Shown here: piece after piece, positions 1-64,000 of the stretch
Numbering within the stretch: position 1 is the first letter of the stretch
How the letters are laid out: the number at the start of each line of letters is the position of its first letter
Assembly: GCA_964602915.1 (NCBI GenBank)
Contig: CAZRTB010000001.1
Location: 598,417-662,416 of the forward strand
DNA: 64,000 nucleotides
DNA from: an uncultured Gammaproteobacteria bacterium
GTDB taxonomy: Bacteria > Cyanobacteriota > Vampirovibrionia > 2-02-FULL-35-15
Direction: 5' to 3'
The notes under the pieces: generated by a model
The model's input: only the letters and a program-made list of their open reading frames with translations
Database searches by the model: none
What the model was told of the DNA's origin: nothing
Program-made: the position numbers and the translations under genes

Positions 1-391
1 GATTTATACCTATTAATTTTTCTTCTGACTTTTTTATAGTTTCTGGATAATCTTCAGAAGAAACTCCATTTATTTGAAACTTTGATCTGTTACTTAAAAT
101 TTTTGCTAATAGGTTTTTATCTATTGAAATATTTACATCTTCTCCTGGAACTTTATTTACAATCTCATCAAATTTCTTTGCTGGTAATGTTATTTTCCCT
201 GGCTTTGATATATTTGCTTTCACCTTACACTCTATAGATAAATCTAAATCTGTTGCGGTAACTACTAAAGATCCATCTTCACATACTAATAAAATATTAT
301 TTAAAATGGGTTGAATTGCTTTACTTGATGTTGCTCTACTTGTACAGGAAACAACCTTTTTTAAATTGTCTGCATTAACTTCTATTTCCAT
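1..391 (-). CDS. dnaN: DNA polymerase III beta sliding clamp, N-terminal part (gene continues beyond window start)
   Basis: The reverse-strand translation from the ATG at 391 reads MEIEVNADNLKKVVSCTSRATSSKAIQPILNNILLVCEDGSLVVTATDLD. The PILxNxLL...G.L.LTATDLE motif is the characteristic DnaN N-terminus. The gene is not in the ORF track because it is truncated at the window edge. Confidence 0.8.
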   Translation of the reverse strand, partial: MEIEVNADNLKKVVSCTSRATSSKAIQPILNNILLVCEDGSLVVTATDLDLSIECKVKANISKPGKITLPAKKFDEIVNKVPGEDVNISIDKNLLAKILSNRSKFQINGVSSEDYPETIKKSEEKLIGIN

Positions 392-708
392 AAATTTCTC
401 CAATATGTCATTTAAATCTATTATATTTTATCCCCTTTTTTATTCATTTTAATGTCTTTGTTCTATAAGGGAATTTAAATAATTAATATTAGTAGGAAAC
501 TACATTTTTTGTAAGTAACTTATTTACTAGAATGAAAACAACAAGGATTACATGTTAATAAGATGAAAAAAAAGAGAGAAACAATACTACATGTATTTCA
601 AGTTCTTTAGATTATTTACATCTTTCTTCTTTTGATACACCCAGGTTCTTAACATGTTTTTATAAAGTAAATCACAAAAGATAAAAGAGTCTGTCATAAT
701 TACCTTGC

Positions 709-2112
709 ATGAAGAAGGTCATAGTTATTGGTTCTGGTCCAGGAGGCTATTATACTGCTATTAAGTTAGCTAAGGAAGGTTTTTCTGTAACCGTTATTGA
801 GAAAAAGAACATTGGTGGTACATGCCTTAATGTTGGCTGTATTCCTACAAAAACACTTTTAGATAACCTTGGTTTATTAGACCATTTTAAGGAAAACGCT
901 TTAAAGAAAAAAATGTTTTCTGTTAACGGTGAAGATATAAAAGTTAATATCGACTCCTTAAGGAAACATCAAAGTGATGTTATTTCACAACTACAACAAG
1001 GTTTAAACAAGCTTTTTTCAAAACACAAAATAAATTTTATAGTAGGAACTGCAAAATTAACATCAAAAAACTCTATTCAGGTAGAAGACAAAGAAGGAAA
1101 AAAACAAGAGATTCAAGCTGACCATATAGTAATTGCTACAGGGTCATCACCGAAATCTATACCGACCTTTGAAATTGATGGATTAAAGATTATAAACAGT
1201 GATCATGTTTGGAATATTCCAGAAGTACCAAATAAAATGTTAGTAGTTGGCTCTGGTCCTATTGGTATTGAATTTGCAAGGGTTTTTAATTCTCTCGGAA
1301 CGAAAGTGACAGTATGTGAAATAGAAGAAAATATCTGCCCTATTTTAGATAAAGAAATCTCAGAGAATTTATCAAGATCGTTAAAAAGAAGAGGAATAAC
1401 TCTAAAGCAAAACTACGCATCTAAACAAGTTGAAAAAAATACAAATGGAGTTTTAGTAAAATTTATAAGTACTAAAGAAGAAAAAGTAGAAGAAGAAACT
1501 TTCGATCAGGTTCTTATAGCTACAGGTAGGATCCCAAATCTAAAAGGACTTGGTTTAGAAGAAGTGAATATTGAGTTGGAAAAAAATGCATTTATTAAAG
1601 TGAATGAAAAGCTCATGACAAATGTTGAAAATATCTGGGCAATAGGAGATGTTACTAAATATCCACAGCTTGCTCATACAGCAAGTTACCAAGCAAAGGT
1701 AGTTTCGGAAAACATTGTAGGAAAAAACAAAAAGTTTAATGGGGACTTAATACCAGGTTGTATCTTTGGATACCCAGAAGTAGCCTTTGTTGGGAAAAAT
1801 GAAGAGCAACTAAAAGAGGAAAAAATAGAATATAAAGTAGGCAAGTTCTTATTTTTAGCCAGTGGAAAAGCAAAAGCAAGTGGTCTGACAGAAGGACTCG
1901 TAAAAGTTTTAATGGATACAGGTACAAAAAAAATCCTAGGTGCTCATATTATGGGTCCTGAAGCATCGGTAATTATTCATGAAGTTGTCGTTGCTATGCA
2001 AAATGATTTAACAGTAGAGCAAATTTTAGATGCTGTTCATGCACACCCTACATACTCGGAAGTTTTAATGGAAGCTTTAGAAGATTGTCTAGGTGAATGC
2101 GTTTATTTATAA
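709..2112 (+). CDS. lpd: dihydrolipoyl dehydrogenase (E3 component)
   Basis: N-terminal GSGPGGY FAD fold, redox-active disulfide motif GGTCLNVGCIPTK, a second NAD GxGxxG (VVGSGPIG), and the C-terminal HAHPTYSE His-Glu interface motif. Confidence 0.9.
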   Translation: MKKVIVIGSGPGGYYTAIKLAKEGFSVTVIEKKNIGGTCLNVGCIPTKTLLDNLGLLDHFKENALKKKMFSVNGEDIKVNIDSLRKHQSDVISQLQQGLNKLFSKHKINFIVGTAKLTSKNSIQVEDKEGKKQEIQADHIVIATGSSPKSIPTFEIDGLKIINSDHVWNIPEVPNKMLVVGSGPIGIEFARVFNSLGTKVTVCEIEENICPILDKEISENLSRSLKRRGITLKQNYASKQVEKNTNGVLVKFISTKEEKVEEETFDQVLIATGRIPNLKGLGLEEVNIELEKNAFIKVNEKLMTNVENIWAIGDVTKYPQLAHTASYQAKVVSENIVGKNKKFNGDLIPGCIFGYPEVAFVGKNEEQLKEEKIEYKVGKFLFLASGKAKASGLTEGLVKVLMDTGTKKILGAHIMGPEASVIIHEVVVAMQNDLTVEQILDAVHAHPTYSEVLMEALEDCLGECVYL

Positions 2113-2125
2113 GCAAATTAATTAA

Positions 2126-3190
2126 ATGATTGAAACAAAAAAGATAAAGAAAATTTTAATTCTAAGATATAGATTTATCGGAGATACAGTTTTAACTACC
2201 CCATTTATTAAGAATTTAAAAGATGTTTTTCCATTGGCAGTAGTTGATATTTTAGTTTCTCCAAACAGCGGGGAAGTAATGGAAGGAAATCCAAATTTAA
2301 ACAAGATCTTTTATTTAGACACAACAAAATTTCACAAATATGAGAGCACTAAACAAAAATCAAAACATACTTTTACTAGTATTTTTTCCTGTGCACAAAG
2401 CTTAAGAAAGGAGAATTATGACTTAATTTTTGTTTTAAAAAGGTCCTTTTCCAGCGCATTCCTATCTTTTCTTATAGGAGCAAAACAAAGAGTAGGTTTC
2501 GATACTGATTTTAGAGGTTTTCTTTTAACAAATAAAATAAAATATGAAAAAGATGAGCATGAAAGTGAAAACTACTTAAAATGTCTCAAGCTCTTTTCTA
2601 ATGACTTAAAAAAATACTCACCTGAGATTTTTACAAATGAAGAAGAAAAGAAAAAAGCAGAAACTCTTATAGAAGGCCTGGATCCGTATAAACCCAAAAT
2701 TCTTATTCATGCAACAAGTGCTCATCCCTTGAAAACATGGACGAGAAGATATTTTGCTGAGCTTATTGACAACCTGTTTGAAAGATATAAAGCCCAGTTT
2801 GTTTTTACAGGAGCAGATATAGACTTTAATACTTACGAGGAAATTCTTAGCAAGTCAAGATATAAAAGCAAAATAAACTATAAAAATCTTTGTGGAAAAA
2901 CAAGTATAAGAGAATGTTTCGCTGTATATGAAAAATTACATTTGGCTATTTGTGTTGATTCGGGCAATGCACATCTATCGTCTGCCGTTAATATCCCTAC
3001 TTATGTTATATATGGTCCAACTAGGCCGGAAAAATGGCTACCTTTAGGAAAGAATGTTTTCCCAATCAAGTTAATGCAAAATTTGCCCTGTCAACCTTGT
3101 GATGTAAAAGTAAAATGTCTTCATAAAAGTTGTATGAAGCTTATAACACCAGAAATGGTTTTAAATAAAGTAAGCTCTTCCTTCGCTTGA
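2126..3190 (+). CDS. ADP-heptose:LPS heptosyltransferase family (GT9)
   Basis: N-terminal KKILILRYRFIGDTVLTTPFIKNLK is the hallmark GT9 heptosyltransferase (RfaF/RfaC-type) start. The approximately 350 aa length fits the family. Confidence 0.75.
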   Translation: MIETKKIKKILILRYRFIGDTVLTTPFIKNLKDVFPLAVVDILVSPNSGEVMEGNPNLNKIFYLDTTKFHKYESTKQKSKHTFTSIFSCAQSLRKENYDLIFVLKRSFSSAFLSFLIGAKQRVGFDTDFRGFLLTNKIKYEKDEHESENYLKCLKLFSNDLKKYSPEIFTNEEEKKKAETLIEGLDPYKPKILIHATSAHPLKTWTRRYFAELIDNLFERYKAQFVFTGADIDFNTYEEILSKSRYKSKINYKNLCGKTSIRECFAVYEKLHLAICVDSGNAHLSSAVNIPTYVIYGPTRPEKWLPLGKNVFPIKLMQNLPCQPCDVKVKCLHKSCMKLITPEMVLNKVSSSFA

Positions 3191-3236
3191 TATTATCTTT
3201 ATGAAACGTAAATGTTTTTAATGCGTCCTATTTTTT

Positions 3237-3827
3237 ATGTCACCAATTAAAAAAAAACAATTAACAAATGAAGATAAGCAAAAAATAGAAGAAAAACTAA
3301 TGGAAGTTTTTCAAGACATTTTTTTTAATGCTGAAAATGTAATGTCTGCAAAATATGAATCAGATAAAATTTCTGAAAAGATAAGAGACTTTATTTTAGA
3401 ATTTGCAGAAAATCCAGAAAACAGTGAAGTAGATCTTTTAATTCAGGCAAAAGATAAAGGACTTGAATTGGTTGAAAACCATGAGCTAATTTTCTTTCAA
3501 GAGAAAATAGATAAAAGTCTTAAAATGAGAGCATTCTTAATACCAGGAATGAAAATAGATTTTACAGAAGACAATGCCTCTGAAAAGGTAACAGAAGATG
3601 ATTTGCAAAGTGTTGATCATGAACTTTGCATAAGCTTTAAAGAAGGAAACCTAAATGAGTTTGTAAAATTAGGAAATCTCCTGGATATCAGAGCTACAAT
3701 AGCGAAATCTTTAGCCTCTAAAAAAGTAAGTAAAGAAAACTCAAAAGAGTTGATAAAAAACATGGGGGTTTTTAAAGACTCCTTACATACTGTAATAGAA
3801 GTAGCTAAAAATGTTTTAGAATCTTAA
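3237..3827 (+). CDS. hypothetical acidic protein
   Basis: Uninterrupted 196-codon ORF with no recognisable motif. Its stop overlaps the stop of the convergent gene by 4 nt. Confidence 0.4.
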   Translation: MSPIKKKQLTNEDKQKIEEKLMEVFQDIFFNAENVMSAKYESDKISEKIRDFILEFAENPENSEVDLLIQAKDKGLELVENHELIFFQEKIDKSLKMRAFLIPGMKIDFTEDNASEKVTEDDLQSVDHELCISFKEGNLNEFVKLGNLLDIRATIAKSLASKKVSKENSKELIKNMGVFKDSLHTVIEVAKNVLES

Positions 3828-4294
3828 CTTTTTCCGTTTTTCATAACTACTAAATCTTCGTTTGAGGTTCTTAGATATTTTTCCATATCATCAACATGCT
3901 CTTGCTCTGCAACAATGATGTTCTCCAGCATTAATTTCATAGATAAATTTTCTTCACCAAATTCTTTTAACTGCTTAGTGTATAACTCAAGCTGATATCT
4001 CTCTGCTTTTAAGTCTTCTTCAATCATATCTTCTATGGTTTGATGACCTGGTTCAAAAACCTGATCTACTCTTACAGTAGGATGTCCACTAAGAGCAGTT
4101 ATTTTTTCTCCAAGCAGGATAGCATGTGCCATGGCTTCTTGAGCCTGAGCGCGAAACATTTGAACAAGAGGACCTCTATGAGGGCCGAAAACTATAAATG
4201 AATGATGTAGATATCTAACTATTGCTGCCATTTCTTTTTCTAAGGCTTCATTTAAAGACTTTATTAAAGTTTGATTCACCATTTTCTTTGTCAT
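3824..4294 (-). CDS. bfr: ferritin-like diiron protein, bacterioferritin family
   Basis: 156 aa with two ExxH ferroxidase-type motifs (QEAMAH, EQEH) plus further Glu ligand positions (EKE, KAERY). AAGGAG lies 7 nt upstream of the ATG. Confidence 0.65.
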   Translation of the reverse strand: MTKKMVNQTLIKSLNEALEKEMAAIVRYLHHSFIVFGPHRGPLVQMFRAQAQEAMAHAILLGEKITALSGHPTVRVDQVFEPGHQTIEDMIEEDLKAERYQLELYTKQLKEFGEENLSMKLMLENIIVAEQEHVDDMEKYLRTSNEDLVVMKNGKS

Positions 4295-4350
4295 AATTTT
4301 TTAAACTCCTTTAAGTTAACATTCTCCCAGAAACCAGACTAAAAACAAAG

Positions 4351-5739
4351 TCATTGATAAACATTTTCATGAAGAGTTTCAATATTTGTTATTTGGTCAT
4401 AAACCTTTAGATAATATTTCGCAATAAGAGCTGAGTTAGATTCGAAACTCATCGTTTCTTTTACAAGTTTTGTCCATTTGTCCTTGTTTTTATAGTATTT
4501 AATAGCTTTTAGAATTGCTTCTAGTAAGCTATTTTTTTTGTATTCATGATAAAGAATACTATTGGAGCTTTCCCCAAGATCTATATCTATAAGTATTTCT
4601 TTTAGTGTTCCACTAAAGTAAGAAACCGGAATGCATCCATATTTCATGGCTGTTAATACTGAAGAAACGCTTGAATTACTTTGAGAAGTATTTAAAAAGA
4701 AGTCAGAACCAGCATAAATTTTTCTTGAAAGATCTTCATTAAAATCGACAATAGCTTTTACATTACTAAATTTATTTGAGACTTTAACAAGTTCTTGTTC
4801 GTAACTTTGATTTCCTTTTGTAAGGATTATTAATTGAAGATTTTGATTTGCTATATGAGGAATTGAATCTATTAAAAGTTCAGCGCCTTTTTCATTATTA
4901 AGTCTCCCAACAAAACTAAAAACAGGTGTAGTAATAGATGCAGACATAGAAAAAATATTTAAGAGGTCTTCTTTGCATCTTTTTTTTCCTGCAGAGAAAT
5001 AGCTTTTTGAATAGTTCAGTGAAATTAATTTGTCTGTCTCTGGATCGTATCTAGACTCATCAATCCCGGGTAATATTCCATGTACAAAATCTTTTTTTTC
5101 TGAGATTATTTGACTAATGTCTAGATGATTTTTATCATTTGCAAAATCAGCTAAAAAAGACCTGGAGGAAGCCGTAATAACCTGAGAATATTTTATAGCT
5201 TCCTTTAAAGATCTATATTTATTTCCTTTGCTTTCGGAATCAGGAATGTTATATAGAGTAAAAACAGAATTTCCTTCTTTTCTTTCATTTAAAGTTCTAG
5301 CATTTAGCGAAGAGCATGAATTAAAAAGATGATATATTTGAGGTTTAAATTTTAATTTTGAAATAACCTCTAAACAAGCCATTGAAAAAAATTTGTTTCT
5401 CTCATTCTCGATATCAAGATCAGCAGTGTCTAAATATATTTCTTTCGAGTTACTGAAATGGTTTTGGCTTTCTATAAAAAAGATACTTACGAGAGAATCA
5501 GGAATAATACCTTTAAAAACCATTGTTTTAAGCGGTTCTCCATTAAAATTAAAAACAGGTTCTAGTGGTAATTTTTCAATATGAAAAACAGAGGGATCAA
5601 TAGACCCGTATCTAGGAATAAATACTTTTAAGTTATGACCTTCTTTTTCAATATTTTTTGCAAGACAGGATACAAAATCGCCAAGCCCACTTGCTTTAGC
5701 AAAAGGAAAGCATTCTGGTGATAAAAAAACAATGTCCAT
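4351..5739 (-). CDS. glgA: glycogen synthase (GT5)
   Basis: N-terminus MDIVFLSPECFPFAKASGLGDFV matches the GlgA KxGGL-type start (MKILFVASEVAPFAKTGGLADVV). The approximately 460 aa length and GT-B C-terminal half also fit. Confidence 0.8.
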   Translation of the reverse strand: MDIVFLSPECFPFAKASGLGDFVSCLAKNIEKEGHNLKVFIPRYGSIDPSVFHIEKLPLEPVFNFNGEPLKTMVFKGIIPDSLVSIFFIESQNHFSNSKEIYLDTADLDIENERNKFFSMACLEVISKLKFKPQIYHLFNSCSSLNARTLNERKEGNSVFTLYNIPDSESKGNKYRSLKEAIKYSQVITASSRSFLADFANDKNHLDISQIISEKKDFVHGILPGIDESRYDPETDKLISLNYSKSYFSAGKKRCKEDLLNIFSMSASITTPVFSFVGRLNNEKGAELLIDSIPHIANQNLQLIILTKGNQSYEQELVKVSNKFSNVKAIVDFNEDLSRKIYAGSDFFLNTSQSNSSVSSVLTAMKYGCIPVSYFSGTLKEILIDIDLGESSNSILYHEYKKNSLLEAILKAIKYYKNKDKWTKLVKETMSFESNSALIAKYYLKVYDQITNIETLHENVYQ

Positions 5740-5805
5740 ACTAAAAAGTCTATATGTGAAATGTTCTAGCGGTCAATGAGAATAAAGATTTAGTCCTAAA
5801 AAAGA

Positions 5806-5834
5806 AAGAGGGAGAGCTTTAACTCCCCCTCTTT
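5806..5834 (-). terminator. intrinsic terminator (stem AGAGGGAGAG/CTCCCCCTCT followed by UUCUUUUUU on the minus strand)
   Basis: 10-bp GC-rich imperfect inverted repeat with a 6-nt loop. The T-run is on the minus-strand side (rc of aaaaaagaa at 5797-5805). Confidence 0.5.
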
Positions 5835-5854
5835 TGACTATGGTTATAGTGCTT

Positions 5855-5950
5855 CTTATTTACTTTGAGTCTTAGCAGGAATTTGTATAGGTTTTCTATA
5901 TCCTCCCTGATAAGCTCTCGTAATAAGACTTGGTCCGAAAACAGGACTCA
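5855..5950 (-). CDS. candidate 31-codon micro-ORF (MSPVFGPSLITRAYQGGYRKPIQIPAKTQSK)
   Basis: AGGAGGA immediately upstream of the ATG (rc of 5948-5960). The ORF ends about 20 nt before the terminator above, so it forms a compact RBS-ORF-terminator unit. It is below the size cutoff of the ORF track. Confidence 0.25.
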
Positions 5951-5997
5951 TGCGTCCTCCTAACGAAAGACACCATCGTCTTCAAACGACACCATTG

Positions 5998-6183
5998 TCT
6001 AAAGTTTTTAAAACTTTAGTACTATTGTATCAAGTTTTTGGCAATTGAAAATTTAAATTGGTAAATAGATAAAAAAGTAACAGATTTTGAATAGGTTAAG
6101 GAAAAACAATATTAAGGTTAAGAAAAAATTTCTTAAAACTCTCATAAAGATAACAGTGTAAAAGGAATATTCTGCAGAATATT
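5998..6183. promoter_or_regulatory. three perfect or near-perfect palindromes in a 630-bp non-coding region
   Basis: CTAAAGTTTTTAAAACTTTAG (5998-6018, 21/21), TTAAGAAA-AAA-TTTCTTAA (6118-6136) and GAATATTCTGCAGAATATT (6165-6183). Confidence 0.3.
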
Positions 6184-6375
6184 AAAGAAAGCTAAATATA
6201 AAAATGATTGGAAAAGTAGTAAGTATAAAAATACCTCAAACAGGATTCTCTCAAGATACAAAAAAAGGAGAAAGCTTTATAAGTCTTGCTCAGGCAATTG
6301 CAAGTGCACAAGAAAATAAAAACTCTTCCCCTGCTTCTAAAAATACAGAAAACAAAGAACTAGGACAAGGCTAAA

Positions 6376-6645
6376 TTAGTCACCACTTTTATTTTTAGGC
6401 TCTTCTAAATTTGAAATTTCTTCAAGAACAATTCTTGATGATTTACATTTCATTATGTCAGAGAAATTATTAAGGCAACTGTTTAAACATTTAGACTGAA
6501 CAGAATTCGAATCAAGCGGAGAAGATATCGTTATTCGTGAAAATGGCTTGGCAGTTGCGGTTTGACCATTGCTAGCAACGATAAATAGACTAAAAAATAA
6601 GATATAAAAAAACATATATAATGTAGAATACCTGCAAAGTAACAA
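6376..6645 (-). CDS. small secreted Cys-containing hypothetical protein
   Basis: N-terminal hydrophobic signal-like segment (MFFYILFFSLFIVASNG). The C-terminal half contains four Cys (KCLNSCLNNFSDIMKC). Confidence 0.4.
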   Translation of the reverse strand: MLLCRYSTLYMFFYILFFSLFIVASNGQTATAKPFSRITISSPLDSNSVQSKCLNSCLNNFSDIMKCKSSRIVLEEISNLEEPKNKSGD

Positions 6646-6770
6646 AAAAACTCATCTTTATCGGGGCTAATAGTTAATAGAAGTCGTTTTTTATAATGCA
6701 TAGTGATAAGAAGAAGGGAAGTCTTAGTATTTTTGGGGAAGACCCTTACAAATACCTATATAATATTTAT

Positions 6771-7319
6771 ATGAAAAAAAGCAAAGTCATAAATCTTTTA
6801 TTAGTGCTTGCTACAATCCTATTTGCTTTTCTTAGCCCATTGTCTGTTTTTTCTAGAATAAACAATGGTATTGAGAGAATACTGTATGAAAGTGGAGCAG
6901 TTCTTTCAGAAATAAACTATTTAAATGATAAAGAAGATGGACCTGCTAAATATTTTTATGAAAGTGGAGCGATAAAGACAGAAATTGATTTTATAAAAGG
7001 AAAAAAAGAAGGATTAGCTAAATCTTATTTTCTAAATGGAATGGTTTCTTCAGAAGTGAATTACAAAAATGGAAAAGTTGAGGGGGAAGTAAAACTCTTT
7101 TTCCCTGATGGAATGATTAAATCAGTCCAACCATATAATTCGAATACTCTAAATGGAATAGCAAAATTCTATGATGAGAATGGAAAGCTACAATTTGAAA
7201 AAAATTATAAAAAAGATAAGCTAATATCAATAAAAGAATTTTCTGAAGATGGAAAACAACTATACGAAGAAAAATATTCAAAAAACGGAAGCCTAAAAGA
7301 AAAGATATATTCAAACTAA
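6771..7319 (+). CDS. MORN-variant (YwqK-like) repeat protein, secreted
   Basis: Signal peptide MKKSKVINLLLVLATILFAFLS. It is followed by about 6 repeats of the Y..SG.....E.NY.NGK.EG pattern typical of MORN_2/YwqK repeats. The ORF track starts it at 6696; the internal Met at 6771 gives the signal peptide. Confidence 0.55.
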   Translation: MKKSKVINLLLVLATILFAFLSPLSVFSRINNGIERILYESGAVLSEINYLNDKEDGPAKYFYESGAIKTEIDFIKGKKEGLAKSYFLNGMVSSEVNYKNGKVEGEVKLFFPDGMIKSVQPYNSNTLNGIAKFYDENGKLQFEKNYKKDKLISIKEFSEDGKQLYEEKYSKNGSLKEKIYSN

Positions 7320-7358
7320 TTCGAAATAAAAAATTAAGATAAGAATGGATTCTATAGT

Positions 7359-9827
7359 GTGTTGGTAGTTATAACTGGGCCTGCAAGAGTTCGTACTTTA
7401 CTAGCACAAGAAAACCTAGCAAGTATTTTGTTGCCCCAGTTCAGACGTGATAGATATAACATCGAATTAAAACAAAGAACAAATATTCAAATAGTATTAG
7501 AACCAACTTCAAATGAACTTGAACTTGAAATAACTGATGCTGAAGGAGTAGGTTTAGGAATTGATAATACTACTCTTCTAACAATGGGATTAAAAATCTT
7601 TAAACCAAAAGCACTAAGAGCGGTACAAAACAACCCTGCTTTTGAACAAAGAAATTTAACAGCTACTAATAAACCAGTAAGAATTAATCTGCAAAGCAAG
7701 AAAAATCAATTTTTAATTATTGAAGGCGATGATTTTAAAGTAGCAAACATTGGTGTAACAGGACTTTTACCAGGATCATATACTTTAAAAGCAACAATTG
7801 ATGGAAATGAAACCTCTACAACTAAAATAGTTACTAAACCCGACTTTAGAATTGATGCAGTAAATCCTCAAGTAGTAGCAGTAGGAGTTGAGACAATTAT
7901 TTCAGTTCTAGGAAAAGGATTTGATTCATTTACTAGTGTAGTTTTTGATACACCAGATGTAGAAGTTAAAGATGTTGAAAATATTGATGATGATACTCTC
8001 CTTAAAGTAAAAATCTTTCCAAAGGCAACAATCCCTCTTGGTTTAAAAGATGTAACCGCTACTGATCCATTTACAGAGAGATCTTCTACTTTAGTCCGTG
8101 GATTGTTAGTTTCAGACGGTACTTTAGGAACAGACTCTATTCCAGGAACAGATGGAATGGATGGAGCAAATGGTTTAAATGGTCTTGATGGTATGGGTGT
8201 TTGTGATAATTTAACAGATACTTTAATGCTTTTCTCGAATAGCCTTCCAGCTGGAAGCCAACCAACAATTTTCTTAGATCCAGTCCAATGTAATTTAACT
8301 TTTGGAATCCCAACAGGATTTAATGGTGTAAATGCAACAGGTGCAGATGGTATGGGACTTTGTAATAATCCTTCACTAACACCAACTACTGTAGTCAACA
8401 GCGTTGCTTATGGAACATCAGCAATGGTAACTCTCGATTCAATGGCATGTACTTTAACTTATGATATTCCTGAAGGAGCGCCTGGACATAATGCTTTAGT
8501 AGAAGATGTTAATGCTACTGTTGGACAATGTCCTTTTGGTGGAAAAGTAGTTTCATATGGAATAGATTTAAATGACAACAGCAGTTTATCTGCTATGGAA
8601 ACAACAGGAATGTTCACCATATGTAATGGAGAAAACAGCTTAGCGCTTTCAATATCAGAACCAGCAGGAGCAAATTGTGCTAATGCAGGTCAAAAAGTAG
8701 AAGTAGGTTTGGATACGAGCATGGATAATATGTTAGATGCTGGTGAAATTTTACAAACTTACTATGTATGTAATGGTACAAATGGAACTAATGGTACAAA
8801 TGGAACCAACGGTACAAACGGAGCCAATGGTACAAACGGAACCAATGGTACAAATGGTACGAACGGAACCAATGGACAAGCATGTTGGGATTTAGATAAC
8901 AATGGTATGACAGATGTAGCTTCAGAAGATATAAATGGAGATGGTTCTGTAAATGTTTCAGACTGTTTAGGAACTCTTCCAACAATTTCTTACGTAATTC
9001 AAAACTGGAATACCCTTGCAGATGAGCAGGACTACACAACAGTAGGTGGAGCAATGGCTAGAATGGTCAAGATTCCTTACTTTGTTCATGATGGAGTAGT
9101 TTATGGTGGATTCTGGGTTGATAAATATGAGGCTTCTAAATCAGATGCTACAGCATCAAGTGCTGGTGTGTCTGCAGATGTAGGAAGTAAGAGAAATGTT
9201 GTTCCGACAGCTTCTGTAACACTTGCACAAGCACAAGTAGCAGGAAGTGCAACAAATAGAAGGGTTTCTACATTAGGCCCTTGTCATTTAACAGGCATGA
9301 AAGAGTGGTATACCCTTTATCTTCTTGGAAGATATTCTAAAGTAAGTGGTACTTTCGGTGCTACTGCTACAAACGGATGGAATGAAAGAGGAAATACAAG
9401 AGCAAGTAAAGATGGAAGAAATAACGTATCATTTGCTTGTTCTGACGATCCTACAGAAAGTGGTGGCACATTAGGCAGATGCTTAACTGGTACAGGATTT
9501 AAGAGCTGGGGACATTTATTAGATGGAACAGCTACAACAAACCCTACTGGTTCAGCCATAGGTGCGGCCGCAGATTCAGCGACAAATACAACAAGTGCAT
9601 TTGATGGTGATAAGCAAGTGTATGATCTTGTTGGAAATCTTACAGATACAAATGGTGGAGCTAATGGTGGGAAACTCTTTACTGCTACAAACAGTACATT
9701 TGGAGCAATTAGAGGTGGATCATGGCTAACAACCTCAGATTCAGCATCTCCGCTTTATTTGGATCTTACTCAAACTGCTGGAAGTACAAACATTGGATTT
9801 AGAGTAACGTGTGATCAAACACCGTAA
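7359..9827 (+). CDS. large mosaic protein with a collagen-like (G-T-N)n tract and a C-terminal FGE-sulfatase (SUMF1/GldJ-like) domain
   Basis: The C-terminus has FWVDKYEAS ... YDLVGN ... IRGGSW ... IGFRVTCD, matching the FGE-domain landmarks (F.MD.YEVS / GNVWEW / GGS[WY] / GFRC). The central segment is NGTNGTNGTNGTNGTNGANGTNGTNGTNGTNGTNG plus a DGMDGANGLNGLDGMG Gly-X-Y stretch. The gene has a GTG start and no signal peptide is evident. Confidence 0.6.
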   Translation: MLVVITGPARVRTLLAQENLASILLPQFRRDRYNIELKQRTNIQIVLEPTSNELELEITDAEGVGLGIDNTTLLTMGLKIFKPKALRAVQNNPAFEQRNLTATNKPVRINLQSKKNQFLIIEGDDFKVANIGVTGLLPGSYTLKATIDGNETSTTKIVTKPDFRIDAVNPQVVAVGVETIISVLGKGFDSFTSVVFDTPDVEVKDVENIDDDTLLKVKIFPKATIPLGLKDVTATDPFTERSSTLVRGLLVSDGTLGTDSIPGTDGMDGANGLNGLDGMGVCDNLTDTLMLFSNSLPAGSQPTIFLDPVQCNLTFGIPTGFNGVNATGADGMGLCNNPSLTPTTVVNSVAYGTSAMVTLDSMACTLTYDIPEGAPGHNALVEDVNATVGQCPFGGKVVSYGIDLNDNSSLSAMETTGMFTICNGENSLALSISEPAGANCANAGQKVEVGLDTSMDNMLDAGEILQTYYVCNGTNGTNGTNGTNGTNGANGTNGTNGTNGTNGTNGQACWDLDNNGMTDVASEDINGDGSVNVSDCLGTLPTISYVIQNWNTLADEQDYTTVGGAMARMVKIPYFVHDGVVYGGFWVDKYEASKSDATASSAGVSADVGSKRNVVPTASVTLAQAQVAGSATNRRVSTLGPCHLTGMKEWYTLYLLGRYSKVSGTFGATATNGWNERGNTRASKDGRNNVSFACSDDPTESGGTLGRCLTGTGFKSWGHLLDGTATTNPTGSAIGAAADSATNTTSAFDGDKQVYDLVGNLTDTNGGANGGKLFTATNSTFGAIRGGSWLTTSDSASPLYLDLTQTAGSTNIGFRVTCDQTP
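8772..8882 (+). repeat. imperfect 9-bp coding tandem repeat (AAT GGn ACn) x12 encoding (Asn-Gly-Thr)n
   Basis: Read directly: aatggtacaaatggaactaatggtacaaatggaaccaacggtacaaacggagccaatggtacaaacggaacc... Confidence 0.8.
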
Positions 9828-9852
9828 TTAGAAATCTAAAATGCAAAAGATT

Positions 9853-9882
9853 AGAGAAGGTGTAAAAGCCTTCTCTTTTTTT
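9853..9882. terminator. bidirectional intrinsic terminator between convergent genes
   Basis: AGAGAAGG-tgtaaaag-CCTTCTCT followed by TTTTTT. The left flank is A/T-rich enough to serve the minus strand as well. Confidence 0.6.
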
Positions 9883-9898
9883 GTAGCTAACTTATTTA

Positions 9899-11872
9899 TT
9901 AATCTCTAAAAGCAGGAGATCTACAAAAAGCAGTTCCATGATCAAAATAACCCATGGCTTGGTTTGTACAACCAGGACCAGCAAACTGCCCAACAAAACC
10001 AAAGCTGGTTCCACATGCAGGAATCTGATCAGCTAATGGACAAGTAGGAGTACCTATTTTACATTTAACAACATTACTTTCACAAAAAGGAACAAGCTCA
10101 CTATTGTTATCACTGGAGCTGGACGTAGAAGAAGAACCACTAGAACTGGTAGTTGATGTAGCAGAAGATCCACCACCACAGTATCCTGCTGATGGATCGA
10201 TACTAAATGAACCTACACAAATAGCCTGACATTTCCCTAAGTAAGGTCTGCAAAAAATACTACCTTTTCCTTCTGGACAAAAAGCAGTTCCTTCTGAACA
10301 AGTAGGAACAGATGTCGTTGTACAAGTGGTAGGACAAGCAGGTTTAGTTCCATTTGGAGGGAGGATAATAGTAATGCCACTGCTTGATGAAGAAGATGTA
10401 GAGCTTGTACTAGTTGTAGAAACTCCACCGCCACAAAATGGAGCAGAAGGATCTAATGAAAATTTCGCAGAGCAAATAGCCTGACATTTACCTAAATAAA
10501 CACTGCATTTAAGAGTTCCTTTTCCAGAAGGGCAGAATGCTGTTCCATTTGTACAAGAAGGAACTTCTATACCATCACAGCTTGAACAAATAGGCTTTGA
10601 ACCATTTGAAGGAAGAATCACTGTACTTCCACTGCTTGATGAAGAGCTGGATGAGGATGAAGAAGATGGTGATGAAATTGAACCGGAAGAAGAACTGCTT
10701 GAGGAAGACATTGAAGTAGAAGTAGTTAAGGAACCAATGATATTAACATTTGAAATTGTTTTTCCTGCCTCCACTTTTAAAATAAGTGCTTTTGATTTTC
10801 CCTGAGCCAGCGGTAAATTTGGACCACGATAATAGCCTTTAGGCACAGGATTTTGAAAAGAAAGATCACTGCTATTTTCTGCATAGTGACCAACTGAAGA
10901 TCCTTTTGTAAAGTTTGAATTGATTGGCTCAATCTCTACAGTATAATCACCAGGAATAAGTCCAGCAAGTTTAAAGTTACTATTTTGAGGTCCAAGATAT
11001 CCAGAGATACATGAAATAGCTTCTAGTAGAGGATTGTTAACATTTCGTGCAATTACATTTGCACCTAAAATTTTTCCTTTTCCATTTTTTTTAAATACAG
11101 CACCTTCTATCGTTCCAAAGCCTGATAATTCAGAAGGATTTGGATAAAGCAAAGAAATACTAGACTTGTCATCTCTTTGAAGACTAAAAAGATCATTAAC
11201 AGCAATAGGAAACATTAAAGGAACAGAATCTTTAGTATTCTGAGAAGCTGATTTATCAAGAGCCTGAACATTAATTTGTGAATGATCTAACCCCAGAGCA
11301 TGACCTAGCTCATGGATTATAGTACTTTTCATTACGTTTAAACTTACTTCTTTATTTCCTGAATTTTGAATGCCATCTACAAACTTTCCGTTAAAAACAG
11401 CGCTTGATTCCTGGATAGAATAAAAATTAGAACTGCTTTCAGTAAGAAATGAAGGACCTGCAAAGCCAAGAACAAAATTGCTTGAATTAGAACCAAGAAG
11501 ATTATCGATTACTGAGCCATCACTATCAAAAACAATAGGAGTGTATCCAAGAGGATTGTCATCAGATAAATAAGGTTTAAAATTTGAACTGCTTACATCT
11601 TCAGGTAAAAATGGATCTGAATCCTGCTGAAATCTGAAAACAGTAGTGCTTACTGATTCCCAGTCATCAAATAAATCTTTAATAATAGAAATAACTGAAT
11701 CATTTGAAAGATAACCAAAAGACCCCTTGTCAAATCTATAAATAAGAGGTCTGCTTTCATAAGAAATAATAGTCCCTTTGTCTGAAACTAAAAGAGGACC
11801 ACTAGCAGTACAGGGGTAAAAACAAGAGAGGAACAATGATAAAACTAAAATTGCAGAAAGGCTAAATCTCAT
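9899..11872 (-). CDS. secreted zinc metalloprotease, matrixin-like (M10 metzincin) with poly-Ser linkers and tandem 8-Cys C-terminal modules
   Basis: Signal peptide MRFSLSAILVLSLFLSCF. HELGHALGLDHS (HExxHxxGxxH) is followed by an SVPLMFP Met-turn. There are two approximately 70-aa repeats with eight conserved Cys (..KP.C...C.....P.C..GTAFCP.GKG...C..YLGKCQAIC...FS.DPSA..CGGG) separated by Ser runs of 20-30 residues. Confidence 0.7.
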   Translation of the reverse strand: MRFSLSAILVLSLFLSCFYPCTASGPLLVSDKGTIISYESRPLIYRFDKGSFGYLSNDSVISIIKDLFDDWESVSTTVFRFQQDSDPFLPEDVSSSNFKPYLSDDNPLGYTPIVFDSDGSVIDNLLGSNSSNFVLGFAGPSFLTESSSNFYSIQESSAVFNGKFVDGIQNSGNKEVSLNVMKSTIIHELGHALGLDHSQINVQALDKSASQNTKDSVPLMFPIAVNDLFSLQRDDKSSISLLYPNPSELSGFGTIEGAVFKKNGKGKILGANVIARNVNNPLLEAISCISGYLGPQNSNFKLAGLIPGDYTVEIEPINSNFTKGSSVGHYAENSSDLSFQNPVPKGYYRGPNLPLAQGKSKALILKVEAGKTISNVNIIGSLTTSTSMSSSSSSSSGSISSPSSSSSSSSSSSSGSTVILPSNGSKPICSSCDGIEVPSCTNGTAFCPSGKGTLKCSVYLGKCQAICSAKFSLDPSAPFCGGGVSTTSTSSTSSSSSSGITIILPPNGTKPACPTTCTTTSVPTCSEGTAFCPEGKGSIFCRPYLGKCQAICVGSFSIDPSAGYCGGGSSATSTTSSSGSSSTSSSSDNNSELVPFCESNVVKCKIGTPTCPLADQIPACGTSFGFVGQFAGPGCTNQAMGYFDHGTAFCRSPAFRD

Positions 11873-12546
11873 TGTTCGCCCCCCTGACTTTTCACAAGGG
11901 TTTTTACAGTCTTAATAAATTCACGATACTCAATAGGCTTTCCAGAGTCAGAGTTTATGCTGTAAAATTTTCTTATATATTTTTGATCAATATAATTAAT
12001 TCCTTTTGTTTTAAAAGCTTTAGATAGTCCGAGGTTAAAAAGTTTGTTTGAAACAAAGTCTTTATCTGTTTTTTCATCATGAACAATAGAAAATTGCCCC
12101 TGTAAAAAACCAACAGGACTAGTTAAACCCAATTTACTATCAGGATGCAAAAACAAAACATATTTTTTATCCAAATCATACCCAGCTGAACGTGATACAG
12201 CAGACCACTGTTTAAAACTTATTTTAGATTTATTTGAAACTCCTTTGATTGGATCACTGATTAAAAATGAGTATTTTGTAACAGCTACTTTAGCTATGTT
12301 GTCATTTTTGATTTCTTTTATCTCTGTGCATGTACCGACAAAAATTCTATCTGCAGATTCAGTCAACTCTTCAATGTCTACAGGGATAGTATCAAAAACA
12401 ATATGGCCTGCTTTTCGGTGGCTTTCTTTCTCTGTAACGATATGACCAAATGCAAAACAATTAGTACTTAAAAAATAAGCAAAACCCAATATAAAAAGCT
12501 TTTTCACCATATTTTCAAAGTATCTTTTTTTCACTTGCATTGTCAA
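11869..12546 (-). CDS. secreted hypothetical protein, translationally coupled to the downstream metalloprotease
   Basis: Signal peptide (MVKKLFILGFAYFLSTNCFAFG). Its stop overlaps the protease start (ATGA, 11869-11872). Confidence 0.5.
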   Translation of the reverse strand: MTMQVKKRYFENMVKKLFILGFAYFLSTNCFAFGHIVTEKESHRKAGHIVFDTIPVDIEELTESADRIFVGTCTEIKEIKNDNIAKVAVTKYSFLISDPIKGVSNKSKISFKQWSAVSRSAGYDLDKKYVLFLHPDSKLGLTSPVGFLQGQFSIVHDEKTDKDFVSNKLFNLGLSKAFKTKGINYIDQKYIRKFYSINSDSGKPIEYREFIKTVKTLVKSQGGEQ

Positions 12547-12622
12547 TTAAAACTCTTTCCACTTATAATAATTTAATTAAAATTTTATACTTCACACAAA
12601 ACTAGAATAAATATACTAAATA

Positions 12623-13501
12623 TTAAGGACTTATATCTAAAGACTTAGAAACAATTCCTCGAGGAGTTGTTATTACCAAAACTATATTTGTTTCTTGGTT
12701 AGGATTAGAAATATTTAATAAAGCATTTATTAAACTAAAACCTTTTTGAATCTCTATCTCAGAATTTGAAAAAGAAATAGATGATGGAAATAATGTTATT
12801 TTGGTGTTTTCAGCATTAAAAGATTTTTTATTATTGTTACTGAAACCATCATTAGAATAAAAAATATTTTTAGGTGCAAAATTTCTTCCATGAATCATTA
12901 GTGATAGATTCGACTCAGATGATTCAATCCCGACCATTGAGATTATGGGTTCACCTATATCCTGGGAATTATTTCTAGAGCGCACGCTTAAAAAATCTAT
13001 AATTTCAAATTCACCTCTAAGAATACTCCCTTCTACAGTTCTGATAGACAGCTTAGATGTTCCTATAGAGATTTCATCTGGAATAGTAAGAGTTAAAAGG
13101 ATAGAATCCTGACTATTTTTTACTGTTTGCATTTTAAATGGGATAGTAGTATGGTTTGTACTGTTACTATCTTCAATATCAATTCTTTTTATTTCAATAT
13201 TATTTGGTTGTGTTTTTAGAAGAATTTCAAAGGTAGGATTTGATGCAGGGAATGCATAACCAGTTTTTTTAATAGATAAATCTGCCATTGTCGGAAGCTT
13301 TACGATATCAGGAAATATAGGGCTTCCGATAATTTCTAAGTCAAGATTACTCTCAGAGCCGACAGAAATTGAGCCGGAAGAAGAGGATACAGTACTAATA
13401 ATATCAAAGCGAGTATTTTTAAGATTTTCACTTGCAAGTGAAAAAACCTTAAAATTAAATATAATTATTAATAATATTATTAAATAAAATGCTTTTTTCA
13501 T
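12623..13501 (-). CDS. secreted hypothetical protein
   Basis: Signal peptide MKKAFYLIILLIIIFNFKVFSLASE. It is Ser/Ile/Asn-rich and has no recognisable catalytic motif. Confidence 0.45.
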   Translation of the reverse strand: MKKAFYLIILLIIIFNFKVFSLASENLKNTRFDIISTVSSSSGSISVGSESNLDLEIIGSPIFPDIVKLPTMADLSIKKTGYAFPASNPTFEILLKTQPNNIEIKRIDIEDSNSTNHTTIPFKMQTVKNSQDSILLTLTIPDEISIGTSKLSIRTVEGSILRGEFEIIDFLSVRSRNNSQDIGEPIISMVGIESSESNLSLMIHGRNFAPKNIFYSNDGFSNNNKKSFNAENTKITLFPSSISFSNSEIEIQKGFSLINALLNISNPNQETNIVLVITTPRGIVSKSLDISP

Positions 13502-13531
13502 AGTAAATATTCTACTTCAAAACCAGATAAA

Positions 13532-13601
13532 AGGGGTATCCCGTAGCAATGATTATAAAAATCTAGAAATAGCTACTGAAGCATCAGGGGTATGCCTTAT
13601 C
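13532..13601. promoter_or_regulatory. pair of 16-nt G-rich direct repeats (AGGGGTATCCCGTAGC / AGGGGTATGCCTTATC) 54 nt apart in a divergent promoter region
   Basis: 13532-13547 and 13586-13601. The surrounding sequence is about 80% A/T, so the GGGGTAT cores stand out. They lie upstream of the REC-PAS-GGDEF gene. Confidence 0.3.
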
Positions 13602-13673
13602 GAATTTAAAAAAGGCTAATTCTAGGAAAAATTAAGTTTATAAAATCAATATTAAACCAAGAATATACTTGTT

Positions 13674-14966
13674 ATGAAAGAACAAATAAGAGTTTTATTA
13701 ATTGAAGAAGATTTAAATTATTATTTCTTTGTAAGAAGCATTTTAAGCGAGGACTTAAATTCATTATTATTTAGACTAGAGTCATGTAAAGGACTAGAAG
13801 AATCTAAGGATGCTTTATCAAATGAAAGATTTGATGTGATTTTGTTTGATGTTTCAACTAAAGATGAGAAAGTAAAAGAAAAATTTGAAATTCTTCAGGG
13901 ATTTGCACATAAAATACCAATACTTATTTTATGTGAACATGAAACAAAAAGTTTGGCAAAAGAGCTAGTAGAGATGGGTGCAAAGGACTACTATGTAAAA
14001 AGACAAATCGATGAAAATACACTCCCGTTAGTCTTAATGTTCACAGTGAAAAATAAGAAAACAGAAGAAGCGCTAAAAGTAAGCGAGAAAAGATTTAAAA
14101 CTATAATTGAAAATTCTTCAGATATAATTTTAATTTTAGATATAAATGGTACTTTTCACTATACCAGTAACTCGTTAAATAGAGACTTTGGTTATAGCCA
14201 TGAACAACTCATTGGAAAATCTTTCTTTGATTTTATTCATGAAGAAGATAAGGAAAAGACAGCGCATTCTTATAGTAAGATGTTTCAACATAGAGATGCT
14301 AGTCACTCTGTAGAGTTTAGATTTAAAAAAAGTGATGGAACGTGGAGATATTTAGAATCAATTGGTAGAAGTATTTTAGATGACAGTGGAAATTCTATAT
14401 GTGTAATTAATTCCAGAGATATTACGGAGAGAATAAAATTTGAACAGGAATTAAAGAGACTTTCTCTAATAGATGAACTTACTGAGCTTCATAATAGAAG
14501 AGGATTTTTAACTTTAATTCACCAGCAAATTAAACAAGCAATGAGAAGTAAAGAAGAAATATATCTTCTTTTTGCAGATGTTGACAAACTTAAATGGATA
14601 AATGATTTATATGGGCATAACCACGGAGATAATATTTTAAAATCAGCGGCTAAAGCATTGAAATCAACCTTCAGAGATGTTGATATTATTGCAAGGCTTG
14701 GTGGAGATGAGTTTGCTGTAGTATTAGTCCAGGCTAAAGAATCAGGAATGGAAATAATTAAAAACCGCTTACAAGAGAGAATAAATGTTTGTAATGTAAC
14801 CTCAGATCTCCCCTATAAACTTTCTATGAGTGTTGGGGTGGTTTGCTTTAACCCAAATAATCCAGAGTCAGTGGAAGAGCTTTTAGCACGTGCAGATAAG
14901 CTAATGTATGAGCAGAAAAAAGGGAAAAAGAACTATAAAATCCTTTTAGGAAAATCTGAGCAATAA
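13674..14966 (+). CDS. response regulator receiver - PAS - GGDEF diguanylate cyclase
   Basis: N-terminal REC-like region (VLLIEEDL ... VILFDV). The central PAS region contains FHYTSNSL ... GKSFFDFIHEED. The C-terminal region has RGF...LLFADVD ... HGDNIL ... RLGGDEFAVVL, the canonical GGDEF A-site. Confidence 0.85.
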   Translation: MKEQIRVLLIEEDLNYYFFVRSILSEDLNSLLFRLESCKGLEESKDALSNERFDVILFDVSTKDEKVKEKFEILQGFAHKIPILILCEHETKSLAKELVEMGAKDYYVKRQIDENTLPLVLMFTVKNKKTEEALKVSEKRFKTIIENSSDIILILDINGTFHYTSNSLNRDFGYSHEQLIGKSFFDFIHEEDKEKTAHSYSKMFQHRDASHSVEFRFKKSDGTWRYLESIGRSILDDSGNSICVINSRDITERIKFEQELKRLSLIDELTELHNRRGFLTLIHQQIKQAMRSKEEIYLLFADVDKLKWINDLYGHNHGDNILKSAAKALKSTFRDVDIIARLGGDEFAVVLVQAKESGMEIIKNRLQERINVCNVTSDLPYKLSMSVGVVCFNPNNPESVEELLARADKLMYEQKKGKKNYKILLGKSEQ

Positions 14967-15037
14967 ATAAGTTATAATATAGCAGGTTGGCAAGAGTGAG
15001 TTTCACTTACCTGAAACTGCTCCATAAGCATAGAGAA

Positions 15038-15111
15038 GGGCCCTTACCTCAGCTGGATAGAGGACTCGGCTACGAACCGAGGTGCCGTGGGTTCGAATCC
15101 CTCAGGGCCCG
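15038..15111 (+). tRNA. tRNA-Arg (anticodon ACG)
   Basis: Cloverleaf read by eye. The acceptor stem GGGCCCT/AGGGCCC is 7 bp. The D arm is CCTC-AGCTGGATA-GAGG. The anticodon arm is CTCGG-CTACGAA-CCGAG with the anticodon ACG. The T arm is GTGGG-TTCGAAT-CCCTC with one mismatch. No CCA is encoded. The track ORF 14987..15205 overlaps it and is therefore spurious. Confidence 0.85.
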
Positions 15112-15231
15112 TTTCCTTTCATTACATAACTCAAGACAACCCTTAACAGGGCAGGGCTTGAGTTTCTATAAATCAAATGTTCTCTCAGACGGATTTGCCA
15201 AATAAATTGGATAAATCCTATAATTATAGAT

Positions 15232-15426
15232 ATGAGACATCAAAGTCATACAACTAATAAAGCTCTTCTTCGGTTATTTGGCAAAGAGAAATTGTTAAAT
15301 ATGAGGCTAGTACATGTTGAGCCTTCTGCAAGTAAAACAAAAAATAATAAAGTAGTTCGTAAAGGAAATATCTTAAAAATTTTTACTAATGATGGTTTGT
15401 GGGTTTTGTTAGATAAAAGCAGTTAA
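15232..15426 (+). CDS. small basic hypothetical ORF (64 aa), doubtful
   Basis: ORF only. It has no SD and no recognisable motif. It lies between the tRNA and the catabolic operon. Confidence 0.15.
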   Translation: MRHQSHTTNKALLRLFGKEKLLNMRLVHVEPSASKTKNNKVVRKGNILKIFTNDGLWVLLDKSS

Positions 15427-15503
15427 ATAAAGAAATCTTGAGATAGTAAAAACAATTACGTAATCTTTAGATTAAAAGAATTATTTTTTGGCATAATGAG
15501 TAT

Positions 15504-17018
15504 ATGTCAAATATTCAAAAAGAAACACCTGAAAAATTAAAAGAAAATCAAAAATCAATACAAACAATTAAAAACTATATTGATGGTAAATGGGTTGAAT
15601 CAAAAGGTAAAGAAACTGTTGATGTGATTAATCCTGCTTATGCAAAAGTAATTGCAAAATGCCCACTTGGTACACCTGATGATATAAACTCTGCTGTGAC
15701 TTCTGCAAAAGAGGCTTTTAAAAAATGGAGAAAAACACCAGTAATTGATAGAGTTCAGGTTCTTTTTAAATTAAAAACACTACTTGAAAAAAATCTAGAT
15801 GAATTAGCAAAAATTTGTACAGAAGAAAATGGAAAAACACTTATAGAATCCAAGGGAGATGTTAGAAGAGGCATTCAGATGGTTGAAACTGCTTGTGGAA
15901 TGCCTTCTTTAATTATGGGGAGAACTGTAGAAGATATAGCAGAAGGAATAGATTGTCATTCTATAAAAGCTCCTTTAGGGGTCTTTTGTGCTATTACACC
16001 TTTTAATTTCCCTCCAATGGTACCTTTCTGGTTTTGGCCTTTTGCAATTGCTTCTGGGAATACATTTATACTAAAACCTAGCGAAAGGGTCCCCTTAACT
16101 CAGATTAGAGTTTTTGAACTTTTAGAAGAAGCAGGAATTCCAAAAGGTGTTATGAATATGGTGCATGGTGGAAAAGAAGTTGTTAATGCACTATGTGAGC
16201 ATCCAGATATTAAAGGAGTTTCATTTGTTGGATCTACACCTGTAGCAAAACATGTTTATAAACTTGCCACCTCAAATTATAAAAGAGTGCAGGCATTAGG
16301 TGGTGCTAAAAACTTTATGGTTGTTTTACCAGATGCAGTTATAGAATCTGCGATTAGGACTGTTTTTGAATCGTGCACAGGATGTGCAGGGCAGAGATGT
16401 CTGGCTGGATCCGTAGTTTTAGGAATAGGAGATGTATATAAATCCTTAGAAGAAGGAATAGTTAATTCTGCTAAAAAAGCAATTGTTGGAGATGGATTAG
16501 ACCCAAAATCAAATATAGGACCTTTAATTTCTCAAATTGCAAAAAACAGAGTAAAAGAGTTAATCCAATCAGCAGTTGATGAAGGTGCCAAAATTTTAGT
16601 AGACGGGAGAGAAGGAATTGATCATTTAGAGGGATATTTTTTAAAACCCACAGTGATTGCTGGTGTTACTAAAAACATGCGCATTGCTAAAGAAGAAATC
16701 TTTGGACCAGTAGTTTGTTTGGCAAATGTAAAAACACTGGATGAAGCTATTGAATGGTTAAACAGTTCTGATTATGGAAACACGACTTCACTTTTTACCA
16801 GCTCAGGTGCTAGTGCCAGGAAATTTTCCTATGAGGTAAATCCTAGCATGATAGGCATTAACATTGGTGTGCCAGCACCCATGGCATTTTTCTCTTTTGG
16901 AGGAACGAAAGAATCTTTCTTTGGAGATATTAAAGTACATGGCTCAATGTCTGTAGATTTTTATACTGATACTAAAACTACGATTGAAAGATGGATAAAA
17001 GAATCCAGTATCTGGTGA
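15504..17018 (+). CDS. mmsA: CoA-acylating (methyl)malonate-semialdehyde dehydrogenase (aldehyde dehydrogenase family)
   Basis: ALDH-family fold with the catalytic Cys in FESCTGCAGQRCLAG and FTSSGASARKF. The MmsA-like N-terminus ...IKNYIDGKWVES is present and the length is 504 aa. Its position at the head of the pyrimidine and beta-alanine catabolic operon fits the MmsA role. Confidence 0.75.
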   Translation: MSNIQKETPEKLKENQKSIQTIKNYIDGKWVESKGKETVDVINPAYAKVIAKCPLGTPDDINSAVTSAKEAFKKWRKTPVIDRVQVLFKLKTLLEKNLDELAKICTEENGKTLIESKGDVRRGIQMVETACGMPSLIMGRTVEDIAEGIDCHSIKAPLGVFCAITPFNFPPMVPFWFWPFAIASGNTFILKPSERVPLTQIRVFELLEEAGIPKGVMNMVHGGKEVVNALCEHPDIKGVSFVGSTPVAKHVYKLATSNYKRVQALGGAKNFMVVLPDAVIESAIRTVFESCTGCAGQRCLAGSVVLGIGDVYKSLEEGIVNSAKKAIVGDGLDPKSNIGPLISQIAKNRVKELIQSAVDEGAKILVDGREGIDHLEGYFLKPTVIAGVTKNMRIAKEEIFGPVVCLANVKTLDEAIEWLNSSDYGNTTSLFTSSGASARKFSYEVNPSMIGINIGVPAPMAFFSFGGTKESFFGDIKVHGSMSVDFYTDTKTTIERWIKESSIW

Positions 17019-17023
17019 GGGAA

Positions 17024-18448
17024 ATGGCAAAAACACTATTAATTAAAAATGGAACAATCGTTACAGCGATGGATAAATATGAAGCTGATGTTTTTATCTC
17101 GGGAGAAAAAGTTCAAGCAATTGGGAAAGATTTAGATTTTAAGGCTGATCAGGTAATTTCTGCAAAAGGAAACTATCTTTTCCCTGGTGGAATTGATGCA
17201 CATACTCACATGGAATTACCATTTATGGGTACTTATGCAAGCGATACCTTTGAATCAGGAACTCTGGCTGGATTATTTGGTGGGACCACTACTATTATTG
17301 ATTTTGCTATTCAGTCTCATGGTGAATCCTTTAATTCTACGCTGGATAAGTGGCATAAAAAAGCTGATGGAAATGCAGTTTCTGATTATGCTTTTCACTT
17401 AGGTGTAACTGATTTCAATGAGAAAACTAAAGAGGAAATAAAAGGTATAACTCAAAAAAGAGGGGTGACATCCTTTAAAGTTTTTATGGCTTATAAAGGT
17501 GCTCTCATGGTTGATGATAGACAGATCATTGGCTTAATGAATGAGGCTAAGAAATATGGTGGAATTATAACTACTCATGCTGAAAATGGAGATATGATAG
17601 ATGAACTTATTACTGAGTTTAAAAAAGAAGGAAAACTTTCTCCGAAATATCATCCCCTTTCAAGACCTGATATTGCAGAGGCAGAAGCTTCTGGAAGAAT
17701 AATAGATATTGCTTATCAGGGAAATCATCCTTTATACATAGTTCATATGACATGTGAATCTGCATTAAATAGAGTTCGCGAAGCTACAAAAAGAAATCAA
17801 AAAGTAAATGTAGAAACCTGCATTCAGTATTTATTGTTAGATGATTCACTTTATGAATCTCCTGGATTCGAAGGAGCAAAATGGGTTTTTAGTCCGCCTC
17901 TTAGAAAACCCAAAGATCAAAAAGCATTGTGGGATGGTATAAATCAGGGATTGATTCATACTGTAGCTACTGACCATTGTCCGTTTTGTATGGACCAAAA
18001 AAGAATGGGTGAAAATGATTTCTCAAAAATCCCAAATGGTGCTCCTGGTGTAGAACATAGAATGGAGCTCTTATTTTCAGAAGGAGTTTTAAAAGAAAAA
18101 ATATCAATTAATAAATTTGTTGAAATAAGCTCTTATGCACCAGCAAAAATATTTGGAATGTTTCCAAAAAAAGGCACAATTGCTGTAGGTTCTGATGCAG
18201 ATATTGTGATCTTTGACCCAAATATCTCTCATACTATTTCAGTAAAAACTCATCATCATAACTGTGATTATTCTGCATTTGAAGGTTGGAAAGTTCAAGG
18301 GAAATCTAAAACAGTTATTTTGCGTGGAGAAATTGTAATTGATAATAATAAAGCATTAGTTGGAAAAGGCTTTGGTCGATATATTCAAAGAAGTCCTTAT
18401 GACAAAGAGTATGTTGAAAAAGAAGAATTGACGGCAGTAAAAAGGTAG
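17024..18448 (+). CDS. dihydropyrimidinase / D-hydantoinase (cyclic amidohydrolase)
   Basis: MAKTLLIKNGTIVT... start. The metal-binding GGIDAHTHMELPFMGT and carbamylated-Lys region (FKVFMAYKG) are present, as are HAENGD and the C-terminal VGSDADIVIFDP. The track ORF begins at 16991 inside mmsA; the Met at 17024 gives the family-typical N-terminus. Confidence 0.9.
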   Translation: MAKTLLIKNGTIVTAMDKYEADVFISGEKVQAIGKDLDFKADQVISAKGNYLFPGGIDAHTHMELPFMGTYASDTFESGTLAGLFGGTTTIIDFAIQSHGESFNSTLDKWHKKADGNAVSDYAFHLGVTDFNEKTKEEIKGITQKRGVTSFKVFMAYKGALMVDDRQIIGLMNEAKKYGGIITTHAENGDMIDELITEFKKEGKLSPKYHPLSRPDIAEAEASGRIIDIAYQGNHPLYIVHMTCESALNRVREATKRNQKVNVETCIQYLLLDDSLYESPGFEGAKWVFSPPLRKPKDQKALWDGINQGLIHTVATDHCPFCMDQKRMGENDFSKIPNGAPGVEHRMELLFSEGVLKEKISINKFVEISSYAPAKIFGMFPKKGTIAVGSDADIVIFDPNISHTISVKTHHHNCDYSAFEGWKVQGKSKTVILRGEIVIDNNKALVGKGFGRYIQRSPYDKEYVEKEELTAVKR

Positions 18449-18458
18449 AGGGATAAAC

Positions 18459-19340
18459 ATGAGTGAATCAAGCGGGAAAAAAAACGTAAAAGTTGGACTT
18501 ATTCAGGTAGGATGTAAGCTCTCTGGAGATGCTAGCTGTGAAGAACATAGAGAAGCTATGATAAAAGCACATATGCCATATATAGAAGAAGCAGGAAAGA
18601 AAAAAGTTAATATTTTATGTCTTCAAGAAGTTTTTACCGGACCGTATTTTTGTTGTTCGCAGGATTCAAAATGGTACGATCTTGCCGAGCCAATTCCTGA
18701 CGGACCTACTACAAAGCTTATGTGTGAGCTGGCAAAAAAATATAATATGGTTATTATTGTCCCGATTTATGAAAAAGAAATGACAGGAGTCTATTACAAT
18801 ACAGCCGCTGTTATAGATTGTGATGGAACTTATTTAGGGAAATATAGAAAAAATCATATTCCACAGGTGAAAGGATTTTGGGAAAAGTTTTTCTTTAAAC
18901 CAGGAAATCTTGGTTATCCAGTATTTAAAACAAAGTATGGAAATGTTGGTGTTTATATTTGCTATGATAGGCATTTTCCTGATGGAGCAAGATGTTTAGG
19001 TTTAAGTGGTGCAGATATTGTTTTCAATCCTTCAGCTACTGTAGCCGGGCTTTCAGAATATTTATGGAAGATTGAGCAACCAGCACATGCAGTAGCAAAT
19101 GGTTATTTTGTTTGTGCTATTAATCGTGTAGGAATAGAAGCTCCATGGAATATAGGACAATTTTATGGAACATCCTATGCAGTTAGCCCAAAAGGAAAAA
19201 TAATTGCAGAGGCTTCCAGAGATAAAGATGAACTTTTAGTCTGTGATCTCGATTTAAACGAAATTAAAGAGGTTAGAGATCTTTGGCAGTTTTTTAGAGA
19301 CAGAAGACCAGAAACATATAAACAGCTTGTAGAGTTATAA
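18459..19340 (+). CDS. beta-ureidopropionase / N-carbamoyl-amino-acid amidohydrolase (nitrilase/CN-hydrolase superfamily)
   Basis: Glu-Lys-Cys triad context: LCLQEVF, YRKNHIP, GVYICYDRHFPD. The length is 293 aa. An AGAGGGA SD lies 6 nt upstream of the start. Confidence 0.8.
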   Translation: MSESSGKKNVKVGLIQVGCKLSGDASCEEHREAMIKAHMPYIEEAGKKKVNILCLQEVFTGPYFCCSQDSKWYDLAEPIPDGPTTKLMCELAKKYNMVIIVPIYEKEMTGVYYNTAAVIDCDGTYLGKYRKNHIPQVKGFWEKFFFKPGNLGYPVFKTKYGNVGVYICYDRHFPDGARCLGLSGADIVFNPSATVAGLSEYLWKIEQPAHAVANGYFVCAINRVGIEAPWNIGQFYGTSYAVSPKGKIIAEASRDKDELLVCDLDLNEIKEVRDLWQFFRDRRPETYKQLVEL

Positions 19341-19351
19341 AGAGGTAAGAC

Positions 19352-20692
19352 ATGAGTGTAAATGAGAAAAATATTGATTTGCAAATAAAAGGGATTCCTT
19401 CAAAAGAAGAGATTCTAAAAGTTAGAAAAAACAATTTCCCCCCAACAGCTTTTTTGTATTATAGAAACCCAGTTCAGCTTGTAAAAGCAAAAGGTAACTA
19501 TGTTTGGGATGAAAGTGGAAAAGAATATTTAGATGCAATTGGTGGAATTGTCTGTAATTCAGCAGGACATAACCATCCTAAAATTCAATCTGCTTTAATT
19601 GATCTGATTAAAAATGATGAAATCCAGCATACAACTACTATATATTTAAATCATCACATTACAAATCTAGCAAAGAAAATAATTGCAGAAGCACCAAAAG
19701 GTTTAGATAAATGTACATTTACAAACTCAGGCTCTGAAGCTAATGAATATGCTTTTATGTCTGCTCGTAATGCTACTGGTGAACAGATGATTGTAAATCT
19801 AAGGCATGGATATCATGGTGGAACAGCGGCTACCACTGCAAACTGTGGACTTTATACATGGCGGTTTAAATCACAACCCGTTTCATCTGTAACATCAGCA
19901 ATGGAACCTTATTGTTATCGTTGTCCTTTTGATAAGAAGCCTGATAGCTGTAATCTTGAGTGTGTAAAAAATATTGAAACTACAATTCAAACATCAACGA
20001 GTGGGAAAATAGCAGGATTTATAGCAGAACCCATCATGGGAGCAGGAGGAGTAATAGCTCCACCAGATCAATACTTCCATGAAGCAGTAAAAATTGTTCA
20101 TAATTATGGTGGAAAATATATAAGTGATGAAGTGCAGACTGGCGCAGGAAGATGCGGAGAGAGATTTTTACTAACTACAGAACTTGGTATTTCTGCAGAT
20201 ATGGTAACAATGGCAAAAGGATTTGGAAATGGTTCAGCGATTGGATGTGTTTTATTAAAATCAGATATAGCAGAAGCTCAGACTGGAAAACTTTACTTTA
20301 ATACTTTTGGTGGTGATCCATTTCAAACAATGCAGGCACTGAAGACAATGGAAATTATTGAGGAAGAGAATTTAATAAAAAATGCAAAAGAATTAGGAGC
20401 ATATATTAAATCAGGACTTAATGACCTTATGAAAAAATATGAAATTATTGGAGATGTTAGAGGAAGAGGTCTTTTACTCGGAATAGAACTAGTGAAAGAT
20501 AAAAAATCAAAAGAACATGCTGTAAAAGAATGCGCAGATATATTAGAAATAACAAAAGATAACGGTTTGCTTTTAGGTAAAGGTGGACTTTTTGGAAATA
20601 TTATAAGAATTGCACCAGCTTTATCTATAAATAAAAAACAAGCAGATTTCCTTCTGGAAAAATTAGATTCAGCCTTTAAACAAGTTAGATAG
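19352..20692 (+). CDS. class III (omega) aminotransferase, beta-alanine--pyruvate/2-oxoglutarate type
   Basis: The PLP-fold-type-I class III landmarks are present: SGSEANE, the ISDEVQTG Schiff-base region, and the Lys in TMAKGFGNG. The length is 446 aa. Confidence 0.8.
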   Translation: MSVNEKNIDLQIKGIPSKEEILKVRKNNFPPTAFLYYRNPVQLVKAKGNYVWDESGKEYLDAIGGIVCNSAGHNHPKIQSALIDLIKNDEIQHTTTIYLNHHITNLAKKIIAEAPKGLDKCTFTNSGSEANEYAFMSARNATGEQMIVNLRHGYHGGTAATTANCGLYTWRFKSQPVSSVTSAMEPYCYRCPFDKKPDSCNLECVKNIETTIQTSTSGKIAGFIAEPIMGAGGVIAPPDQYFHEAVKIVHNYGGKYISDEVQTGAGRCGERFLLTTELGISADMVTMAKGFGNGSAIGCVLLKSDIAEAQTGKLYFNTFGGDPFQTMQALKTMEIIEEENLIKNAKELGAYIKSGLNDLMKKYEIIGDVRGRGLLLGIELVKDKKSKEHAVKECADILEITKDNGLLLGKGGLFGNIIRIAPALSINKKQADFLLEKLDSAFKQVR

Positions 20693-20748
20693 TGGAACAT
20701 TTAATATCTACTTATGAGTCTTAACTGAAGTAGGATAAAGATATAACT

Positions 20749-22209
20749 ATGGAAGTCGATTCAGAACTAATCAATGAAGATTTAGCACCAGTTTTAGCTG
20801 GAAAAAAGAATTGGAATACTTGGAACTATACTGCTTTATGGATTGGAATGTGCATTAATATTCCTTCTTATATGATTTCTGCTTCATTAATTCAGGGCGG
20901 AATGAATGTAAAACAAGCAGTTTTTACTGTATTTCTTGGAAATGTTATTGTTCTTATTCCAATGGTTTTGAATGGACATATAGGAGTAAAATATGGAATC
21001 CCATTCCCTATTTATGCAAGACTTAGCTTTGGAGTTAAAGGTGCAAATATTCCTGCTTTATTAAGAGCAATTGTAGCTTGTGGGTGGTTTGGTATTCAGT
21101 GCTGGATAGGCGGTTCAGCGATTTATACCATGCTTCAAATCATTTGGCCTGGAGCAGTTGATTTCCCTAAAATAATGCCAGAATTTTTGCAAGTATCGTT
21201 TGTTCCATTTTTATGCTTTATGATTTTTTGGAGTATCAATGTCTTTTTAATTTGCAAAGGCATTGAATCAATTAAAATTTTAGAAACTTACTGTGCTCCA
21301 TTCTTAATTTTAAGTGGATTAGCACTTCTTATGTGGGCATTTAATAATGCTAATGGACTTGATTCTCTTTTAGCCAGTCCATCAAAGTTTAAAACAATAG
21401 CAGAATTCTGGAAGTTTTTCTTTCCTGCATTGACAGGAGTTGTTGGGTTTTGGGCAACTTTAAGTTTAAATATTCCTGATTTTACTAGATATGCAAAAGA
21501 TCAAAAGGCACAGATTGTTGGTCAGGTTCTTGGACTACCACTTACGATGACACTAATTGCATTTATTGGTGTGGCAGTAACAATGGCATCATTTATTATT
21601 TATGGTGAATATATCTGGAATCCGGTTGACCTGGTAAGTAAATTTGAAAATAAAATAGTAGTTTTTATAGCAATGGGATTGATTAGTTTAGCTACGTTAG
21701 CTATGAATGCCGCCGCAAATGTTGTAGCTCCAGCTAATGATTTCTCAAATTTATGCCCATCAAAAATTGATTTTAAAAAAGGGGGGTTAATTACTGCATT
21801 TATTGGCTTAGTGATTATGCCCTGGAAGCTAATTTTAGATCCATCAGGATATATTTTTACATGGCTTATTGGATATTCAGCATTGCTTGGTCCTATTGCT
21901 GGTATTCTTTTGACAGATTATTTTATAATAAGAAGAGCAAGAGTAGAAGTTCGTGATCTCTATACTTTTTCTGGCAAGTATTCTTATTGTAAAGGATATA
22001 ACATTAGTGCGTTACTTGCTCTTATATTTGGGGTATTACCAAATTTGCCAGGATTTTTTGTTCAGATAAACGTGCTACCTAAAAACATGTTTCCTTCTTT
22101 TATTATTGAGCTTTACCATTATGCATGGTTTATTGGACTGTTAATATCTAGCATCTTTTATTTTATATTAATGAAATGCCAAAAAACAGAGGTAGAAAAA
22201 AGTGTCTGA
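20749..22209 (+). CDS. NCS1 family nucleobase/hydantoin:cation symporter (cytosine/uracil/allantoin permease-like)
   Basis: 12-TM protein. It has the N-terminal NEDLAPV..KKNW..WNY..LWIGMCINIPSYM signature of NCS1/PucI-Mhp1-type permeases. Confidence 0.75.
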   Translation: MEVDSELINEDLAPVLAGKKNWNTWNYTALWIGMCINIPSYMISASLIQGGMNVKQAVFTVFLGNVIVLIPMVLNGHIGVKYGIPFPIYARLSFGVKGANIPALLRAIVACGWFGIQCWIGGSAIYTMLQIIWPGAVDFPKIMPEFLQVSFVPFLCFMIFWSINVFLICKGIESIKILETYCAPFLILSGLALLMWAFNNANGLDSLLASPSKFKTIAEFWKFFFPALTGVVGFWATLSLNIPDFTRYAKDQKAQIVGQVLGLPLTMTLIAFIGVAVTMASFIIYGEYIWNPVDLVSKFENKIVVFIAMGLISLATLAMNAAANVVAPANDFSNLCPSKIDFKKGGLITAFIGLVIMPWKLILDPSGYIFTWLIGYSALLGPIAGILLTDYFIIRRARVEVRDLYTFSGKYSYCKGYNISALLALIFGVLPNLPGFFVQINVLPKNMFPSFIIELYHYAWFIGLLISSIFYFILMKCQKTEVEKSV

Positions 22210-23515
22210 GTTAAATCTAGAAAAAGCCTTTGAAACAATTAAGCCTAAACTTACTCCAAATGAAGCTGTGATTGAGGCTTCACGTTGTTTGTTTTGTTAT
22301 GATGCACCATGTATAACAGCTTGTCCTACTAGCATTGATATTCCTCTTTTTATTAGACAGATAATGACAAAAAATACAAAAGGTTCAGCGAAAACAATTT
22401 TTACTCAAAATATTCTTGGTAAATCATGTGCTCAGGTCTGTCCTACAAAAAATCTTTGTGAGGGGGCTTGTGTCTATCATAATTTAAATGAAAAACCAAT
22501 TGACATAGGAAAGCTTCAGGCTTTTGCCAGTGATTATGCTATTGATAACAAAATCTATTTTTTTGAAAAAGGAAAACCAACAGGAAAAAAAATTGCAGTA
22601 ATAGGCAGTGGTCCAGCTGGACTTGCTTGTGCGCATGAGCTTACTAAGTTTGGACATGATGTAGTGGTATTTGAAGCGAGTCAAAAACCAGGGGGATTAA
22701 ATGCATATGGTGTTGCCCCATATAAATTTACAAATAATGATGCTCAGAAAGAAGTTGAATATATTCAAAAAATTGGTTTTGAGATCAGAACAAATACTAT
22801 GATTAGTGATAAAAAAGATAAAAATACTATCTCTATTTCAGAGCTTGAGAAAGATTTTTCTGCAATATTTATTGGTACTGGATTAGGAGCCTCTAAGAAA
22901 ATTAAAATTAAAGGAGAAGAATTAAAAGGTGTTATAGGAGCTACTGAATTTATTTACGAATTAAGAGATAAAGAACAAAAGATTGCTATAGGGAAAAAAG
23001 TAGTAGTAATTGGTGCAGGAAATACAGCAATAGATGCTACGGTAGAGTCTGCTAAGCTTGGAGCGGATGTAACGCTTGTTTATCGTAGATCTGAAAATGA
23101 GCAAAAAGCCTATAGTTTTGAAGTGGAGTATGCTAAAAAAAACGGAGTAAAGTTTATTTATCTGGCTTCTCCAGTGGAAATCCTTGGAAAAGATTTTGTT
23201 GAAGGAGTAAAGTTTATAAAAAATAAACTAATTTCAGAAAAAGAAATTAAAGAGATTGAAAACTCAGAATTTATAATCCCTTGTGATATGGTAATTACTG
23301 CAATAGGACAAGAATCTGTTATAAGTCTATTTAAGTCTATTCAAAATCTTGAACTAAAAGATGGAAAGATAGTTGTAAATAAAGACTATCAAACAAAAAA
23401 TCCAAAATACTTTGCTGGCGGAGATTGTGTAAATGGTGGCAAAGAGGTTGTAAATGCAGTTCAGCATGGTCGTGATTCAGCAAGAGGAATTCATAAGTAC
23501 CTATGTCAAATCTAG
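22202..23515 (+). CDS. preT: NAD-dependent dihydropyrimidine dehydrogenase subunit PreT (GltD-like FAD/NAD oxidoreductase with Fe-S)
   Basis: N-terminal Cys clusters (CLFCYDAPCITACPT ... CAQVCPT..LCEGAC). Two dinucleotide folds are present (IAVIGSGPAGLACA, VVVIGAGNTAIDA). It has a GTG start overlapping the permease stop. Confidence 0.85.
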   Translation: MSELNLEKAFETIKPKLTPNEAVIEASRCLFCYDAPCITACPTSIDIPLFIRQIMTKNTKGSAKTIFTQNILGKSCAQVCPTKNLCEGACVYHNLNEKPIDIGKLQAFASDYAIDNKIYFFEKGKPTGKKIAVIGSGPAGLACAHELTKFGHDVVVFEASQKPGGLNAYGVAPYKFTNNDAQKEVEYIQKIGFEIRTNTMISDKKDKNTISISELEKDFSAIFIGTGLGASKKIKIKGEELKGVIGATEFIYELRDKEQKIAIGKKVVVIGAGNTAIDATVESAKLGADVTLVYRRSENEQKAYSFEVEYAKKNGVKFIYLASPVEILGKDFVEGVKFIKNKLISEKEIKEIENSEFIIPCDMVITAIGQESVISLFKSIQNLELKDGKIVVNKDYQTKNPKYFAGGDCVNGGKEVVNAVQHGRDSARGIHKYLCQI

Positions 23516-24768
23516 AAGTAAATATTGCAGGAATAAAATCACCGAATCCATTTTGGCTGGCTTCAGGTCCTCCGACAAATACTGCTTATCAGATAATAAA
23601 AGCTTTTACTGCAGGATGGGGTGGTGCTGTCTGGAAAACTTTGGGACAGCCAATTGCTAACGTATCTAGCAGATATGGCGGACTGTCATATAAGAATAAT
23701 AAGTTACTAGGATTAAATAATTTAGAACTCATTTCTGAAAAATCTGTAGAAGAAAATGTTAAAGAGATGAAAATTGTAAAGGAAAAATTCCCAAAAAATG
23801 CTCTTATAGCATCTTTAATGTTTGAGAAAAAAGAAGAATGGCATGATGCTATCTTACGCTGTGAAGATATTGGAATTGATGGGTTCGAATTAAATTTTGG
23901 TTGTCCACATGGAATGTGTGAAAGAGGTATGGGTTCAGCAGTGGGACAAAATCCAGATGTATGCGAAAAAATTACTTCATGGGTTATGGAAAAAGCAAAG
24001 AAACCAGTTATTGTAAAGCTAACTCCTAATGTTACGGATATAACCAAAACTGCTCTTTCTGCTCAAAGAGGTGGAGCAAATGCGGTTTCATTAATAAATA
24101 CTATTAATTCGGTTACTGGAATAAATCTAAATACTATGAATCCAAACCCTTCAGTTGATGGTTTTTCGTCACATGGTGGTTATTGTGGCCCTGCTGTAAA
24201 ACCAATTGCTTTAAATATGGTTTCAGAGGTTTATAATCATCCAGATTTTCATTTACCTATTGTTGGAATTGGTGGAATTGAAACCTGGCAGGATGCTTGT
24301 GAGTTTATTTTAATGGGAGCTCAAGCAGTTCAGGTTTGTACTGCAGTTATGCACTATGGTTTTAGAATAGTTACGGATTTAAACACGGGAGTCAGTGAAT
24401 ATTTATCCATGAACAATATGAAAAATATAATCGAGCTTTCTGGAATATCTGCAAAAAAACTAAGAAAATGGGAACAGTTAGATTTAAATTTTAAAACAAT
24501 TGCAAAGATAGATTCAAATAAATGTATTTCATGTCAGCTATGCTATATAGCCTGTGATGATAGTGCATATCAGTCAATTACATTATCTAAAGATTCAAGA
24601 ATTCCTATCATACTAGAAGATAAATGTGTTGGGTGTAATTTATGTAGCCTTGTTTGTCCAGTAGATGACTGTATAACAATGGTAGAAACCAGAACTAAAA
24701 AAGAAAAACTCCTATGGAAAGATCATCCGAAAAATATTAAAATTATAGAGAATGATAAAAGAAAATAA
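23503..24768 (+). CDS. preA: dihydropyrimidine dehydrogenase subunit PreA (DHOD-like FMN domain + 2x[4Fe-4S] ferredoxin)
   Basis: The TIM-barrel DHOD-like region has GFELNFGCPHG, the Cys in the active-site loop, and IVGIGGI. The C-terminal region is CISCQLCYIACDD ... CVGCNLCSLVCPVDDC. Confidence 0.85.
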   Translation: MSNLEVNIAGIKSPNPFWLASGPPTNTAYQIIKAFTAGWGGAVWKTLGQPIANVSSRYGGLSYKNNKLLGLNNLELISEKSVEENVKEMKIVKEKFPKNALIASLMFEKKEEWHDAILRCEDIGIDGFELNFGCPHGMCERGMGSAVGQNPDVCEKITSWVMEKAKKPVIVKLTPNVTDITKTALSAQRGGANAVSLINTINSVTGINLNTMNPNPSVDGFSSHGGYCGPAVKPIALNMVSEVYNHPDFHLPIVGIGGIETWQDACEFILMGAQAVQVCTAVMHYGFRIVTDLNTGVSEYLSMNNMKNIIELSGISAKKLRKWEQLDLNFKTIAKIDSNKCISCQLCYIACDDSAYQSITLSKDSRIPIILEDKCVGCNLCSLVCPVDDCITMVETRTKKEKLLWKDHPKNIKIIENDKRK

Positions 24769-26239
24769 AAAGCTTATTTTTGTTTTAGGTTTTATTTTAG
24801 TTTTTTATATTTGGGTTGGAGGAACAGCAAGCTCTGGCTTTAATCCCGATAGAAATATTTATAACTACTATAATATGCTTACAGATGGTTTCCTTGGTGG
24901 AAAATTACATTTATTAGTTCAACCAAGACCAGAAATATTAAGATTAAATAACCCATATGATTTTGAAACAGTAAATAAATATAGTAAGTTTTACTTATGG
25001 GACACTTGCTTTTATCATAGAAAATATTACATTTACAACAGTATTGTGCCGATTGTTTTTGTTTATCTTCCCTATAAATTTCTTTTTAAGATTGGTATCT
25101 CAGATTATTTAGTGACAACAATTTTTATGTTTTTAGGTTTAGTTTTTACTGTTTTAACCTTAAAGAAAATATGGAATAAGTATTTTAATCATTTACCAGA
25201 ATGGATTTTTCTACTATGTGTTCTTACTTTAGGGTTTTCTAACATTGCCCCGCATATGCTTAGGAGGCTTGCTCAGTACCAGGTAGCTATTTCTTCCGGG
25301 TACTTTTTTTTAAATGCAAGTATTTTCTTTTTATATAAAGCCTCTTCAGAGGTTAAAAATATTTCTAGAAATTTATTAATAGCAAGTTTTTTATTTGGAC
25401 TTTCAGTTTTATCTAGATTTGATTTAATTTTTGGTATAGCTATTTTCTTTTTAGTATGGAAAAAAATATCAGACAAAAAATCGTCACTGCTATATTTAGG
25501 ACAATTATTAATACCAATGCTAATGTGCTTTGTATTTCAGGGTTTATATAATTATCTTAGATTTGATGACTTCTTAGAGTTTGGAAGCAAGTATCATCTT
25601 GGACTTAAATCTAAATGGCTTTTTGGTTTCGATTATATAGTCACAGGATTATATTTATATCTGGTTAATAATTTATATATTACTTCAGAGTTTCCATTTG
25701 TTTATTGTGCAAGCTTTTTCCCACCATATTTAAAAATCCCAAAACTCTCATATATAGAAAGAACAACAGGAATTTTTACTACAGTACCTAATTCTATCTT
25801 TTTTATTGCTCATTATGGAATCATAGGCTTTTTTAATAAACCTTTTTCAGAAAAGCTAAAGAAAAACTTTCCAAAGTTTGAGTTTAATCTCTTTTTTCTC
25901 CCGGGAATTACCATTTTATTGGTACTTGCTATGTTAAATATGTTTAGTATGAGGTATTCTACTGACTTTACGACCCTTCTCCTGAGTGCTTCATTCATTA
26001 TTTTTTTTCAATTATACTCACTACTATTTCAGGATAAAAAGAAATTAAAAATCATAAATTATATTTTTATAGCATTTTCACTTATTAGTATTTATAATGG
26101 ATTTGCATTTAGTGTTATTGGCTGTGAAATAGAAGTCGCAAAATATGGACTTCTGGCACACAATCCCGAACAATATTATTTTTTAAAAAATCTGTTTGAG
26201 CCAGTATCAAAAATTATTTTTAAATTACTTGGAAGGTAA
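24752..26239 (+). CDS. polytopic membrane protein, possible GT-C-type glycosyltransferase or glycan-processing membrane protein
   Basis: 495 aa with about 12 predicted hydrophobic spans and large Tyr/Phe-rich loops. It is adjacent to the glycosyltransferase and methyltransferase cluster. The start overlaps the preA stop by 17 nt. Confidence 0.35.
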   Translation: MIKENKKLIFVLGFILVFYIWVGGTASSGFNPDRNIYNYYNMLTDGFLGGKLHLLVQPRPEILRLNNPYDFETVNKYSKFYLWDTCFYHRKYYIYNSIVPIVFVYLPYKFLFKIGISDYLVTTIFMFLGLVFTVLTLKKIWNKYFNHLPEWIFLLCVLTLGFSNIAPHMLRRLAQYQVAISSGYFFLNASIFFLYKASSEVKNISRNLLIASFLFGLSVLSRFDLIFGIAIFFLVWKKISDKKSSLLYLGQLLIPMLMCFVFQGLYNYLRFDDFLEFGSKYHLGLKSKWLFGFDYIVTGLYLYLVNNLYITSEFPFVYCASFFPPYLKIPKLSYIERTTGIFTTVPNSIFFIAHYGIIGFFNKPFSEKLKKNFPKFEFNLFFLPGITILLVLAMLNMFSMRYSTDFTTLLLSASFIIFFQLYSLLFQDKKKLKIINYIFIAFSLISIYNGFAFSVIGCEIEVAKYGLLAHNPEQYYFLKNLFEPVSKIIFKLLGR

Positions 26240-27361
26240 GCACTTTTTAAAAGCTTCATAGTATTTATTACTACACTCATCCCAGCTCCATTTATTTTTT
26301 GCAAATGTTGAGACTTTTGATCTTCTACTTTCCAATAAATCGGGATTTTTACTTAAATCCTCTATTATTTCACTCCAGTCATTTATATTATTAACATCTT
26401 TAAAAAAAACATAATCTTTAATTTCAGGACAAGCATTCATAGTCTCTGTACTAATTAAAGCTGGTGTACCACAGGCCATTGACTCCTGGACTACAAGAGG
26501 AAATCCTTCTCCTTTACTGGGTAAAATGAGTAAGTCAGTACACTGATAATATTTTACTAAGTCATTATAAGGGACTTTCCCCACTACCTTTACATTTTTA
26601 AGATTCCAGGAAAGAGGATTAATTATCCCCCACCCTATAATTACCCATTCTATATCTTTGAACTTTTCAGCAAGTCTTTTTATAATACCTAATCCCTTTT
26701 TTTCTACAAATCTACCTATGAATAGAAAAACTTTTTTTTCACAAGAAATCTTTAAATTCTCTCTGCATTTTAATCTTTCTTCTTTACTAATAGGTTTGAA
26801 AATTGAACTGTCAACTCCATGCTCTATCCATAGAGGAGGATTTTTAAATTTTACAATTTTTGAAAAATAAGATTTTTGATTTTTACTATAGAAAACTACA
26901 TAATCAGCCTTACTTAACATGAATCTTCCAAGGGTATTGTTTAATAGTGAGTGAAGCATCTTTAAGAATATATTTTTAAATGGAATCAGACCTATATGCT
27001 GAGTAATTACTAGAGGCTTTTTTTTAATCTTGCTAATTATAAAAGCAATTATGCTACCTGGATAAATAAAATCATGAATGTGAATGACATCAATATTTTT
27101 AGAAGAATTCCAAATCTTAATTACTGAAGCTATTCCCCATAGAGGGTAGGGTATTCCGATTGAATCTTCAAAGATATTATTTACTTTTACTGGTATATAA
27201 GTAATTTCTTTAAATCTATCTTTAGAAGGATTAATTTCACTAGAAACCCAAACGATTTCTGCTTTATGATTTAGATTTAAATATTTTGCTATTTTATCTG
27301 CAACAATTTCAACACCACTTAAGTGTTCAGGATAATAATGAGTAATTAAAAGAATCTTCAT
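26225..27361 (-). CDS. glycosyltransferase, GT-B fold (GT4 family)
   Basis: The C-terminal half has LPSKGEGFPLVVQESMACGTPAL, the E-x7-E donor-binding motif of GT4. Confidence 0.85.
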   Translation of the reverse strand: MKILLITHYYPEHLSGVEIVADKIAKYLNLNHKAEIVWVSSEINPSKDRFKEITYIPVKVNNIFEDSIGIPYPLWGIASVIKIWNSSKNIDVIHIHDFIYPGSIIAFIISKIKKKPLVITQHIGLIPFKNIFLKMLHSLLNNTLGRFMLSKADYVVFYSKNQKSYFSKIVKFKNPPLWIEHGVDSSIFKPISKEERLKCRENLKISCEKKVFLFIGRFVEKKGLGIIKRLAEKFKDIEWVIIGWGIINPLSWNLKNVKVVGKVPYNDLVKYYQCTDLLILPSKGEGFPLVVQESMACGTPALISTETMNACPEIKDYVFFKDVNNINDWSEIIEDLSKNPDLLESRRSKVSTFAKNKWSWDECSNKYYEAFKKCLPSK

Positions 27362-27365
27362 TGTA

Positions 27366-28061
27366 TTATTTCTGAAAATAAACAGCAGTACTATCTATTT
27401 TCTTTAAATCAAGCTTTATTTTTTTTTCAAATTCAAAATCGTGTACAGCTTTTTTACACCCTTCCCAGTAGCCGTAATCATCTATAACAATAAATCCACC
27501 TTTTTCTACCTTATCATATAAGTTATCTAAACAGATTTTTACTGAACTATACCAGTCTGCATCTATATGTAATAAAGATATCTTATTTTCAGAAGTAGCA
27601 AATCTTGGTATGGTTTTTTCAAAGTCTCCTTCTATTAATTGTATATTTTGATTAGTTTTAGCTACTTTTTTTAATAGCTTAAAAACCTTTTCTTTAGTAC
27701 CTTTATAATTTCCGACATATTTCAGAGCTTTTTTTCCATCTACTTTTTCTGGTTTTGGAAGTCCGGAAAACGAATCAAAAAGAAAAAGAGTTCTACCCAA
27801 TAATGATTTGGAAGAGGCTTCTGCTAAAATTGCTGAAGAGCCGCCATTATAAACACCACATTCAACAACATCACCTATAATATTCTCTTTGTCCAATTGA
27901 AAAACAAGTTCTCTAAGTTTTTTTAACCTTCCAGCAGTTAATGTTGTATATGGTAACGCTGATTTATAGGGCTCAGAGAGAAATAAGGCTTTAATTCTGT
28001 TAATAAACTCTTCTACCTTTTCTCTATAGGGAAAATATTGCATAAATTTATTTATAAGCAA
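27366..28061 (-). CDS. TylF/MycF-family SAM-dependent O-methyltransferase
   Basis: GDVVECGVYNGGS (SAM motif I) and LLHIDADWYSSV...GGFIVIDDYG, the TylF-type metal/SAM signature. Confidence 0.7.
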   Translation of the reverse strand: MLINKFMQYFPYREKVEEFINRIKALFLSEPYKSALPYTTLTAGRLKKLRELVFQLDKENIIGDVVECGVYNGGSSAILAEASSKSLLGRTLFLFDSFSGLPKPEKVDGKKALKYVGNYKGTKEKVFKLLKKVAKTNQNIQLIEGDFEKTIPRFATSENKISLLHIDADWYSSVKICLDNLYDKVEKGGFIVIDDYGYWEGCKKAVHDFEFEKKIKLDLKKIDSTAVYFQK

Positions 28062-28758
28062 CTACTATATATACACAGGCATTTGTATCTGTTATTGATT
28101 TTGGAGTGATTTGATCTTCGACTAAGATTAAAAGATTTAAAATGCATGTTATGGGTAGTAAAACTAATGACCCTAAAACACCAAACTTATTTAAGATATT
28201 ATAAAAACCAAATAGAAAATATTGTGTAGTTAATGATAAAGGACCCATTAATGGGTATACTTTTTTAATCTTAAATCCTGAAGATTCTACTTCTTTTATT
28301 AATCCTTCTTTTGTCCATCTTCTATAATCTGTTGGGTGTGGATGATAAGGCCATACGCCGTGTGTTGAGAGAATTAACCAACCATCTTTTTTAAGAATTT
28401 TATAGCAGTTCTCTAAATATTTATTTACGTTCCAAACATGTTCTAATACTTGAAAGGAAGCCACTCCATTTGCATAACCATCAGATACAGGTATATTTTC
28501 ATCTGCTTTAATTTTATAATCAGCCTCATCTGTTATATCAGACTTTATATATCTGCAATTATATTTAATAAAAAGCTTTTCATAGGGTGAATATCCACAA
28601 CCATAATCAAAAATAATGTCTTCTGAACCTATTTTAATATCTGAATTAATAATATTAACTATTGCATTTTTTAAACAAGTTAAAACGTACCACTGATGAT
28701 CCCAAAATCTGGGATTTAATCTTAACTCGCCCTTATTTTTTTCTTCTAAAGAATTCAC
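28048..28758 (-). CDS. class I SAM-dependent methyltransferase
   Basis: IIFDYGCGYSPY motif I and post-I acidic residue (IKSD). The C-terminus is hydrophobic. Confidence 0.65.
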   Translation of the reverse strand: MNSLEEKNKGELRLNPRFWDHQWYVLTCLKNAIVNIINSDIKIGSEDIIFDYGCGYSPYEKLFIKYNCRYIKSDITDEADYKIKADENIPVSDGYANGVASFQVLEHVWNVNKYLENCYKILKKDGWLILSTHGVWPYHPHPTDYRRWTKEGLIKEVESSGFKIKKVYPLMGPLSLTTQYFLFGFYNILNKFGVLGSLVLLPITCILNLLILVEDQITPKSITDTNACVYIVVAYK

Positions 28759-28788
28759 TACTATAAATTTACCAAGTAAAGAACAAAT

Positions 28789-29649
28789 TTATGTCAACAA
28801 TAACTTTTTAAACCTATTTAACAAAGAAGATTTTTTATAACCCTTTAATATCTCAATATTTTCTATTTCACAAATATTATTTTTTGAGCTTAAAAAATTA
28901 TAGTCTCTCCAGTCATATGCTAATTCCCCATTAATTGAAATGCATATGTATTTTCTTGGATCTAATTTTGAAAACGCACTAAAAAACATCTTTGTAATAA
29001 AAGAATAAATTTTATCAAATCTCCACTCTTTAATTCTTCTTTTAAGCTCTATAGAAATATTATTTTCCCCTTCTATATAGTCATTAAATTCATTTGCACA
29101 ATCTGAAAATGTTACGATGTGAATATGATCAAATAACTTGTGATTCTTTAATAAATTAATTAGATTTTCTTTTGCTTTTGTAAAATTCTCAGTCTGTGTA
29201 TTTTTTTTATAATCACTTTCATTAGTATAAAACATTGAATACCATATATTTTTAAGTCCTGCTTTTTGAAGACTAATTAATCTTTCGGGTGTAAGTAATA
29301 CCCCATTAGTAGCAATCCAGATTTCAACATTATTAATTCCTGATATTGATGATATGTAATTCTCTAAATCTTTATAGATTAAAGGTTCACCTAAAACATG
29401 AAAGAAAATCTTAAATTTTATCTTTGGAAATGAAAGTAGAAACTCTTTTACTTTTCTTATTACTTTTTCATTTATAAAACCAGTCCTGTTTAATTTATCA
29501 ATAGGACAAAAAATACATTTATTATTACATTGAGCAGTGACTTCAGAATAAATCGTAATAGTAGAAAATTCTTTTAGATATCTGTTTAGTGATAAAGCAA
29601 AAAATGACATTTTAATCCTATTAATTATTTCTTTTCCATAATCCAACAA
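28789..29649 (-). CDS. radical SAM enzyme
   Basis: CNNKCIFCP is a CX3CX2C motif near the N-terminus. GEPL and NGVLL motifs are also present. Confidence 0.7.
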   Translation of the reverse strand: MLDYGKEIINRIKMSFFALSLNRYLKEFSTITIYSEVTAQCNNKCIFCPIDKLNRTGFINEKVIRKVKEFLLSFPKIKFKIFFHVLGEPLIYKDLENYISSISGINNVEIWIATNGVLLTPERLISLQKAGLKNIWYSMFYTNESDYKKNTQTENFTKAKENLINLLKNHKLFDHIHIVTFSDCANEFNDYIEGENNISIELKRRIKEWRFDKIYSFITKMFFSAFSKLDPRKYICISINGELAYDWRDYNFLSSKNNICEIENIEILKGYKKSSLLNRFKKLLLT

Positions 29650-30208
29650 ACTGTAAATGATTGCTTATATAGCCTAAAATTCCTGTGTGACATTTGGCTG
29701 GCTGAATTAGTTTTACAAGTGAAAAACCTTCTTTTTCTATAACAGGAAACCATTTAAAATTCTTCTGGTAATGATTTAATAAGCTAATAGTATATTCTCT
29801 GTTCCCGATTAAATCAAGAACATTCAATAAAGCTTTTTCAGGTAGAGTATTGTAATTATGATCTTTGATTAGTAAATAATTTTTTGTACACCTAAGAAGG
29901 TCTTTTAATGTACTCTCTGAATTATTGCAGTGGTGTAAAACATCAATGCTGAATGTTATATCAAACTCTCTAGTGTTAAATGGAAGCGACCCTCCGTTAT
30001 AAATTAAAATTTCATGATTTGTGTTTTTTCTTTTGTATACATCTATAGCTGTTATAGATTTTACAAGATTTAATTTTTTAATTTCATTTGAAAACCAACC
30101 ATCTCCACTACCAAAATCAAGCATTTTTTCAAATACTCCAAGATCTTTAATACAACTAGTGATTAAATTTAAAATGTGCTTTTGATATGATTTTAAATCA
30201 TTATCCAT
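29621..30208 (-). CDS. class I SAM-dependent methyltransferase
   Basis: KMLDFGSGDGWFS motif I and the acidic residue in TAIDV. Confidence 0.65.
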   Translation of the reverse strand: MDNDLKSYQKHILNLITSCIKDLGVFEKMLDFGSGDGWFSNEIKKLNLVKSITAIDVYKRKNTNHEILIYNGGSLPFNTREFDITFSIDVLHHCNNSESTLKDLLRCTKNYLLIKDHNYNTLPEKALLNVLDLIGNREYTISLLNHYQKNFKWFPVIEKEGFSLVKLIQPAKCHTGILGYISNHLQFVGLWKRNN

Positions 30209-31427
30209 TTTTGTGACGCTTTGATAGTCCTAACATGCTGGCAAAAAATCCGAAAAGCAGAGTTTGAAATCCTATTACACAAAAAGTTGTTCCAGTTGTT
30301 AACAATTCAATTCTTAAATTCTGATCAGTATGAAAATTAGAGTTAAACAAATAAAATAAATAAGACAGTGAAATCATGCCGACTAAAAGAGATAAAAGGC
30401 TGATTATAAGAGTTCTTTCTAGGTTGAACACTTTGAAAAAGAGTTTCATAAAACTATCAATAGGAAGAATACTTTCATTTACAGCATAGCCTTTTGCTAA
30501 AATTGCAAAAACGATAGCTTGATAACCAGATAAAATTAAAAAACTAGATACTTGAAATAATATTAATATCTGTTCTATATTAAAGTCGCTTTTTGTTGAG
30601 GTAAAACCATAGATAAGTCCAATCATTCCTGTGAGAAATAACATAAACCCAGGATATAAAAAGAGCCAGTTTGGACTATATATTAAAAGAAAACGCAAAG
30701 TTCTCCACCCATCTTTAAAAGTATTTAAATGCGGCTTTTTATTTTTTCTTCCATCTTTGTGTAATGTGATAGGGATTTCAGTAATTTTTGCATTAATGAA
30801 ACTTGGTTTAACTACTAGCTCTATTGCAAATTCCATTCCAGCACAAACAAGATTTAATTTTTTATAAAGGTCATTTGTAAAACCTCTTAACCCGCAAAGA
30901 GCATCATTAATGGGGATTTTAAACCATACTCTTGTTAAAAATGAAAAGAGCGGATTTCCAACCCATCTGTGAAGGAATGGCATTGCAGAGGGTAAAGTCT
31001 TTCCGCCTCCAGCAGGAAGCCTGCATCCTAAAACTAAATCATAGCCATTTTGTAGCTTGTTTAAAAAATTTGGGATTTCACTGAAATCATAACTCCCATC
31101 AGCATCACCCATAATAATATATTTTCCTTTTGCTGATTCAATGCCACCCATTAAGGCTTGTCCGTATCCTTTTTTTTCTATCGTAATAACTTTTGCCCCT
31201 AGTGATTCTGCTATTTTAGGAGAATCGTCATCACTATTATTATCAGCAACAATAACTTCACCTTTAATATGATGCTTTTCAAAAGTATCCTTTATCTTTT
31301 CTATGCAAAAACCTATTGTATCTGCTTCATTTAAGCAGGGAATAACTACAGATACTTCTAAATCAACATTACTCATTTCATTATATTTTGCCACAAATAT
31401 GTTTTTTAGAGGAGAAATATAAATCAA
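30201..31427 (-). CDS. GT2 polyprenyl-phosphate glycosyltransferase (Dpm1/GtrB/ArnC-like) with C-terminal membrane domain
   Basis: VSVVIPCLNEADTI...VADNNSDDDS...IIMGDADGSYD (GT-A DXD). The C-terminal 150 aa contains about 4 TM helices. Confidence 0.8.
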   Translation of the reverse strand: MIYISPLKNIFVAKYNEMSNVDLEVSVVIPCLNEADTIGFCIEKIKDTFEKHHIKGEVIVADNNSDDDSPKIAESLGAKVITIEKKGYGQALMGGIESAKGKYIIMGDADGSYDFSEIPNFLNKLQNGYDLVLGCRLPAGGGKTLPSAMPFLHRWVGNPLFSFLTRVWFKIPINDALCGLRGFTNDLYKKLNLVCAGMEFAIELVVKPSFINAKITEIPITLHKDGRKNKKPHLNTFKDGWRTLRFLLIYSPNWLFLYPGFMLFLTGMIGLIYGFTSTKSDFNIEQILILFQVSSFLILSGYQAIVFAILAKGYAVNESILPIDSFMKLFFKVFNLERTLIISLLSLLVGMISLSYLFYLFNSNFHTDQNLRIELLTTGTTFCVIGFQTLLFGFFASMLGLSKRHKNG

Positions 31428-31456
31428 TAAGAAACTATTTATGTATAATTAAGCTT

Positions 31457-32671
31457 ATGGAACATTTCGATGTAATTGTATGTGGTGCAGGTCCTTCTGG
31501 AAGCTCGTCTGCAAAAACATTAGCTGAAAATGGATTAAAAGTTCTACTTTTAGAAAAAGAAAAACTTCCCAGACGTAAAACCTGTGGTGGTGGAATGCCT
31601 ATTGCTATAACTGAGTTTTTAAAAAATGTAGAGCCTTCTGCATTTGTAGAATCAGAAGTAACTTATATGAGACATACATTGAACTATAAAGACCCTATCT
31701 TAGTGCCTATAAATCAGGATTCTTCAACAAAAACCATAAAACTTTTTATGGTTCAAAGATCTATTTTTGATAATGCTATTGCAGTTTCTGCTTGTAAAGC
31801 AGGAGCAATTCTTAAGGATGATTTAGCATTGACCTTATTGGAAATTGAAAATGGAAAAGTTAAAATAAAAGCAAAATCAAAAAATGATACCTCTTATGAA
31901 GCAAGTGCTGATTATATTATTGGTGCTGATGGTGCAAATGGACAAGTTGCTAAGTTTGTAGGTCTAAGAAAAGAAAAGATAATGGCTTTTGCTCTTGAAA
32001 TTGAACATCCGTATGAATGGAAAGAAAACAGCGAGTTCTTAAGGAAAGATGTTTTACATTTAGAATATGGTGTTCCAGGTGGATATGCATGGATTTTCCC
32101 TAAAAAAGATCATTTAAATGTCGGAGCAGGTATATTTTCTCCATTTACAAAAGAAATAGCAAATATAAAAAATCCAAAAGAACTATTACAAGATTCAATC
32201 TTAAAATACTTAGAGATGTTTAAAATTTCTTATAACAAAGAAAGTATGCACTTTTATGGACATCCTTTACCTATTTGGAATGGAAAACAGAATCTGCATA
32301 CAAAAGATGAAAAAGTAATATTAGTAGGAGATTCTGCAGGTTTAATAAATCCATTATTTGGTGATGGAATCTTACATGCTGTTAAAAGTGGAATAATAGC
32401 GGGAGAATGCATTATAAATAAAGATGTAAAGAATTACACGAGGATTATACATGAAGAATTCGGGATAAATTTTGACAGTGCAAGAAGACTTGCACCGATT
32501 TTTTGTAAGTTTGTTAATCCTGTCTACAATCACGTTGTGAAAAGACCTACCGCTACAAGGGTTGCGGCTGAACTTTTAAGTGGGGATTTAACATTTACAA
32601 GTGTTGCAGATAGGACAATTCAAAGATTAAGCACATTAATCCCAGGACTAAATTATTTAGTTAAGTCTTAA
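31457..32671 (+). CDS. FAD-dependent oxidoreductase, geranylgeranyl reductase family
   Basis: MEHFDVIVCGAGPSGSSSAKTLAENGLKVLLLEKEK is a Rossmann FAD fold and RRKTCGGGMP matches the GGR-family motif. The ORF track starts at 31388, which would overlap the divergent GT2 start; the Met at 31457 immediately precedes the dinucleotide fold. Confidence 0.6.
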   Translation: MEHFDVIVCGAGPSGSSSAKTLAENGLKVLLLEKEKLPRRKTCGGGMPIAITEFLKNVEPSAFVESEVTYMRHTLNYKDPILVPINQDSSTKTIKLFMVQRSIFDNAIAVSACKAGAILKDDLALTLLEIENGKVKIKAKSKNDTSYEASADYIIGADGANGQVAKFVGLRKEKIMAFALEIEHPYEWKENSEFLRKDVLHLEYGVPGGYAWIFPKKDHLNVGAGIFSPFTKEIANIKNPKELLQDSILKYLEMFKISYNKESMHFYGHPLPIWNGKQNLHTKDEKVILVGDSAGLINPLFGDGILHAVKSGIIAGECIINKDVKNYTRIIHEEFGINFDSARRLAPIFCKFVNPVYNHVVKRPTATRVAAELLSGDLTFTSVADRTIQRLSTLIPGLNYLVKS

Positions 32672-32756
32672 CTTTATTAAGTGATCTTTATATAACACTT
32701 AAAGATTTTGTTACTTTGGGCAAATCTTAACCATAGAGATTTAAGTTATTTATAGA

Positions 32757-32960
32757 TTGGGAGGTTTTATGAGTTTCAATACACAAACAAAACTAGATTT
32801 AATTACAGCAGAAACACCAGGTGAACTTTTAAGTAACGTCAAGTCCCATTTAGAAAAAGAAAAATTAAAACCAGTTTCCATGAATGTGGTGAAAGAACAT
32901 AATAGTTTTTGTGCTCTTGTTGTTAGTGAACCAAAATTTAATAGCGAGTATATAGGATAA
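32757..32960 (+). CDS. small hypothetical protein (67 aa)
   Basis: GGGAGG SD lies 5 nt upstream of the ATG. No recognisable motif. Confidence 0.4.
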   Translation: MGGFMSFNTQTKLDLITAETPGELLSNVKSHLEKEKLKPVSMNVVKEHNSFCALVVSEPKFNSEYIG

Positions 32961-32996
32961 ATACTAGAGAAATCTTTTACACGTTATAATATCCTT

Positions 32997-34061
32997 GTGT
33001 CAGTTTTTGATAAAATTAAAGTAAAAAAAATAATAAGTTTTGCTAGTGATAATTACTCAGGAGTTCACCCTGACATTATGAATGCTATTGTTGAGGCTAA
33101 TGCTGGGCAGGCAAGAGCATACGGAGAAGATGATTATACTCTGATATCAGATGAGATCTTTAAAAAACATTTTGGAAAAAATATAGAAGTTTATTATGTT
33201 TTCAATGGTACTGCAGCAAATGTTTTAGGCTTGAAAGCTATTACGGAATCCTTCCATTCTATTATATGTGCGGAAACAGCACATATAAATGGAGATGAGT
33301 GTGGTGCTCCTGAAAGATTTACTGGTTGTAAGCTTTTAACAATTCCATCGCAAGATGGAAAAATTACTGTTGAGCAGATAAAAAAGTATCTCTATCATCT
33401 GGGAAATCATCATAGAAATCAGCCAAAAGTAATTTCAATTACTCAGCCCACAGAATATGGAACATTATATTCTCCTAGTGAAATAAGAAAAATAGCAGAT
33501 TATGCACATGAAAATAATTTATTTCTTCATATGGATGGAGCGAGGTTATCTAATGCTTCATCTGCACTGAATTTATCCCTGAAAGAAATTACTAAAGATG
33601 TAGGTGTAGATGTTTTATCTTTTGGTGGAACTAAAAATGGCATTATGAGTGGTGAGACTGTGATATTTTTTGATATGCCAGATATAGGATACAACTTTAA
33701 ATTTATTAGAAAGCAGGGAATGCAGTTAGTCTCAAAAATGAGATATATTTCTGCTCAGTTTATAGCATTCTTGTCTAATGATTTATGGTTAAAAAATGCA
33801 ACTCATGCAAATCAGATGGCAAGGCTGTTAGAAGAAAAACTTAAAACTATTCCAGCCATTAAAATTACTCAAAAAGTAGAAACAAATTCAGTCTTTGCAA
33901 TAATGCCAGAGAAAGTTATCCCAATAGCACAAGAAAAATACCCATTCTATATGTGGAATCCTGAGATTTCTGAGGTTAGATTTATGACTTCTTTTGATAC
34001 AGAAAAGCAGGATATAGAAAATTTTGTGAATGATTTAAAAGGTTTTTTAGCCGGCTTTTGA
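32997..34061 (+). CDS. ltaE: PLP-dependent low-specificity threonine aldolase family (beta-eliminating lyase fold)
   Basis: SFASDNYSGVHPDIMNAIVEANAG N-terminus, the ...HMDGARL.NA region, and the Schiff-base Lys in FGGTKNG. Confidence 0.7.
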   Translation: MSVFDKIKVKKIISFASDNYSGVHPDIMNAIVEANAGQARAYGEDDYTLISDEIFKKHFGKNIEVYYVFNGTAANVLGLKAITESFHSIICAETAHINGDECGAPERFTGCKLLTIPSQDGKITVEQIKKYLYHLGNHHRNQPKVISITQPTEYGTLYSPSEIRKIADYAHENNLFLHMDGARLSNASSALNLSLKEITKDVGVDVLSFGGTKNGIMSGETVIFFDMPDIGYNFKFIRKQGMQLVSKMRYISAQFIAFLSNDLWLKNATHANQMARLLEEKLKTIPAIKITQKVETNSVFAIMPEKVIPIAQEKYPFYMWNPEISEVRFMTSFDTEKQDIENFVNDLKGFLAGF

Positions 34062-35489
34062 AGAAGATATTCTTTTTGATTCTCTAATAATATCCATTGC
34101 ATTGTTAAAAACCAAATTAATATCCCTCTCATTTCTACAAACACGAGAATCACATAACACCTCAGCAGTGGTATTTATTAGATTAGAAGAGGCTCCTTCC
34201 TTGATAAGTTTAATAAACTCTTCTGTAAAGAATCCACTTCTAATATTTTCTCTGTTGTTAATAAATACTTCCATGAAACTGGATTGTTCTATTGGGATAT
34301 TTGCCTTTGCAAGCATATAAATATCATTATGTAAGTTCTCTAAAACAACACCATGTTTTGAAAAACATTTAGAGGAAATGTCAAAAAATCTTTCTAGATA
34401 TTTTTCATCAATATTATTTCCTATTAAAGAGATAGACTGATCTATCACACCACCATCTCTCATATAAAGACCTTCCTCGGAGCATTTAAAGAAACCAGTA
34501 TAAAAAGCTGTAAGCTGACTAATGCTTAATGATTTTATGGACAGAATCCTTGCATTACCTTCAAGAAAATCAAAAAGAGGTTTTTTACTTTTCCCAGAAA
34601 CCGTTATTTTATTTAATGAAGAGTTGTATACCCTAACAGGGAATTCTGTAGATAGGTATTTATCAAGATTGTCAAAAAATAAATCAATTTTTTTCGAATC
34701 AATGTTTAATTTTGATATTTGAGCAAGTGACTTAACAATAGGACTTAATTTGCAATAGTGTAAAGAAGGATAGTTTTTATTTGTGCCCATATGATAATTT
34801 AAGAGCTCATCTAATACAAGCATCATCCTATCTCCAGGGACTGAAATAAAAAAATCTCTATAACCACTAACCAGTTCTTCTAGCTTCCATTTGTCTGGCA
34901 TTGTTGTTTGTTCGTAAATAGCAGAGTCTAAAAATCCCCTCATTAAATATAACGATAAGTTCCTTATAGCATAGTTCTGTGTGGATATTTTCTCTTCATT
35001 ACTTAAGTCTCTAAGCAAAAGACATGCTTCGGAAATTTTTAGAAAATCACAGTTTTTCCTTCTGTCTGCATCACAGAGTGATCTAAGGCAAGCAGGTTTT
35101 TTTACTTCACCTAATCCGTGAGTAAGATATGTATCTGCTGAAGCCAACTTTAAAGTATTTAAAAATATTAATTCAGATTTTATATCATCAAGAGGAAAGC
35201 CACAGGTTACAAAATTTAGGACAGCTCTTTTTAAGTGATCTTTATTGAGATTATTTAAACTATTTAATAATTGGAGAAAGCCTTTTATTCCACTTTGTTC
35301 TTTTTGAAATTCCTTTGAAAAATCAACATTTTTCTTATGTTTTGCTAAATTACTTAGACAAAGTCTTATTCGTTCAGTTAAAATTTCTTCAAAAGAGTTT
35401 TCTTTTTTTTCTTCTACAGGTTTAACCTCTTTTACAGGTATTCGTGTAAGACGTTGTTTCAATGCATTATTGTTTGAAATAGGTTCCAT
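34047..35489 (-). CDS. hypothetical protein (480 aa)
   Basis: Long ORF with no recognisable motif. It is transcribed divergently from the helicase-nuclease gene. Confidence 0.45.
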   Translation of the reverse strand: MEPISNNNALKQRLTRIPVKEVKPVEEKKENSFEEILTERIRLCLSNLAKHKKNVDFSKEFQKEQSGIKGFLQLLNSLNNLNKDHLKRAVLNFVTCGFPLDDIKSELIFLNTLKLASADTYLTHGLGEVKKPACLRSLCDADRRKNCDFLKISEACLLLRDLSNEEKISTQNYAIRNLSLYLMRGFLDSAIYEQTTMPDKWKLEELVSGYRDFFISVPGDRMMLVLDELLNYHMGTNKNYPSLHYCKLSPIVKSLAQISKLNIDSKKIDLFFDNLDKYLSTEFPVRVYNSSLNKITVSGKSKKPLFDFLEGNARILSIKSLSISQLTAFYTGFFKCSEEGLYMRDGGVIDQSISLIGNNIDEKYLERFFDISSKCFSKHGVVLENLHNDIYMLAKANIPIEQSSFMEVFINNRENIRSGFFTEEFIKLIKEGASSNLINTTAEVLCDSRVCRNERDINLVFNNAMDIIRESKRISSSKAG

Positions 35490-35679
35490 AATAGTTATCT
35501 ATAAAACATACACTCTAGTTATCATTAGGGTCAATTATAAATCCATATAAGGAGCTTAATTTAAGATTAAAATAATTTAATTTATACAACAACTCGGAAT
35601 ACAGGATAGAAAAACAGTAATATTCGTCATATTTCTATATGAATTTTAGGAAATTTTAATTTTTAAAAATTATTAAAAC

Positions 35680-38600
35680 ATGGAAATTGAATCAATCTTA
35701 AAAGATATAAAAAACGAATTAAGTGAAATAAAACAACTTGATAAAAAATCCAATGCTGTAATTGAGAATAAATTAAAAAGATGGTGTGACACACTTTTAG
35801 ACCTAACAAAGAGAAATCCGTCACTTCATTTCCTTACTCATGTAAAAGCAGGAAAAAATAAAGGAAAAAGAAAACATAATATTTTTAAAATAAAACTTAC
35901 TTCAGAAGAAGTTTTTGAGAAGCTAGTAAATAAAACAGAAGTTTTAAATCTGTCTGATGCAGGATTGGTTGATTTAAGCAGAGGGTTTTCTAGATTTGGT
36001 TTTAGTAAAAAAAGAAGTTATTATATTTCTGTTTCAGAGGATATTCCAGAAGAAGGTGAAGAGGTCGAAGAATCTGAAGAATTAGAAGAAAATTTAGATG
36101 AAACACAAGATCTTGAAAATGAAACATTTCAGACTGAGCAAGAAGAAGAACTAATTGATAATAATTTAGTTATTTCCCAGTTTATAAGAATTAAAAGAGA
36201 TACAGAAAGTATTTTAGAAGAAAGAGGAACACACGTTCTTTATCTTATATGCGGGTTATTTGAGTGGAGAGATCCTCTGATATCTGATGAAATCTTAAAT
36301 ACCCCTATACTTTTTATTCCAGTTACAATTCAAAAAACCAGAACAAAAGATAGATTTAGTATTCATCTTGCAGAAAGTTCTGAAGTAGAATTTAATCCAA
36401 CATTTTCTTATTTATTAAAGAAAAACTATCAGCTGGATCTAGATAAAGAAATAAATGAAATATTAAATAATCAGGAAAATAAAGAAGATCTTTCACCAAT
36501 AAAACAAATCTTTGAATTAATAGAAACCAGATTAACAAAACTTCTTCAAGGGAAAATTAAAGATGAAACGTGGCTAGGTAAATTTTGGTTTGAAAAATTA
36601 GTTCTTTTGACTGATATTCAGAAGAATATAGGTGCTTTTGTAAATGATCCAATTATTCAAAATATTTGTGGTGAAAAACCTCAAGAAGAAATAGAACATA
36701 AAACAAATCTTGAAGAGTTATCTAGACAAGCGGAAAATAAAAAGCCTCTTGAGATATTTGAAGTACTTGATGCTGACTCTAGCCAAAGAAGGGCAATAGA
36801 ATCAGCAATTAGTAAAAAGAATTTTGTTTTAATAGGGCCACCGGGTACTGGAAAATCTCAAACAATTGCAAATATTATTTCAGAATGTCTGGTTAGAGGG
36901 AGAAAAGTTTTATTTGTTAGTGAAAAACTAGCCGCTTTGAAAGTGGTGAAAAAGAAATTAGAACAATGTAATTTAGGAAAACTATGTATATCTATTCATG
37001 GAAAAGAAACAAAGAAAAAAGATTTTTATTCGAACTTATATGACTGGTATGAAGAAGTCTTATCTTATAATCCAAAGCCAAATCAAGATGAAATAATTTA
37101 TGAAGAATTGGCAAACATAAAGAAAAGACTTAATGATTATGCTACTGCTCTTGGTAAAAATGATAGTTCGCTTAGCCATGTAGTGGAGAAGATTGGGAAA
37201 GAAGTAAAAACCTTAGAACTAACAAACCAATATATTCAAGGGAAATTATTAGGACTAGATAAAATCCCAGAAGTAAAAACAAGAATAAATATTGATGATT
37301 TAGATGTAAGAAAATACAAATCACAAAAAGAAGTTTTAGAAAAAACAATCCCCTATAAAGATATTGTCTTAAAAAAGACTTATAGCGACTGGTTCACTAC
37401 TGAACTAATGGGTCCATATACCATTGAAATGGAAGAGGATATTTTAAAAGCACTAAAAAGAATTAGTATTCAAGAATTAATAGGAATTATAGATGAAATA
37501 AACAATCTTTTAGAACTAAAAGCTTCCATGCCTTTATATAAAACCATTGATTTAATTGCATTTGTAAAAGAGATAGTTAATGCTCCTGAACTCGAATCAA
37601 ACCTTTTAAATCCAGAGGCAGTTTCAGATAGTGTAACAAAGTTAAGTTCAGACATTGCTCTTCATAAGAAATATATAGAAGAAAGAAAAAATCTTACAAA
37701 TTATTTTAATTCAAGCTTATTAGAAAAAGATCTAGATGATCTAAAAGAGAATTTCTCGGAAAAATATAAAGAAGATAAACTTAGATGGTTTAAACCAACA
37801 TATTGGAAAATAAGAAAAGAAGTTTCAAAGGATAAAGTCAAAACCCCTGATGGAAAAGAAAATATTTTTGATGACAATTTATATTTTAGTGAGATTGAAA
37901 GAGCAAGTACAATTAAAAAATTAGCTTTTGATATAGAAGCTCATACGAAAGAATTTTCACAAAGATATGGAAATACTTATGTAGGAGAAAATACAGACTG
38001 GGAAAAAGTTTCATATCTTTTAAATTATGCTGATTCGTTGTTTAAGCATCTGAATGAAAAGCTAAGCATCCCACATCTAGAAAGTATCGTCAGTTCTGCA
38101 CTGTCAGAGTGTCTCCAGTCAAAATACAGTCCTATAAAAGACAAGCTTAAACAATTACTTTTAAAACTAGAAAGCAAATTAAATGAATTTGATATTGCAT
38201 TTATAGCTCTCGGTCAATTTCTCCCATTATCATATGAAAAAGAAAAGTATGATGAGAAAAATAAATTAACTTCATATCCAAAATATATTTTTAATAAATC
38301 AGATTTTGGAATTAAAAATCTAGAAGAAGTTAAATTCTGGATTCAAAAATTAGAGAGGGATCTTAAAGAAGAGCCTTCACTTTTAGAGATATGGCTAGAG
38401 TTTAAAGAAATAAAAGAAGAAGCAAAAGAGCTAAGCCTGGAAGAATTTTTAGAAGATTTTAGTAAATTAGATCTTGATTATAATAATATTGTTCAAATCT
38501 TTGAAAAAAGAACATTAGAACTTTTACTTATAAATGCAGAAAAAGAAAGTCCTGCTCTTGCAAAATTTAGCGCAAATCGCTATCAAAAACTTCAGGAAGA

Positions 38601-40179
38601 CTTTAAAACTTTTGATAAGCAGTCGCTTAAATTAAATCAAAACAGAATATTTGAAATTGTTTCTAAGCAAATAAAAGAAAAACTAATGTTTCATCAGGAA
38701 CCAAGATTGCTTAAAAAACTTGGTCAACAAAAAAGACCTAAAAAGCCAATCAGGCAAGCTATTATAGATACAGAAGATTTATTCTTTTCATTAAAGCCGT
38801 GCTGGATGATGAGTCCACTTACGGTTAGTCAGTATTTACCGCCAAATGCATCTTTATTTGATGTAGTTATATTTGATGAGGCTTCTCAGGTAAGACCAGC
38901 AGATTCAATAGGAGCAATTTTCAGAGGAGATCAAATAATCGTAGTTGGCGATCCACGTCAGCTCCCCCCTACAAACTTTTTCCAAACAATGGCACAAGAT
39001 GACAAAAACATTTTAGATGATGAGGAAGATGAAGGATCAGAAGAAAGTATTATTGATGAGGTTTTAAGTAAAGCCTATGACATTGATGAAATCCCTTTGA
39101 AGTGGCACTATAGAAGTAAGAGCGAAGATCTTTTTTCTTTTGCTAGCCACAATATTTATTCCGACTTAGAGCTTATAACTTTCCCAAATCCAAAACCATA
39201 TTTAGAAGATGGAAGACCGCTTGGTGTAAAACATGTTTTAGTGAAAGACGGAGTTTATGACAGAGGTAAAACCAGAACAAATCTAAAAGAAGCTGAGCAG
39301 GTAGCTGATCTTGTAATAGAGCACTATACCCGTTATGGGACAGATAAATGTGATCCCAGGTATTTAAGCCTTGGAGTTATTGCCTTTAGTTCAGCACAGG
39401 AAGATGCTATTTTAAATGCTATTCAGAAAAGAAAAAAAGAATTTCCAGATATTGAGACTATTTTAGAAGATAAAGATGGAGAAGGTTTCTTTGTTAAGAA
39501 CCTCGAAACTGTACAAGGAGATGAGAGAGATCATATTATTATTTCAGTAGGATATGGCCCAGATTCTACAGGGAAAATGGTAAGCAATTTTGGACCATTA
39601 AACTCAGAGGGTGGATATAGAAGGCTAAATGTAGCTATAACAAGAGCTAGGTATCATTTGATGATAGTAAGCTCATTTAATCCACGAAGTTTTAATTTAA
39701 ACAGTAATCAGCAAGGAGCAAAACTCTTATTAAAATATTTACGATTTGCAGAACAAGGTAAAGCAGTATTGTTTGAAGATAAGCCAGAGCAAGCAAGTGC
39801 AGATACTTTTAATTCTCCATTTGAAGAAGAGGTTTTTAAGAGACTTTCAGAAAAAGGACTTGAAATCCACACTCAGGTAGGATGTAGTGGTTATAGAGTT
39901 GACATGGCAGTAATAAATCCTAAAAAACCAAATGAGTATTTATTTGCTATTGAATGTGACGGAAAAACATATCATGGGACTTTTTCGGCAAAAGACAGAG
40001 ATAGATTACGTCAGGAAATCCTAGAAGATAGAGGCTGGAAGGTCTACAGAATATGGTCTCGTGACTGGATGAAAAATCCAAAAAAAGAAATTTTAAGACT
40101 AATGGATTTTTATAATAGCCTTGTTCAAAAAGAAGAAGCAAAAGAGTTAATAGAAGATCTTGAAATGAATTTTGAGTAA
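35680..40179 (+). CDS. DUF4011-like N-region + SF1B (Upf1/DNA2-like) helicase + C-terminal DUF559/Vsr-like endonuclease fusion protein
   Basis: Helicase motifs are I LIGPPGTGKSQT, II VVIFDEASQV, III VVGDPRQLPPT, V ISVGYGPDSTG and VI RRLNVAITRARYHLMIV. The C-terminus has YRVDMAVINPKKPNEYLFAIECDGKTYHGTFSAKDRDRLRQEILEDRGWKVYRIW, the DUF559 pattern. There is an acidic low-complexity insert at residues about 125-160. Confidence 0.8.
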   Translation: MEIESILKDIKNELSEIKQLDKKSNAVIENKLKRWCDTLLDLTKRNPSLHFLTHVKAGKNKGKRKHNIFKIKLTSEEVFEKLVNKTEVLNLSDAGLVDLSRGFSRFGFSKKRSYYISVSEDIPEEGEEVEESEELEENLDETQDLENETFQTEQEEELIDNNLVISQFIRIKRDTESILEERGTHVLYLICGLFEWRDPLISDEILNTPILFIPVTIQKTRTKDRFSIHLAESSEVEFNPTFSYLLKKNYQLDLDKEINEILNNQENKEDLSPIKQIFELIETRLTKLLQGKIKDETWLGKFWFEKLVLLTDIQKNIGAFVNDPIIQNICGEKPQEEIEHKTNLEELSRQAENKKPLEIFEVLDADSSQRRAIESAISKKNFVLIGPPGTGKSQTIANIISECLVRGRKVLFVSEKLAALKVVKKKLEQCNLGKLCISIHGKETKKKDFYSNLYDWYEEVLSYNPKPNQDEIIYEELANIKKRLNDYATALGKNDSSLSHVVEKIGKEVKTLELTNQYIQGKLLGLDKIPEVKTRINIDDLDVRKYKSQKEVLEKTIPYKDIVLKKTYSDWFTTELMGPYTIEMEEDILKALKRISIQELIGIIDEINNLLELKASMPLYKTIDLIAFVKEIVNAPELESNLLNPEAVSDSVTKLSSDIALHKKYIEERKNLTNYFNSSLLEKDLDDLKENFSEKYKEDKLRWFKPTYWKIRKEVSKDKVKTPDGKENIFDDNLYFSEIERASTIKKLAFDIEAHTKEFSQRYGNTYVGENTDWEKVSYLLNYADSLFKHLNEKLSIPHLESIVSSALSECLQSKYSPIKDKLKQLLLKLESKLNEFDIAFIALGQFLPLSYEKEKYDEKNKLTSYPKYIFNKSDFGIKNLEEVKFWIQKLERDLKEEPSLLEIWLEFKEIKEEAKELSLEEFLEDFSKLDLDYNNIVQIFEKRTLELLLINAEKESPALAKFSANRYQKLQEDFKTFDKQSLKLNQNRIFEIVSKQIKEKLMFHQEPRLLKKLGQQKRPKKPIRQAIIDTEDLFFSLKPCWMMSPLTVSQYLPPNASLFDVVIFDEASQVRPADSIGAIFRGDQIIVVGDPRQLPPTNFFQTMAQDDKNILDDEEDEGSEESIIDEVLSKAYDIDEIPLKWHYRSKSEDLFSFASHNIYSDLELITFPNPKPYLEDGRPLGVKHVLVKDGVYDRGKTRTNLKEAEQVADLVIEHYTRYGTDKCDPRYLSLGVIAFSSAQEDAILNAIQKRKKEFPDIETILEDKDGEGFFVKNLETVQGDERDHIIISVGYGPDSTGKMVSNFGPLNSEGGYRRLNVAITRARYHLMIVSSFNPRSFNLNSNQQGAKLLLKYLRFAEQGKAVLFEDKPEQASADTFNSPFEEEVFKRLSEKGLEIHTQVGCSGYRVDMAVINPKKPNEYLFAIECDGKTYHGTFSAKDRDRLRQEILEDRGWKVYRIWSRDWMKNPKKEILRLMDFYNSLVQKEEAKELIEDLEMNFE

Positions 40180-40269
40180 ATCAGGTCAAATTCTAAAAAA
40201 TCCATTAAATTGACTTTTAACCATTGAGTTTATTAGTACAAATTTGCTAAAAGATAATTAATAAAGGGT

Positions 40270-41937
40270 TTGGGTGAGTGTATGGATGCTTCTAGGATAA
40301 ATGGAAGTTCTGGTTTAACAGGAGCAGGCTCTAGAAGAGATCAGGTATTGGATCAAGACCTTGAGAAAATACTCTTAGGAGCAGGAATTAGACCTAAAAA
40401 AGGAAGTATATTCTCTCCTCAGATTTTTTCTGCACTTAGAACTTTATGTAATCAAGATAAAATTGATGTAACATCCGTTTCAAAAGCCCTATCAACAGCA
40501 GGGTTGAATTTAAAAAAAGGTCAACCAGCTAATATTTCTAAAAGACTATCTGAACTATTAGGCAAAGATAATGAAACTATAGAAAAAGCACCAGAAGTTC
40601 AAACCTCTCTACTTGCTACGCAACCCCCAATTATTAACTTACAAAGAGGGAATGAATCACAAGCAATATATGGAGTTGGAAGCGAATTAATAGAACGAAT
40701 AGATAGAAAAGCTAATGAGTTAAATCTCAGCCCGGAATCCAGAACAAAATTAAACTCTGCAACTGCATGGTATTTAGCTGGATATAGTGAAATATTTTTA
40801 GCATTGAGAGAGTTAGCTCATACAGAACAAGCAAAGTATGGAGAGATAAAAAATGTTATAGGCTTACTTATGGATAAGGTTGAAGGAGGAAGGGCTCTAA
40901 ACCCTGAAACCTTAAGTTCTCCAGATGTACCTTTTACGATGGAGCATGTTACTGTTTTAGATACTGTAGTTAGAACAGATATTTTAATTCCTAATGGCTT
41001 ATCTGTCATTGTTACCAGGCAAGACATGCCACCAATTTTTTCACTAACAGTAAAAGATCCAAACATTCATAGAGCACCATCTGGTAGAGAAGTGCCAGTA
41101 TATGACCTACATTATTTGAATGGACGTATGGAATTTGATGGATTGTCATTATCTTCAATGGTTGTATTACCACATAGCTCTTTATCTCAGACTCCTAGAA
41201 CCTTTGAAAGATTTAAAGTACTTTCTCAATCATATGAGTCAGGATCTTATCGTCCTCCTTTGAGGTTTGATAACCCAAGAGATTTATTATTTTGGGCAGG
41301 AGTGCAGTTTTGTCGGCGAAATGAATCTCCAGAATCAATGTGGAAAAAACATGTCTTAGCTGAAGAGCTTATACATTCAGATGCAACAGCATTTTTTGAA
41401 GCAGTTATAGGAAGAAAAGAGACAGAAGGATTTACAGCGGAGGATCAAAAAAAAGCAAAAGTAATTTTAAAGCCAGAATCACCATTTAGGTCTTTAATTG
41501 AAAATAGAAGGTCTCCTCAAGAAAAAGAAAATATAGCATCAGCATTGAATGAACTGGAAGCCTGGTTATTAGTAATTGAAGGATCTAATAGTTCTTTATT
41601 TCCTTTAGTTGAAAATTGTCTGCATGGTATTTATCCAGAACTTCCAACTGTAGGTGAACTAGACCATTATGTTATAGGGAGGCATATTTTATCTGAGGAA
41701 TTTAAAAAAGAATTGAATCTAAATGGAAAATCTTGGATTGAATTTTTATCTTCTTTTAAGGGAAATAATGTCTCTCAAGATGAGCCTCTTTTAAGAGAGC
41801 TTGATGGAAAGATAAAACAGGGGGCAAGGAAAATCTATCAACGTAATTTTTATAATATAGAAGAAAGAAATCAAATTAAACCTGGTTGGACAACCTATAA
41901 AGCCATACCAAGAATTAGATTTGTAGAAGAAGGATAA
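40270..41937 (+). CDS. hypothetical protein (555 aa), downstream of the helicase-nuclease gene
   Basis: Long ORF 90 nt downstream of the helicase-nuclease gene with no motif recognised. Its GC content is visibly higher than that of its neighbours. Confidence 0.45.
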   Translation: MGECMDASRINGSSGLTGAGSRRDQVLDQDLEKILLGAGIRPKKGSIFSPQIFSALRTLCNQDKIDVTSVSKALSTAGLNLKKGQPANISKRLSELLGKDNETIEKAPEVQTSLLATQPPIINLQRGNESQAIYGVGSELIERIDRKANELNLSPESRTKLNSATAWYLAGYSEIFLALRELAHTEQAKYGEIKNVIGLLMDKVEGGRALNPETLSSPDVPFTMEHVTVLDTVVRTDILIPNGLSVIVTRQDMPPIFSLTVKDPNIHRAPSGREVPVYDLHYLNGRMEFDGLSLSSMVVLPHSSLSQTPRTFERFKVLSQSYESGSYRPPLRFDNPRDLLFWAGVQFCRRNESPESMWKKHVLAEELIHSDATAFFEAVIGRKETEGFTAEDQKKAKVILKPESPFRSLIENRRSPQEKENIASALNELEAWLLVIEGSNSSLFPLVENCLHGIYPELPTVGELDHYVIGRHILSEEFKKELNLNGKSWIEFLSSFKGNNVSQDEPLLRELDGKIKQGARKIYQRNFYNIEERNQIKPGWTTYKAIPRIRFVEEG

Positions 41938-41951
41938 AAATATTATTTTGG

Positions 41952-41973
41952 GACTTCAGACAAGCTGAAGTCT
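41952..41973. terminator. 8-bp perfect hairpin (GACTTCAG-acaagc-CTGAAGTC) between convergent genes
   Basis: Read directly. There is no strong U-tract on either side, so this is a weak terminator call. Confidence 0.3.
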
Positions 41974-42062
41974 CCTTCATAAATAAAAATTGATTGACCG
42001 GATTTGGTGAGTAAATCACACAAATCCTATAATTGCCAGTTAGTTAGAAGAAGAATAAAAAT

Positions 42063-42545
42063 TTAATTGAAACTTATATGACATCCGCCAGAAACTCCTT
42101 GTTTCTCAAAATATTTTTGGTGGTATTCTTCTGCTGGGTAAAACTTTGAAGCTGGTGCTATTTGTGTGACGATTGGTTTTTTAAAAAACTTAGCAGATTC
42201 GAATTCTTTTTTTACCTTTTCAGCAGTTTCTTTTTGGGATTCATTTTCATAAAAAATGGCAGACCTGTACTGAGATCCTACATCTGGTCCTTGCCTGTTC
42301 AGAGTCGTAGGATCGTGAATTTTAAAGAAAAAAGTTACTAGTTCTTCATAAGAAACTTTAGCCGGGTCAAACTCTACTAGAACTGCTTCAGCATGGTTTG
42401 TATTTCCACTACAAACTTCTTTATACGTAGGATTTTCAGTACGTCCACCGGTATAACCGCATGGTGCAGAAATGACACCATCTAATTTACTAAAAGCTAG
42501 TTCTACTCCCCAAAAACAACCACATGCAAATATTGCTTTTTCCAT
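42063..42545 (-). CDS. msrA: peptide methionine-S-sulfoxide reductase
   Basis: MEKAIFACGCFWGVE carries the GCFWG active site and GYTGG follows. The length is 160 aa. Confidence 0.9.
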   Translation of the reverse strand: MEKAIFACGCFWGVELAFSKLDGVISAPCGYTGGRTENPTYKEVCSGNTNHAEAVLVEFDPAKVSYEELVTFFFKIHDPTTLNRQGPDVGSQYRSAIFYENESQKETAEKVKKEFESAKFFKKPIVTQIAPASKFYPAEEYHQKYFEKQGVSGGCHISFN

Positions 42546-42593
42546 AAAATCTCCTTGCTTAATTATAGCGAATAATCCTGCTAAAATTACTTA

Positions 42594-43484
42594 ATGACTC
42601 AAAACAAAAAAGATTTGTTTAAACTACACTTTGCAGTGTTTTTATTTGGCTTTGCGGCATTGTTTGGAAAGCTTTTAAAAGTAAGCCCATTTGTCATTGT
42701 TTGTGGAAGAACTTTTTTTGCAGTAATAGCAATGACATTATTTATGTTATTTACTAAAAAGAAATTTAAATTAAAAGATTTTAAAGATTATTTTAATCTT
42801 GCATTCGTTGGTGTAATGTTTGCGCTTCATTGGTATACGTTTTTCAAATCAATTCAGGTTTCTACAGTAGCAATTGCTGTTTTAACATTTTCTACATTTC
42901 CTATTTTTGTAACTTTTATGGAGCCATATTTTTCAAAGGAGAAATTAAAAACTTTTGATGTTGTAATTGCTTTTATTACACTTCTAGGAGTTGGTTTGGT
43001 TATTCCTAGATTTGAGCTCTCAGATAGTTTTATGCAAGGAGCACTATGGGGTATAGCATCAGGATTTACCTGTGCAATTCTTGCAATTTCAAACAGGCAA
43101 AATGTAGCTAAGTATTCCAGTGAACAAATCTCACTTTATCAAAACATTACAGCTACTGTAATTTTATTTCCAGTAGTTTTAAAAATAAATCCAGTATTAA
43201 ATTCGGGTGATATTTGGCTTTTATCTTTGCTTGGTGTGGTTTTTACTGCAGGAACCAATATTTTATTTATCTCCAGTTTAAAAACTATAACTGCGCAACT
43301 TGCTAGTGTTATAACCTGTCTGGAGCCTGTTTATGCCATTATTATTGCTTATTATGTATTAGGAGAAGAGCCTACTATCAGAACTCTCTTTGGTGGATTA
43401 ATAATTTTAGGAGCAGTTTTAATGGCTAGTAAAGCCCACAATAATCAGATAAAAGCTGAGATTGTTTTACAGGAAAGTCTTTAA
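42594..43484 (+). CDS. EamA/DMT-superfamily 10-TM transporter
   Basis: Two roughly 140-aa halves, each with 5 hydrophobic helices. The length is 296 aa. Confidence 0.65.
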   Translation: MTQNKKDLFKLHFAVFLFGFAALFGKLLKVSPFVIVCGRTFFAVIAMTLFMLFTKKKFKLKDFKDYFNLAFVGVMFALHWYTFFKSIQVSTVAIAVLTFSTFPIFVTFMEPYFSKEKLKTFDVVIAFITLLGVGLVIPRFELSDSFMQGALWGIASGFTCAILAISNRQNVAKYSSEQISLYQNITATVILFPVVLKINPVLNSGDIWLLSLLGVVFTAGTNILFISSLKTITAQLASVITCLEPVYAIIIAYYVLGEEPTIRTLFGGLIILGAVLMASKAHNNQIKAEIVLQESL

Positions 43485-43549
43485 TCTTAAAAGAAATTAA
43501 TCTGAGAATTCTTTTTTCTTTATTAAAAAACAGTAATTAAAACCATTTT

Positions 43550-44194
43550 TTGTCTAATATAGAAACAGATATGAATATAAGATACATTCTTAACAAATTA
43601 ACTTTGGGATATTTTTTCCCTTTAAATAAACCTAGGCAAGTTAAAAATCAAAAGCCTTTATTGGCCTCTACTAATGAAGGACAAATTCCACCACAAACGC
43701 TTCTTCCTTCTAATTTAACTATTCCTGGATCTGAGCAGTCAGCCAAATCATTTTTAGGGGAAGAAAGACAAAGCTTACCCCCTACTCAACAAGAAGGATT
43801 AAAATCTATAAAACAATCTATATATTCTGCTTCAATTGATTTTCAAAGACAAAACAAGGATGAAAGAAGAAAGAAGTTTTTTGATGAAGATGGAAAAATA
43901 TTAACTGAATATAAACATCATTTTCAACGTGTTTTAAGGAGTTTTTACTTGGGTGAGGTTAATAAAGCAGAACGGCATTTAATAGATAATGAATATGCTC
44001 TGAACCATTTGTTCTTACATGAAATAAATGAATATTTTTTAGATAGATACTCTAATATAGTAGAAATTTCTGAAATTAAAGAATTCTTGAGGAATGAATT
44101 ATCAGCAATTTCACTACAATATGAAAAATTTACTTTAAATAATAAATTGACAGATACGTATGTGAATCTTCTTTTAAAACAGTTAACAGAGTAA
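43550..44194 (+). CDS. hypothetical protein (214 aa)
   Basis: ORF only. Confidence 0.35.
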   Translation: MSNIETDMNIRYILNKLTLGYFFPLNKPRQVKNQKPLLASTNEGQIPPQTLLPSNLTIPGSEQSAKSFLGEERQSLPPTQQEGLKSIKQSIYSASIDFQRQNKDERRKKFFDEDGKILTEYKHHFQRVLRSFYLGEVNKAERHLIDNEYALNHLFLHEINEYFLDRYSNIVEISEIKEFLRNELSAISLQYEKFTLNNKLTDTYVNLLLKQLTE

Positions 44195-44206
44195 AATAAT
44201 ACTGTT

Positions 44207-44554
44207 ATGAAAATAAATGTTGAACAAATTCCTTGTTATGTATCTATCGGAATTCATGATGAAGAAAAAAAAATGGGACAGAAACTCTTTGTAGATGTAT
44301 ATGTAGAAATAGACTCTTCTAAAGCCACATCTTCAGATAAAGTAGAAAATACCTTTAATTATGTTGAAATTTATAATACTATTCAAAAAACAGGAAAGTC
44401 AAAATCTTATTCTCTTATAGAAACCTTAGCTGAGTCTTTTTTAGAAGAAATCTTAAAACACCCTTCTGTAAAAAGCGCTAAAATAAGAGTACATAAGCCT
44501 CATATTCCATTTCCAGAATTTCAAGGAAAAGTATCAATTGAAGTGAGTCGATAG
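44207..44554 (+). CDS. folB: dihydroneopterin aldolase
   Basis: 115 aa. MKINVEQIPCYVSIGIHDEEKKMGQKLFVDVYVE matches the FolB pattern (...IGV.DWE....Q.L..D...). Confidence 0.75.
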   Translation: MKINVEQIPCYVSIGIHDEEKKMGQKLFVDVYVEIDSSKATSSDKVENTFNYVEIYNTIQKTGKSKSYSLIETLAESFLEEILKHPSVKSAKIRVHKPHIPFPEFQGKVSIEVSR

Positions 44555-44573
44555 GCTCATTGAGAGGAACGTA

Positions 44574-45818
44574 GTGACGAAGCAATCTCACACTTCTCTA
44601 TCTAATAGTAATAGTGCTCTAACTCTACTTCATGAAGACAAATTTTTTTTAGAACAATTAGAAAATTCAGAAATATCTTTTTGGATAGATAGCTCTGGTG
44701 GACCAGAAGAATACTCTAAAAATTCATTTTTTGGATCAGAGCCTAAATATTATTTTTATGGATCTTTGAATGAAGTAAATTTTGTAGACTGCGAATCAGG
44801 GGCAATTACATTTGACCTAATGAATTGTTTTGATTTTCTTGAGGAAAAAATTAAAGAAGAAAAAAATAATAAGGATGGAATCTTTATAGGATATTTTGCT
44901 TATGATTTAAAAGATTTCTTTTTTGCGTATTTTGAAAATGTTTCACGTCATTGCGAGGAGCATTTGCGACCAGGCAATCTAGATAATGATAGAAAGATTG
45001 CTACATTGGCTCTGCGATCTAATATGACAGATTTAGAGTATTTAGATAAAGTTAAAAAAATTAAAGAAGAAATAAAAAAAGGAAATGTTTATCAAGCTAA
45101 TCTAACAAGAGAATATACTGCGGAATTAAATGAATTGGATGAGTTGGAATTGTATTTAAAACTACGTGAAGTTTCCCCAAATCCCTATGGATGTTATTTT
45201 AAAACACCATTTCTTTCAATACTTAGTAGTTCACCGGAGGAATTTATTTATATCAAGAATGATATTATTCGAACTCGTCCCATAAAAGGGACTTTATCAG
45301 AAGGAGAAGTGAATATTGATCCTAAAAACCAAGCAGAAAATATAATGATAGTAGATCTGGAAAGAAATGATTTAGGAAGAGTTTGTGAATATGGCTCTGT
45401 AAAAGTAAATAAAATCCTTCAAGTAGAAGAATATAAAAATTTAAATCATGTGGTTTCGACTATAGAAGGGAAATTAAAAAAAGGTATAACTTTAAATCAA
45501 ATCTTTTCTGCTATGTTTCCTGGCGGATCTATAACTGGAGCACCTAAAATTTCTGCTATGAACATTATTGATGAAATGGAACCTACTAATAGAGGAGCTT
45601 ATACAGGTTCTTTTGGTTATATAAAAACTACTGGAGAAATGAATTTTAATATTTTAATTAGAACAATATTTATTAAAGCTATAAATCAAGACTCATCATT
45701 GCGAAAACTTACCTTTAATGTAGGTGGCGGAATAGTAGCAGATTCTGACCCTCATGCAGAGCTGGAAGAAATAAAATTAAAGGCAAAAGGTATAATGTCT
45801 TCATTGGGTATAAATTGA
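44574..45818 (+). CDS. pabB: aminodeoxychorismate synthase component I (chorismate-binding)
   Basis: The chorismate-binding C-terminal region has PGGSITGAPKISAM...GAYTGSFGY...NVGGGIVADSDP. Confidence 0.8.
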   Translation: MTKQSHTSLSNSNSALTLLHEDKFFLEQLENSEISFWIDSSGGPEEYSKNSFFGSEPKYYFYGSLNEVNFVDCESGAITFDLMNCFDFLEEKIKEEKNNKDGIFIGYFAYDLKDFFFAYFENVSRHCEEHLRPGNLDNDRKIATLALRSNMTDLEYLDKVKKIKEEIKKGNVYQANLTREYTAELNELDELELYLKLREVSPNPYGCYFKTPFLSILSSSPEEFIYIKNDIIRTRPIKGTLSEGEVNIDPKNQAENIMIVDLERNDLGRVCEYGSVKVNKILQVEEYKNLNHVVSTIEGKLKKGITLNQIFSAMFPGGSITGAPKISAMNIIDEMEPTNRGAYTGSFGYIKTTGEMNFNILIRTIFIKAINQDSSLRKLTFNVGGGIVADSDPHAELEEIKLKAKGIMSSLGIN

Positions 45819-46621
45819 TGTTAGTTTTTTTTAATGGAGAAATAATAAATGATCTTTCTTATCAGTTTGGCTATGGACTTTTTGAAACTATAAGGTGTGA
45901 AGAGGGAGTGCCACTTTTTTTTGAAGATCACTATAAAAGACTTACAAAATCAGCTAGTGAATTAAAAATGCCTTTTCCTGTAGAAAAAGCCGAGGTGAAA
46001 GAGTGGATTATTAAAACCTTAAAAGTAAATAATTTGGAAAAGGGCAGAATTAAAATAATACTTTCTAAAAGAATAGAAAATGAAGATGAGAAATTTAATG
46101 TTTTAATCCAGTCTAATCCTTTAGATATCCTCTCTGAAAGTTATACACTTATTTCTAAAAATGTTAAAGAAATTTTTTATCCTCATAAGATTACAAGTAG
46201 GATGGAATATCATGTAGGCTTTAAATCAGCTTTGGAAGCAGGGTTTAATGACACTCTTTATATAAATGAAAAAAATGAAATTACAGAATGTTCTAGATCA
46301 AATATTTTTTTAGTACAAGAAGACAGGATTATTACGCCATCTCTTGATTCTGGAATATTGCCTGGTATAACTAGAGCAAAAATAATAGAAGTTTTGAAAA
46401 GTACTAATATGCCTATTGAGGAAAAGAAGGTCCAAACCTCTTTTTTAAATAAAGTAAAAGAAGTTTTTGTCACTAATGCAATCATTGGTGTTATGCCAGT
46501 TTCAATGATAAAAACTAATGATAAAGAATATAAATTTAATAATATTAAAGTAAAAGAGATTTCTGCCAACTATTCAAACCTTATAAAAAGATACTTAGGT
46601 AATGTTATTACAAGGACTTAA
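45815..46621 (+). CDS. pabC: aminodeoxychorismate lyase (class IV aminotransferase fold)
   Basis: 268 aa. GYGLFETIR, the PLP Lys region and E.SRSNIF...ILPGITR follow the fold-type IV pattern. It overlaps pabB by 4 nt. Confidence 0.7.
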   Translation: MMLVFFNGEIINDLSYQFGYGLFETIRCEEGVPLFFEDHYKRLTKSASELKMPFPVEKAEVKEWIIKTLKVNNLEKGRIKIILSKRIENEDEKFNVLIQSNPLDILSESYTLISKNVKEIFYPHKITSRMEYHVGFKSALEAGFNDTLYINEKNEITECSRSNIFLVQEDRIITPSLDSGILPGITRAKIIEVLKSTNMPIEEKKVQTSFLNKVKEVFVTNAIIGVMPVSMIKTNDKEYKFNNIKVKEISANYSNLIKRYLGNVITRT

Positions 46622-46713
46622 ACTATTTATTAAAAATATTTAATTTAAAACTTAATCTTATTTTTAGATTTTCTCTTATATAAATTTCACTTACAATGTA
46701 AAATGATCTTCCT

Positions 46714-47280
46714 ATGGATATTGATAGATATAAAAGAACTAATTACTATTTTCTTGCTAATTGTGAGTCTGCAGTAAGAACGTTACAATCATCTCCCAAA
46801 TTAAGAACAAATAAATTAACCCCGACTATACATGATTTAAATCCGACGGAATTAAAGGTTGTACTCCCAGACTTGCTTTCTGCAATATTAAGACTAGGTG
46901 TTGCCGATAATAATCTTTTAACATTCTTAACTAAACAAGAACTAAATACAGCAAGAAAAAGCCTGCTTCCTCTTGAGATGGGGGATATTAGAGCGGCGGC
47001 TATTTTTAAAAATATCTGGCAATCAGGAGAACCGTCTAAAGAAGTTAATGAGATATTTGGAATTGCAGATTGGAGATTACAGTCTTATTTACATGAGTGT
47101 GAAAGAGCATACATTGAAACAGATCCTACTATAGAAATAACATCAGAGTATTTATTAGAAGCTTATAATACAATTCGAGGAGAACAAAATTTTTTAAAAG
47201 ATCTTGGTGTAGGTGAAGGAAAGTTGCTAGAAGAAAAACCACCAGAAGAAAAACGTAAAAAAAGAACTAAAGCCAGCTAG
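46714..47280 (+). CDS. hypothetical protein (188 aa)
   Basis: ORF only. Confidence 0.35.
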   Translation: MDIDRYKRTNYYFLANCESAVRTLQSSPKLRTNKLTPTIHDLNPTELKVVLPDLLSAILRLGVADNNLLTFLTKQELNTARKSLLPLEMGDIRAAAIFKNIWQSGEPSKEVNEIFGIADWRLQSYLHECERAYIETDPTIEITSEYLLEAYNTIRGEQNFLKDLGVGEGKLLEEKPPEEKRKKRTKAS

Positions 47281-47360
47281 TATTTCTAAAAAAAATCTTA
47301 TAGTATTTAAGAAATAGTGTATTTCATAGTTAAAATATTCTCTTAATAAGAGGAATTTAT

Positions 47361-47882
47361 ATGACATTTAGAATATCAGAAGCTTCTTTAAAAGCTCAAA
47401 TAAGACAAATCTCACCACCATCGATACCAGGGAAAAACCTGAATGCAGTAGAACAAGTTTTACTCAGGATGAAGCAGGAAGCTTTTATCAATCAATCAAT
47501 GGTTGTTAAATTAAGGCATTTAGTGATTTCACTTTTCTCTATGGCAAATGGACCAGCAAAATTTAATGCAGATGAAATCCTTAGAACTGGTGGAATCTTA
47601 AATCATGATTTGAGGGATTTTTTAGATTTAGAAAGACCTTATAATCCTGAACTTTTAATAGATGAAAATTATACTGCTAGTCCACTTGTGCAAGAAATCT
47701 TAGAAGGTGCAAAAATACTGTCTAAAGCTGAAAGACCTGAAACTCAAGAAGGGCAAATAGCAAGTACTCAGTTTATTTTGCAGGCACTTATCAACCATTT
47801 CTCTAAGGGAAGAAGTAAAGAATATGGTGAATATCAGATCATTGAAGCAATTACGACAAAAAAATTAGCTTCAATGGATTAG
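47361..47882 (+). CDS. hypothetical protein (173 aa)
   Basis: ORF only. GAGGA lies 6 nt upstream of the ATG. Confidence 0.4.
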   Translation: MTFRISEASLKAQIRQISPPSIPGKNLNAVEQVLLRMKQEAFINQSMVVKLRHLVISLFSMANGPAKFNADEILRTGGILNHDLRDFLDLERPYNPELLIDENYTASPLVQEILEGAKILSKAERPETQEGQIASTQFILQALINHFSKGRSKEYGEYQIIEAITTKKLASMD

Positions 47883-47883
47883 T

Positions 47884-49464
47884 TTAAACACCCTTTTTAG
47901 CTCTAAAATCGTCTTGTTGAGCTAGGATTTTTGCGCCAGCATTTTCAGCACTTAAAAACTTATTTAATGCATTTAAATAAGCCTTTGCTGAAGCCAGCAT
48001 GATGTCAGTGTTTGCTGCATGTCCGCTATAAACTGCTCCACCTTCACTTCTGATTCTAATGGTTACCTCGCCTAAAGCATCAATCCCTTCAGTAACTGAC
48101 TGAACAGAGAACTCTATAAGTTCATTTGGTACTTGAACAATTTTATTTATAGCTTTATAAATGGCATCAACAGGACCAGTACCTAGTGCAGAATCTTTTA
48201 AAAACATGTTGTCATTTGTTCTTCTAAGGCAAGCTGAAGCTGTAGGGAGTCCAGTCCCACAGGCTATCTGTAGATTTTCAAGCTCATAAAAAGAAGTGGT
48301 TTCACTGGATCTTTGTTCGTCACGAACTATCGATTCTAAATCTCTATCTTCAACACGCTTTTTCTTATCAGCAATCTCTTTAAATCTTTCAAAAGCTTTC
48401 TCTAAATCTTCCTCTGATAAATGATAACCAAGCTCAACCAGTCTGTCTTTTAAAGCATGCCTTCCTGAACGTGGTCCCAAAGGCAGTTTAGATGTAAGTA
48501 ATCCTACATCTTCAGGATTCATAATTTCATAAGTCTTTTTATATTTTAAAAAACCATCCTGATGAATGCCAGATTCATGTGCAAAAGCATTTGCTCCAAC
48601 AATAGCTTTGTTTGGCTGAACGAGCATATTTGTAAGAGTACTTACCAAACGACTTGTTCTATAAATTTGAGTAGAATCTATACTTGTAAAAAGATTTAAA
48701 TGTGGTCTTGTTTTTAAGATCATTACGATCTCTTCAAGTGAACAATTTCCTGCTCTTTCCCCAATCCCATTAATGGTGCATTCTATTTGACGAGCACCGT
48801 TAACTACAGCGCTAAGTGAGTTTGCTACTGCAAGCCCAAGATCATTGTGACAATGTACAGAAATAATAGCTTTGTCAATGCTTTTAACATTTTCTTTAAT
48901 TCCTTTTATTAATGCTCCAAACTCTGTAGGAACTGTGTATCCCACAGTATCAGGAATATTTAAAGTAGTGGCTCCAGCCTGAATAACAGCTTCTAAAATC
49001 TCATACAGAAAGTTTGGGTCTGATCTTCCTGCATCTTCAGGAGAAAATTCTACATCATTTGTAAATGTTTTAGCAAAACTTACCATCTCAACAGCAGTTT
49101 TAACTACTTTATCTCTGGACATTTTTAATTTATGTTCCATGTGAATATCACTGGTAGCTATAAACGTATGAATTCTCTTTTTCTTTGCACCTTCAAGTGC
49201 CTGTGCAGATTTTTCAATATCTTCTTTTCTTGCTCTGGCAAGTCCGCAGATAGTAGGTCCTTGAACTTCTTTTGCTATAAGTCTTACTGCTTCAAAGTCC
49301 CCAGGACTTGAAAATGGAAATCCAGCTTCTATAATATCTACACCTAGTTTAGCTAGCTGATGAGCAATTTCTAGCTTTTCAGAGATGTTTAGTGTTGCTC
49401 CAGGAGATTGTTCTCCATCTCTTAAGGTGGTGTCAAATATATATACTCTGTCTTTGTTTTCCAT
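47884..49464 (-). CDS. leuA: 2-isopropylmalate synthase (LeuA/CimA family, with C-terminal regulatory domain)
   Basis: [18 protein letters not shown] and the HCHNDLG metal site. The approximately 525 aa length includes the LeuA-dimer regulatory domain. The Met at 49464 is preceded by AGAGGA-6 nt; the track start at 49500 lies inside the leader structure. Confidence 0.85.
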
Positions 49465-49587
49465 TGTTTTTCCTCTAAATAAAAAACTCCTTAAAACCAT
49501 TAAGCTTTAACCATGCAAGATAAATTCTTACATGATTTTAGCGAAGGTTAAGGAGTAATAGTTTTTTCATAAACGTATACTCATTAT
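49465..49587 (-). promoter_or_regulatory. putative leuA leader: TATAAT, 10-codon Leu-rich leader peptide, RNA hairpins
   Basis: Leader peptide ORF 49538..49570 encodes MKKLLLLNLR. TATAAT lies 12 nt upstream. A 9-bp hairpin is at 49512-49534. The leader Leu codons (ACUCCUUAA) are complementary to UUAAGGAGU, which sits immediately 5' of a UUUUUUAUUU run. Confidence 0.45.
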
Positions 49588-49672
49588 ACTATGTTCTTCT
49601 TGTAAAGATCAAGAAATGAGGGTACAATATAAATGGTATATTTACTGCAAAAGTGTACGGTAATCTTGCAAG

Positions 49673-50830
49673 ATGTTAAATAGATATATAAACTTACCAA
49701 AGAAAGAAAGTTTTTTCCTCTTTGGCCCAAGACAAGTAGGAAAAAGCACTTTAGTAAAAGAACGATATAAGCAAAATGTATGGGAAGTAAATTTGCTTAT
49801 AAATGAAATATTTTTGTCATATTCAAAAAATCCCTCGTTATTTAGAGAAGAAGCTGTATATAAAATAAAAAATGAAAAAATAAAAACAATATTTATAGAT
49901 GAAGTACAAAGATTGCCTGAATTGTTAAATGAAATTCAATATTTAATTCAAGGATATAAAGTTCAAATTATTCTTACAGGATCAAGTGCAAGAAAATTGA
50001 AAAGGGGAGGCGTTAATCTTCTTGGGGGTAGAGCAGTAGAAAGATATCTTTTTCCGTTCACATTTAATGAATTAGGAGACAACTTTTTATTAGATGAAGT
50101 TCTTTTATATGGGTCATTGCCTCCAACTTTAATAAAATCAAAAAAAGACAAAATAGATTTATTAAGTACATATGTGAACGTTTATTTAAAGGAAGAAATC
50201 CAAAATGAAGGAATAGTAAGAAACATAGGGGGATTCTCTAGGTTTCTAGATGTGGCTACTAGCCAATTTGGGGAATTAACCAGCTTCTCTGAAATTAGTA
50301 GAGAATGTCAAGTACCAGTAAGAACAGTTCAATCATACTATGAAATTTTAGAAGATACATTGATAGGTTTTAGATTATATCCCTGGAGAAAAAGTCTGAG
50401 AAAGAGGCTAAGTGCACACCCTAAGTTTTACTTCTTTGATAATGGAGTTGTTAATGCTGTTTGTAAAAGACTAACGGCAGTTCCGGATCAAAGCCTTAAG
50501 GGAAAATTGTTTGAGCATTGGGTAATTCAAGAAACATATAGAAACATAAAATATAAACAAAGTGAAGCTTCTATGTTTTATTGGAGAACAAATCATGGTG
50601 CTGAAGTGGACTTACTAATAGAAAAACATGGGAAACTAAAAGCGGTTTTTGAGATAAAATATAGTTCAAATATTTCTGGATCCCATCTGTCAGGGATTAG
50701 ATCTTTTAAAGAAGATTATCCAAATACTCCAGCTTACATAATCTCAAATGTGAGAAACCCAATAGAAATATCAGGAGTAAAAGTAATTAACTGGAAGAAC
50801 TATTTAAATATTTTAGATGAAATAATTTAG
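49673..50830 (+). CDS. AAA+ ATPase, AAA_14/DUF4143 family
   Basis: Walker A LFGPRQVGKSTL and Walker B IFIDEVQ. The C-terminal DUF4143-like half (..FSRFLDVA..., YFFDNG) is present. Confidence 0.75.
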   Translation: MLNRYINLPKKESFFLFGPRQVGKSTLVKERYKQNVWEVNLLINEIFLSYSKNPSLFREEAVYKIKNEKIKTIFIDEVQRLPELLNEIQYLIQGYKVQIILTGSSARKLKRGGVNLLGGRAVERYLFPFTFNELGDNFLLDEVLLYGSLPPTLIKSKKDKIDLLSTYVNVYLKEEIQNEGIVRNIGGFSRFLDVATSQFGELTSFSEISRECQVPVRTVQSYYEILEDTLIGFRLYPWRKSLRKRLSAHPKFYFFDNGVVNAVCKRLTAVPDQSLKGKLFEHWVIQETYRNIKYKQSEASMFYWRTNHGAEVDLLIEKHGKLKAVFEIKYSSNISGSHLSGIRSFKEDYPNTPAYIISNVRNPIEISGVKVINWKNYLNILDEII

Positions 50831-52428
50831 CTCTTTAAAGTCTTTAATTGTTTATCAAAGAGATCCTTTAATTCTTTTGCTTTTTTATCGTAAGCGTCCT
50901 TATCTTTCCAGGTATTTCTAGGAGTGAGAATTTCACTTGGGACATCAGGACATGAAATAGGAATTGAAAGCCCGAATATAGGTTCAGTTTTTGTTTCAAT
51001 TTTCTTTAGCGTACCATCTAAAGCAGATTTAACAATTGCTCTGGTCACTCCTAAATTCATTCTATTCCCAACACCATAAGACCCACCACTCCAGCCGGTA
51101 TTCACAAGCCATACATCTACATTATGTTTTTTAATTTTTTCGCCAAGCAATTTTGCATATGTGCTTACAGGAAGAGGCATAAATGGAGCCCCAAAACAAG
51201 AACTAAAAGTAGCAGAAGGTTCTTTTACTCCTGCTTCAGTTCCTGCTACTTTAGCAGTATATCCGCAGATAAAGTGTTCCATTGCTTGTTCATAGCTTAG
51301 TTTAGAAACAGGAGGCAAAACTCCAAAAGCATCACATGTAAGCATGATTATATTTTTTGGATGTCCACCTTTTCCTTTTACCGTCATATTTGGAATGTGA
51401 GAAACGGGATAAGATGCTCTTGTGTTTTCAGTAATTGAACCATCATCAAAATTTACTTCTCTGCTCACAGGATCTATAACTACATTTTCAAGAAGTGCAC
51501 CAAATTTATTAGATGCTATGTAAATCTCAGGTTCTGTTTCAAGTTTTAGTTTAATAGCTTTAGCATAACAACCGCCTTCAAAATTAAATACACCATTATC
51601 TCCCCAGCCGTGTTCATCATCGCCTATTAATGTTCTTTCTATATCAGCAGATAAAGTGGTCTTTCCTGTGCCGGATAAGCCAAAGAAAATAGCGACATCA
51701 TTTATATCTTTTCCATAGTTTGCAGATGCATGCATAGTCATTATTCCTTTTGAAGGTAATAAAAAGTTCATTATGCTGAACATTGATTTTTTCATTTCAC
51801 CTGAATAATGAGTCCCACCTACTAAAACAACTTTTTCTTTTAAGCTGACAATAATAAATTCTGAAGAGTTTGTTCCATCTTTTTCTGGAATTGCTTTGAA
51901 GTTTGGAGCATGAATTAATTTAAAATCTGGAGAAAAAGATTTTTGCTTTTCAGGGTTTAATTCGGGAATAAACATTGTGTGAGCAAAAAGAGCCCCGACT
52001 GCTTTTTCTGAATACGTCCGCACAGAGATACGATTATTTTCATCAGCTCCTACATAACAATCTTTAATAAATAAATCTTTTCCATTTAAGTATTCAAGAA
52101 CTTTATTTTTCAAAGCTGAAAATTTACTTTCATCAAAAGATTTATTTATGCTTCCCCATGAAACAGTATCTTTTGAAACAGAATCACTAACTATAAATCT
52201 ATCGTTTGGTAGTCTTCCTGTATGAGGCGCAGTGTTTATAACTATAGAGCCATAAATACTTAAAACACCTTCTTTTCTTTTAATAGCTTCTTCGTATAAA
52301 TTAGGGGTCGATAAATTGTAAAAAATATTTCCAGGATTCTTGATATCAATGTCTAAACTCAAATTTTTCTCCAATAATTTCTGATTCATCTGTATCTCCT
52401 TTGACACATAAAATTTTAAAAAAGACAA
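50827..52428 (-). CDS. pckA: phosphoenolpyruvate carboxykinase (ATP)
   Basis: The kinase-1a loop FFGLSGTGKTTLS and the ATP-PEPCK-specific region GDDEHGW...GVFNFEGGCYAK are present. The length is 533 aa. Confidence 0.9.
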   Translation of the reverse strand: MSFLKFYVSKEIQMNQKLLEKNLSLDIDIKNPGNIFYNLSTPNLYEEAIKRKEGVLSIYGSIVINTAPHTGRLPNDRFIVSDSVSKDTVSWGSINKSFDESKFSALKNKVLEYLNGKDLFIKDCYVGADENNRISVRTYSEKAVGALFAHTMFIPELNPEKQKSFSPDFKLIHAPNFKAIPEKDGTNSSEFIIVSLKEKVVLVGGTHYSGEMKKSMFSIMNFLLPSKGIMTMHASANYGKDINDVAIFFGLSGTGKTTLSADIERTLIGDDEHGWGDNGVFNFEGGCYAKAIKLKLETEPEIYIASNKFGALLENVVIDPVSREVNFDDGSITENTRASYPVSHIPNMTVKGKGGHPKNIIMLTCDAFGVLPPVSKLSYEQAMEHFICGYTAKVAGTEAGVKEPSATFSSCFGAPFMPLPVSTYAKLLGEKIKKHNVDVWLVNTGWSGGSYGVGNRMNLGVTRAIVKSALDGTLKKIETKTEPIFGLSIPISCPDVPSEILTPRNTWKDKDAYDKKAKELKDLFDKQLKTLKS

Positions 52429-52504
52429 TTAAATAATACTATAAAAGATTAATGAAGTCCTGATTTTTAAATCAGAAATCCAAAACTAAAAAAAATATAA
52501 ACAT

Positions 52505-52912
52505 TTAACTGCTTGTTTGTGCTTTTATTTCTGCAATATTTGCTTCATATTTTTTAATTAGTACATCCAGGGCTTCTCTATCAGCTGGGGTTAAATTATC
52601 AAATTCATCAAGCATTTCTCTTGCAGTTGCTAAGGCTGTTTTAGATGTATATAAAATTTTTTCTGGAGTTTCTGCTTTAACAGATCTAGGTGCAGATACA
52701 CTTCTTCTAAGTCCCCGTCTTTCAATAAGTTCTCTACTACTTTTTATAGGAGCTCTTTCTGGTTCTTCATCCATCATATTTGTAGCAACTATTCCTCCAG
52801 AAGGAGGTTTTCTAATTCCAAAACCGTTAGAATTAGATCTTTGTGCATTGGTTAAAGTTTTTGGATGTTCAGCTTTTATAACAATGGCAGGTGGATTAAT
52901 AAATATAGGCAT
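52505..52912 (-). CDS. hypothetical protein (135 aa)
   Basis: GAGGT SD lies 5 nt upstream. It has an Arg-rich centre and a C-terminal helix-like region. It is the third gene of a minus-strand trio. Confidence 0.4.
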   Translation of the reverse strand: MPIFINPPAIVIKAEHPKTLTNAQRSNSNGFGIRKPPSGGIVATNMMDEEPERAPIKSSRELIERRGLRRSVSAPRSVKAETPEKILYTSKTALATAREMLDEFDNLTPADREALDVLIKKYEANIAEIKAQTSS

Positions 52913-53013
52913 ATATACCTCACTAATTTTTAAGTAAGATTCTATTCCTATTAATCTTTTTTGAAAATGTAATTTTAAGAGAAGTTAAATTTTTACTGAT
53001 TATCTGTATAAAA

Positions 53014-53268
53014 TTATTTTTCTGGACAGTCAGGGGGATTTCCAGGACAGTATCCAGGCTGAATAGGGTCTGGATCTGGAGTTTCAGTGGGAGAAGGAAC
53101 TGGGACTGGTTCTGGAATAGCAGGTTTTTCATCTGGAGTTTCAGGTTCAGGAGCTGGCTCATCTGGAATGGTTTCAGGTTCTACTTCTGGTTTTGTTCCA
53201 GGTTTTGGAGGGGCTTCTACTGGTGCTAAAGAAGGAACTGTAATCCCGATTTTTCTAATACTAAACAT
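53014..53268 (-). CDS. small Pro/Glu/Thr-rich protein (84 aa) with C-terminal CPGNPPDCPEK
   Basis: Its start overlaps the stop of the upstream 630-aa gene (TAATG) and GGAGA lies 7 nt upstream. The sequence is PEVEPETIPDEPAPEPETPDEKPAIPEPVPVPSPTETPDPDP. Confidence 0.5.
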   Translation of the reverse strand: MFSIRKIGITVPSLAPVEAPPKPGTKPEVEPETIPDEPAPEPETPDEKPAIPEPVPVPSPTETPDPDPIQPGYCPGNPPDCPEK

Positions 53269-55160
53269 TATTTATCTCCTTGTTGTTTCATTATAGTTAA
53301 TAACTGATTTATCAATGATTCCTGACCATAAAAGAAAGTAGGATCTGAGTGATGACTATAGTGTGCATTTAATAAATCTAACCAGTTTTTAGTTTCATGA
53401 ATGCCTGATCTCTCTTCCCAGGAACTTTTATTATCCGTAAGTTCTCCCTGTGGTATTTCATGTGGGAGTGAAACAGTGTCAATTCCTGTTTTATTACTGC
53501 TAGAAGTACTTTTTTGCCAAATCATTTGAACTTGTCCACCTCTGGTGAGAATACTTCTGGCAATGCCTACGTTACGTGTAATATCTCTGTTAAAAGTAGA
53601 ATTCCTTCCTTGCTCAACTCCAGCTAGAACAGGTTTTTCGTAAGAAGGATATCTGTTTGAGTTTCCTAAATTAATAGCATGTCTAAGTAATCTGAAATCG
53701 TCTTTAGTCCACATCTTTTTTTCAGGATCGAATTCATAGCCAAAATTATAAAGTCTAAAAGCAGATTTAAGTAAATCATACTGACTCTTTGCAAAAAATA
53801 AACAATCTCTAACCTCATCATGTGCAAGCTTATCAATTACATAATTTCTAGAATCGAAATTATTATGCCAATAACCTGGATGCGTTTCTCCGGAAAGAGG
53901 ATTTCTTAAAGTAGCAAAATCATGGGTTCTATGCACATATTTTTTACTATCATTGGTTTCTTTAGTTCCTAGCTTTACTTCAGGTAAGCACAAATGCCAG
54001 AAATGAGGATGCCCCCACATATCGTATCTGGGTACGTCTTTATAAAAAAGTGGAGATCCGCTTCCAAAAGGAAATGTTTTATCAAATCCACCAAGAGCAG
54101 TTTCATAAGTAGGGACTATAATTTCTTTTCCATATCTGCTCATTAATTCTGCAGGATGGAAAAATGTTCTTCGATTTAAAAACTTTACTGGAAAATCAAT
54201 GAATCCTTGTGTTACTGAAGCTGGAACTAAAAATGCTATTTCTTGCTTATCATTATGAAAATGTTCATTATAAATGATTAAAGCATAACTTTTCCCATCA
54301 ATTTTCATTTTTTCAGGATTACTAACTACTGTAATTCCTCTAAAAAGAGCAAAGTGAGTTTTTTTTAAATCAGATTCACTTTTTACTAAAACCTTTCTAT
54401 ATTCATTTTCAACAGCTTCTTTTGGAGTTATTTCAGATGAGGGTTTAGATATTTGTGGGTATGATAATTCTATAAATCTATGAGGAAATAATCTTGTTCT
54501 TTTTCCTAGCCCAGAAATAACAAATCCAGGTCCAGGAAAATCATCGATAGTTCCTTTTTCTTTTCTGCCTAATAATGTCCAATGTGATGTTTGTGCAGGG
54601 GAAAATGCTTTAGCTTCACCATTTGCATGTCTAATAAATTGCTCGAGTAAAGAAGGAGAATTTATTCCTGTTCTTTGTGTGGCTATATGAAAATGTGAAG
54701 CATTTGAAAATATATTATGCAGATGATCAATAGCCCAAAAAACTTCTTCAGTAGTTACTTTACTTAAAAAAGGATTATTTATTCTGTCTACGGGCACATC
54801 ATCATGTGCTGTAACATGCATAAAAGCTTCTCTAAACCTTGCTCTTGTTTCAGGGTCTATATTTCTTCCATGCACACAGGCTAAGAGTCCTGCTCTAAGT
54901 ACTCTCCATTCTTCCAGACCAACACTATTTCTGGAAAAATATTTCATAATTAGTTTATGATTTTGCTCACCACCGATTATTTCTGCAAGCTCGTTGCTAG
55001 CACTGATAAGCGAAAGTTCAGATTCGGATGAAGAAGTGTAAGAGGTTTGAGATTGATTTGTTTGTTGGTTTGCCTGAGCAGGCTTTTTTGCTTTAGGAGA
55101 AGTTAAAAAACCTACTAATAACTTAACTCTTTGAATAGTTGCACTATCAATTGCTGACAT
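53268..55160 (-). CDS. hypothetical protein (630 aa), His/Trp-rich motifs
   Basis: Long ORF with HPHFWH and HPGYWHNN motifs. No known domain is recognised. Its GC content is visibly higher than that of its neighbours. Confidence 0.45.
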   Translation of the reverse strand: MSAIDSATIQRVKLLVGFLTSPKAKKPAQANQQTNQSQTSYTSSSESELSLISASNELAEIIGGEQNHKLIMKYFSRNSVGLEEWRVLRAGLLACVHGRNIDPETRARFREAFMHVTAHDDVPVDRINNPFLSKVTTEEVFWAIDHLHNIFSNASHFHIATQRTGINSPSLLEQFIRHANGEAKAFSPAQTSHWTLLGRKEKGTIDDFPGPGFVISGLGKRTRLFPHRFIELSYPQISKPSSEITPKEAVENEYRKVLVKSESDLKKTHFALFRGITVVSNPEKMKIDGKSYALIIYNEHFHNDKQEIAFLVPASVTQGFIDFPVKFLNRRTFFHPAELMSRYGKEIIVPTYETALGGFDKTFPFGSGSPLFYKDVPRYDMWGHPHFWHLCLPEVKLGTKETNDSKKYVHRTHDFATLRNPLSGETHPGYWHNNFDSRNYVIDKLAHDEVRDCLFFAKSQYDLLKSAFRLYNFGYEFDPEKKMWTKDDFRLLRHAINLGNSNRYPSYEKPVLAGVEQGRNSTFNRDITRNVGIARSILTRGGQVQMIWQKSTSSSNKTGIDTVSLPHEIPQGELTDNKSSWEERSGIHETKNWLDLLNAHYSHHSDPTFFYGQESLINQLLTIMKQQGDK

Positions 55161-55328
55161 AATAAACCCATTACCTAATTTGATATATAAAATTCTAAAT
55201 TTTTAAAACTAAAAAACTAAATAAGAGTATATCAACACTAAAACAAATAAAAACTACGCTTTATGTAATACCTCATGGATAAACCAGATAAATCCGTATA
55301 TAATATTATGGTTTGTGTAAGAAATGAA

Positions 55329-56573
55329 ATGCCTATTTTAGTACAAAAATTTGGTGGAACTTCAGTAGCAGATGCCCAGTGCATTAAGCGTGTAGCTAGC
55401 ATTGCTACCTCTGCTAAAAAAGATGGATACCAGGTAGTTGTAGTAGTTTCTGCTATGGGAGATACTACAGATAAATTAGTAGACCTGGCAAAACAAATCA
55501 CAGCAAAACCAAATCCCAGAGAATATGATCTTTTACTCTCCACTGGTGAGCAGGTAAGTATTCCATTAGTTGCTATGGCTATACAGTCAATGGGAGAAAA
55601 AGCAATTTCACAAACTGGACTTCAAGTCGGAATAATGACTGAAGATCGCCATGGAAAAGCAAGAATTACAGAAATTAGAACTGATAAAATAAAAAAACAT
55701 TTAAATGAGGGAAATATTGTTATAGTAGCTGGTTTTCAGGGAATCAGTGAAATTACTGGAGAAATTACCACCTTAGGGCGTGGAGGCTCAGATACTACAG
55801 CAATGGCTCTGGCTGTAGCTTTAAAGGCTGAACGCTGTGATATTTATACAGATGTTGATGGTGTTTTTACCACAGACCCTGGAATAGTAAAAGAAGCATC
55901 AAAATTAAAATCTATTTCTTATGAAGAAATGTTAGAGCTAGCTAGTCTTGGAGCTGCGGTTTTGCATCCACGCTCTGTAGAGATAGCAAAAAATTATAAG
56001 ATGCTTATGCGAGTGCGAAGTAGCTTTAAGCCTCAGGATGAGGGTACACTTGTACAAGGAGTAGGAAAAATGGAGTTAAATAATCCCGTGAGTGGCGTAG
56101 CAATAGATGAATCCCAAGCAAGAATAGCAATAACAGGAGTTCCTGATAAACCAGGAATTGCGGCCGCAGTTTTCGAAACTTTAGCGAAAAAGAATATCAG
56201 CGTTGATATGATTATTCAGTCCACCAGTAAAGATGGAACTAATGAAATTGCATTTACTGTAGATAAGGATAATGTAGAAGAAGCTAAATCAGTTTCAGGT
56301 CAAATTGCAAAGGATCTTAGTGCTAAAGAAGTAACGATAGACACAAACATAGCGAAAGTATCTATTGTCGGTGCAGGGATGATAGGACGTCCAGGGATTG
56401 CGGCTACTATGTTTAAAGCACTTGCAGATTCAAGCATAAATATTCAGATGATTTCAACTAGTGAAATTAAAGTAAGTTGTGTTGTGGATATAAAAGATGG
56501 AGATAAAGCAGTGAAAGCTATACATAAAGTTTTTGAACTCGATAAAATCTCTAAAGAAAAACAAAAAGTATAA
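55329..56573 (+). CDS. lysC: aspartate kinase with two C-terminal ACT domains
   Basis: MPILVQKFGGTSVADAQ...VVVVVSAMGDTTDKLV...LLSTGEQVSIPLVAMA matches the aspartokinase N-terminus, and tandem ACT domains follow. The ORF track begins 54 nt upstream at 55275; the start is uncertain. Confidence 0.85.
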   Translation: MPILVQKFGGTSVADAQCIKRVASIATSAKKDGYQVVVVVSAMGDTTDKLVDLAKQITAKPNPREYDLLLSTGEQVSIPLVAMAIQSMGEKAISQTGLQVGIMTEDRHGKARITEIRTDKIKKHLNEGNIVIVAGFQGISEITGEITTLGRGGSDTTAMALAVALKAERCDIYTDVDGVFTTDPGIVKEASKLKSISYEEMLELASLGAAVLHPRSVEIAKNYKMLMRVRSSFKPQDEGTLVQGVGKMELNNPVSGVAIDESQARIAITGVPDKPGIAAAVFETLAKKNISVDMIIQSTSKDGTNEIAFTVDKDNVEEAKSVSGQIAKDLSAKEVTIDTNIAKVSIVGAGMIGRPGIAATMFKALADSSINIQMISTSEIKVSCVVDIKDGDKAVKAIHKVFELDKISKEKQKV

Positions 56574-56691
56574 GTAAATTAGTATATTGAAGTTTAAAGT
56601 TTTAACCTTTAGCCTTTCTAGAATAACTATTTCTAGGTTAAGAAAATAAGGCCTTGATAATTATTTTTTCTAGTTTAGAATATATCCCAAT

Positions 56692-57165
56692 ATGCCAACA
56701 ATAATACCGATCCAAAAAAGAGATTATTTTATAGGAAAATTTAAATCTTTTGCTGAAAGAAATCCTAGAGGGATTCATACGCAAGAAGAAAATACTCCCT
56801 CAAGAAATTTAGGCAGTCAATTTCCTGTTGAGTATTTTTTAGATGTAAAAGCTGATGCCTCTTCATTAGTAGTTCTTTCTAACACTCCAGATCACCACAT
56901 AGCAGGATGTCTAAATGTAAAATTTAGTTTGTTGAAAGACAAAGGTCCTAAGCTTACATTTAATTATCTTTTTAATAACCATGATAATAAATCTCAAAGC
57001 GGAAAAGTAAATGTTTCCAGCTATGATGTGGAGATTTCTGGGGACTCTATACCGCAAACACTACAGGAATTAATTCCAGACCTAACTCCCTGTGATACTC
57101 CTCTTTTAGCCCCAGAATATTATTTAACTTATTTAGATTTCATAGTTCAAAAACTAGAATCATAA
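56692..57165 (+). CDS. hypothetical protein (157 aa)
   Basis: ORF only. Its stop abuts the stop of the convergent 1560-aa gene. Confidence 0.35.
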   Translation: MPTIIPIQKRDYFIGKFKSFAERNPRGIHTQEENTPSRNLGSQFPVEYFLDVKADASSLVVLSNTPDHHIAGCLNVKFSLLKDKGPKLTFNYLFNNHDNKSQSGKVNVSSYDVEISGDSIPQTLQELIPDLTPCDTPLLAPEYYLTYLDFIVQKLES

Positions 57166-60100
57166 TTAAGAAAATCTAGCTATTCTGACGTCTATATGTC
57201 TTCTTATCCAGTGATCAAAAAGAGGAGTTGATGACTGAATCTCTTTATCATTATCTGAAAGTATAATTGCTGTACCTTCTCTAGATGGTGGAATCCATAG
57301 ATTGTTAGAAATAGATTTTCCTGCATATTGATATTTGCTAGATTGTTCAGTACTTCTTCTGGCTTTAGCCACATGTCCGAGTAGATTTAAATTTAAAATA
57401 AAATCTACTAAATGTGTTCTTTCTCCAAACTCATCACTTATTTTTTCTGAACTTAATAACCTGCTTATTTCTTTAGGATTAAGCGATAAAGGTTCGATTA
57501 TCTCTCCCCTATAGTAAAAATGTAAATGCTGAGCTTGCCTTTTAGATAAATTCTTCTTAAGTATAGAAATTAATTTTTCAATGTTTGGAGATATTCTTCC
57601 ACCAGAATTATTTATTAACCATTCAATGTCTACTATATAGTGATAAGGAGCAGGGTCATTTGATTCTCTGCTTTCTTTAACAACATAATCGTCAGTTTTT
57701 CCATATACTTTCCAGTTTATTTGTCTTACATCATCACCGGCAACATATTCTCTGTGAGTATGAAATTCTCCAGAGTTACTTTTTCCATATATTTTTGATG
57801 GACCTGTTCTTCTTATAAAACTAACATGTCCATTTTTAAAAATAGGCTCTTCAGAATAAATTTTTCCTTGAATTGGTGCAGAAGCAATTCTACAGGCTTC
57901 TTCAAAATAAGGACCACTTTCTGAAAGGAAATTAATAACATCAGCTTGTTTTAATTCTTTTATACTCTCAACTAACCTTTCAACCCAGTAAGATTTAGTT
58001 TTAACAGAAGAAATTTTACTTAAGATGTTTAAACCCTTATTTTTAGGTGTATATGAAGGTTCAGGATCTTCTATTTCACGCTCTATACTTGAAATCTCAG
58101 ACTTAATATGACCGGTATTTGGAATAGGTGGTATTTTCATAAGCGTGGGAAGAATCTCTACTAGAGTTTTGCTAATTCCACTCAGGTCAAATTTTTTGCT
58201 AGGCTTACTTACTTTAGGTTCAGAATGAGTAATGGGTAAGCCTCTTGAAACCCTTAAAGCAAGAATTAAAACTTCTCTGTCGTTGAGAGTACTAAGCTCA
58301 TTTCTTAACTCATGAAAATAAAGTTCTTTGGAATTTCTGGGAATTAATAGTTCTCTTACTTTTTTAGCTTTTTCCGATGGGGTTAAATTATTATTTTTTA
58401 AAAGTGAAGCCAATTCTTCTTTTAGATTACTAAAATCATCTCTCTTTTGTAACATGTTATTTATGATGTTAAATCTATATTGCGTGCTTTGAGAGATAGT
58501 TTTTTCATATAAAAAGGAATGAACTCTTTCTGTAGTAATACAGCAATGACTTAAAATTAGCTCTTTAGCCCCAGGAATCTTTTCAAACAAGGATTTTAAA
58601 ATTTTAGCTTTCTCTCCTTTAATCTCCCACTCACAGCCAAAAAGATCTAATAACTCTTTATGCTCATCATTGGAAGATAAAACCTCAAGAATAACGTCTT
58701 TAGGTAAATCTTCTAAAGAAAAAGATATTTCTCTTCTCTCTATTTTAGGTTTTAATTTACTATTCCAGATCTCTTCTTCAGAAGTAGGAGGTTTTTCTAT
58801 CTCAAGCCCAAAATACTTTATAAAGTAAAGAGCATTTTTTAGTTCTGGACTTTCTAACTCTGATAAGCCACGATCTAAAGCTAAACAAGGTCTTGATAAA
58901 TCAAGAGACCCATCTTCATTAAAACAAGCAAGCCTGTCTCTATTTCTGTAAAAGCGTTCTTTTTCTTGAGAGCTTGCATTTCTCCAGAAAGTAGGAGGAG
59001 TTAGAAAATCTTTTTCTAATATTCTTTCAGCTTCTTCTTTTGAAATATATTCTTTTAAAGAAATCCCTAAATCTTCAAAATTAGAGATTAGAGTTTTTAT
59101 ATCACTATGGAAAGACCAGTGATATTGTTCAGTTTCAAAATCATGAGAAGTTATTTCAAACATATCATCCTGATAAACAATCTTTTCTTCAATTAGATTG
59201 TTAAAAGGAACAGATTCCTTAGTAATAGATCTCCCATGACTTCGATTACCTGCCAAGTCTACAATTTGACTTTTAAACAATCCTTTTTTACACCTTTCGC
59301 CTATACATCTTTTTAAGAGTTCGGAGGGAATAATCCTCCCATCTCTTTCTTCTGTATATTTTTTAAAGCTTTCATTCTTAGATAGCGCTTTTAAAAGGTT
59401 TTCCATAGGAGTTTTATCTTTCTCCCGAGCTAATTCTATAAACAGATTTATTATATGTTTTTCCTGATTAGGTATAGTTTCTAAAAGTTTTAAATAATTT
59501 CCTAAAGCCATTTCGTCATTACTTTTTGAAGTGGTAGAAATTCTTGTTTGTAGATGAAAGATGTGATTATTTTCGTAATATATCTTATCTTTCAGAGAGA
59601 GTAATATTTCTGATATCTTCTTCTCATTACCATTAGAGGTATCAAATGCAAGTAAGTTAAAGGATATTTCTTTAGCTTCTGAAAGAGAAATCTCAGATAA
59701 TTTTTCAGGATCTACTAAATTAAAAAGAATCTCTCCATAAGTCCTACAAAAAGACCAATCATGACTATGTTCTTTAATTAGCCTTAGTATTTGAACAGAA
59801 CTAGCAGAAGCTTCTAAGCTTGATAAATGCTTTTTAGTGATACCGATAATATCTTTATTGTTTATCTCTCTTAAAAATCTGGCTAGTTCTAGAGGGATTT
59901 CACCTGTTTTTTGTAAGCTTCTAATGTAATTCGATAAATACTTTTTTTTAGAATCAATTGCTAAAGAAAGTTCAACTATTTCTTTAATATTATTATTCCC
60001 TAATATTGTATCCCAGGATTTTAAAAGCTTCTCTAACTCAAGAGCAGTTTTATATGCATCAAAATGAACATCTGATTTATGGCTACTTCTATCTTCTCTT

Positions 60101-61848
60101 CTTATGTCTTCATATTCTCTTCTTAGAGTTTCAGCGTACTCTCCTGTTCCTATAGATTCTAATGGACTTCTCTCGCTTTCTTCTCTTTTCTTTTTCCATG
60201 ATGGTGAATGAGCTTTTAAGGTTCTGTCTATTTCACTTTCTGAGCCATTTTCTATAACAGGGACTACTAGTGGTAAATCTCTTTCTACTTTTTCAGAATC
60301 TAGAACATGATCTTTGCTATTAATTAATGTAGACTCGAATTCCTTAGGAACTCCATGTTCATCGAAGAAAATTAGTTTTGCATGTCCTGTATCTGCCTGA
60401 AATGCATATCTTCCATCCTCAGCTTTTCCTACTACAAAACCACCTCCTATTAAAGCAGGGATTCCATAACCTCTTACTTTATTACACAAAATAAGAGAGT
60501 CATCTACACAGTGTCCTATATATCCTATAGCTTCCTGAACTTCAAAATAATTCTCTGCCCTTCTCGTAATTTCTTGAATAGAAGGATCCATACTATAAAC
60601 TGGATTTGAATCAGATAAATGTGCAGAAAGTATCCCTATAAAAGCTTCTCTGGATTTACAGCTTTTAAGTGCTGACTGTAAAAGAGAACTTACTTGACTT
60701 TGATTTTTTACAGGGAAATGTAAAAGCCATTCTTTAGGAATATCTTCAATCTTGGATTCACTTTTAACTAGTCTGTATTTAACCTTTTTAATGTTTGGAT
60801 TTAAGTTCTTTAAAATAGTTACTCCTAAATCATTCTGATAAGCTTCTACTTCTTTTCCATCACTGCCCTCGAAAGATATAGCTACTGCTCTATAGCCTAT
60901 TTTAGTAGGGAGTATGACACAGCTATCTGACCCATTGCCAGTTATTTCTATAGGTAGTTCAATATCTATTTCTCCACTTTGTCTTTTTCCTAAAGTACTT
61001 AAATCATGTAAGTCAACTCTTTTTTTACCAGGCTGAAAAAATCTTTGACCACCTCTTATATTTACTGGAGAATTAATTGTAGAAATATAAAAACCATTTC
61101 CTTCATCTTCATCTTTATCGATCGTCCCTATAAATTTCTTTTCAGTAGGAAACGTTATTACTTTTAAGTCTTTTATTCCTTCTTCTTCCTCGAGTTTTAA
61201 AGAACCATCTATACTATGAAATGGTTCGCTTTGTAATCTTTCAATAGCTCTTATTTCTCCAGCATGAACAGGACTCTCTTGTGGACTAGAAGAATGTTGT
61301 TGATCAGCAGTTCTTTTTATTGCTTCACTAATTCTACAGTGTCTTTGAAATACGTCTTGTTCATTAAGCCACGTGAAAACTCTTTCAGAATAATCTTTAA
61401 AATTGTATAAGTATGCTTTTATTAATTCTTCACTTTCATTTGATTCATTAACTCTATGTAGTTTTTCAGTAAAGTTACCAGCAGTAAAAAGTTCTTCGAT
61501 AAATTGGTCTATTACAGCAGATTCTTCATCACTAACTTTTACTTTTGATTTTAATTCAATTAATCCAAGAGCAATCGTTGTTACTTTATTTTTAAAGGCT
61601 TCTTCCTGATTTGCAAAAGATTGATTTGTTTTATCACCTAAGATAGTTAAAAATTGATTTAAAACTGGAATTGAACTTTGGTATACACTTTCAATATTTT
61701 CTGTCCTTGCTCTAATAACATTAATATCACTTTCATAAGGTTTCGAACCATAGCTGATTTCTTCCATAGGAGGAGTTGAGCCGGCTTGAATATTTGGCCG
61801 TGCTGGAGCAATGTTTATTCTCGAAACAGGTAATCCGTTTAGTGTCAT
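57166..61848 (-). CDS. very large hypothetical protein (1560 aa) with a transglutaminase-like (papain-fold) cysteine protease core
   Basis: Residues about 443-500 read GYIGHCVDDSLILCNKVRGYGIPALIGGGFVVGK...RYAFQADTGHAKLIFFDEHG, matching the TGase-like core (G.C nucleophile, GIPAR.V.G, His and Asp). This maps to about 60340-60540. The rest of the protein has no recognisable domain. Confidence 0.5.
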   Translation of the reverse strand: MTLNGLPVSRINIAPARPNIQAGSTPPMEEISYGSKPYESDINVIRARTENIESVYQSSIPVLNQFLTILGDKTNQSFANQEEAFKNKVTTIALGLIELKSKVKVSDEESAVIDQFIEELFTAGNFTEKLHRVNESNESEELIKAYLYNFKDYSERVFTWLNEQDVFQRHCRISEAIKRTADQQHSSSPQESPVHAGEIRAIERLQSEPFHSIDGSLKLEEEEGIKDLKVITFPTEKKFIGTIDKDEDEGNGFYISTINSPVNIRGGQRFFQPGKKRVDLHDLSTLGKRQSGEIDIELPIEITGNGSDSCVILPTKIGYRAVAISFEGSDGKEVEAYQNDLGVTILKNLNPNIKKVKYRLVKSESKIEDIPKEWLLHFPVKNQSQVSSLLQSALKSCKSREAFIGILSAHLSDSNPVYSMDPSIQEITRRAENYFEVQEAIGYIGHCVDDSLILCNKVRGYGIPALIGGGFVVGKAEDGRYAFQADTGHAKLIFFDEHGVPKEFESTLINSKDHVLDSEKVERDLPLVVPVIENGSESEIDRTLKAHSPSWKKKREESERSPLESIGTGEYAETLRREYEDIRREDRSSHKSDVHFDAYKTALELEKLLKSWDTILGNNNIKEIVELSLAIDSKKKYLSNYIRSLQKTGEIPLELARFLREINNKDIIGITKKHLSSLEASASSVQILRLIKEHSHDWSFCRTYGEILFNLVDPEKLSEISLSEAKEISFNLLAFDTSNGNEKKISEILLSLKDKIYYENNHIFHLQTRISTTSKSNDEMALGNYLKLLETIPNQEKHIINLFIELAREKDKTPMENLLKALSKNESFKKYTEERDGRIIPSELLKRCIGERCKKGLFKSQIVDLAGNRSHGRSITKESVPFNNLIEEKIVYQDDMFEITSHDFETEQYHWSFHSDIKTLISNFEDLGISLKEYISKEEAERILEKDFLTPPTFWRNASSQEKERFYRNRDRLACFNEDGSLDLSRPCLALDRGLSELESPELKNALYFIKYFGLEIEKPPTSEEEIWNSKLKPKIERREISFSLEDLPKDVILEVLSSNDEHKELLDLFGCEWEIKGEKAKILKSLFEKIPGAKELILSHCCITTERVHSFLYEKTISQSTQYRFNIINNMLQKRDDFSNLKEELASLLKNNNLTPSEKAKKVRELLIPRNSKELYFHELRNELSTLNDREVLILALRVSRGLPITHSEPKVSKPSKKFDLSGISKTLVEILPTLMKIPPIPNTGHIKSEISSIEREIEDPEPSYTPKNKGLNILSKISSVKTKSYWVERLVESIKELKQADVINFLSESGPYFEEACRIASAPIQGKIYSEEPIFKNGHVSFIRRTGPSKIYGKSNSGEFHTHREYVAGDDVRQINWKVYGKTDDYVVKESRESNDPAPYHYIVDIEWLINNSGGRISPNIEKLISILKKNLSKRQAQHLHFYYRGEIIEPLSLNPKEISRLLSSEKISDEFGERTHLVDFILNLNLLGHVAKARRSTEQSSKYQYAGKSISNNLWIPPSREGTAIILSDNDKEIQSSTPLFDHWIRRHIDVRIARFS

Positions 61849-61917
61849 AAATATCTCTAGAACCCTGTAAATTTAAAAAGGATTCTAATCTGGGAAATTT
61901 AGTTTTTAGAACTTTTC

Positions 61918-62589
61918 TTAGAAAGAATTAAGCTTTTTAGTTAGCTTTTTACTCTTTTTTAACCTCTTCTTAAACTTACTATCATTTTTATGCTTTTTCC
62001 TATATTCAGAAGGAGTTTCTAAAATATATTCATTTTTACTCCATACTCCAAGCATATTAGCTCTGGCATATACCTGAGCTTTTTTTAGCCCCTCAATATA
62101 TTTAATATTTGGCGGGTAACTATATAAAAGTGCATAACCATTTTTAACTAAATCCTCATTAATAAATCTCTTTTTGTCTAGAGCTCCACCCAGAAAAACA
62201 TATCCTAAAGTTCTTTCATACTTATCTTTTTCTTGTACATCAGTTTCAATGCAAACTTTTTTGCTCAGTAACAACATTGTTAAATATTGTTTTCCAAGCA
62301 TTCCAAACTCATTTTGATCTTTTTCAAAAGCATCTATTCCAAGGAGTCTAATTTTTTCATATCTGGTGTTTTTATTGTGATTAATGGGAATTATGCTTAT
62401 TGTGTCACCATCAAAAACCTCCTTAACGAAATATTCTTTATTATCATTGCTACAATTCTTTGAAAATTTATATTCCGGTTTATAATTTGATTCAGGAGCC
62501 AAAGAATAAGCACTAATACTACAGCGTTGAAAGATAGAGAGCAGAAAAAAAATGAAAAAGACTTTTTTAATTTTACTTTTAATTTCCAT
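61918..62589 (-). CDS. secreted staphylococcal-nuclease-like (SNase/thermonuclease fold) protein
   Basis: IRLLGIDAFEK ... DKYERTLGYVFLGG ... NEDLVKNGYALLY parallels SNase (RLLLVDTPE ... DKYGRGLAY ... NEALVRQGLA). Signal peptide MEIKSKIKKVFFIFFLLSIF. The track start at 62622 would extend the overlap with the divergent gene; the Met at 62589 already gives the signal peptide. Confidence 0.7.
   Translation of the reverse strand: MEIKSKIKKVFFIFFLLSIFQRCSISAYSLAPESNYKPEYKFSKNCSNDNKEYFVKEVFDGDTISIIPINHNKNTRYEKIRLLGIDAFEKDQNEFGMLGKQYLTMLLLSKKVCIETDVQEKDKYERTLGYVFLGGALDKKRFINEDLVKNGYALLYSYPPNIKYIEGLKKAQVYARANMLGVWSKNEYILETPSEYRKKHKNDSKFKKRLKKSKKLTKKLNSF

Positions 62590-64000: not shown

Follow-up and report, generated by a model that had tools for sequence, protein, structure and literature searches.

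The open reading frame and its flanks

The window, by which we mean the entire 64,000-nucleotide stretch of DNA that was analysed, carries an 822-codon ORF on the forward strand (positions 7359–9827) that begins with GTG and ends with TAA, as the original prediction had described. It encodes a 5′-truncated and internally deleted member of a Melainabacterial family of fibre proteins. Upstream, on the same strand and in the same reading frame, lies a gene for a 207-aa MORN_2-repeat protein (6696–7319; Pfam MORN_2, E 1e-23) with its own signal peptide starting from Met26, and the 3′ end of this gene is 39 nt from the start of the ORF. Downstream, a bidirectional hairpin resembling an intrinsic terminator (9853–9876) separates the ORF from a convergent gene of 657 aa. 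The gap that separates the MORN gene from the ORF contains no match to a terminator or a promoter, which makes co-transcription of the two possible. A weak GGA 5′ of the GTG was considered as a Shine–Dalgarno sequence and set aside as uninformative, because most genes in the window lack one.

That the ORF starts with GTG and lacks a signal peptide looked suspicious, and misassignment of the 5′ end had been raised as one explanation. A check for an upstream start or a frameshift yielded no reading that supplies a signal peptide. Of the two in-frame TAA codons 5′ of the ORF, the one at 7335–7337 leaves just seven sense codons before the GTG (DKNGFYS, 7338–7358, forward strand), none of them a start codon; an ATG is indeed present at 7345, but it is out of frame and its own frame closes after seven codons. 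Judging from the homologues, which read NAFY or ALYY at this place, DKNGFYS could be what is left of a former cleavage region of the signal peptide. Moreover, a signal peptide would not fit into the mere 39 nt that separate the ORF from the MORN gene. Since the target sequence recurs in two further assemblies, 100% identical over 11.9 kb in one (L001) and 99.987% identical in the other (L002), it is not an assembly error, and the three assemblies derive from at least two data sets. That the odd 5′ end is an artefact, arising from wrong assembly, from a frameshift introduced in sequencing or from a wrongly placed start behind which a normal signal peptide is hidden, is on this evidence highly improbable. 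An open frame of 822 codons also cannot have arisen by chance at the local base composition (30–39% GC around the ORF; by our own estimate about 6% of random codons would be stops).

A family of secreted fibres with a modular stalk

The protein had been described as a mosaic, which overstates the case, for its domain order is standard in a small Melainabacterial family: signal peptide, N-domain, Ig-like domain, Gly-X-Y tracts, Cys-bounded modules, DUF7151 repeats, Ca-loop module and lectin-type head, the short Gly-X-Y tracts being interspersed among the disulphide-bounded modules and the DUF7151 repeats. Melainabacteria are non-photosynthetic relatives of Cyanobacteria, and among GTDB species-representative genomes the family was found only in groundwater Melainabacteria. 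All 14 homologous loci lie in MAGs of Melainabacteria or Caenarcanales, and at E≤1e-30 a set of 1.84 billion proteins contained only 13 cluster representatives. Identity to the homologues is 40–47% by BLASTP and 51–55% in full-length alignment; in a 5.8-billion-protein set, GTDB representatives and JGI metagenomes no relative exceeded about 55% overall (65% for the best segment of the head), and the only further copies are identical ones. The genes sit among housekeeping genes in a chromosomal, non-prophage context with no phage genes adjacent to them, and several genomes have two or more paralogues.

The N-terminal region of the window protein (aa 1–262, 7359–8144) consists of a family-specific N-domain (approximately aa 7–160) and an Ig-like domain (approximately aa 160–250), and aa 7–372 are 56% identical to the syntenic orthologue. 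The Ig-like domain is weakly TIG-like, with a sub-threshold match to Pfam TIG (E 0.04); in the homologues, matches to Pfam TIG and Qn_am_d_aIII are likewise sub-threshold. A PDB match of the N-terminal region to the Shr haem-binding protein (6dkq, 7cud) was non-significant (E 0.05–0.14) and was rejected.

The stalk that follows opens with a first Gly-X-Y tract, GTDGMDGANGLNGLDGMG (six triplets, aa 263–280, 8145–8198), which the original prediction had listed as a second such stretch and whose position is conserved in the homologues. Next come two Cys-bounded modules of approximately 43 aa each (8199–8486; C282–C311 and C335–C364) with a short Gly-rich linker between them and cysteines that are invariant in alignment A1, and then two DUF7151 repeats (8487–8777), the first degenerate (aa 377–424) and the second canonical (aa 425–473), each bounded by a Cys pair. 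Pfam PF23657 matches two stretches here with 75.1 bits (E 4e-21, cut-off 27.2), best over aa 426–471; neither repeat had been mentioned previously. The longer collagen-like tract, (GTN)5-GAN-(GTN)5-GQA (aa 473–508, 8775–8882), can in an alternative register be read as 11 consecutive N-G-T/A triplets. Its earlier description as twelve GTN repeats stands as to the 12 uninterrupted Gly-X-Y triplets and is slightly overstated as to their sequence, exact GTN occurring in 10 of the 12. Tandem Repeats Finder (TRF) gave periods of 18 and 27 with 76–85% matches, and because its codons vary synonymously the tract is not a fresh product of slippage; the syntenic orthologue has about 17 GTN triplets. Pfam Collagen (PF01391) scores 29.9 bits over aa 473–506 against a cut-off of 27.2, a marginal pass because the tract has 36 residues, contains no Pro and is of low complexity. 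The stalk ends in a Cys-bounded acidic loop module, CWDLDNNGMTDVASEDINGDGSVNVSDC (8883–8966), which is EF-hand-like and, by its sequence, probably binds Ca2+. At the equivalent module of two close homologues (P0006 and P0001) the Pfam EF-hand match is sub-threshold, at 11.8–12.8 bits against a cut-off of 25.4, and EF-hand families are precomputed for several DUF7151 proteins.

The window protein has 14 Cys in module-bounding pairs, which gives these modules their extracytoplasmic character. In the family, we infer, an extracytoplasmic and probably trimeric stalk would present the lectin-type head as a ligand-binding tip, in the manner of an adhesin or receptor-binding fibre.

The C-terminal head and its internal deletion

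The remainder of the protein (aa 540–822, 8976–9824) is an FGE-type C-type-lectin-fold head, here shortened through a deletion. The landmarks reported earlier are all present: FWVDKYEAS at aa 585–593, YDLVGN at aa 755–760 and RGGSW...IGFRVTC at aa 785–818. The assignment to a non-enzymatic FGE fold fails if Pfam alone is used, and required a family profile and a structure model. PF03781 matched neither the window protein nor its last 283 aa at a threshold as loose as E≤10, and in close homologues gave 13.8–20.6 bits (cut-off 23.3) or no match; an FGE domain was likewise not found in Pfam and NCBIfam scans of the window protein, and PDB sequence searches with the whole protein or with a nine-sequence family profile returned nothing significant. 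The family profile (A2), when compared by hhalign with P0129, a protein that itself scores 35.4 bits against PF03781, gave a probability of 98.3% and an E value of 1e-14. An exhaustive HMM search brings back PF03781 proteins, and 24 of the 36 members of the broadened alignment (A3) match PF03781. Searched against the PDB, the A3 profile matched TaqVP (4e-26), SUMF2, PorK and SUMF1/FGE. TaqVP (PDB 5VF4) is the variable protein of a Thermus aquaticus prophage DGR and has TvpA (2Y3C) and Mtd (1YU0) as its relatives. An AF2 model of the intact head of one homologue (P0005; pLDDT 85.8, pTM 0.89) has the three-dimensional fold of the FGE-subtype C-type-lectin superfamily, and its structure matches in BFVD include phage tail-fibre heads. 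Taken together, the intact head is a non-catalytic FGE-subtype C-type-lectin fold with TaqVP as its nearest structural relative; the tips of phage tail fibres targeted by DGRs are structurally close to it as well. For the head of the window protein itself, AF2 gave a model (pLDDT 38.8) that was unusable for fold searching; this is no evidence of misfolding, because its alignment had only nine sequences.

The RGGSW...IGFRVTC segment (9711–9812) corresponds both to the variable region, or ligand-binding face, of DGR proteins and to the active-site segment of FGE, and in the A3 profile its RGGsW...GFRc portion aligns to TaqVP residues 341–383 (index numbering). The catalytic Cys pair of FGE had been reported absent, and indeed RGGSWLTTSDSASPLYLDLTQTAGSTNIGFRVTC is free of Cys before the terminal GFRVTC, as is the segment in all family members that we read. 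In hFGE the triad is Ser333/Cys336/Cys341, with equivalences available from the superposition of TaqVP and hFGE (PMC6328139). In the window protein Thr stands at the position of Cys336 and Ser/Asp in the vicinity of Cys341, in a register of our own obtained by counting from the TaqVP RGGDW motif rather than by residue-level alignment to hFGE. Homology at the superfamily level and likeness of fold to SUMF1/2, FGE, EgtB, PvdO and PorK would be compatible with an FGE-family enzyme, with a related oxidase such as EgtB/OvoA, or with a GldJ/GldK/PorK-type component of secretion or motility. Against all of these stand the missing Cys pair, scores below the Pfam FGE-sulfatase cut-off, and the placement of the domain at the tip of a collagen-like/DUF7151 fibre in a context that is neither that of an enzyme nor that of a lipoprotein, and we give such a function a very small probability. 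Nor does the protein combine a closest similarity to PorK/GldK with a lipoprotein signal and a T9SS context, as a GldJ/GldK/PorK-type lipoprotein would.

Directly after YDLVGN, at the junction N760|L761 (9636–9641), the window head lacks 62–65 residues that the homologues carry (alignments A1 and A2), namely the xxEW hairpin and the insert that follows it (e.g. IKEWIDFTVT...GLGLPTASGS). This deletion is in frame and, among the homologues compared, is confined to the window copy; matches to the head span 1041–1089 nt at the 13 loci with a complete head versus 846 nt in the window. Because about 62 head residues are deleted, the xxEW that should come after YDLVGN is missing. Both the deletion and the missing xxEW had previously gone unnoticed, and the residues at the junction, GN-LTDT, mimic the hydrophobic/acidic pattern of GN-(V/I)xEW. 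The deleted segment corresponds to residues 228–289 of the P0005-head model, where it is confidently structured (block pLDDT 87–96), and includes E230 of GNxxEW, whose alignment column is conserved in no fewer than 90% of the 36 sequences compared across the superfamily. By our A3/TaqVP alignment, read against the published nomenclature (PMC6328139), the segment would fall largely in the 'inserts' of TaqVP and outside the minimal CLec core. For this reason, and because short PF03781 domains exist in which about 15 residues separate GN from RGG, the shortened head might still fold.

A lost signal peptide, and relic or working gene

The absence of a signal peptide was borne out by our analysis. 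The N-terminus, MLVVITGPARVRTLLAQ, has no basic n-region ahead of its hydrophobic stretch, which has only five residues, and the best Kyte–Doolittle 10-residue mean within the first 35 aa is 1.55, compared with 2.7–3.9 in the 10 homologues to which this index can validly be applied, the signal-peptide calls themselves resting on a heuristic. A signal peptide is present in each of the 11 complete genomic homologues, the syntenic orthologue among them, and in every full-length homologue from the databases. Residue 7 of the window protein aligns to residue 30 of the orthologue, and 23–29 N-terminal residues are missing. The decayed 5′ end that had been offered as an alternative is thus what the homologues with a complete N-terminus reveal: they possess a signal peptide and the window copy has lost it. 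Synteny with the orthologous locus (L005) extends to glgA (46% identity) and a small Cys-rich ORF, and the MORN gene occupies the position of the orthologue's promoter and signal-peptide codons. No MORN gene is present at that locus or at any other homologue locus, and the homologues of the MORN protein are at most 40% identical and none is in a related context. We also observed that the MORN signal peptide resembles that of P0005 (9/18 identical, E 4e-4 in a 12-sequence database). The resemblance hints that the MORN gene may have captured a signal peptide; it stays a hint because signal peptides share much of their composition in any case and because other MORN_2 proteins also carry one.

We consider the window gene to be a genuine but damaged copy of the secreted fibre family, most likely a decaying paralogue, and its being a recent non-functional relic is the likeliest single reading, held with some reserve. 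The first lesion removed the signal peptide together with the original upstream region, the end of the MORN gene now lying close upstream; the second is the in-frame loss of the GNxxEW hairpin and the following head insert. A product, if made, would stay in the cytoplasm, where seven Cys pairs and the Ca-loop module would be unlikely to mature, and it is from this that we infer the loss of function. As pseudogenes are usually recognised, the evidence is of two kinds. Frameshifts and premature stops are absent, the frame being open from 7359 to 9827, and conserved parts are truncated or deleted relative to all orthologues. Because 822 codons remain open in a region of 30–39% GC, any loss of function must be very recent. 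At columns invariant among the homologues, the window copy diverges at 13% over the full length versus 5–17% in homologues, and at 5.9% in the head versus 1–5.9%.

The same data can be read as those of a gene that still functions, with GTG (or an adjacent TTG) as its true start, no Sec signal and a viable compact head, its protein working in the cytoplasm, leaving by another export route or being exported with the upstream MORN protein. The intact 822-codon frame and in-frame deletion, conserved sites without excess substitutions, the retained terminator with none between the MORN gene and the ORF, the GN-LTDT mimicry and the preserved ligand-face segment RGGSW...GFRVTC all fit this reading. 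However, every other member of the family has a classical signal peptide, the modules are all of extracytoplasmic type (paired cysteines, Gly-X-Y tracts, the Ca-loop module), and the deletion removes the widely conserved E230 along with 62 confidently modelled head residues; no alternative secretion signal was apparent. Continued function therefore appears to us possible though rather unlikely, and we retain the recent relic as the preferred reading.

Comparison with DGR, phage and other fibre proteins

The kinship of the head with TaqVP raises the question of whether the gene encodes a DGR variable protein, in which a reverse transcriptase would draw on a template repeat to hypermutate the RGGSW...GFR segment, as happens with TaqVP, Mtd and TvpA. 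P0129, the closest relative that scores against PF03781, lies in a phage tail module with a bAvd gene immediately after it, the folds of TvpA and Mtd match as well, and the C-terminal domain has the CLec fold with the variable face at its extreme C-terminus; the last of these is a resemblance of scaffold only. However, the last 300–430 nt of the gene have no second copy within the 64-kb window, the last 300 nt are unrepeated at 13 homologous loci (flanks of up to 10 kb, contig permitting), and a motif scan found YxDD in no window ORF of more than 200 aa, so that at this level neither a template repeat nor a reverse transcriptase lies nearby. The gene is identical across the three assemblies, and the aligned paralogues, as we read them, have a C-terminal segment conserved like the rest of the head. 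We regard a DGR variable protein as very unlikely; the family would owe its diversity to paralogy and to differing numbers of repeats rather than to a retroelement.

A further reading, to which we attach a low probability, is that the family carries a domesticated phage/DGR head and that the window copy is alive, as a signal-less compact-head derivative co-expressed with the MORN protein. A TaqVP-like scaffold may then have moved onto a secreted collagen-like/DUF7151 fibre and diversified by duplication and changes in repeat number, or the head may still be diversified in trans from a DGR elsewhere in the genome, and the MORN-repeat protein may have taken over the promoter and signal peptide that the fibre gene originally had.

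These findings do not overturn current understanding. Because the Pfam model misses the FGE-type head of this family, its proteins are labelled only as DUF7151 or hypothetical, and the window copy is better flagged as truncated than called a novel 'signal-less collagen adhesin'. We know of no cultured representatives of the groundwater Melainabacteria. The family equips these organisms with secreted fibres whose tip is the scaffold by which phages and DGRs bind receptors, points to functions in cell-surface recognition, and offers naturally DGR-free relatives of TaqVP for comparison.

Within the DUF7151 proteins, hundreds resemble the window protein in combining DUF7151 with collagen and EF-hand-like modules, and DUF7151 or collagen tracts are joined to this head in only about 13 cluster representatives; a literature search found no paper mentioning DUF7151. 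Compared with the PF03781 superfamily (FGE/SUMF1, pFGE/SUMF2, PvdO, EgtB, CalU17, PorK/GldK), the window protein has neither a PF03781 match nor equivalents of Cys336/Cys341, and unlike those members its context is that of neither an enzyme nor a lipoprotein. The Legionella collagen-like adhesin Lcl (8Q4E), which ends in a lectin-like domain, Bdellovibrio Bd2740 (8OKS; a fibre tip domain) and animal collectins carry a much smaller canonical CTLD that is not of the FGE subtype, and the family shares homology with them at the level of fold only.

In TaqVP and its relatives the RGGxW...GFR segment forms the ligand-binding face (PMC6328139). Like TaqVP, TvpA and Mtd, the window protein has this segment at the C-terminus of a domain placed at its C-terminal tip. 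In contrast to the TaqVP system, no RT motif was found near the window gene, no template repeat near it or its homologues, and no heterogeneity of its sequence between assemblies; the head of the family is fused to a signal-peptide-bearing collagen-like/DUF7151 stalk encoded in chromosomal, non-prophage surroundings, and in the window copy the xxEW hairpin is missing along with the insert behind it. A design in which Gly-X-Y repeats form a stalk that ends in this type of head is held in common with phage tail and tail-collar fibres (relatives of phrog_5302 and phrog_2889, e.g. P0129), and BFVD matches include entries named 'Tail collar fiber protein' and 'Collagen triple helix repeat protein'. 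In contrast to these phage fibres, the Melainabacterial family has Sec signal peptides, DUF7151 repeats and Cys-bounded modules.

The predicted fibre protein and its family

The fibre ORF (7359..9827, + strand) encodes 822 amino acids from a GTG start codon, as the original prediction had described, and every motif quoted there was found in it: FWVDKYEAS (aa 585-593), YDLVGN (aa 755-760), RGGSW...IGFRVTC (aa 785-818) and GTDGMDGANGLNGLDGMG (aa 263-280). The GTN tract, of the form (GTN)5-GAN-(GTN)5-GQA (aa 473-508, nt 8775-8882), comprises 12 uninterrupted Gly-X-Y triplets with varied synonymous codons, and the ORF narrowly passes the Pfam Collagen cut-off (29.9 bits; cut-off 27.2). It also carries two DUF7151 repeats (75 bits, Pfam), previously unnamed, for which a literature search yielded no paper, and ten of its 14 cysteines bracket five modules pairwise. 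The same protein is encoded by two more contigs from other data sets, with 100% identity to the window across 11.9 kb (L001) and 99.987% across 7.6 kb (L002), and these copies rule out an assembly artefact as the source of the ORF. Shifting the register of the tract at 8775-8882 by one residue gives 11 N-G-T/A triplets in a row, of which 10 are N-X-T sequons, and the syntenic orthologue in locus L005 has ~17 such triplets (tract at ~9860-10010). The tract lacks Pro and charged residues; a triple helix and sequon glycosylation are candidate features only.

The best homologues of the fibre protein share 40-47% identity with it by BLASTP and 51-55% in a full-length alignment. Scanning GTDB representative genomes with the C-terminal-domain alignment gave 14 loci, every one of them hosted by 'Candidatus Melainabacteria' or Caenarcanales groundwater MAGs; at least two family copies occur in several of these genomes. 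One Melainabacterial genome carries two full-length members in tandem (L014, 3671-7924 and 8150-11095) with nearly identical signal peptides and heads that are ~62% identical at the DNA level, which is evidence that the family diversifies through local duplication. When the head profile was run exhaustively as an HMM against 1.84 billion cluster representatives, 13 proteins matched at E<=1e-30, and relaxing the threshold to E<=1e-10 and E<=1e-3 raised the number to 44 and 211; the few matches at the strictest level indicate that the core family is small.

From the N-terminus, family members consist of a signal peptide, a family-specific N-domain, an Ig-like domain (TIG and Qn_am_d_aIII matches are sub-threshold only), a Gly-X-Y tract of six triplets, two Cys-bounded modules of ~43 aa each, a variable number of DUF7151 repeats separated by short Gly-X-Y linkers, a Cys-bounded acidic EF-hand-like loop module and a C-terminal head of ~360 aa. 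The Cys-paired modules together with the signal peptides mark the family protein as extracytoplasmic. The N-domain of the window copy (7392-7709, aa 12-117) gave weak, non-significant matches to two PDB entries (6dkq, 7cud; E 0.05-0.14), for the Streptococcus haem-binding protein Shr and for a chain whose deposited name is amino-acid ABC-transporter substrate-binding protein.

Fold of the C-terminal head

The assignment of the C-terminal domain to the FGE fold stood at the superfamily level, through profile intermediates, and failed as a direct match. Pfam FGE-sulfatase did not match the window protein even at E<=10 and gave close homologues 13.8-20.6 bits (cut-off 23.3) or no match, and a profile of the nine closest heads found nothing among PDB sequences. 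We drew the link through intermediates such as P0129, a relative retrieved with the nine-head profile from 5.8 billion proteins (E 2.5e-8). P0129 passes PF03781 with 35.4 bits and aligns with the nine-head profile by hhalign at 98.3% probability (E 1e-14, 265 columns). In a broadened 36-head alignment 24 of the heads match PF03781, and the resulting profile matched TaqVP, the variable protein of a Thermus aquaticus prophage diversity-generating retroelement (DGR), at 4e-26 and SUMF2 at 2e-15 in the PDB, with further matches to PorK/GldK, SUMF1/FGE, CalU17, EgtB, TvpA and PvdO.

AlphaFold, run on the 36-head alignment, gave a good model of the intact head from a family homologue, P0005 (pLDDT 85.8, pTM 0.89). 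Structural matches to this model included PvdO (13.1), TvpA (12.9), CarF (12.9) and SUMF2 (12.3) and, lower, CalU17 (12.2), PorK (11.8), EgtB (11.5) and Mtd (11.3), a ranking with which Foldseek agrees. Of 28 significant matches to the model in a viral structure library, ~12 bear the name of a tail fibre or tail-collar fibre protein, and one, with a second and weaker one, is annotated as a protein with collagen repeats.

Human FGE uses Ser333, Cys336 and Cys341 for catalysis, and the equivalent TaqVP positions are the residue after RGG, +3 and ~+6 (PMC6328139). With the register counted from RGG, the corresponding stretch of the window protein is RGG-S-W-L-T-T-S-D, so the catalytic Cys pair is indeed absent, as had been proposed; the window head has no Cys before the terminal GFRVTC, and other family members read alike. 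Judged by its sequence, the window head is non-catalytic.

Two losses in the window copy

A classical signal peptide is present in all 11 genomic homologues whose 5' ends are complete, as well as in the full-length database proteins. The window protein begins MLVVIT-GPARVRTLLAQENL, its residue 7 aligning with orthologue residue 30, and the lack of an export signal in the original prediction is thereby borne out: by this comparison the window copy has lost its signal peptide. A search for an upstream in-frame start came up empty, since TAA at 7335-7337 closes the frame and none of the seven sense codons before the GTG is a start.

L005, in MAG RIFCSPHIGHO2_02_FULL_34_12, is the positional orthologue locus. 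It shares with the window a minus-strand glgA (46% identity), followed in L005 by a small Cys-rich minus-strand ORF and then by an 844-aa family member that starts MKILLKKIFCIVMLSTILLSQTGAQA and has ~17 GTN triplets. The small ORF, whose product has a hydrophobic N-terminus and a CLNSCLN...KC motif, is kept beside the fibre gene on the minus strand in both genomes (window 6376-6645, L005 8056-8298; 50% identity over 24 aa, E 1e-6). Between it and the fibre gene the window has a MORN_2-repeat gene (6696-7319, + strand) that ends 39 nt before the GTG, and neither L005 nor any other homologue locus has this gene. On the simplest reading, the window lineage would have lost the promoter region together with the codons for the signal peptide through an insertion or a replacement. 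The MORN_2 gene and the fibre ORF share a reading frame with two TAA codons between them (7320-7358), and over 18 aa the MORN signal peptide (MKKSKVINLLLVLATILF) matches that of P0005 with 50% identity. This hints that the MORN gene, on insertion, may have taken over the promoter and signal peptide that first belonged to the fibre gene.

The second loss lies in the head. After YDLVGN, homologues continue with xxEW-IDFTVT...GLGLP...S, 62-65 residues in all, before (L/T)TDTNGG, whereas in the window copy GN is joined straight to LTDTNGG; head matches span 1041-1089 nt at the 13 genomic loci where the head is complete and 846 nt in the window. The missing piece includes the Glu of GNxxEW, a column kept in at least 90% of the 36-head alignment, and corresponds to residues 228-289 of the P0005-head model, a long beta-hairpin plus insert (block pLDDT 87-96). 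In TaqVP terms, going by the alignment of the 36-head profile with the PDB and by PMC6328139, it seems to cover the last part of insert 1', helix alpha2 and insert 2. Since this segment is not clearly part of the minimal C-type-lectin (CLec) core, the shortened head may still fold.

Two independent losses, each in a feature kept by every relative, and the loss of export in a protein built of disulphide-bounded and collagen-like extracytoplasmic modules incline us, with some reserve, to regard the window gene as a recent, no-longer-exported and probably non-functional relic. That it still functions in some form seems rather unlikely to us, and has in its favour that the 822-codon frame is still open in AT-rich DNA, that the head deletion keeps the frame, and that substitutions at homologue-invariant sites are no commoner than in the homologues themselves. 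Moreover, the fibre gene is followed by a terminator but has none between it and the MORN gene, with which it may be co-transcribed. Between a relic and a working gene, Shine-Dalgarno evidence in this genome is uninformative for the GTG start, and no relative close enough for dN/dS was found in the protein set, GTDB representatives or JGI metagenomes.

Neighbourhood and comparison with known systems

The window is ordinary chromosome, with genes for a pyridine-nucleotide-disulphide oxidoreductase, a heptosyltransferase, a LeuA-type synthase and PEP carboxykinase and a glgA-like gene, and no phage genes were seen in it. Convergent with the fibre gene is a 657-aa gene (9899-11872, - strand) with a signal peptide, a HELGH zinc-metalloprotease motif and a Pfam Peptidase_M10 match (26.8 bits); its product also contains long linkers of poly-Ser and two copies of a Cys-rich module of ~60 aa. 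A bidirectional terminator-like hairpin (9853-9876; 9 bp stem, T-runs on both sides) lies between the two. The next two genes (11869-12546 and 12623-13501) encode secreted proteins without a Pfam match, and with the 657-aa gene they look like a small secreted-protein cluster. Elsewhere, a 1499-aa protein (35680-40179, + strand) with DUF4011, an AAA_11/AAA_12 helicase and a C-terminal MTES_1575 restriction-endonuclease-like domain is a large SF1 helicase-nuclease and could act in defence or repair. ORFs without a Pfam match at E<=1e-5 lie at 57166-61848 (-, 1560 aa), 53268-55160 (-, 630 aa), 40270-41937 (+, 555 aa) and 34047-35489 (-, 480 aa).

We consider the fibre gene very unlikely to be a DGR target: the 64-kb window has no second copy of its last 300-430 nt and no YxDD motif in ORFs >200 aa, and the gene is identical across three assemblies. 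Nor did the last 300 nt of the head have a template-like repeat at any of 13 homologous loci with flanks up to 10 kb, the single extra match being the tandem paralogue in L014. Among relatives of the head that score with PF03781 the closest is P0129 (L017, 10001-11483), which ends a phage tail module (tape measure, Phage-tail_3) and is directly followed by a bAvd gene. P0129 is therefore the target of a phage DGR; its contig stops short of any RT or template repeat.

An intact family protein would be exported by Sec. Its head, which resembles that of phage fibres, its repeats, which vary in number, and its compact modules with short Gly-X-Y tracts between them suggest a trimeric fibre whose tip would bind a ligand via the RGGxW...GFR face. 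The window gene is a degenerate member of this family. Modestly new are a small family of cellular origin that is restricted to Melainabacteria and has signal peptides, and a head that Pfam misses through divergence yet is strikingly TaqVP-like, with no DGR found nearby. None of the parts is of a new kind: the FGE-subtype CLec fold, DUF7151, collagen-like tracts and MORN_2 are all known. The RGGxW...GFR face is the one varied in DGR variable proteins and used for catalysis in FGE, and the design of a stalk with a CLec head is already known from phages.

Follow-up and report, generated by a model that had tools for sequence, protein, structure and literature searches.

What does a small secreted protein do when its gene runs into that of a secreted metalloprotease, and to which family does such a protease belong? 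Both questions are raised by a locus within the window analysed here, a stretch of 64,000 nucleotides from an uncultured bacterium. We address the protease and its accessory modules, then the partner gene and its predicted fold, and finally the possible relationship between the two products; the features are collected in Table 1.

Table 1. Features of the locus, with positions in the window, strand and the basis of each assignment
Feature	Position	Strand	Basis
Terminator-like hairpin, between convergent protease and 822-aa genes	9853..9876	.	pattern scan
Protease gene, 657-aa secreted multidomain metzincin	9899..11872	-	ORF list and homologs
Protease C-terminal 6-Cys module, aa 594-657	9902..10093	-	sequences of P0001-P0003
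Ser/Thr-rich linker 3, aa 568-593	10094..10171	-	sequence
8-Cys module B, aa 502-567, diverged tandem duplicate of A	10172..10369	-	amino acid and DNA identity
Ser/Thr-rich linker 2, aa 483-501	10370..10426	-	sequence
8-Cys module A, aa 418-482	10427..10621	-	alignment with module B and P0001 modules
Ser-rich linker 1, aa 381-417	10622..10732	-	sequence
β-sandwich domain, aa ~251-380, CnaB/transthyretin-like/CarboxypepD_reg-like	10733..11122	-	
Catalytic metzincin domain, aa 24-250	11123..11803	-	
Met-turn VPLMFP, aa 217-222	11207..11224	-	sequence and family comparison
Zinc-binding motif HELGHALGLDHS, aa 187-198	11279..11314	-	sequence and family alignment
Protease signal peptide, aa 1-23	11804..11872	-	sequence
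ATGA, protease start codon overlapping partner stop codon	11869-11872	-	sequence
Partner gene, 223-aa secreted protein, predicted TIMP/NTR-like OB-fold	11869..12540	-	
Partner helix and OB-fold β-barrel core, aa 56-165	12046..12375	-	secondary structure, pLDDT, fold matches
Partner conserved loop S135-x2-G-L-T-S-P-V-G-x2-Q-G-x-F150, between last two core strands	12091..12138	-	
N-terminal arm of mature partner, aa 31-55	12376..12450	-	alignment
Partner signal peptide, aa 1-30, ...STNCFA↓FGH	12451..12540	-	sequence; modelled as one N-terminal helix
Upstream gene, 292-aa secreted protein	12623..13501	-	BLASTP

The protease and its C-terminal modules

The protease has 99 homologs in our homology search (best E 1e-197), and its gene is likewise called on four metagenome contigs in ENA. 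The mature chain begins directly after the signal peptide with SGPLLV, of which G2, P3 and L4 are nearly invariant across the family; there is neither a prodomain nor a Cys switch, and the mature N-terminus is already part of the modelled catalytic domain. The HExxHxxGxxH signature is intact: across 68 sequences its first two His and the Glu are invariant and the third His is nearly so, and in the 99 homologs it lies at about residue 180-230, the exceptions being three that apparently lack their N-terminus. The Met of the Met-turn, which falls in a loop between helices in the model, lies 23 residues past the third His; this spacing is constant among close relatives, 15 of 64 of which have Glu or Leu in place of the Met itself. 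The catalytic region gave a high-confidence structural model with a metzincin fold, whose nearest solved structures are matrix metalloproteinases (MMPs). A preliminary description of the locus had defined the catalytic domain by the zinc motif and an SVPLMFP Met-turn, and the assignment of the protease to the metzincins is supported by both being intact and by the modelled fold. Its view that such proteases are uncommon in bacteria did not hold for this family: with an alignment of 12 protease sequences as the query, a scan of 185,579 species genomes recovered 189 relatives. A sequence search of the PDB with the whole protease gave matches at chance level only (an S-layer protein via the Ser tract, E 0.044; MMP-13, E 0.37). 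Matches in NCBIfam were restricted to motifs, e.g. the MXAN_2677/2678 family, which scored 17.7 bits where the cutoff is 250. The protease represents an MMP-like family that was apparently unannotated before.

The remainder of the chain is modular. The CnaB/CarboxypepD_reg-like β-sandwich and the third, C-terminal Cys-rich module with six Cys were both overlooked in the preliminary description; the poly-serine linkers that it reported correspond to the three Ser-rich stretches of Table 1. Modules A and B possess eight Cys each, in the same register, with 62% protein identity, and all eight are kept in both modules of the homolog P0001 in the alignment. At the DNA level the repeat period is 252-255 nt, with 75% identity between 10218-10309 and 10473-10564 and 77% between 10334-10393 and 10586-10645; when the whole modules are aligned, 130 of 198 columns are identical. 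The duplication was detected by pairwise repeat finding and alignment; Tandem Repeats Finder reported no repeat on 9800-12000, because this two-copy duplication is too diverged. The C-terminal module, common to P0001, P0002 and P0003, echoes the 8-Cys module in its GTPTCP and GTAFC motifs, and an exact 15-nt DNA repeat is shared between it (9923-9937) and 10277-10291.

These alignments bear out the two 8-Cys repeats and the diverged tandem DNA duplication that had been read from the sequence. The fold of the modules was equally rightly described as one that could not be assigned: searched one by one, module A, module B and the C-terminal module have no Pfam family at E up to 10, and the 8-Cys modules have no single-module profile match to PPC, PKD or carbohydrate-binding modules. 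Searched exhaustively with a profile, 1.84 billion representatives yielded four proteins, three of them credible carriers of the 8-Cys module, and the window holds no further copies. Most relatives of the protease have a PPC domain at the position of the Cys modules; as a rare accessory specific to the lineage, the 8-Cys module takes the place of this usual PPC domain. The Cys modules and linkers most likely serve both as spacers and as targeting or binding modules outside the cell, and we give them lesser weight than the pairing of the protease with its neighbor.

The partner gene and its predicted fold

The neighboring gene was an aside in the preliminary description, which missed its conservation across phyla. 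In 69 of 80 genome loci a homolog of this partner is encoded immediately upstream of the protease gene and in the same orientation; in the other 11 none was seen. At least 10 other loci share the 4-nt overlap, and gaps of <60 nt prevail among the rest. Such loci span the Melainabacteria, Acidobacteriota, Bacteroidota, Ignavibacteria, Binatia, delta- and gamma-proteobacteria and Sumerlaeota; the closest relatives of both proteins come from groundwater Melainabacteria and Caenarcaniphilales MAGs (50-58% identity). Both products alike carry signal peptides, and the ATGA overlap bears out the translational coupling to a secreted partner proposed earlier. The length of 225 aa then given needs correction: the start is most likely the ATG at 12540, which yields 223 aa as on the ENA contigs, and not the TTG at 12546. 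The partner is the most conserved and most informative part of the locus.

Further upstream, the 292-aa secreted protein has no Pfam match and resembles a C-terminal region of ~240 aa that is fused to the protease in P0056 and P0066 (BLASTP, 30% identity over 237 aa, E 2e-32). At the other end of the locus, the terminator-like hairpin scores on both strands. The window has no second copy of the protease or the partner, Rfam finds one tRNA and nothing else in it, and its housekeeping genes include leuA, pckA, lpd and glgA. A phage origin of the pair, as for the mtz-tim genes of Listeria, was rejected because tblastn with the partner and with the catalytic domain matched none of 50,697 phage records and because of these housekeeping genes.

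The partner itself has no Pfam match. Its structural model is an OB-barrel with flanking helices of the TIMP/NTR type; in Foldseek the E-value is only about 2e-3 and the TM-score to the targets about 0.5, with PCOLCE and agrin NtA among the top fold matches. The partner is thus predicted, from its model, to be TIMP/NTR-like in fold. At the sequence level, Pfam TIMP or NTR families gave nothing at E up to 10, and hhalign of 72 partners against the N-domains of TIMP-1 to TIMP-4 returned a probability of 6%, so that homology to TIMPs by sequence was rejected as unsupported. A TIMP-type N-terminal Cys with conserved disulfides was also considered and ruled out, these being absent. The NTR fold occurs in non-inhibitory proteins too, such as agrin, complement C345C and PCOLCE. 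We regard it as unlikely that the ~210-aa partner family is a true bacterial branch of TIMP/NTR proteins, related by descent and not by convergence.

Two regions of the partner stand out. The first is the N-terminal arm, which holds an H-[FI]-V-F-D-T-x-P motif conserved in the clade and is modelled at low confidence (pLDDT <50 for aa 35-51). It measures 15-26 residues in the window's clade (25 in the window's partner); in 41 of the 57 partners from outside this clade, a signal-peptidase site is predicted (AxA↓Q, placed by regular expression and not by a dedicated predictor), with Gln and an arm of 5-8 residues after it. These short arms usually end in Pro before the first helix, as in QRTIP, QRGALTVP and QFIARP. 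The mature N-terminus is accordingly Phe in the window's protein and Gln elsewhere. An N-terminal Gln could cyclise and would therefore be ill-suited to zinc chelation through its amino group; in the window's clade, a free α-amino group beside the barrel would need more processing because the arm is 15-26 residues long. The second region is the loop between the last two core strands. Across phyla its residues G138, P142, G144 and G148 never vary, and S141 and F150 hardly do; this SPxGxxQGxF loop is a candidate for the protease contact. The only semi-conserved Cys, C71 in strand 1, is absent in other phyla. No lipobox Cys is conserved in the partner, and the leaders of its homologs end in AxA-type sites.

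Possible functions of the partner

We consider it somewhat more probable than otherwise that the locus is a secretion cassette of two, possibly three, genes in which a metzincin is accompanied by a TIMP/NTR-like partner as its cognate inhibitor or latency factor; inhibition is proposed here from gene order, fold and precedents. The downstream gene would yield a Sec-exported metzincin, predicted to be catalytically competent and devoid of a prodomain, in which the catalytic domain is followed by the β-sandwich, Ser-rich linkers and disulfide-rich lineage-specific modules. The partner, translated from the same mRNA, would be Sec-exported as an OB-fold protein of ~190 aa. In the periplasm it may form a roughly 1:1 complex with the protease that holds the enzyme latent, with the active-site cleft blocked by the partner's N-terminal arm and/or the invariant loop. 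Latency would end at release of the enzyme, or on removal or cleavage of the partner. The producer cell would be protected in this way, as it is by potempins against KLIKK peptidases and by Inh/AprI against serralysins.

A protease without a prodomain and an obligate-looking coupling, with a 4-nt overlap or short gap and in most loci, would also suit a partner that serves as a foldase in trans, as a detached prodomain, or as an escort or adaptor which the protease needs in order to fold, be exported or become attached to the surface. The NTR-fold proteins PCOLCE and agrin NtA, both top fold matches, are binders or enhancers and point the same way. However, the partner is fused as an N-terminal domain in none of the 99 protease homologs, and the closest precedents by gene arrangement and fold are inhibitors; we rate this reading as rather unlikely.

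It is improbable that the partner is instead a substrate or pro-effector of the protease, whose arm is clipped so that the TIMP-like fragment acts elsewhere. The model for this is Listeria, where Mtz trims about 50 N-terminal residues from a TIMP-like lipoprotein and both proteins are required for the phenotypes (PMC8235301), and the window's partner does have a low-confidence yet sequence-conserved arm before the barrel. In most other phyla, however, the arm has only 5-8 residues and therefore offers nothing substantial for a protease to remove; the gene order is opposite to that of the Listeria pair, and no sequence relation to the phage-borne pairs is detectable in the phage records searched. 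That the pair forms an AB-type toxin in the manner of EcxAB, in which an oligomeric OB-fold B subunit delivers a metzincin A subunit, is very improbable: neither a resemblance of the partner to toxin B pentamers nor an A2 linker in the protease was found.

To our knowledge, secreted bacterial proteases with an adjoining inhibitor gene are confined to a few pathogens (serralysin/Inh, the potempins and Listeria Mtz-Tim). The pair described here is a conserved, wholly unannotated one from hundreds of environmental genomes in at least eight phyla, and it joins a protease nearest to animal MMPs with a partner whose predicted fold is that of the proteins inhibiting MMPs in animals. An inhibitory role of the partner, if real, would define a widespread inhibitor family that is new, suggest a testable way in which a prodomain-less metzincin is kept latent, bear on the question of whether MMPs and TIMPs were paired anciently or by convergence, and supply compact, disulfide-free TIMP-like scaffolds for engineering. 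Were the descent from a TIMP/NTR ancestor true, a matched MMP-like/TIMP-like pair would be widespread in bacteria and not an animal invention.

The pair among known systems

M10A matrixins are characterized by a structural zinc site of three His and one Asp in the S-loop and by a prodomain with the Cys switch PRCGxPD; in MMPs, the Met-turn (ALMYP) lies about 8 residues past the third His. The protease departs from MMPs in all of these: aa 24-186 contain no His, which makes the structural zinc site impossible; the PRCGxPD prodomain is absent; and the distance from the third His to the Met is 23 residues. It also has an extra N-terminal β-hairpin, and its C-terminus consists of a CnaB-like sandwich with Cys or PPC modules, not hemopexin. 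The Pfam profile PF00413 does score 26.8 bits, above its gathering cutoff of 24, but the alignment spans only profile positions 108-137 (30 of 159), i.e. the zinc-motif stretch, so that nothing else in the protease matches the profile of MMPs and other M10A enzymes, karilysin included. M10 is still the most consistent Pfam label in the family, with a local match in 55 of 68 members. Of the earlier M10-type, matrixin-like label, the metzincin assignment and the nearness of MMPs in structure stand, while several defining M10A features failed. That the protease is an ordinary M10A matrixin gained from eukaryotes, with an unrelated neighbor upstream, is hardly credible: besides the PF00413 score it has a Ser after the third His and a helix-C motif, RDDKSSISLLYP, like those of MMPs, but the features above differ, the family is widely and deeply represented among bacteria, and the adjacent partner gene is conserved across phyla.

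[quoted passage not shown] It differs from the window's partner in being an eight-stranded barrel, not an OB/NTR fold, and in pairing with an M10B enzyme that has RTX repeats and type I secretion.

In comparison with TIMPs (MEROPS I35) and the NTR, C345C and agrin-NtA domains, the partner lacks the N-terminal Cys, the CxC motif and conserved disulfides, and it carries C-terminal helices that TIMPs do not have. The predicted layout of arm, helix and strand in the short-arm partners is also that of the start of TIMP-1 (CTCVP..., sequence verified). TIMPs bind via their N-terminus (PMC9890683), whereas the conserved candidate in the partner is the loop between the last two core strands.

Listeria monocytogenes encodes a pair of the metzincin Mtz and a predicted TIMP-like protein, Tim (PMC8235301). 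Tim has an N-terminal extension before its TIMP-like part, as does the window's partner. Unlike the latter it is a lipoprotein, and mtz precedes tim, whereas in the window the partner precedes the protease. In Listeria the locus is associated with phage and controlled by CI/Cro, in contrast to the window's pair, which is chromosomal and found in many phyla; copies of mtz-tim from Listeria phages are expected in the phage records searched, none of which the window's proteins match.

The potempins of Tannerella forsythia are exported β-barrels co-transcribed with the KLIKK peptidases that they specifically inhibit (PMC9890683). They are outer-membrane lipoproteins, whereas the window's partner has no conserved lipobox Cys. 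In the operons of the OB-fold potempins PotA, PotC and PotD, the gene for the small exported protein lies immediately upstream and co-oriented, as in the window, and the functional loops of potempins between strands β4 and β5 occupy the same place as the invariant loop of the partner. PotA is encoded immediately upstream of karilysin, a bacterial MMP (PMC9890683), and so pairs with an MMP-type enzyme just as the partner adjoins an MMP-like protease.

The protease and its accessory modules

The assignment of the protease to the metzincins is firm, with the MMPs as the nearest known structures of its modelled catalytic domain, because MMP-2 heads the list of structure neighbours (score 10.6, 25% identity over 157 residues), followed by EcxA and MMP-20 (10.3 each), MMP-9 (10.2), MMP-12 (9.8), ADAM17 (8.6), alkaline protease (8.5) and astacin (8.2). 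Among Pfam models Peptidase_M10 is the best (26.8 bits, cutoff 24), though only as a local match of 30 residues (181-210, profile positions 108-137 of 159), and the reprolysin, astacin, M43 and M66 profiles match the same stretch more weakly. NCBIfam gave motif-level matches only.

The enzyme does not qualify as a strict matrixin. MMPs have a structural-zinc site that uses His, a prodomain with a Cys switch, and a Met-turn Met about 8 residues past the third His. The protease has no His between aa 24 and 186 and therefore cannot form such a zinc site; its sequence has neither prodomain nor Cys switch; and its Met lies 23 residues past the third His, a spacing constant across the family. Of the matrixin-like character ascribed to it in the preliminary description, the metzincin identity with MMP-like structure thus stands, while the strict matrixin features do not. 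The layout described there was confirmed in all its particulars: the zinc motif and Met-turn are present, the Ser tracts map as three linkers, and the start codon overlaps the upstream secreted ORF, the TGA stop of which lies within the shared ATGA. The partner most probably starts at the ATG at 12540, the start chosen by the gene callers of four metagenome contigs, which gives 223 aa.

Features of the protease locus and other genes of the window (aa, residues of the protease)
Feature	Position	Strand	Remark
Protease ORF	9899..11872	(-)	657 aa; from the ORF list, translated and mapped
Signal peptide	aa 1-23		mature N-terminus SGPLLV
Zinc motif	aa 187-198		HELGHALGLDHS
Gly194	11291-11293		within zinc motif
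Met-turn	aa 217-222		VPLMFP
Met220	11213-11215		Met-turn Met
Ser-rich linkers	aa 381-417, 483-501, 568-593
8-Cys modules A and B	aa 418-482, 502-567
C-terminal 6-Cys module	aa 594-657
Partner ORF	11869..12540	(-)
292-aa secreted protein	12623..13501	(-)	same strand, 82 nt upstream of partner
Hairpin	9853-9876		between protease gene and convergent 822-aa gene
822-aa protein	7359-9827	(+)	two DUF7151 stretches; collagen-like (NGT)n tract, Pfam Collagen match
207-aa exported protein	6696-7319	(+)	MORN_2 repeats
tRNA gene	15038-15111	(+)	sole Rfam match in window
1499-aa helicase-like protein	35680-40179	(+)

A word-indexed search recovered 99 relatives (E down to 1e-197), which have the N-terminal ~380 residues in common and differ in their C-terminal part: a PPC domain in 24 of 68, two 8-Cys modules as in the window protease in P0001, a distinct 10-Cys repeat in P0002 and P0003, and yet another Cys-rich repeat type in P0049 and P0050. 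The C-terminal 6-Cys module is common to the window protease and P0001-P0003. The one-genome-per-species scan (185,579 genomes) yielded 189 relatives, the closest from groundwater Melainabacteria and Caenarcaniphilales MAGs (50-58% identity) and the remoter ones from delta-proteobacteria, Binatia, Bacteroidota, Ignavibacteria, Acidobacteriota, Steroidobacteraceae, Sumerlaeota and others. With this spread over many phyla the family is not rare in bacteria, contrary to the earlier statement that matrixin-like proteases are uncommon there.

In metzincins the Met-turn Met generally counts as invariant. It is replaced in 15 of the 64 closest relatives (VPLEFP in 12, VPLLFP in 3), all with an intact zinc motif. 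A whole sub-clade of distant relatives (P0067-P0084) has Asn, Asp or Ala for the Gly of HExxHxxGxxH (e.g. HEFGHYVNLDHSQIN), the counterpart of Gly194; in P0084 the third His is also replaced, by Asn.

Modules A and B are a diverged tandem duplication, as had been proposed: the two share 62% protein identity and the placement of all eight Cys, and the underlying DNA repeats with a period of 252-255 nt, at 75-77% identity in the best stretches and 130 of 198 columns across whole modules. Tandem Repeats Finder reported no repeat here, which fits two copies that have diverged. The earlier view that the modules have no assignable fold also holds, in that Pfam (E up to 10) gave no family for A, B or the C-terminal 6-Cys module. 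A profile of four modules, scored against all 1.84 billion cluster representatives (E ≤ 0.001), matched four proteins: P0001, P0137, P0138 and P0139. The last, a repeat protein matched over only 17 profile positions, looks spurious. The metagenomic P0137 (208 aa) and P0138 (262 aa) are secreted, with one N-terminal 8-Cys module and then a Ser linker, so the module is mobile between proteins; the C-terminal domain after the linker is unrelated. L010 (Caenarcanales SW_12), the closest relative in the genome scan, likewise has two modules. The 8-Cys module is a real, disulfide-rich domain of very narrow distribution, and its duplication is older than the split of its few carriers. As it sits where PPC sits in other relatives, it probably serves in binding or targeting, as an accessory.

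Conservation of the secreted partner and its neighbourhood

The conserved part of the locus is the partner. A 219-aa gene, 42% identical to it, precedes the protease P0012 with the same 4-nt overlap; the P0020 locus has the same arrangement; and even a delta-proteobacterial relative (36% identical) has a homologue of the partner upstream, of 195 aa (27% identity, E 7e-17). An HMM built from 36 partners, run on all ORFs of 80 genome loci, found it right upstream of the protease and in the same orientation in 69; in one other locus it lies downstream. The distance from partner stop to protease start is -4 nt in at least 10 loci and elsewhere mostly below 60 nt. Fusion of the partner as an N-terminal domain was seen in none of the 99 relatives. 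A cross-phylum partner profile recovered 194 proteins; the matches listed are of ~170-260 aa, every named one is 'hypothetical', and none of them has a Pfam domain.

Several Melainabacteria MAGs have two or three protease-partner pairs, the window one. Paralogous protease loci include L012, L021 and L036 in nzgw191, and L010 and L019 in SW_12. Most paralogous loci among L010-L024 have their own partner upstream, which suggests matched specificity of the pairs; the HMM detected no partner among the ORFs of L020 and L022.

The 292-aa protein, which has no Pfam match, aligns at 30% identity (237 residues, E 2e-32) with the C-terminal part that P0056 has fused to its protease, and the C-terminus of P0066 is visibly similar; the fused part is ~240 aa, and the shared end motif is VLVITTPRGI(V/I)SKS. 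Such Rosetta-stone fusion suggests a functional link with the protease in this lineage. The gene lies outside the conserved cassette, as the pair has unrelated neighbours in other loci.

The window is chromosomal, with leuA, pckA, lpd, glgA, a tRNA and a GC content of ~31%; phage genomes gave no match for protease or partner. A mechanical ORF (14987-15205) overlapping the tRNA gene is spurious. The 207-aa protein has a weak likeness to the Leptospira LIC20035 adhesin family (52 bits, cutoff 250). The 1499-aa protein scores below cutoff with the anti-phage ProA (987 bits, cutoff 1500) and Hhe (668, cutoff 2000) models, and is hence a relative, not a member.

A predicted TIMP/NTR-like fold and the probable role of the pair

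The partner model (mean pLDDT 77.5; above 90 in the core, aa 55-165, low at aa 35-51 and 174-183) begins with the helix of the signal peptide and a floppy arm, after which come a short helix (aa 56-62), a 5-6-strand beta-barrel and two C-terminal helices. Its best structure matches are agrin NtA, whose entry title reads 'structurally related to N-TIMP-1', and N-TIMP-3 from the TACE complex (9.5 each), followed by complement C3 C345C (9.2), PCOLCE NTR (8.6), C4 (8.5), C5 (8.4), meteorin NTR (8.1) and TIMP-1 (7.4); generic OB-folds (LEF-3, RecO, SSB, toxin B subunits) reach 7.3 or less. In Foldseek, which served as an independent method, agrin NtA, TIMP-2, C3, TIMP-1, PCOLCE and meteorin came out on top, with modest figures (E ~2e-3, TM to targets ~0.5). 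Sequence homology to TIMPs was undetectable when 72 partners were compared by hhalign with the N-domains of TIMP-1 to TIMP-4 (probability 6%; TIMP-1 sequence verified at 100% identity against PDB 1d2b), and the partner alignments lack the TIMP hallmarks, both the N-terminal Cys and the conserved disulfides.

Across phyla, A63, G138, P142, G144 and G148 are invariant and G100, L129, S141 and F150 nearly so. All except A63, G100 and L129 belong to a single loop, S-x2-G-L-T-S-P-V-G-x2-Q-G-x-F, which lies between the two final strands of the core. Of 57 partners from outside the window's clade, 41 show a predicted AxA-type site with Gln next to it and, before the first helix, an arm 5-8 residues long, usually with a terminal Pro (QRTIP, QRGALTVP, QFIARP). 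TIMP-1 has a comparable start, CTCVP, followed by a helix and strand A. Such parallels do not amount to proof.

We favour, with moderate confidence, the reading that the partner is the dedicated inhibitor, or latency factor, of the protease. The protease lacks a prodomain, is exported by Sec and, across phyla, is co-translated with a secreted barrel protein whose predicted fold is the one used by MMP inhibitors. That the partner is instead a foldase, an escort or a detached prodomain is a rather doubtful alternative. The arm in the window's clade is longer (15-26 residues, with a conserved H-F-V-F-D-T-x-P motif) and may require clipping or else bind differently; clipping is reported for Listeria Tim (PMC8235301). 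A Listeria-like scheme, with the partner as a pro-effector that gets cleaved, seems improbable. An EcxAB-like AB toxin is very unlikely, the modelled partner matching toxin B subunits far more poorly than NTR domains; least credible of all is that an ordinary matrixin was acquired and its neighbour is irrelevant, which is contradicted by the Peptidase_M10 match confined to positions 108-137 of 159, the 189 relatives and the 69 of 80 loci with the partner directly upstream.

As a cognate protease and inhibitor, the pair would resemble serralysin with Inh, a protease-inhibitor pair. Its proposed way of working may also be likened to that of the potempin-KLIKK pairs (PMC9890683). The literature yielded no published description of this protease-partner family. 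The adjacent inhibitor gene is already known as a concept, even as a TIMP-like neighbour of a metzincin; new are the two families, both unannotated, the phylogenetic breadth of the pair and the specific combination of MMP-like enzyme and partner of predicted TIMP/NTR fold.

Follow-up and report, generated by a model that had tools for sequence, protein, structure and literature searches.

Seven adjacent genes at positions 24752-31394 of the window (the whole 64,000-nucleotide stretch of DNA analyzed here, from an uncultured Gammaproteobacteria bacterium) probably belong together as a self-contained module, in which a lipid-linked monosaccharide serves to decorate an extracytoplasmic envelope glycoconjugate. 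We put the probability of this reading, which excludes the neighboring gene for a reductase of the geranylgeranyl reductase (GGR) superfamily, at roughly 0.6. It is based on homology, predicted structures and gene context from uncultured organisms. Our verdict is that the cluster represents three-component periplasmic glycosylation in a variant that is ordinary but unclassified.

An earlier note on this DNA, which worked from the longest open reading frames (ORFs), had described a 12-TM gene convergent with a six-gene operon and a GGR gene diverging from it. All eight of its ORFs are present and the layout is confirmed: in the locus 24752-32671 a plus-strand gene for a multi-TM protein converges with a tight six-gene operon on the minus strand, from which the GGR gene diverges. 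The features are listed below.

24752..26239, plus strand: polytopic membrane protein of 495 aa with a predicted GT-C fold, unclassified family; proposed periplasmic transferase using a polyprenyl-P-sugar donor
26225..27361, minus strand: GT4-family Leloir glycosyltransferase, GT-B fold; last gene of the operon
27366..28043, minus strand: TylF/NovP/MycF-type SAM-dependent sugar O-methyltransferase
28048..28758, minus strand: class I SAM methyltransferase, membrane-anchored by a hydrophobic C-terminal segment
28789..29610, minus strand: small radical SAM enzyme, CxxxCxxC, BtrN-like
29621..30208, minus strand: soluble class I SAM methyltransferase
30201..31394, minus strand: GT2 catalytic domain with four C-terminal TM helices, PfDPMS/AglJ-like; first gene of the operon
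31457..32671, plus strand: GGR-superfamily FAD reductase; divergent neighbor, judged to lie outside the glycan module
32769..32960, plus strand: ORF of 63 aa directly 3' of the GGR gene, conserved in close relatives

The spacing between the minus-strand genes, from GT2 to GT4, is -8, +10, +30, +4 and +4 nt, consistent with an operon; the negative value reflects the start of the methyltransferase gene at 29621..30208, which overlaps the GT2 stop by 8 nt. The 3' ends of the GT4 and multi-TM genes overlap by 15 nt. The locus was assembled in identical form in five metagenome contigs; in the gene calls of five independent assemblies the GT2 (397 aa), GGR (404 aa), radical SAM (273 aa) and TylF (225 aa) proteins are given shorter starts. 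Domain matches of the locus proteins in Pfam and NCBIfam are well above chance. The HMM searches proposed earlier for GT2, TylF and GGR all gave matches, with 88.8 bits for Glycos_transf_2, 150.9 bits for TylF (PF05711, gathering cut-off 23) and 205.3 bits for TIGR02032 GG-red-SF (cut-off 158.8).

The GT2 protein is the proposed synthase of the lipid-linked sugar. Its closest sequence match in the PDB is the dolichyl-phosphate mannose synthase of P. furiosus (PfDPMS, PDB 5MLZ; 8.3e-13), followed by ArnC and GtrB. The same proteins, again headed by PfDPMS (385 columns), were the top Foldseek matches of the predicted model (pLDDT 86.4) with a probability of 1.00; the structural resemblance extends over the entire protein. 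The best NCBIfam matches are archaeal AglJ (135.9 bits) and a DolP-hexose transferase (90.2 bits), both below cut-off. With PfDPMS and AglJ the protein has in common a GT-A domain and a four-TM architecture; four TM segments are seen in its hydrophobicity, and its precomputed annotation includes PF26629 GT2_TM_C. However, identity to these proteins is just 17-19%, the AglJ equivalog score is 136 against a cut-off of 325, and the host here is bacterial. Sequence and predicted fold together support a homolog of the polyprenyl-phosphate glycosyltransferases of the PfDPMS/ArnC/GtrB type, in agreement with the Dpm1/GtrB-like identity that had been proposed.

The 495-aa protein has approximately 10-12 hydrophobic segments. 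In its predicted model (pLDDT 89.5, pTM 0.92) 281-365 residues align to ALG12, PIG-M, Pmt2, ArnT and Pmt4, which supports a conserved GT-C helix arrangement. Residue D84, located in the loop between the first TM segment (6-26) and the next one (99-112), is invariant in 22 sequences. In contrast to the model, sequence searches with this protein gave no match to any solved-structure sequence and none to any Pfam family even at E<=1, PMT and PMT_2 (GT39/GT83-type) included. PMT_2 was touched by only one of the 22 homologs (3.6e-4), and hhalign of the protein against a PMT_2 protein returned a probability of 2.4%. The earlier suggestion that the 12-TM protein is a GT-C enzyme thus holds for the fold of the model but not for a GT39/GT83-type family match. 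The family comprises about 9,800 clusters at 50% identity, with hosts among Melainabacteria, Legionella, Opitutaceae, Acidobacteria, Endomicrobia and Firmicutes; it is large and may be unclassified. By fold and family, computation gives a place to the GT2, GT-C and TylF proteins alike.

The GT-C, methyltransferase and GT2-TM genes are linked recurrently across genomes; the combination that the earlier note described in the window is found elsewhere too. The closest homolog of the GT-C protein (42% identity, locus L177) is encoded in a compact operon of co-directional genes for the GT-C protein, a GT-C paralog, two methyltransferases and a GT2_TM_C protein, flanked by trpC and tatC. A Melainabacteria locus (L006) contains a GT2-TM gene, a methyltransferase, a GT2 and two GT-C homologs; another locus (L012) contains a methyltransferase, a GT2-TM gene, a TylF gene, a second methyltransferase, two GT-C homologs and PMT_2 proteins. 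A GT2 resembling the one in the window occurs within 10 kb of the GT-C homolog in 21 of 80 genome loci. Among the three nearest neighbors at 46 loci, the families that occur most often are GT2, class I methyltransferases and NDP-sugar epimerases/dehydratases. Relatives either have or lack the GT-C gene and most of the operon as a single block, and the nearest relatives that lack the GT-C also lack the GT2.

This linkage bears on the alternative that the GT-C protein belongs to another pathway and that the product of the operon by itself is a methylated glycolipid or polysaccharide, either cytoplasmic or bound to the membrane. The GT-C gene and the operon are on opposite strands, and there is an overlap of 17 nt between the GT-C start and the preA stop, which means that the GT-C gene may be cotranscribed with a pyrimidine-catabolism operon. 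Furthermore, a homolog of this GT-C is detectable in only one of 80 loci of close GT2-TM homologs; since the other 79 lack it, the GT2 family must have other partners too. In Legionella, in turn, the neighbors of the GT-C homologs are heptose-type sugar genes and a GT2 of another kind, short and soluble. Against these points stand the block-wise inheritance, the co-directional operon around the closest homolog, the same gene combination in L006 and L012, and the similar GT2 near the homologs described above. GT-C enzymes also require a polyprenyl-P(P)-sugar donor, which is the kind of product that a GT2 of this type makes. We consider a separate role of the GT-C protein to be quite improbable.

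The TylF protein has its closest solved structures in the sugar O-methyltransferases NovP (1.4e-20), MycF (1.9e-16) and CalS11, as expected from its proposed TylF type; TylF homologs occur near GT2-TM homologs in 8 of 80 loci. The other two methyltransferases match the generic class I families with E values between 1e-9 and 1e-11 for Methyltransf_11/23 at the locus. The one at 28048..28758 (Methyltransf_23, E 7.8e-11; Methyltransf_11, E 2.7e-8) has a hydrophobic segment at residues 188-212 (Kyte-Doolittle 2.5) and no match among PDB sequences. The one at 29621..30208 (Methyltransf_11, E 3.4e-9) follows the GT2 gene directly. A methyltransferase in this position was found by phmmer in 7 of 80 GT2 loci, and in L006, L092 and L094 it overlaps the 3' end of the GT2-TM gene by about 4 nt.

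In the radical SAM protein, Radical_SAM (PF04055, 54.2 bits) is the sole Pfam domain found in 273 aa; neither a B12 (cobalamin-binding) nor a SPASM domain appeared in the search. Among solved structures the dehydrogenase BtrN (270 aa) comes closest (3.1e-9), and a homolog of the radical SAM protein occurs in none of the 160 comparison loci. With the cobalamin-binding domain absent and BtrN as the nearest structure, a class B radical SAM C-methyltransferase is not supported. Judging from its sequence, the enzyme probably oxidizes or rearranges a sugar and is probably not a methylase. Of the O- or C-methylated sugars predicted previously, O-methylation is in line with the relatives of the TylF protein, whereas C-methylation is not in line with a BtrN-like enzyme devoid of a B12 domain. 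The GT4 protein matches Glycos_transf_1 (82.9 bits) and Glyco_transf_4 (43.4 bits) in Pfam, falls under the cut-off of every NCBIfam equivalog and has no TM segment by hydrophobicity.

In the mechanism that we propose, the GT2 would work at the inner membrane face, taking a hexose from a nucleotide sugar and attaching it to polyprenyl (undecaprenyl) phosphate. The cluster contains no nucleotide-sugar biosynthesis gene, which is a point against the mechanism. SAM is confined to the cytoplasm, and hence the three methyltransferases and the BtrN-like radical SAM enzyme must do their work ahead of export, with the lipid-linked sugar as the most likely substrate. The GT4 may be responsible for a second sugar or for building the acceptor. 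Flipping of the donor would be carried out by a protein encoded elsewhere or by the TM domain of the GT2 itself. The GT-C-fold protein would then pass the O-methylated sugar to a periplasmic acceptor, for which LPS, another polysaccharide, a lipid or a protein are candidates. The identity of the sugar, the stage of its methylation, the flipping step and the acceptor are points that we infer.

The stage of methylation is where a second alternative enters. The seven genes could form one module in which the methyltransferases might act instead on a nucleotide sugar, on an Und-PP-linked acceptor glycan or other cytoplasmic acceptor intermediate, or on non-sugar targets, while the sugar transferred by the GT-C protein is unmethylated. 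CalS11 of the TylF family methylates a TDP-sugar, the two methyltransferases of generic class I type have no informative homologs, and the presence of a GT4 implies that a second glycosylation step takes place in the cytoplasm. On the other hand, the substrates of NovP and MycF are sugars already joined to an aglycone, one methyltransferase is membrane-anchored, and several phyla show translational coupling between a methyltransferase and the GT2-TM gene. In addition, the minimal module of L177 (GT-C, methyltransferase, GT2-TM) lies between housekeeping genes with no alternative substrate pathway. We therefore regard other methylation targets as unlikely. The specific proposal that the GT-C family, the PfDPMS-type GT2 and the SAM methyltransferases together handle a sugar that is O-methylated on polyprenyl phosphate and exported in pre-methylated form is possible but tentative. 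We found no published description of such a class of pre-methylated lipid-linked donors for bacterial envelope glycans; if the proposal is true, the recurrent partnership of GT-C, GT2 and methyltransferase could define a pathway with such a donor.

A known system with a similar arrangement is the Gtr O-antigen glucosylation of Shigella and Salmonella phages, which consists of the flippase GtrA, the Und-P-Glc synthase GtrB and a serotype-specific GT-C protein, Gtr* (PMC11127046). As in the window, a GT2 polyprenyl-P glycosyltransferase and a GT-C-fold transferase are encoded next to each other; the model of the GT2 can be superposed on GtrB, and the GT-C fold is common to both. However, the GT2 of the window has four TM helices, like PfDPMS, compared to 1-2 in GtrB, and in sequence the GT-C protein of the window resembles none of the known families. 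The window cluster is also chromosomal rather than prophage-borne and includes, beyond the Gtr set, three methyltransferases, a radical SAM enzyme and a GT4. It contains no GtrA-like gene, nor any other flippase gene (GtrA/SMR, MATE or Wzx), and there is no spare ORF in 24752-31457; the nearest transporter-like gene encodes an EamA protein at 42594-43484. Hence the Gtr-like three-part logic that had been claimed is incomplete: the GT2 synthase homolog and the adjacent GT-C-fold protein are there, but the flippase gene is missing.

A GT-C family without similarity to known ones operates in the pentofuranose three-component system of Citrobacter youngae (ORF12/14/15), which founded GT136 (PMC11127046). 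That system differs in its PRPP-dependent donor synthase, which is not a GT2, its MATE flippase and its GT-C protein with a C-terminal CBM, none of which is found in the cluster. Likewise absent from the cluster are the ArnA/B/D (Ara4N) and ArnE/F flippase genes of the ArnC/ArnT lipid A aminoarabinose pathway, and the GT2 scores 43 with the ArnC NCBIfam model against a cut-off of 529. In the Agl pathway of Haloferax volcanii, which includes AglJ, AglP methylates the dolichyl-P-bound glycan and AglD/AglS constitute the DolP-mannose branch. The logic in common is a SAM methyltransferase that modifies a lipid-linked sugar on the cytoplasmic side and a separate lipid-P-hexose that is delivered outside by a membrane transferase (PMC11407970, and general background). 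This likeness is an analogy only, as Agl is archaeal protein N-glycosylation with the oligosaccharyltransferase AglB, and no AglB/PglB homolog is present at the window locus.

The earlier note had also raised the possibility that the GGR is coupled to the cluster and saturates at least one isoprene unit of the polyprenyl-phosphate carrier, making it dolichol-like. Archaeal GGR paralogs do saturate dolichyl phosphate. An archaeal precedent is the GGR deletion mutant of Haloferax volcanii, in which saturated dolichyl phosphate was absent according to a passage of PMC10821996 citing Naparstek 2012. Moreover, the divergent start codons of GGR and GT2 are merely about 62 nt apart. The window protein passes the superfamily model and contains the motifs GGYAWIFP and CGGG, yet no characterized subfamily fits: its scores are far below the NCBIfam cut-offs for BchP-ChlP (149 against 343), ChlP (100 against 505), MenJ (81 against 700) and the archaeal DGGGPL reductases (78-88 against 580-780). 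The two motifs resemble GGR signatures. Since the host appears to be non-photosynthetic, as we infer, chlorophyll phytylation is no obvious role for the enzyme.

The genomic context nevertheless speaks against this coupling. No GGR gene is found within 10 kb of the GT-C homologs (0 of 80 loci), within 8 kb of the GT2-TM homologs (0 of 80) or in L177, which has the module. Conversely, among five related contigs with a GGR gene, four also carry the small ORF 3' of it, the GT2 and the GT-C are missing from all five, and one shares only TylF. Relatives with 66-68% identical GGRs (L086, L087 and L088) keep the GGR, the small ORF, an aldolase-type lyase and a DUF4011 helicase. A DEAD helicase lies upstream of GGR in place of GT2 and GT-C in L086 and L088, while in L087, which also lacks both, a TylF gene (63% identical to that of the window) is divergent from the adjacent GGR, a point in favor of the coupling. 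GGRs with 54-58% identity have unrelated neighbors, once IspH. Cyanobacterial "GGR family" proteins that are about 50% identical have the same NCBIfam score profile and unrelated contexts; the window protein belongs with them to an uncharacterized ChlP-paralogous clade.

The divergence of GGR tracks that of the flanking genes, which indicates vertical descent, and its upstream sequence with the element TGTATAAT is kept between the window and L087 regardless of the gene upstream. With this genomic association absent, a GGR that saturates polyprenol or dolichol in concert with the glycosylation is not supported; the coupling is very improbable and a dolichol-like carrier unlikely. We judge the GGR gene to be a vertically inherited member of its own small unit, outside the module. 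The second member of this unit, the 63-aa ORF, is 57-74% identical to the ORFs that follow GGR in L086, L087 and L088; it travels with GGR and not with the glycan genes.

The ORF map of the AT-rich window (G+C about 30%) agrees with the gene layout claimed in an earlier note, namely a six-gene minus-strand operon accompanied by two plus-strand genes:

24752-26239, plus strand, ORF of 495 aa
26225-31394, minus strand, six closely spaced genes
31457-32671, plus strand, flavoprotein gene of the geranylgeranyl reductase family (GGR)

Five independently assembled metagenome contigs gave identical gene calls at this locus. Successive minus-strand genes are separated by -8, +10, +30, +4 and +4 nt, so the six genes likely constitute one operon. 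Pfam and NCBIfam scans confirmed each of the domains named earlier: a GT4 glycosyltransferase (Glycos_transf_1, 82.9 bits in Pfam), a TylF protein (TylF, 150.9 bits in Pfam), two class I methyltransferases besides TylF, a radical SAM core domain (54.2 bits in Pfam) and a GT2 domain (88.8 bits in Pfam). According to a hydropathy scan, the 495-aa protein has about 10-12 TM segments, the methyltransferase encoded at 28048-28758 has a C-terminal anchor, and the GT2 carries four C-terminal TM segments. Promoter and terminator scans returned counts equal to the shuffled expectation in this AT-rich sequence, and their output was set aside; in a repeat search, no direct or inverted repeats that would mark a mobile island turned up on the flanks of the cluster.

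The GT2 (30201-31394) gave its best NCBIfam scores with the archaeal AglJ model (135.9 bits) and the dolichyl-phosphate hexose transferase model (90.2 bits), both below the cut-off. The closest solved relative by sequence is the dolichyl-phosphate mannose synthase of P. furiosus (PfDPMS, 8.3e-13), followed by ArnC and GtrB. A structure model built from 32 homologues (pLDDT 86.4) produced the same ranking in Foldseek, with a PfDPMS alignment of 385 columns that takes in the membrane domain. At least about 8,000 proteins reach E≤1e-20, which makes this a very large family, and among the matches listed 120 of 120 homologues have about 390-470 aa and carry PF00535 together with PF26629 (GT2_TM_C). 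We conclude from this homology that the protein is a predicted polyprenyl-phosphate hexosyltransferase of the four-TM type; its earlier assignment as a polyprenyl-phosphate glycosyltransferase holds by sequence as well as by predicted fold.

The 495-aa protein is more unusual in that neither it (Pfam and NCBIfam scans) nor 21 of its homologues (Pfam scans) matched a usable family. The family profile yielded only noise against PDB sequences, and an hhalign comparison of the protein with a neighbouring PMT_2 protein gave a probability of 2.4%. The AF2 model is of high quality (pLDDT 89.5, pTM 0.92). The GT-C signatures that the earlier note required of this 12-TM protein are present at the level of the fold and absent at the level of known sequence models. 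A word-based search returned only 22 relatives, and an exhaustive profile search reached 9,795 cluster representatives at E≤1e-3 (4,145 at E≤1e-30); hence the GT-C family is large and, judged from its sequences, outside every family model tried. No literature on this family was found. When one genome per species was scanned with a profile from nine sequences, the closest relatives came from four Candidatus Melainabacteria MAGs and the next ones from Legionella and Tatlockia, Opitutaceae, Bryobacteraceae, Endomicrobia and Lachnospiraceae. The taxonomic placement of the window is inferred from these Melainabacteria relatives together with the cyanobacterial affinity of GGR. Invariant positions include D84, located in the long loop following TM1, as well as R222, a YNYxRF motif (266-271) and R401. 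Given the Lys-rich N-terminus, the D84-bearing loop is expected to lie outside the cytoplasm.

The relationship between these genes was analyzed in 80 loci of GT-C relatives, which were searched with the proteins of the window. A GT2 like that of the window occurs within 10 kb of the GT-C homologue in 21 of them. The commonest families among the three nearest neighbours (46 loci) are GT2, class I methyltransferases, NDP-sugar epimerases/dehydratases and GHMP kinases. The closest GT-C homologue (42% identity; locus L177) is part of a compact operon with trpC on one side and tatC on the other, in which the order is GT-C, GT-C paralogue, methyltransferase, methyltransferase and GT2_TM_C. In a locus from Melainabacteria (L006) an epimerase, a GT2 with TM domain, a methyltransferase, a 699-aa protein without Pfam match, a short GT2 and the GT-C homologue all point in one direction; the methyltransferase overlaps the GT2 with TM domain by 4 nt, and a second GT-C homologue is close by. 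A further locus, L012, contains a methyltransferase, an oxidoreductase, the GT2 with TM domain, TylF, a methyltransferase, a PMT_2 protein, two GT-C homologues and two PMT_2-PA14 proteins. The converse survey covered 80 loci of close homologues of the membrane-anchored GT2. Here a similar methyltransferase directly follows the GT2 in 7/80 loci (phmmer) and also in L092 and L094, TylF is nearby in 8/80, and the GT-C family of the window appears in 1/80 with a marginal match. The core of the system is therefore the membrane-anchored GT2 plus methyltransferase(s); the window's GT-C family is one possible partner among several, and the window's cluster has TylF, the radical SAM enzyme and the GT4 as its own accessories.

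The surveyed loci contain additional candidates. Pfam-less proteins of about 500-530 aa, missed by the GT-C profile, flank the GT2_TM_C-methyltransferase pair of Acidobacteria (L092 6451-8019 and 9968-11494; L094 9973-11568) and may be further unclassified membrane transferases. In Legionella sp. D16C41 (L021 4314-12259) the GT-C homologue lies inside an annotated cluster with a nucleotidyltransferase, an Amino_oxidase-type flavoprotein, a short soluble GT2, a SIS isomerase, a transaldolase/FSA, a GHMP kinase and a NAD epimerase, a gene set suggestive of a pathway to an unusual, perhaps heptose-like, lipid-linked sugar. A similar short GT2 is found about 3 kb upstream of the GT-C homologue in five loci from Legionella/Tatlockia (L019, L024, L030, L035, L043). 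In both Melainabacteria and Legionella, Amino_oxidase/NAD_binding_8 flavoproteins recur beside GT2 and GT-C genes (L006 748-2046 and 9736-11304; L021 5136-6551). They have no relation to GGR, and their substrate might be the sugar rather than the lipid, with mutase or DprE1-like oxidase activity.

The nearest solved relatives of the TylF protein are NovP, MycF and CalS11, all of which are sugar O-methyltransferases; this supports an O-methylated sugar. The radical SAM protein contains the core domain only, and its closest match is BtrN (270 aa), a radical SAM dehydrogenase with a sugar-like cyclitol as substrate. A B12 domain is absent from it, which leaves C-methylation unsupported, and a role of this protein as C-methylase was rejected on both counts. 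The earlier expectation of O- or C-methylated sugars is thus retained in its first half only.

The most novel interpretation, to which we give a probability of about 0.3, is a pre-methylated polyprenyl-P-sugar donor pathway that a large unclassified GT-C family serves. In the mechanism proposed for the cluster as a whole, the GT2 would charge polyprenyl phosphate with a hexose. Methylation would have to precede export because SAM and radical SAM chemistry are cytoplasmic, and its favoured substrate would be the lipid-linked sugar because one methyltransferase is membrane-anchored and the L177 module is minimal. Another, putative protein would then flip the product, and the GT-C enzyme would pass the sugar to a periplasmic acceptor. 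The cluster contains no flippase gene; of the Gtr-like three-part logic proposed before, the donor synthase and the GT-C fold stand and the flippase is missing. In its mode of action the cluster would resemble the Gtr, Arn and Citrobacter three-component systems (PMC11127046), from which it differs in four respects: the synthase is of the four-TM DPMS type, a flippase gene is missing, the cluster is loaded with methyltransferases, and the GT-C family has no sequence link to known families. If the model is true, it names a function for a large membrane-protein family without Pfam match, which spans many phyla, Legionella species included. It would also describe a simple route by which methylated sugars could reach surface glycans after export, with a bearing on antigenic diversity and glycoengineering. 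A GT9 heptosyltransferase gene (2126-3190, plus strand) suggests that the organism makes LPS with an inner core; nothing ties the cluster specifically to LPS.

The position of GGR beside the GT2 had raised the possibility that the two are coupled and that the carrier is a dolichol-like, partly saturated lipid. The idea was reasonable since archaeal GGRs are reported to saturate dolichyl phosphate (PMC10821996). However, GGR is absent from all 160 comparison loci (80 GT-C and 80 GT2). Furthermore, three contigs of close relatives (L086, L087, L088), in which the flanking proteins are 79-93% identical to those of the window, keep GGR with its downstream genes and lack the GT-C gene along with most operon genes. 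The order in L086 and L088 is DEAD helicase (minus strand), GGR, small ORF and aldolase-type lyase; L088 runs on into a DUF4011 helicase, and L086 stops at the first 50 residues of this protein. L087 reads preT, preA, DEAD helicase, TylF, GGR, small ORF, lyase. These gene orders indicate that a segment with the GT-C gene and the greater part of the operon has been inserted or deleted between preA and GGR, and that GGR keeps its downstream partners. The protein itself passes TIGR02032 of NCBIfam (205 bits, cut-off 158.8) and shares about 50% identity with 'geranylgeranyl reductase family' proteins from many cyanobacteria. The latter have the same NCBIfam profile, passing TIGR02032 and scoring far too low for ChlP, BchP-ChlP, MenJ and the archaeal reductases, and in Leptolyngbya unrelated genes surround the similar gene. 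Around more distant GGRs (54-58% identity) the neighbourhood differs again, and one such gene adjoins ispH. Together, these results make a link between GGR and the glycan cluster very improbable, and they remove the grounds for proposing that this bacterium has a dolichol-like carrier lipid with partial saturation.

GGR appears to belong to a ChlP-paralogous clade shared with cyanobacteria, and the lineage of the window appears non-photosynthetic, which raises the question of which substrate is reduced there. We found no literature on a Melainabacteria GGR. The identity of GGR is 67.9% between window and L086 and 82.6% between L086 and L088; the corresponding values for the lyase are 84.1% and 90.6%. 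GGR diverges faster than its flanks, yet proportionally, which fits a presumed vertical descent. An exchange of GGR along with the island (67% versus 80-93% in the flanks) was rejected, since the distance ratio agrees with that of the neighbouring lyase. The sequence immediately upstream of GGR is conserved between window (31430-31460) and L087 (8560-8585), including an extended -10-like element, TGTATAAT, about 7 nt before the ATG; its position suggests a transcript with a very short leader or none. Directly 3' of GGR, a 63-aa ORF (32769-32960, plus strand) without Pfam family is 57-74% identical in L086, L087 and L088 and may be a partner of GGR. A 65-aa ORF, without clear similarity to it, also follows GGR in the comparison locus L089.

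On the other side of the cluster, a complete reductive pyrimidine-catabolism operon (15504-24768, plus strand), 79-93% identical in L087, encodes an aldehyde dehydrogenase, a dihydropyrimidinase-like amidohydrolase, a CN_hydrolase, a class III aminotransferase, a cytosine/purine permease, PreT and PreA (614 bits against NF006183). The GT-C gene starts within the end of preA, with an overlap of 17 nt between its ATG and the preA stop (24752-24768), and because of this overlap the gene may be subject to readthrough from, or translational coupling to, this operon. In L087 a minus-strand DEAD helicase gene follows preA in place of the GT-C gene. A 480-aa ORF without Pfam match (34047-35489, minus strand) separates the aldolase-type lyase from the DUF4011 helicase; since the two are adjacent in L088, it is a second lineage-specific insertion. 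Other features of the window are:

13674-14966, PAS/GGDEF gene, upstream of the pyrimidine operon
15038-15111, tRNA-Arg(ACG), upstream of the pyrimidine operon
35680-40179, plus strand, giant gene for a 1,499-aa DUF4011/AAA_11/AAA_12/MTES_1575 helicase, 83% identical to its L088 counterpart
57166-61848, minus strand, giant gene for a 1,560-aa protein without Pfam match

A MORN-repeat protein and an 822-aa protein with collagen triple-helix repeats and DUF7151 are encoded in succession at 6696-9827 (plus strand), and a gene for a Matrixin-like metalloprotease lies on the opposite, minus strand at 9899-11872.
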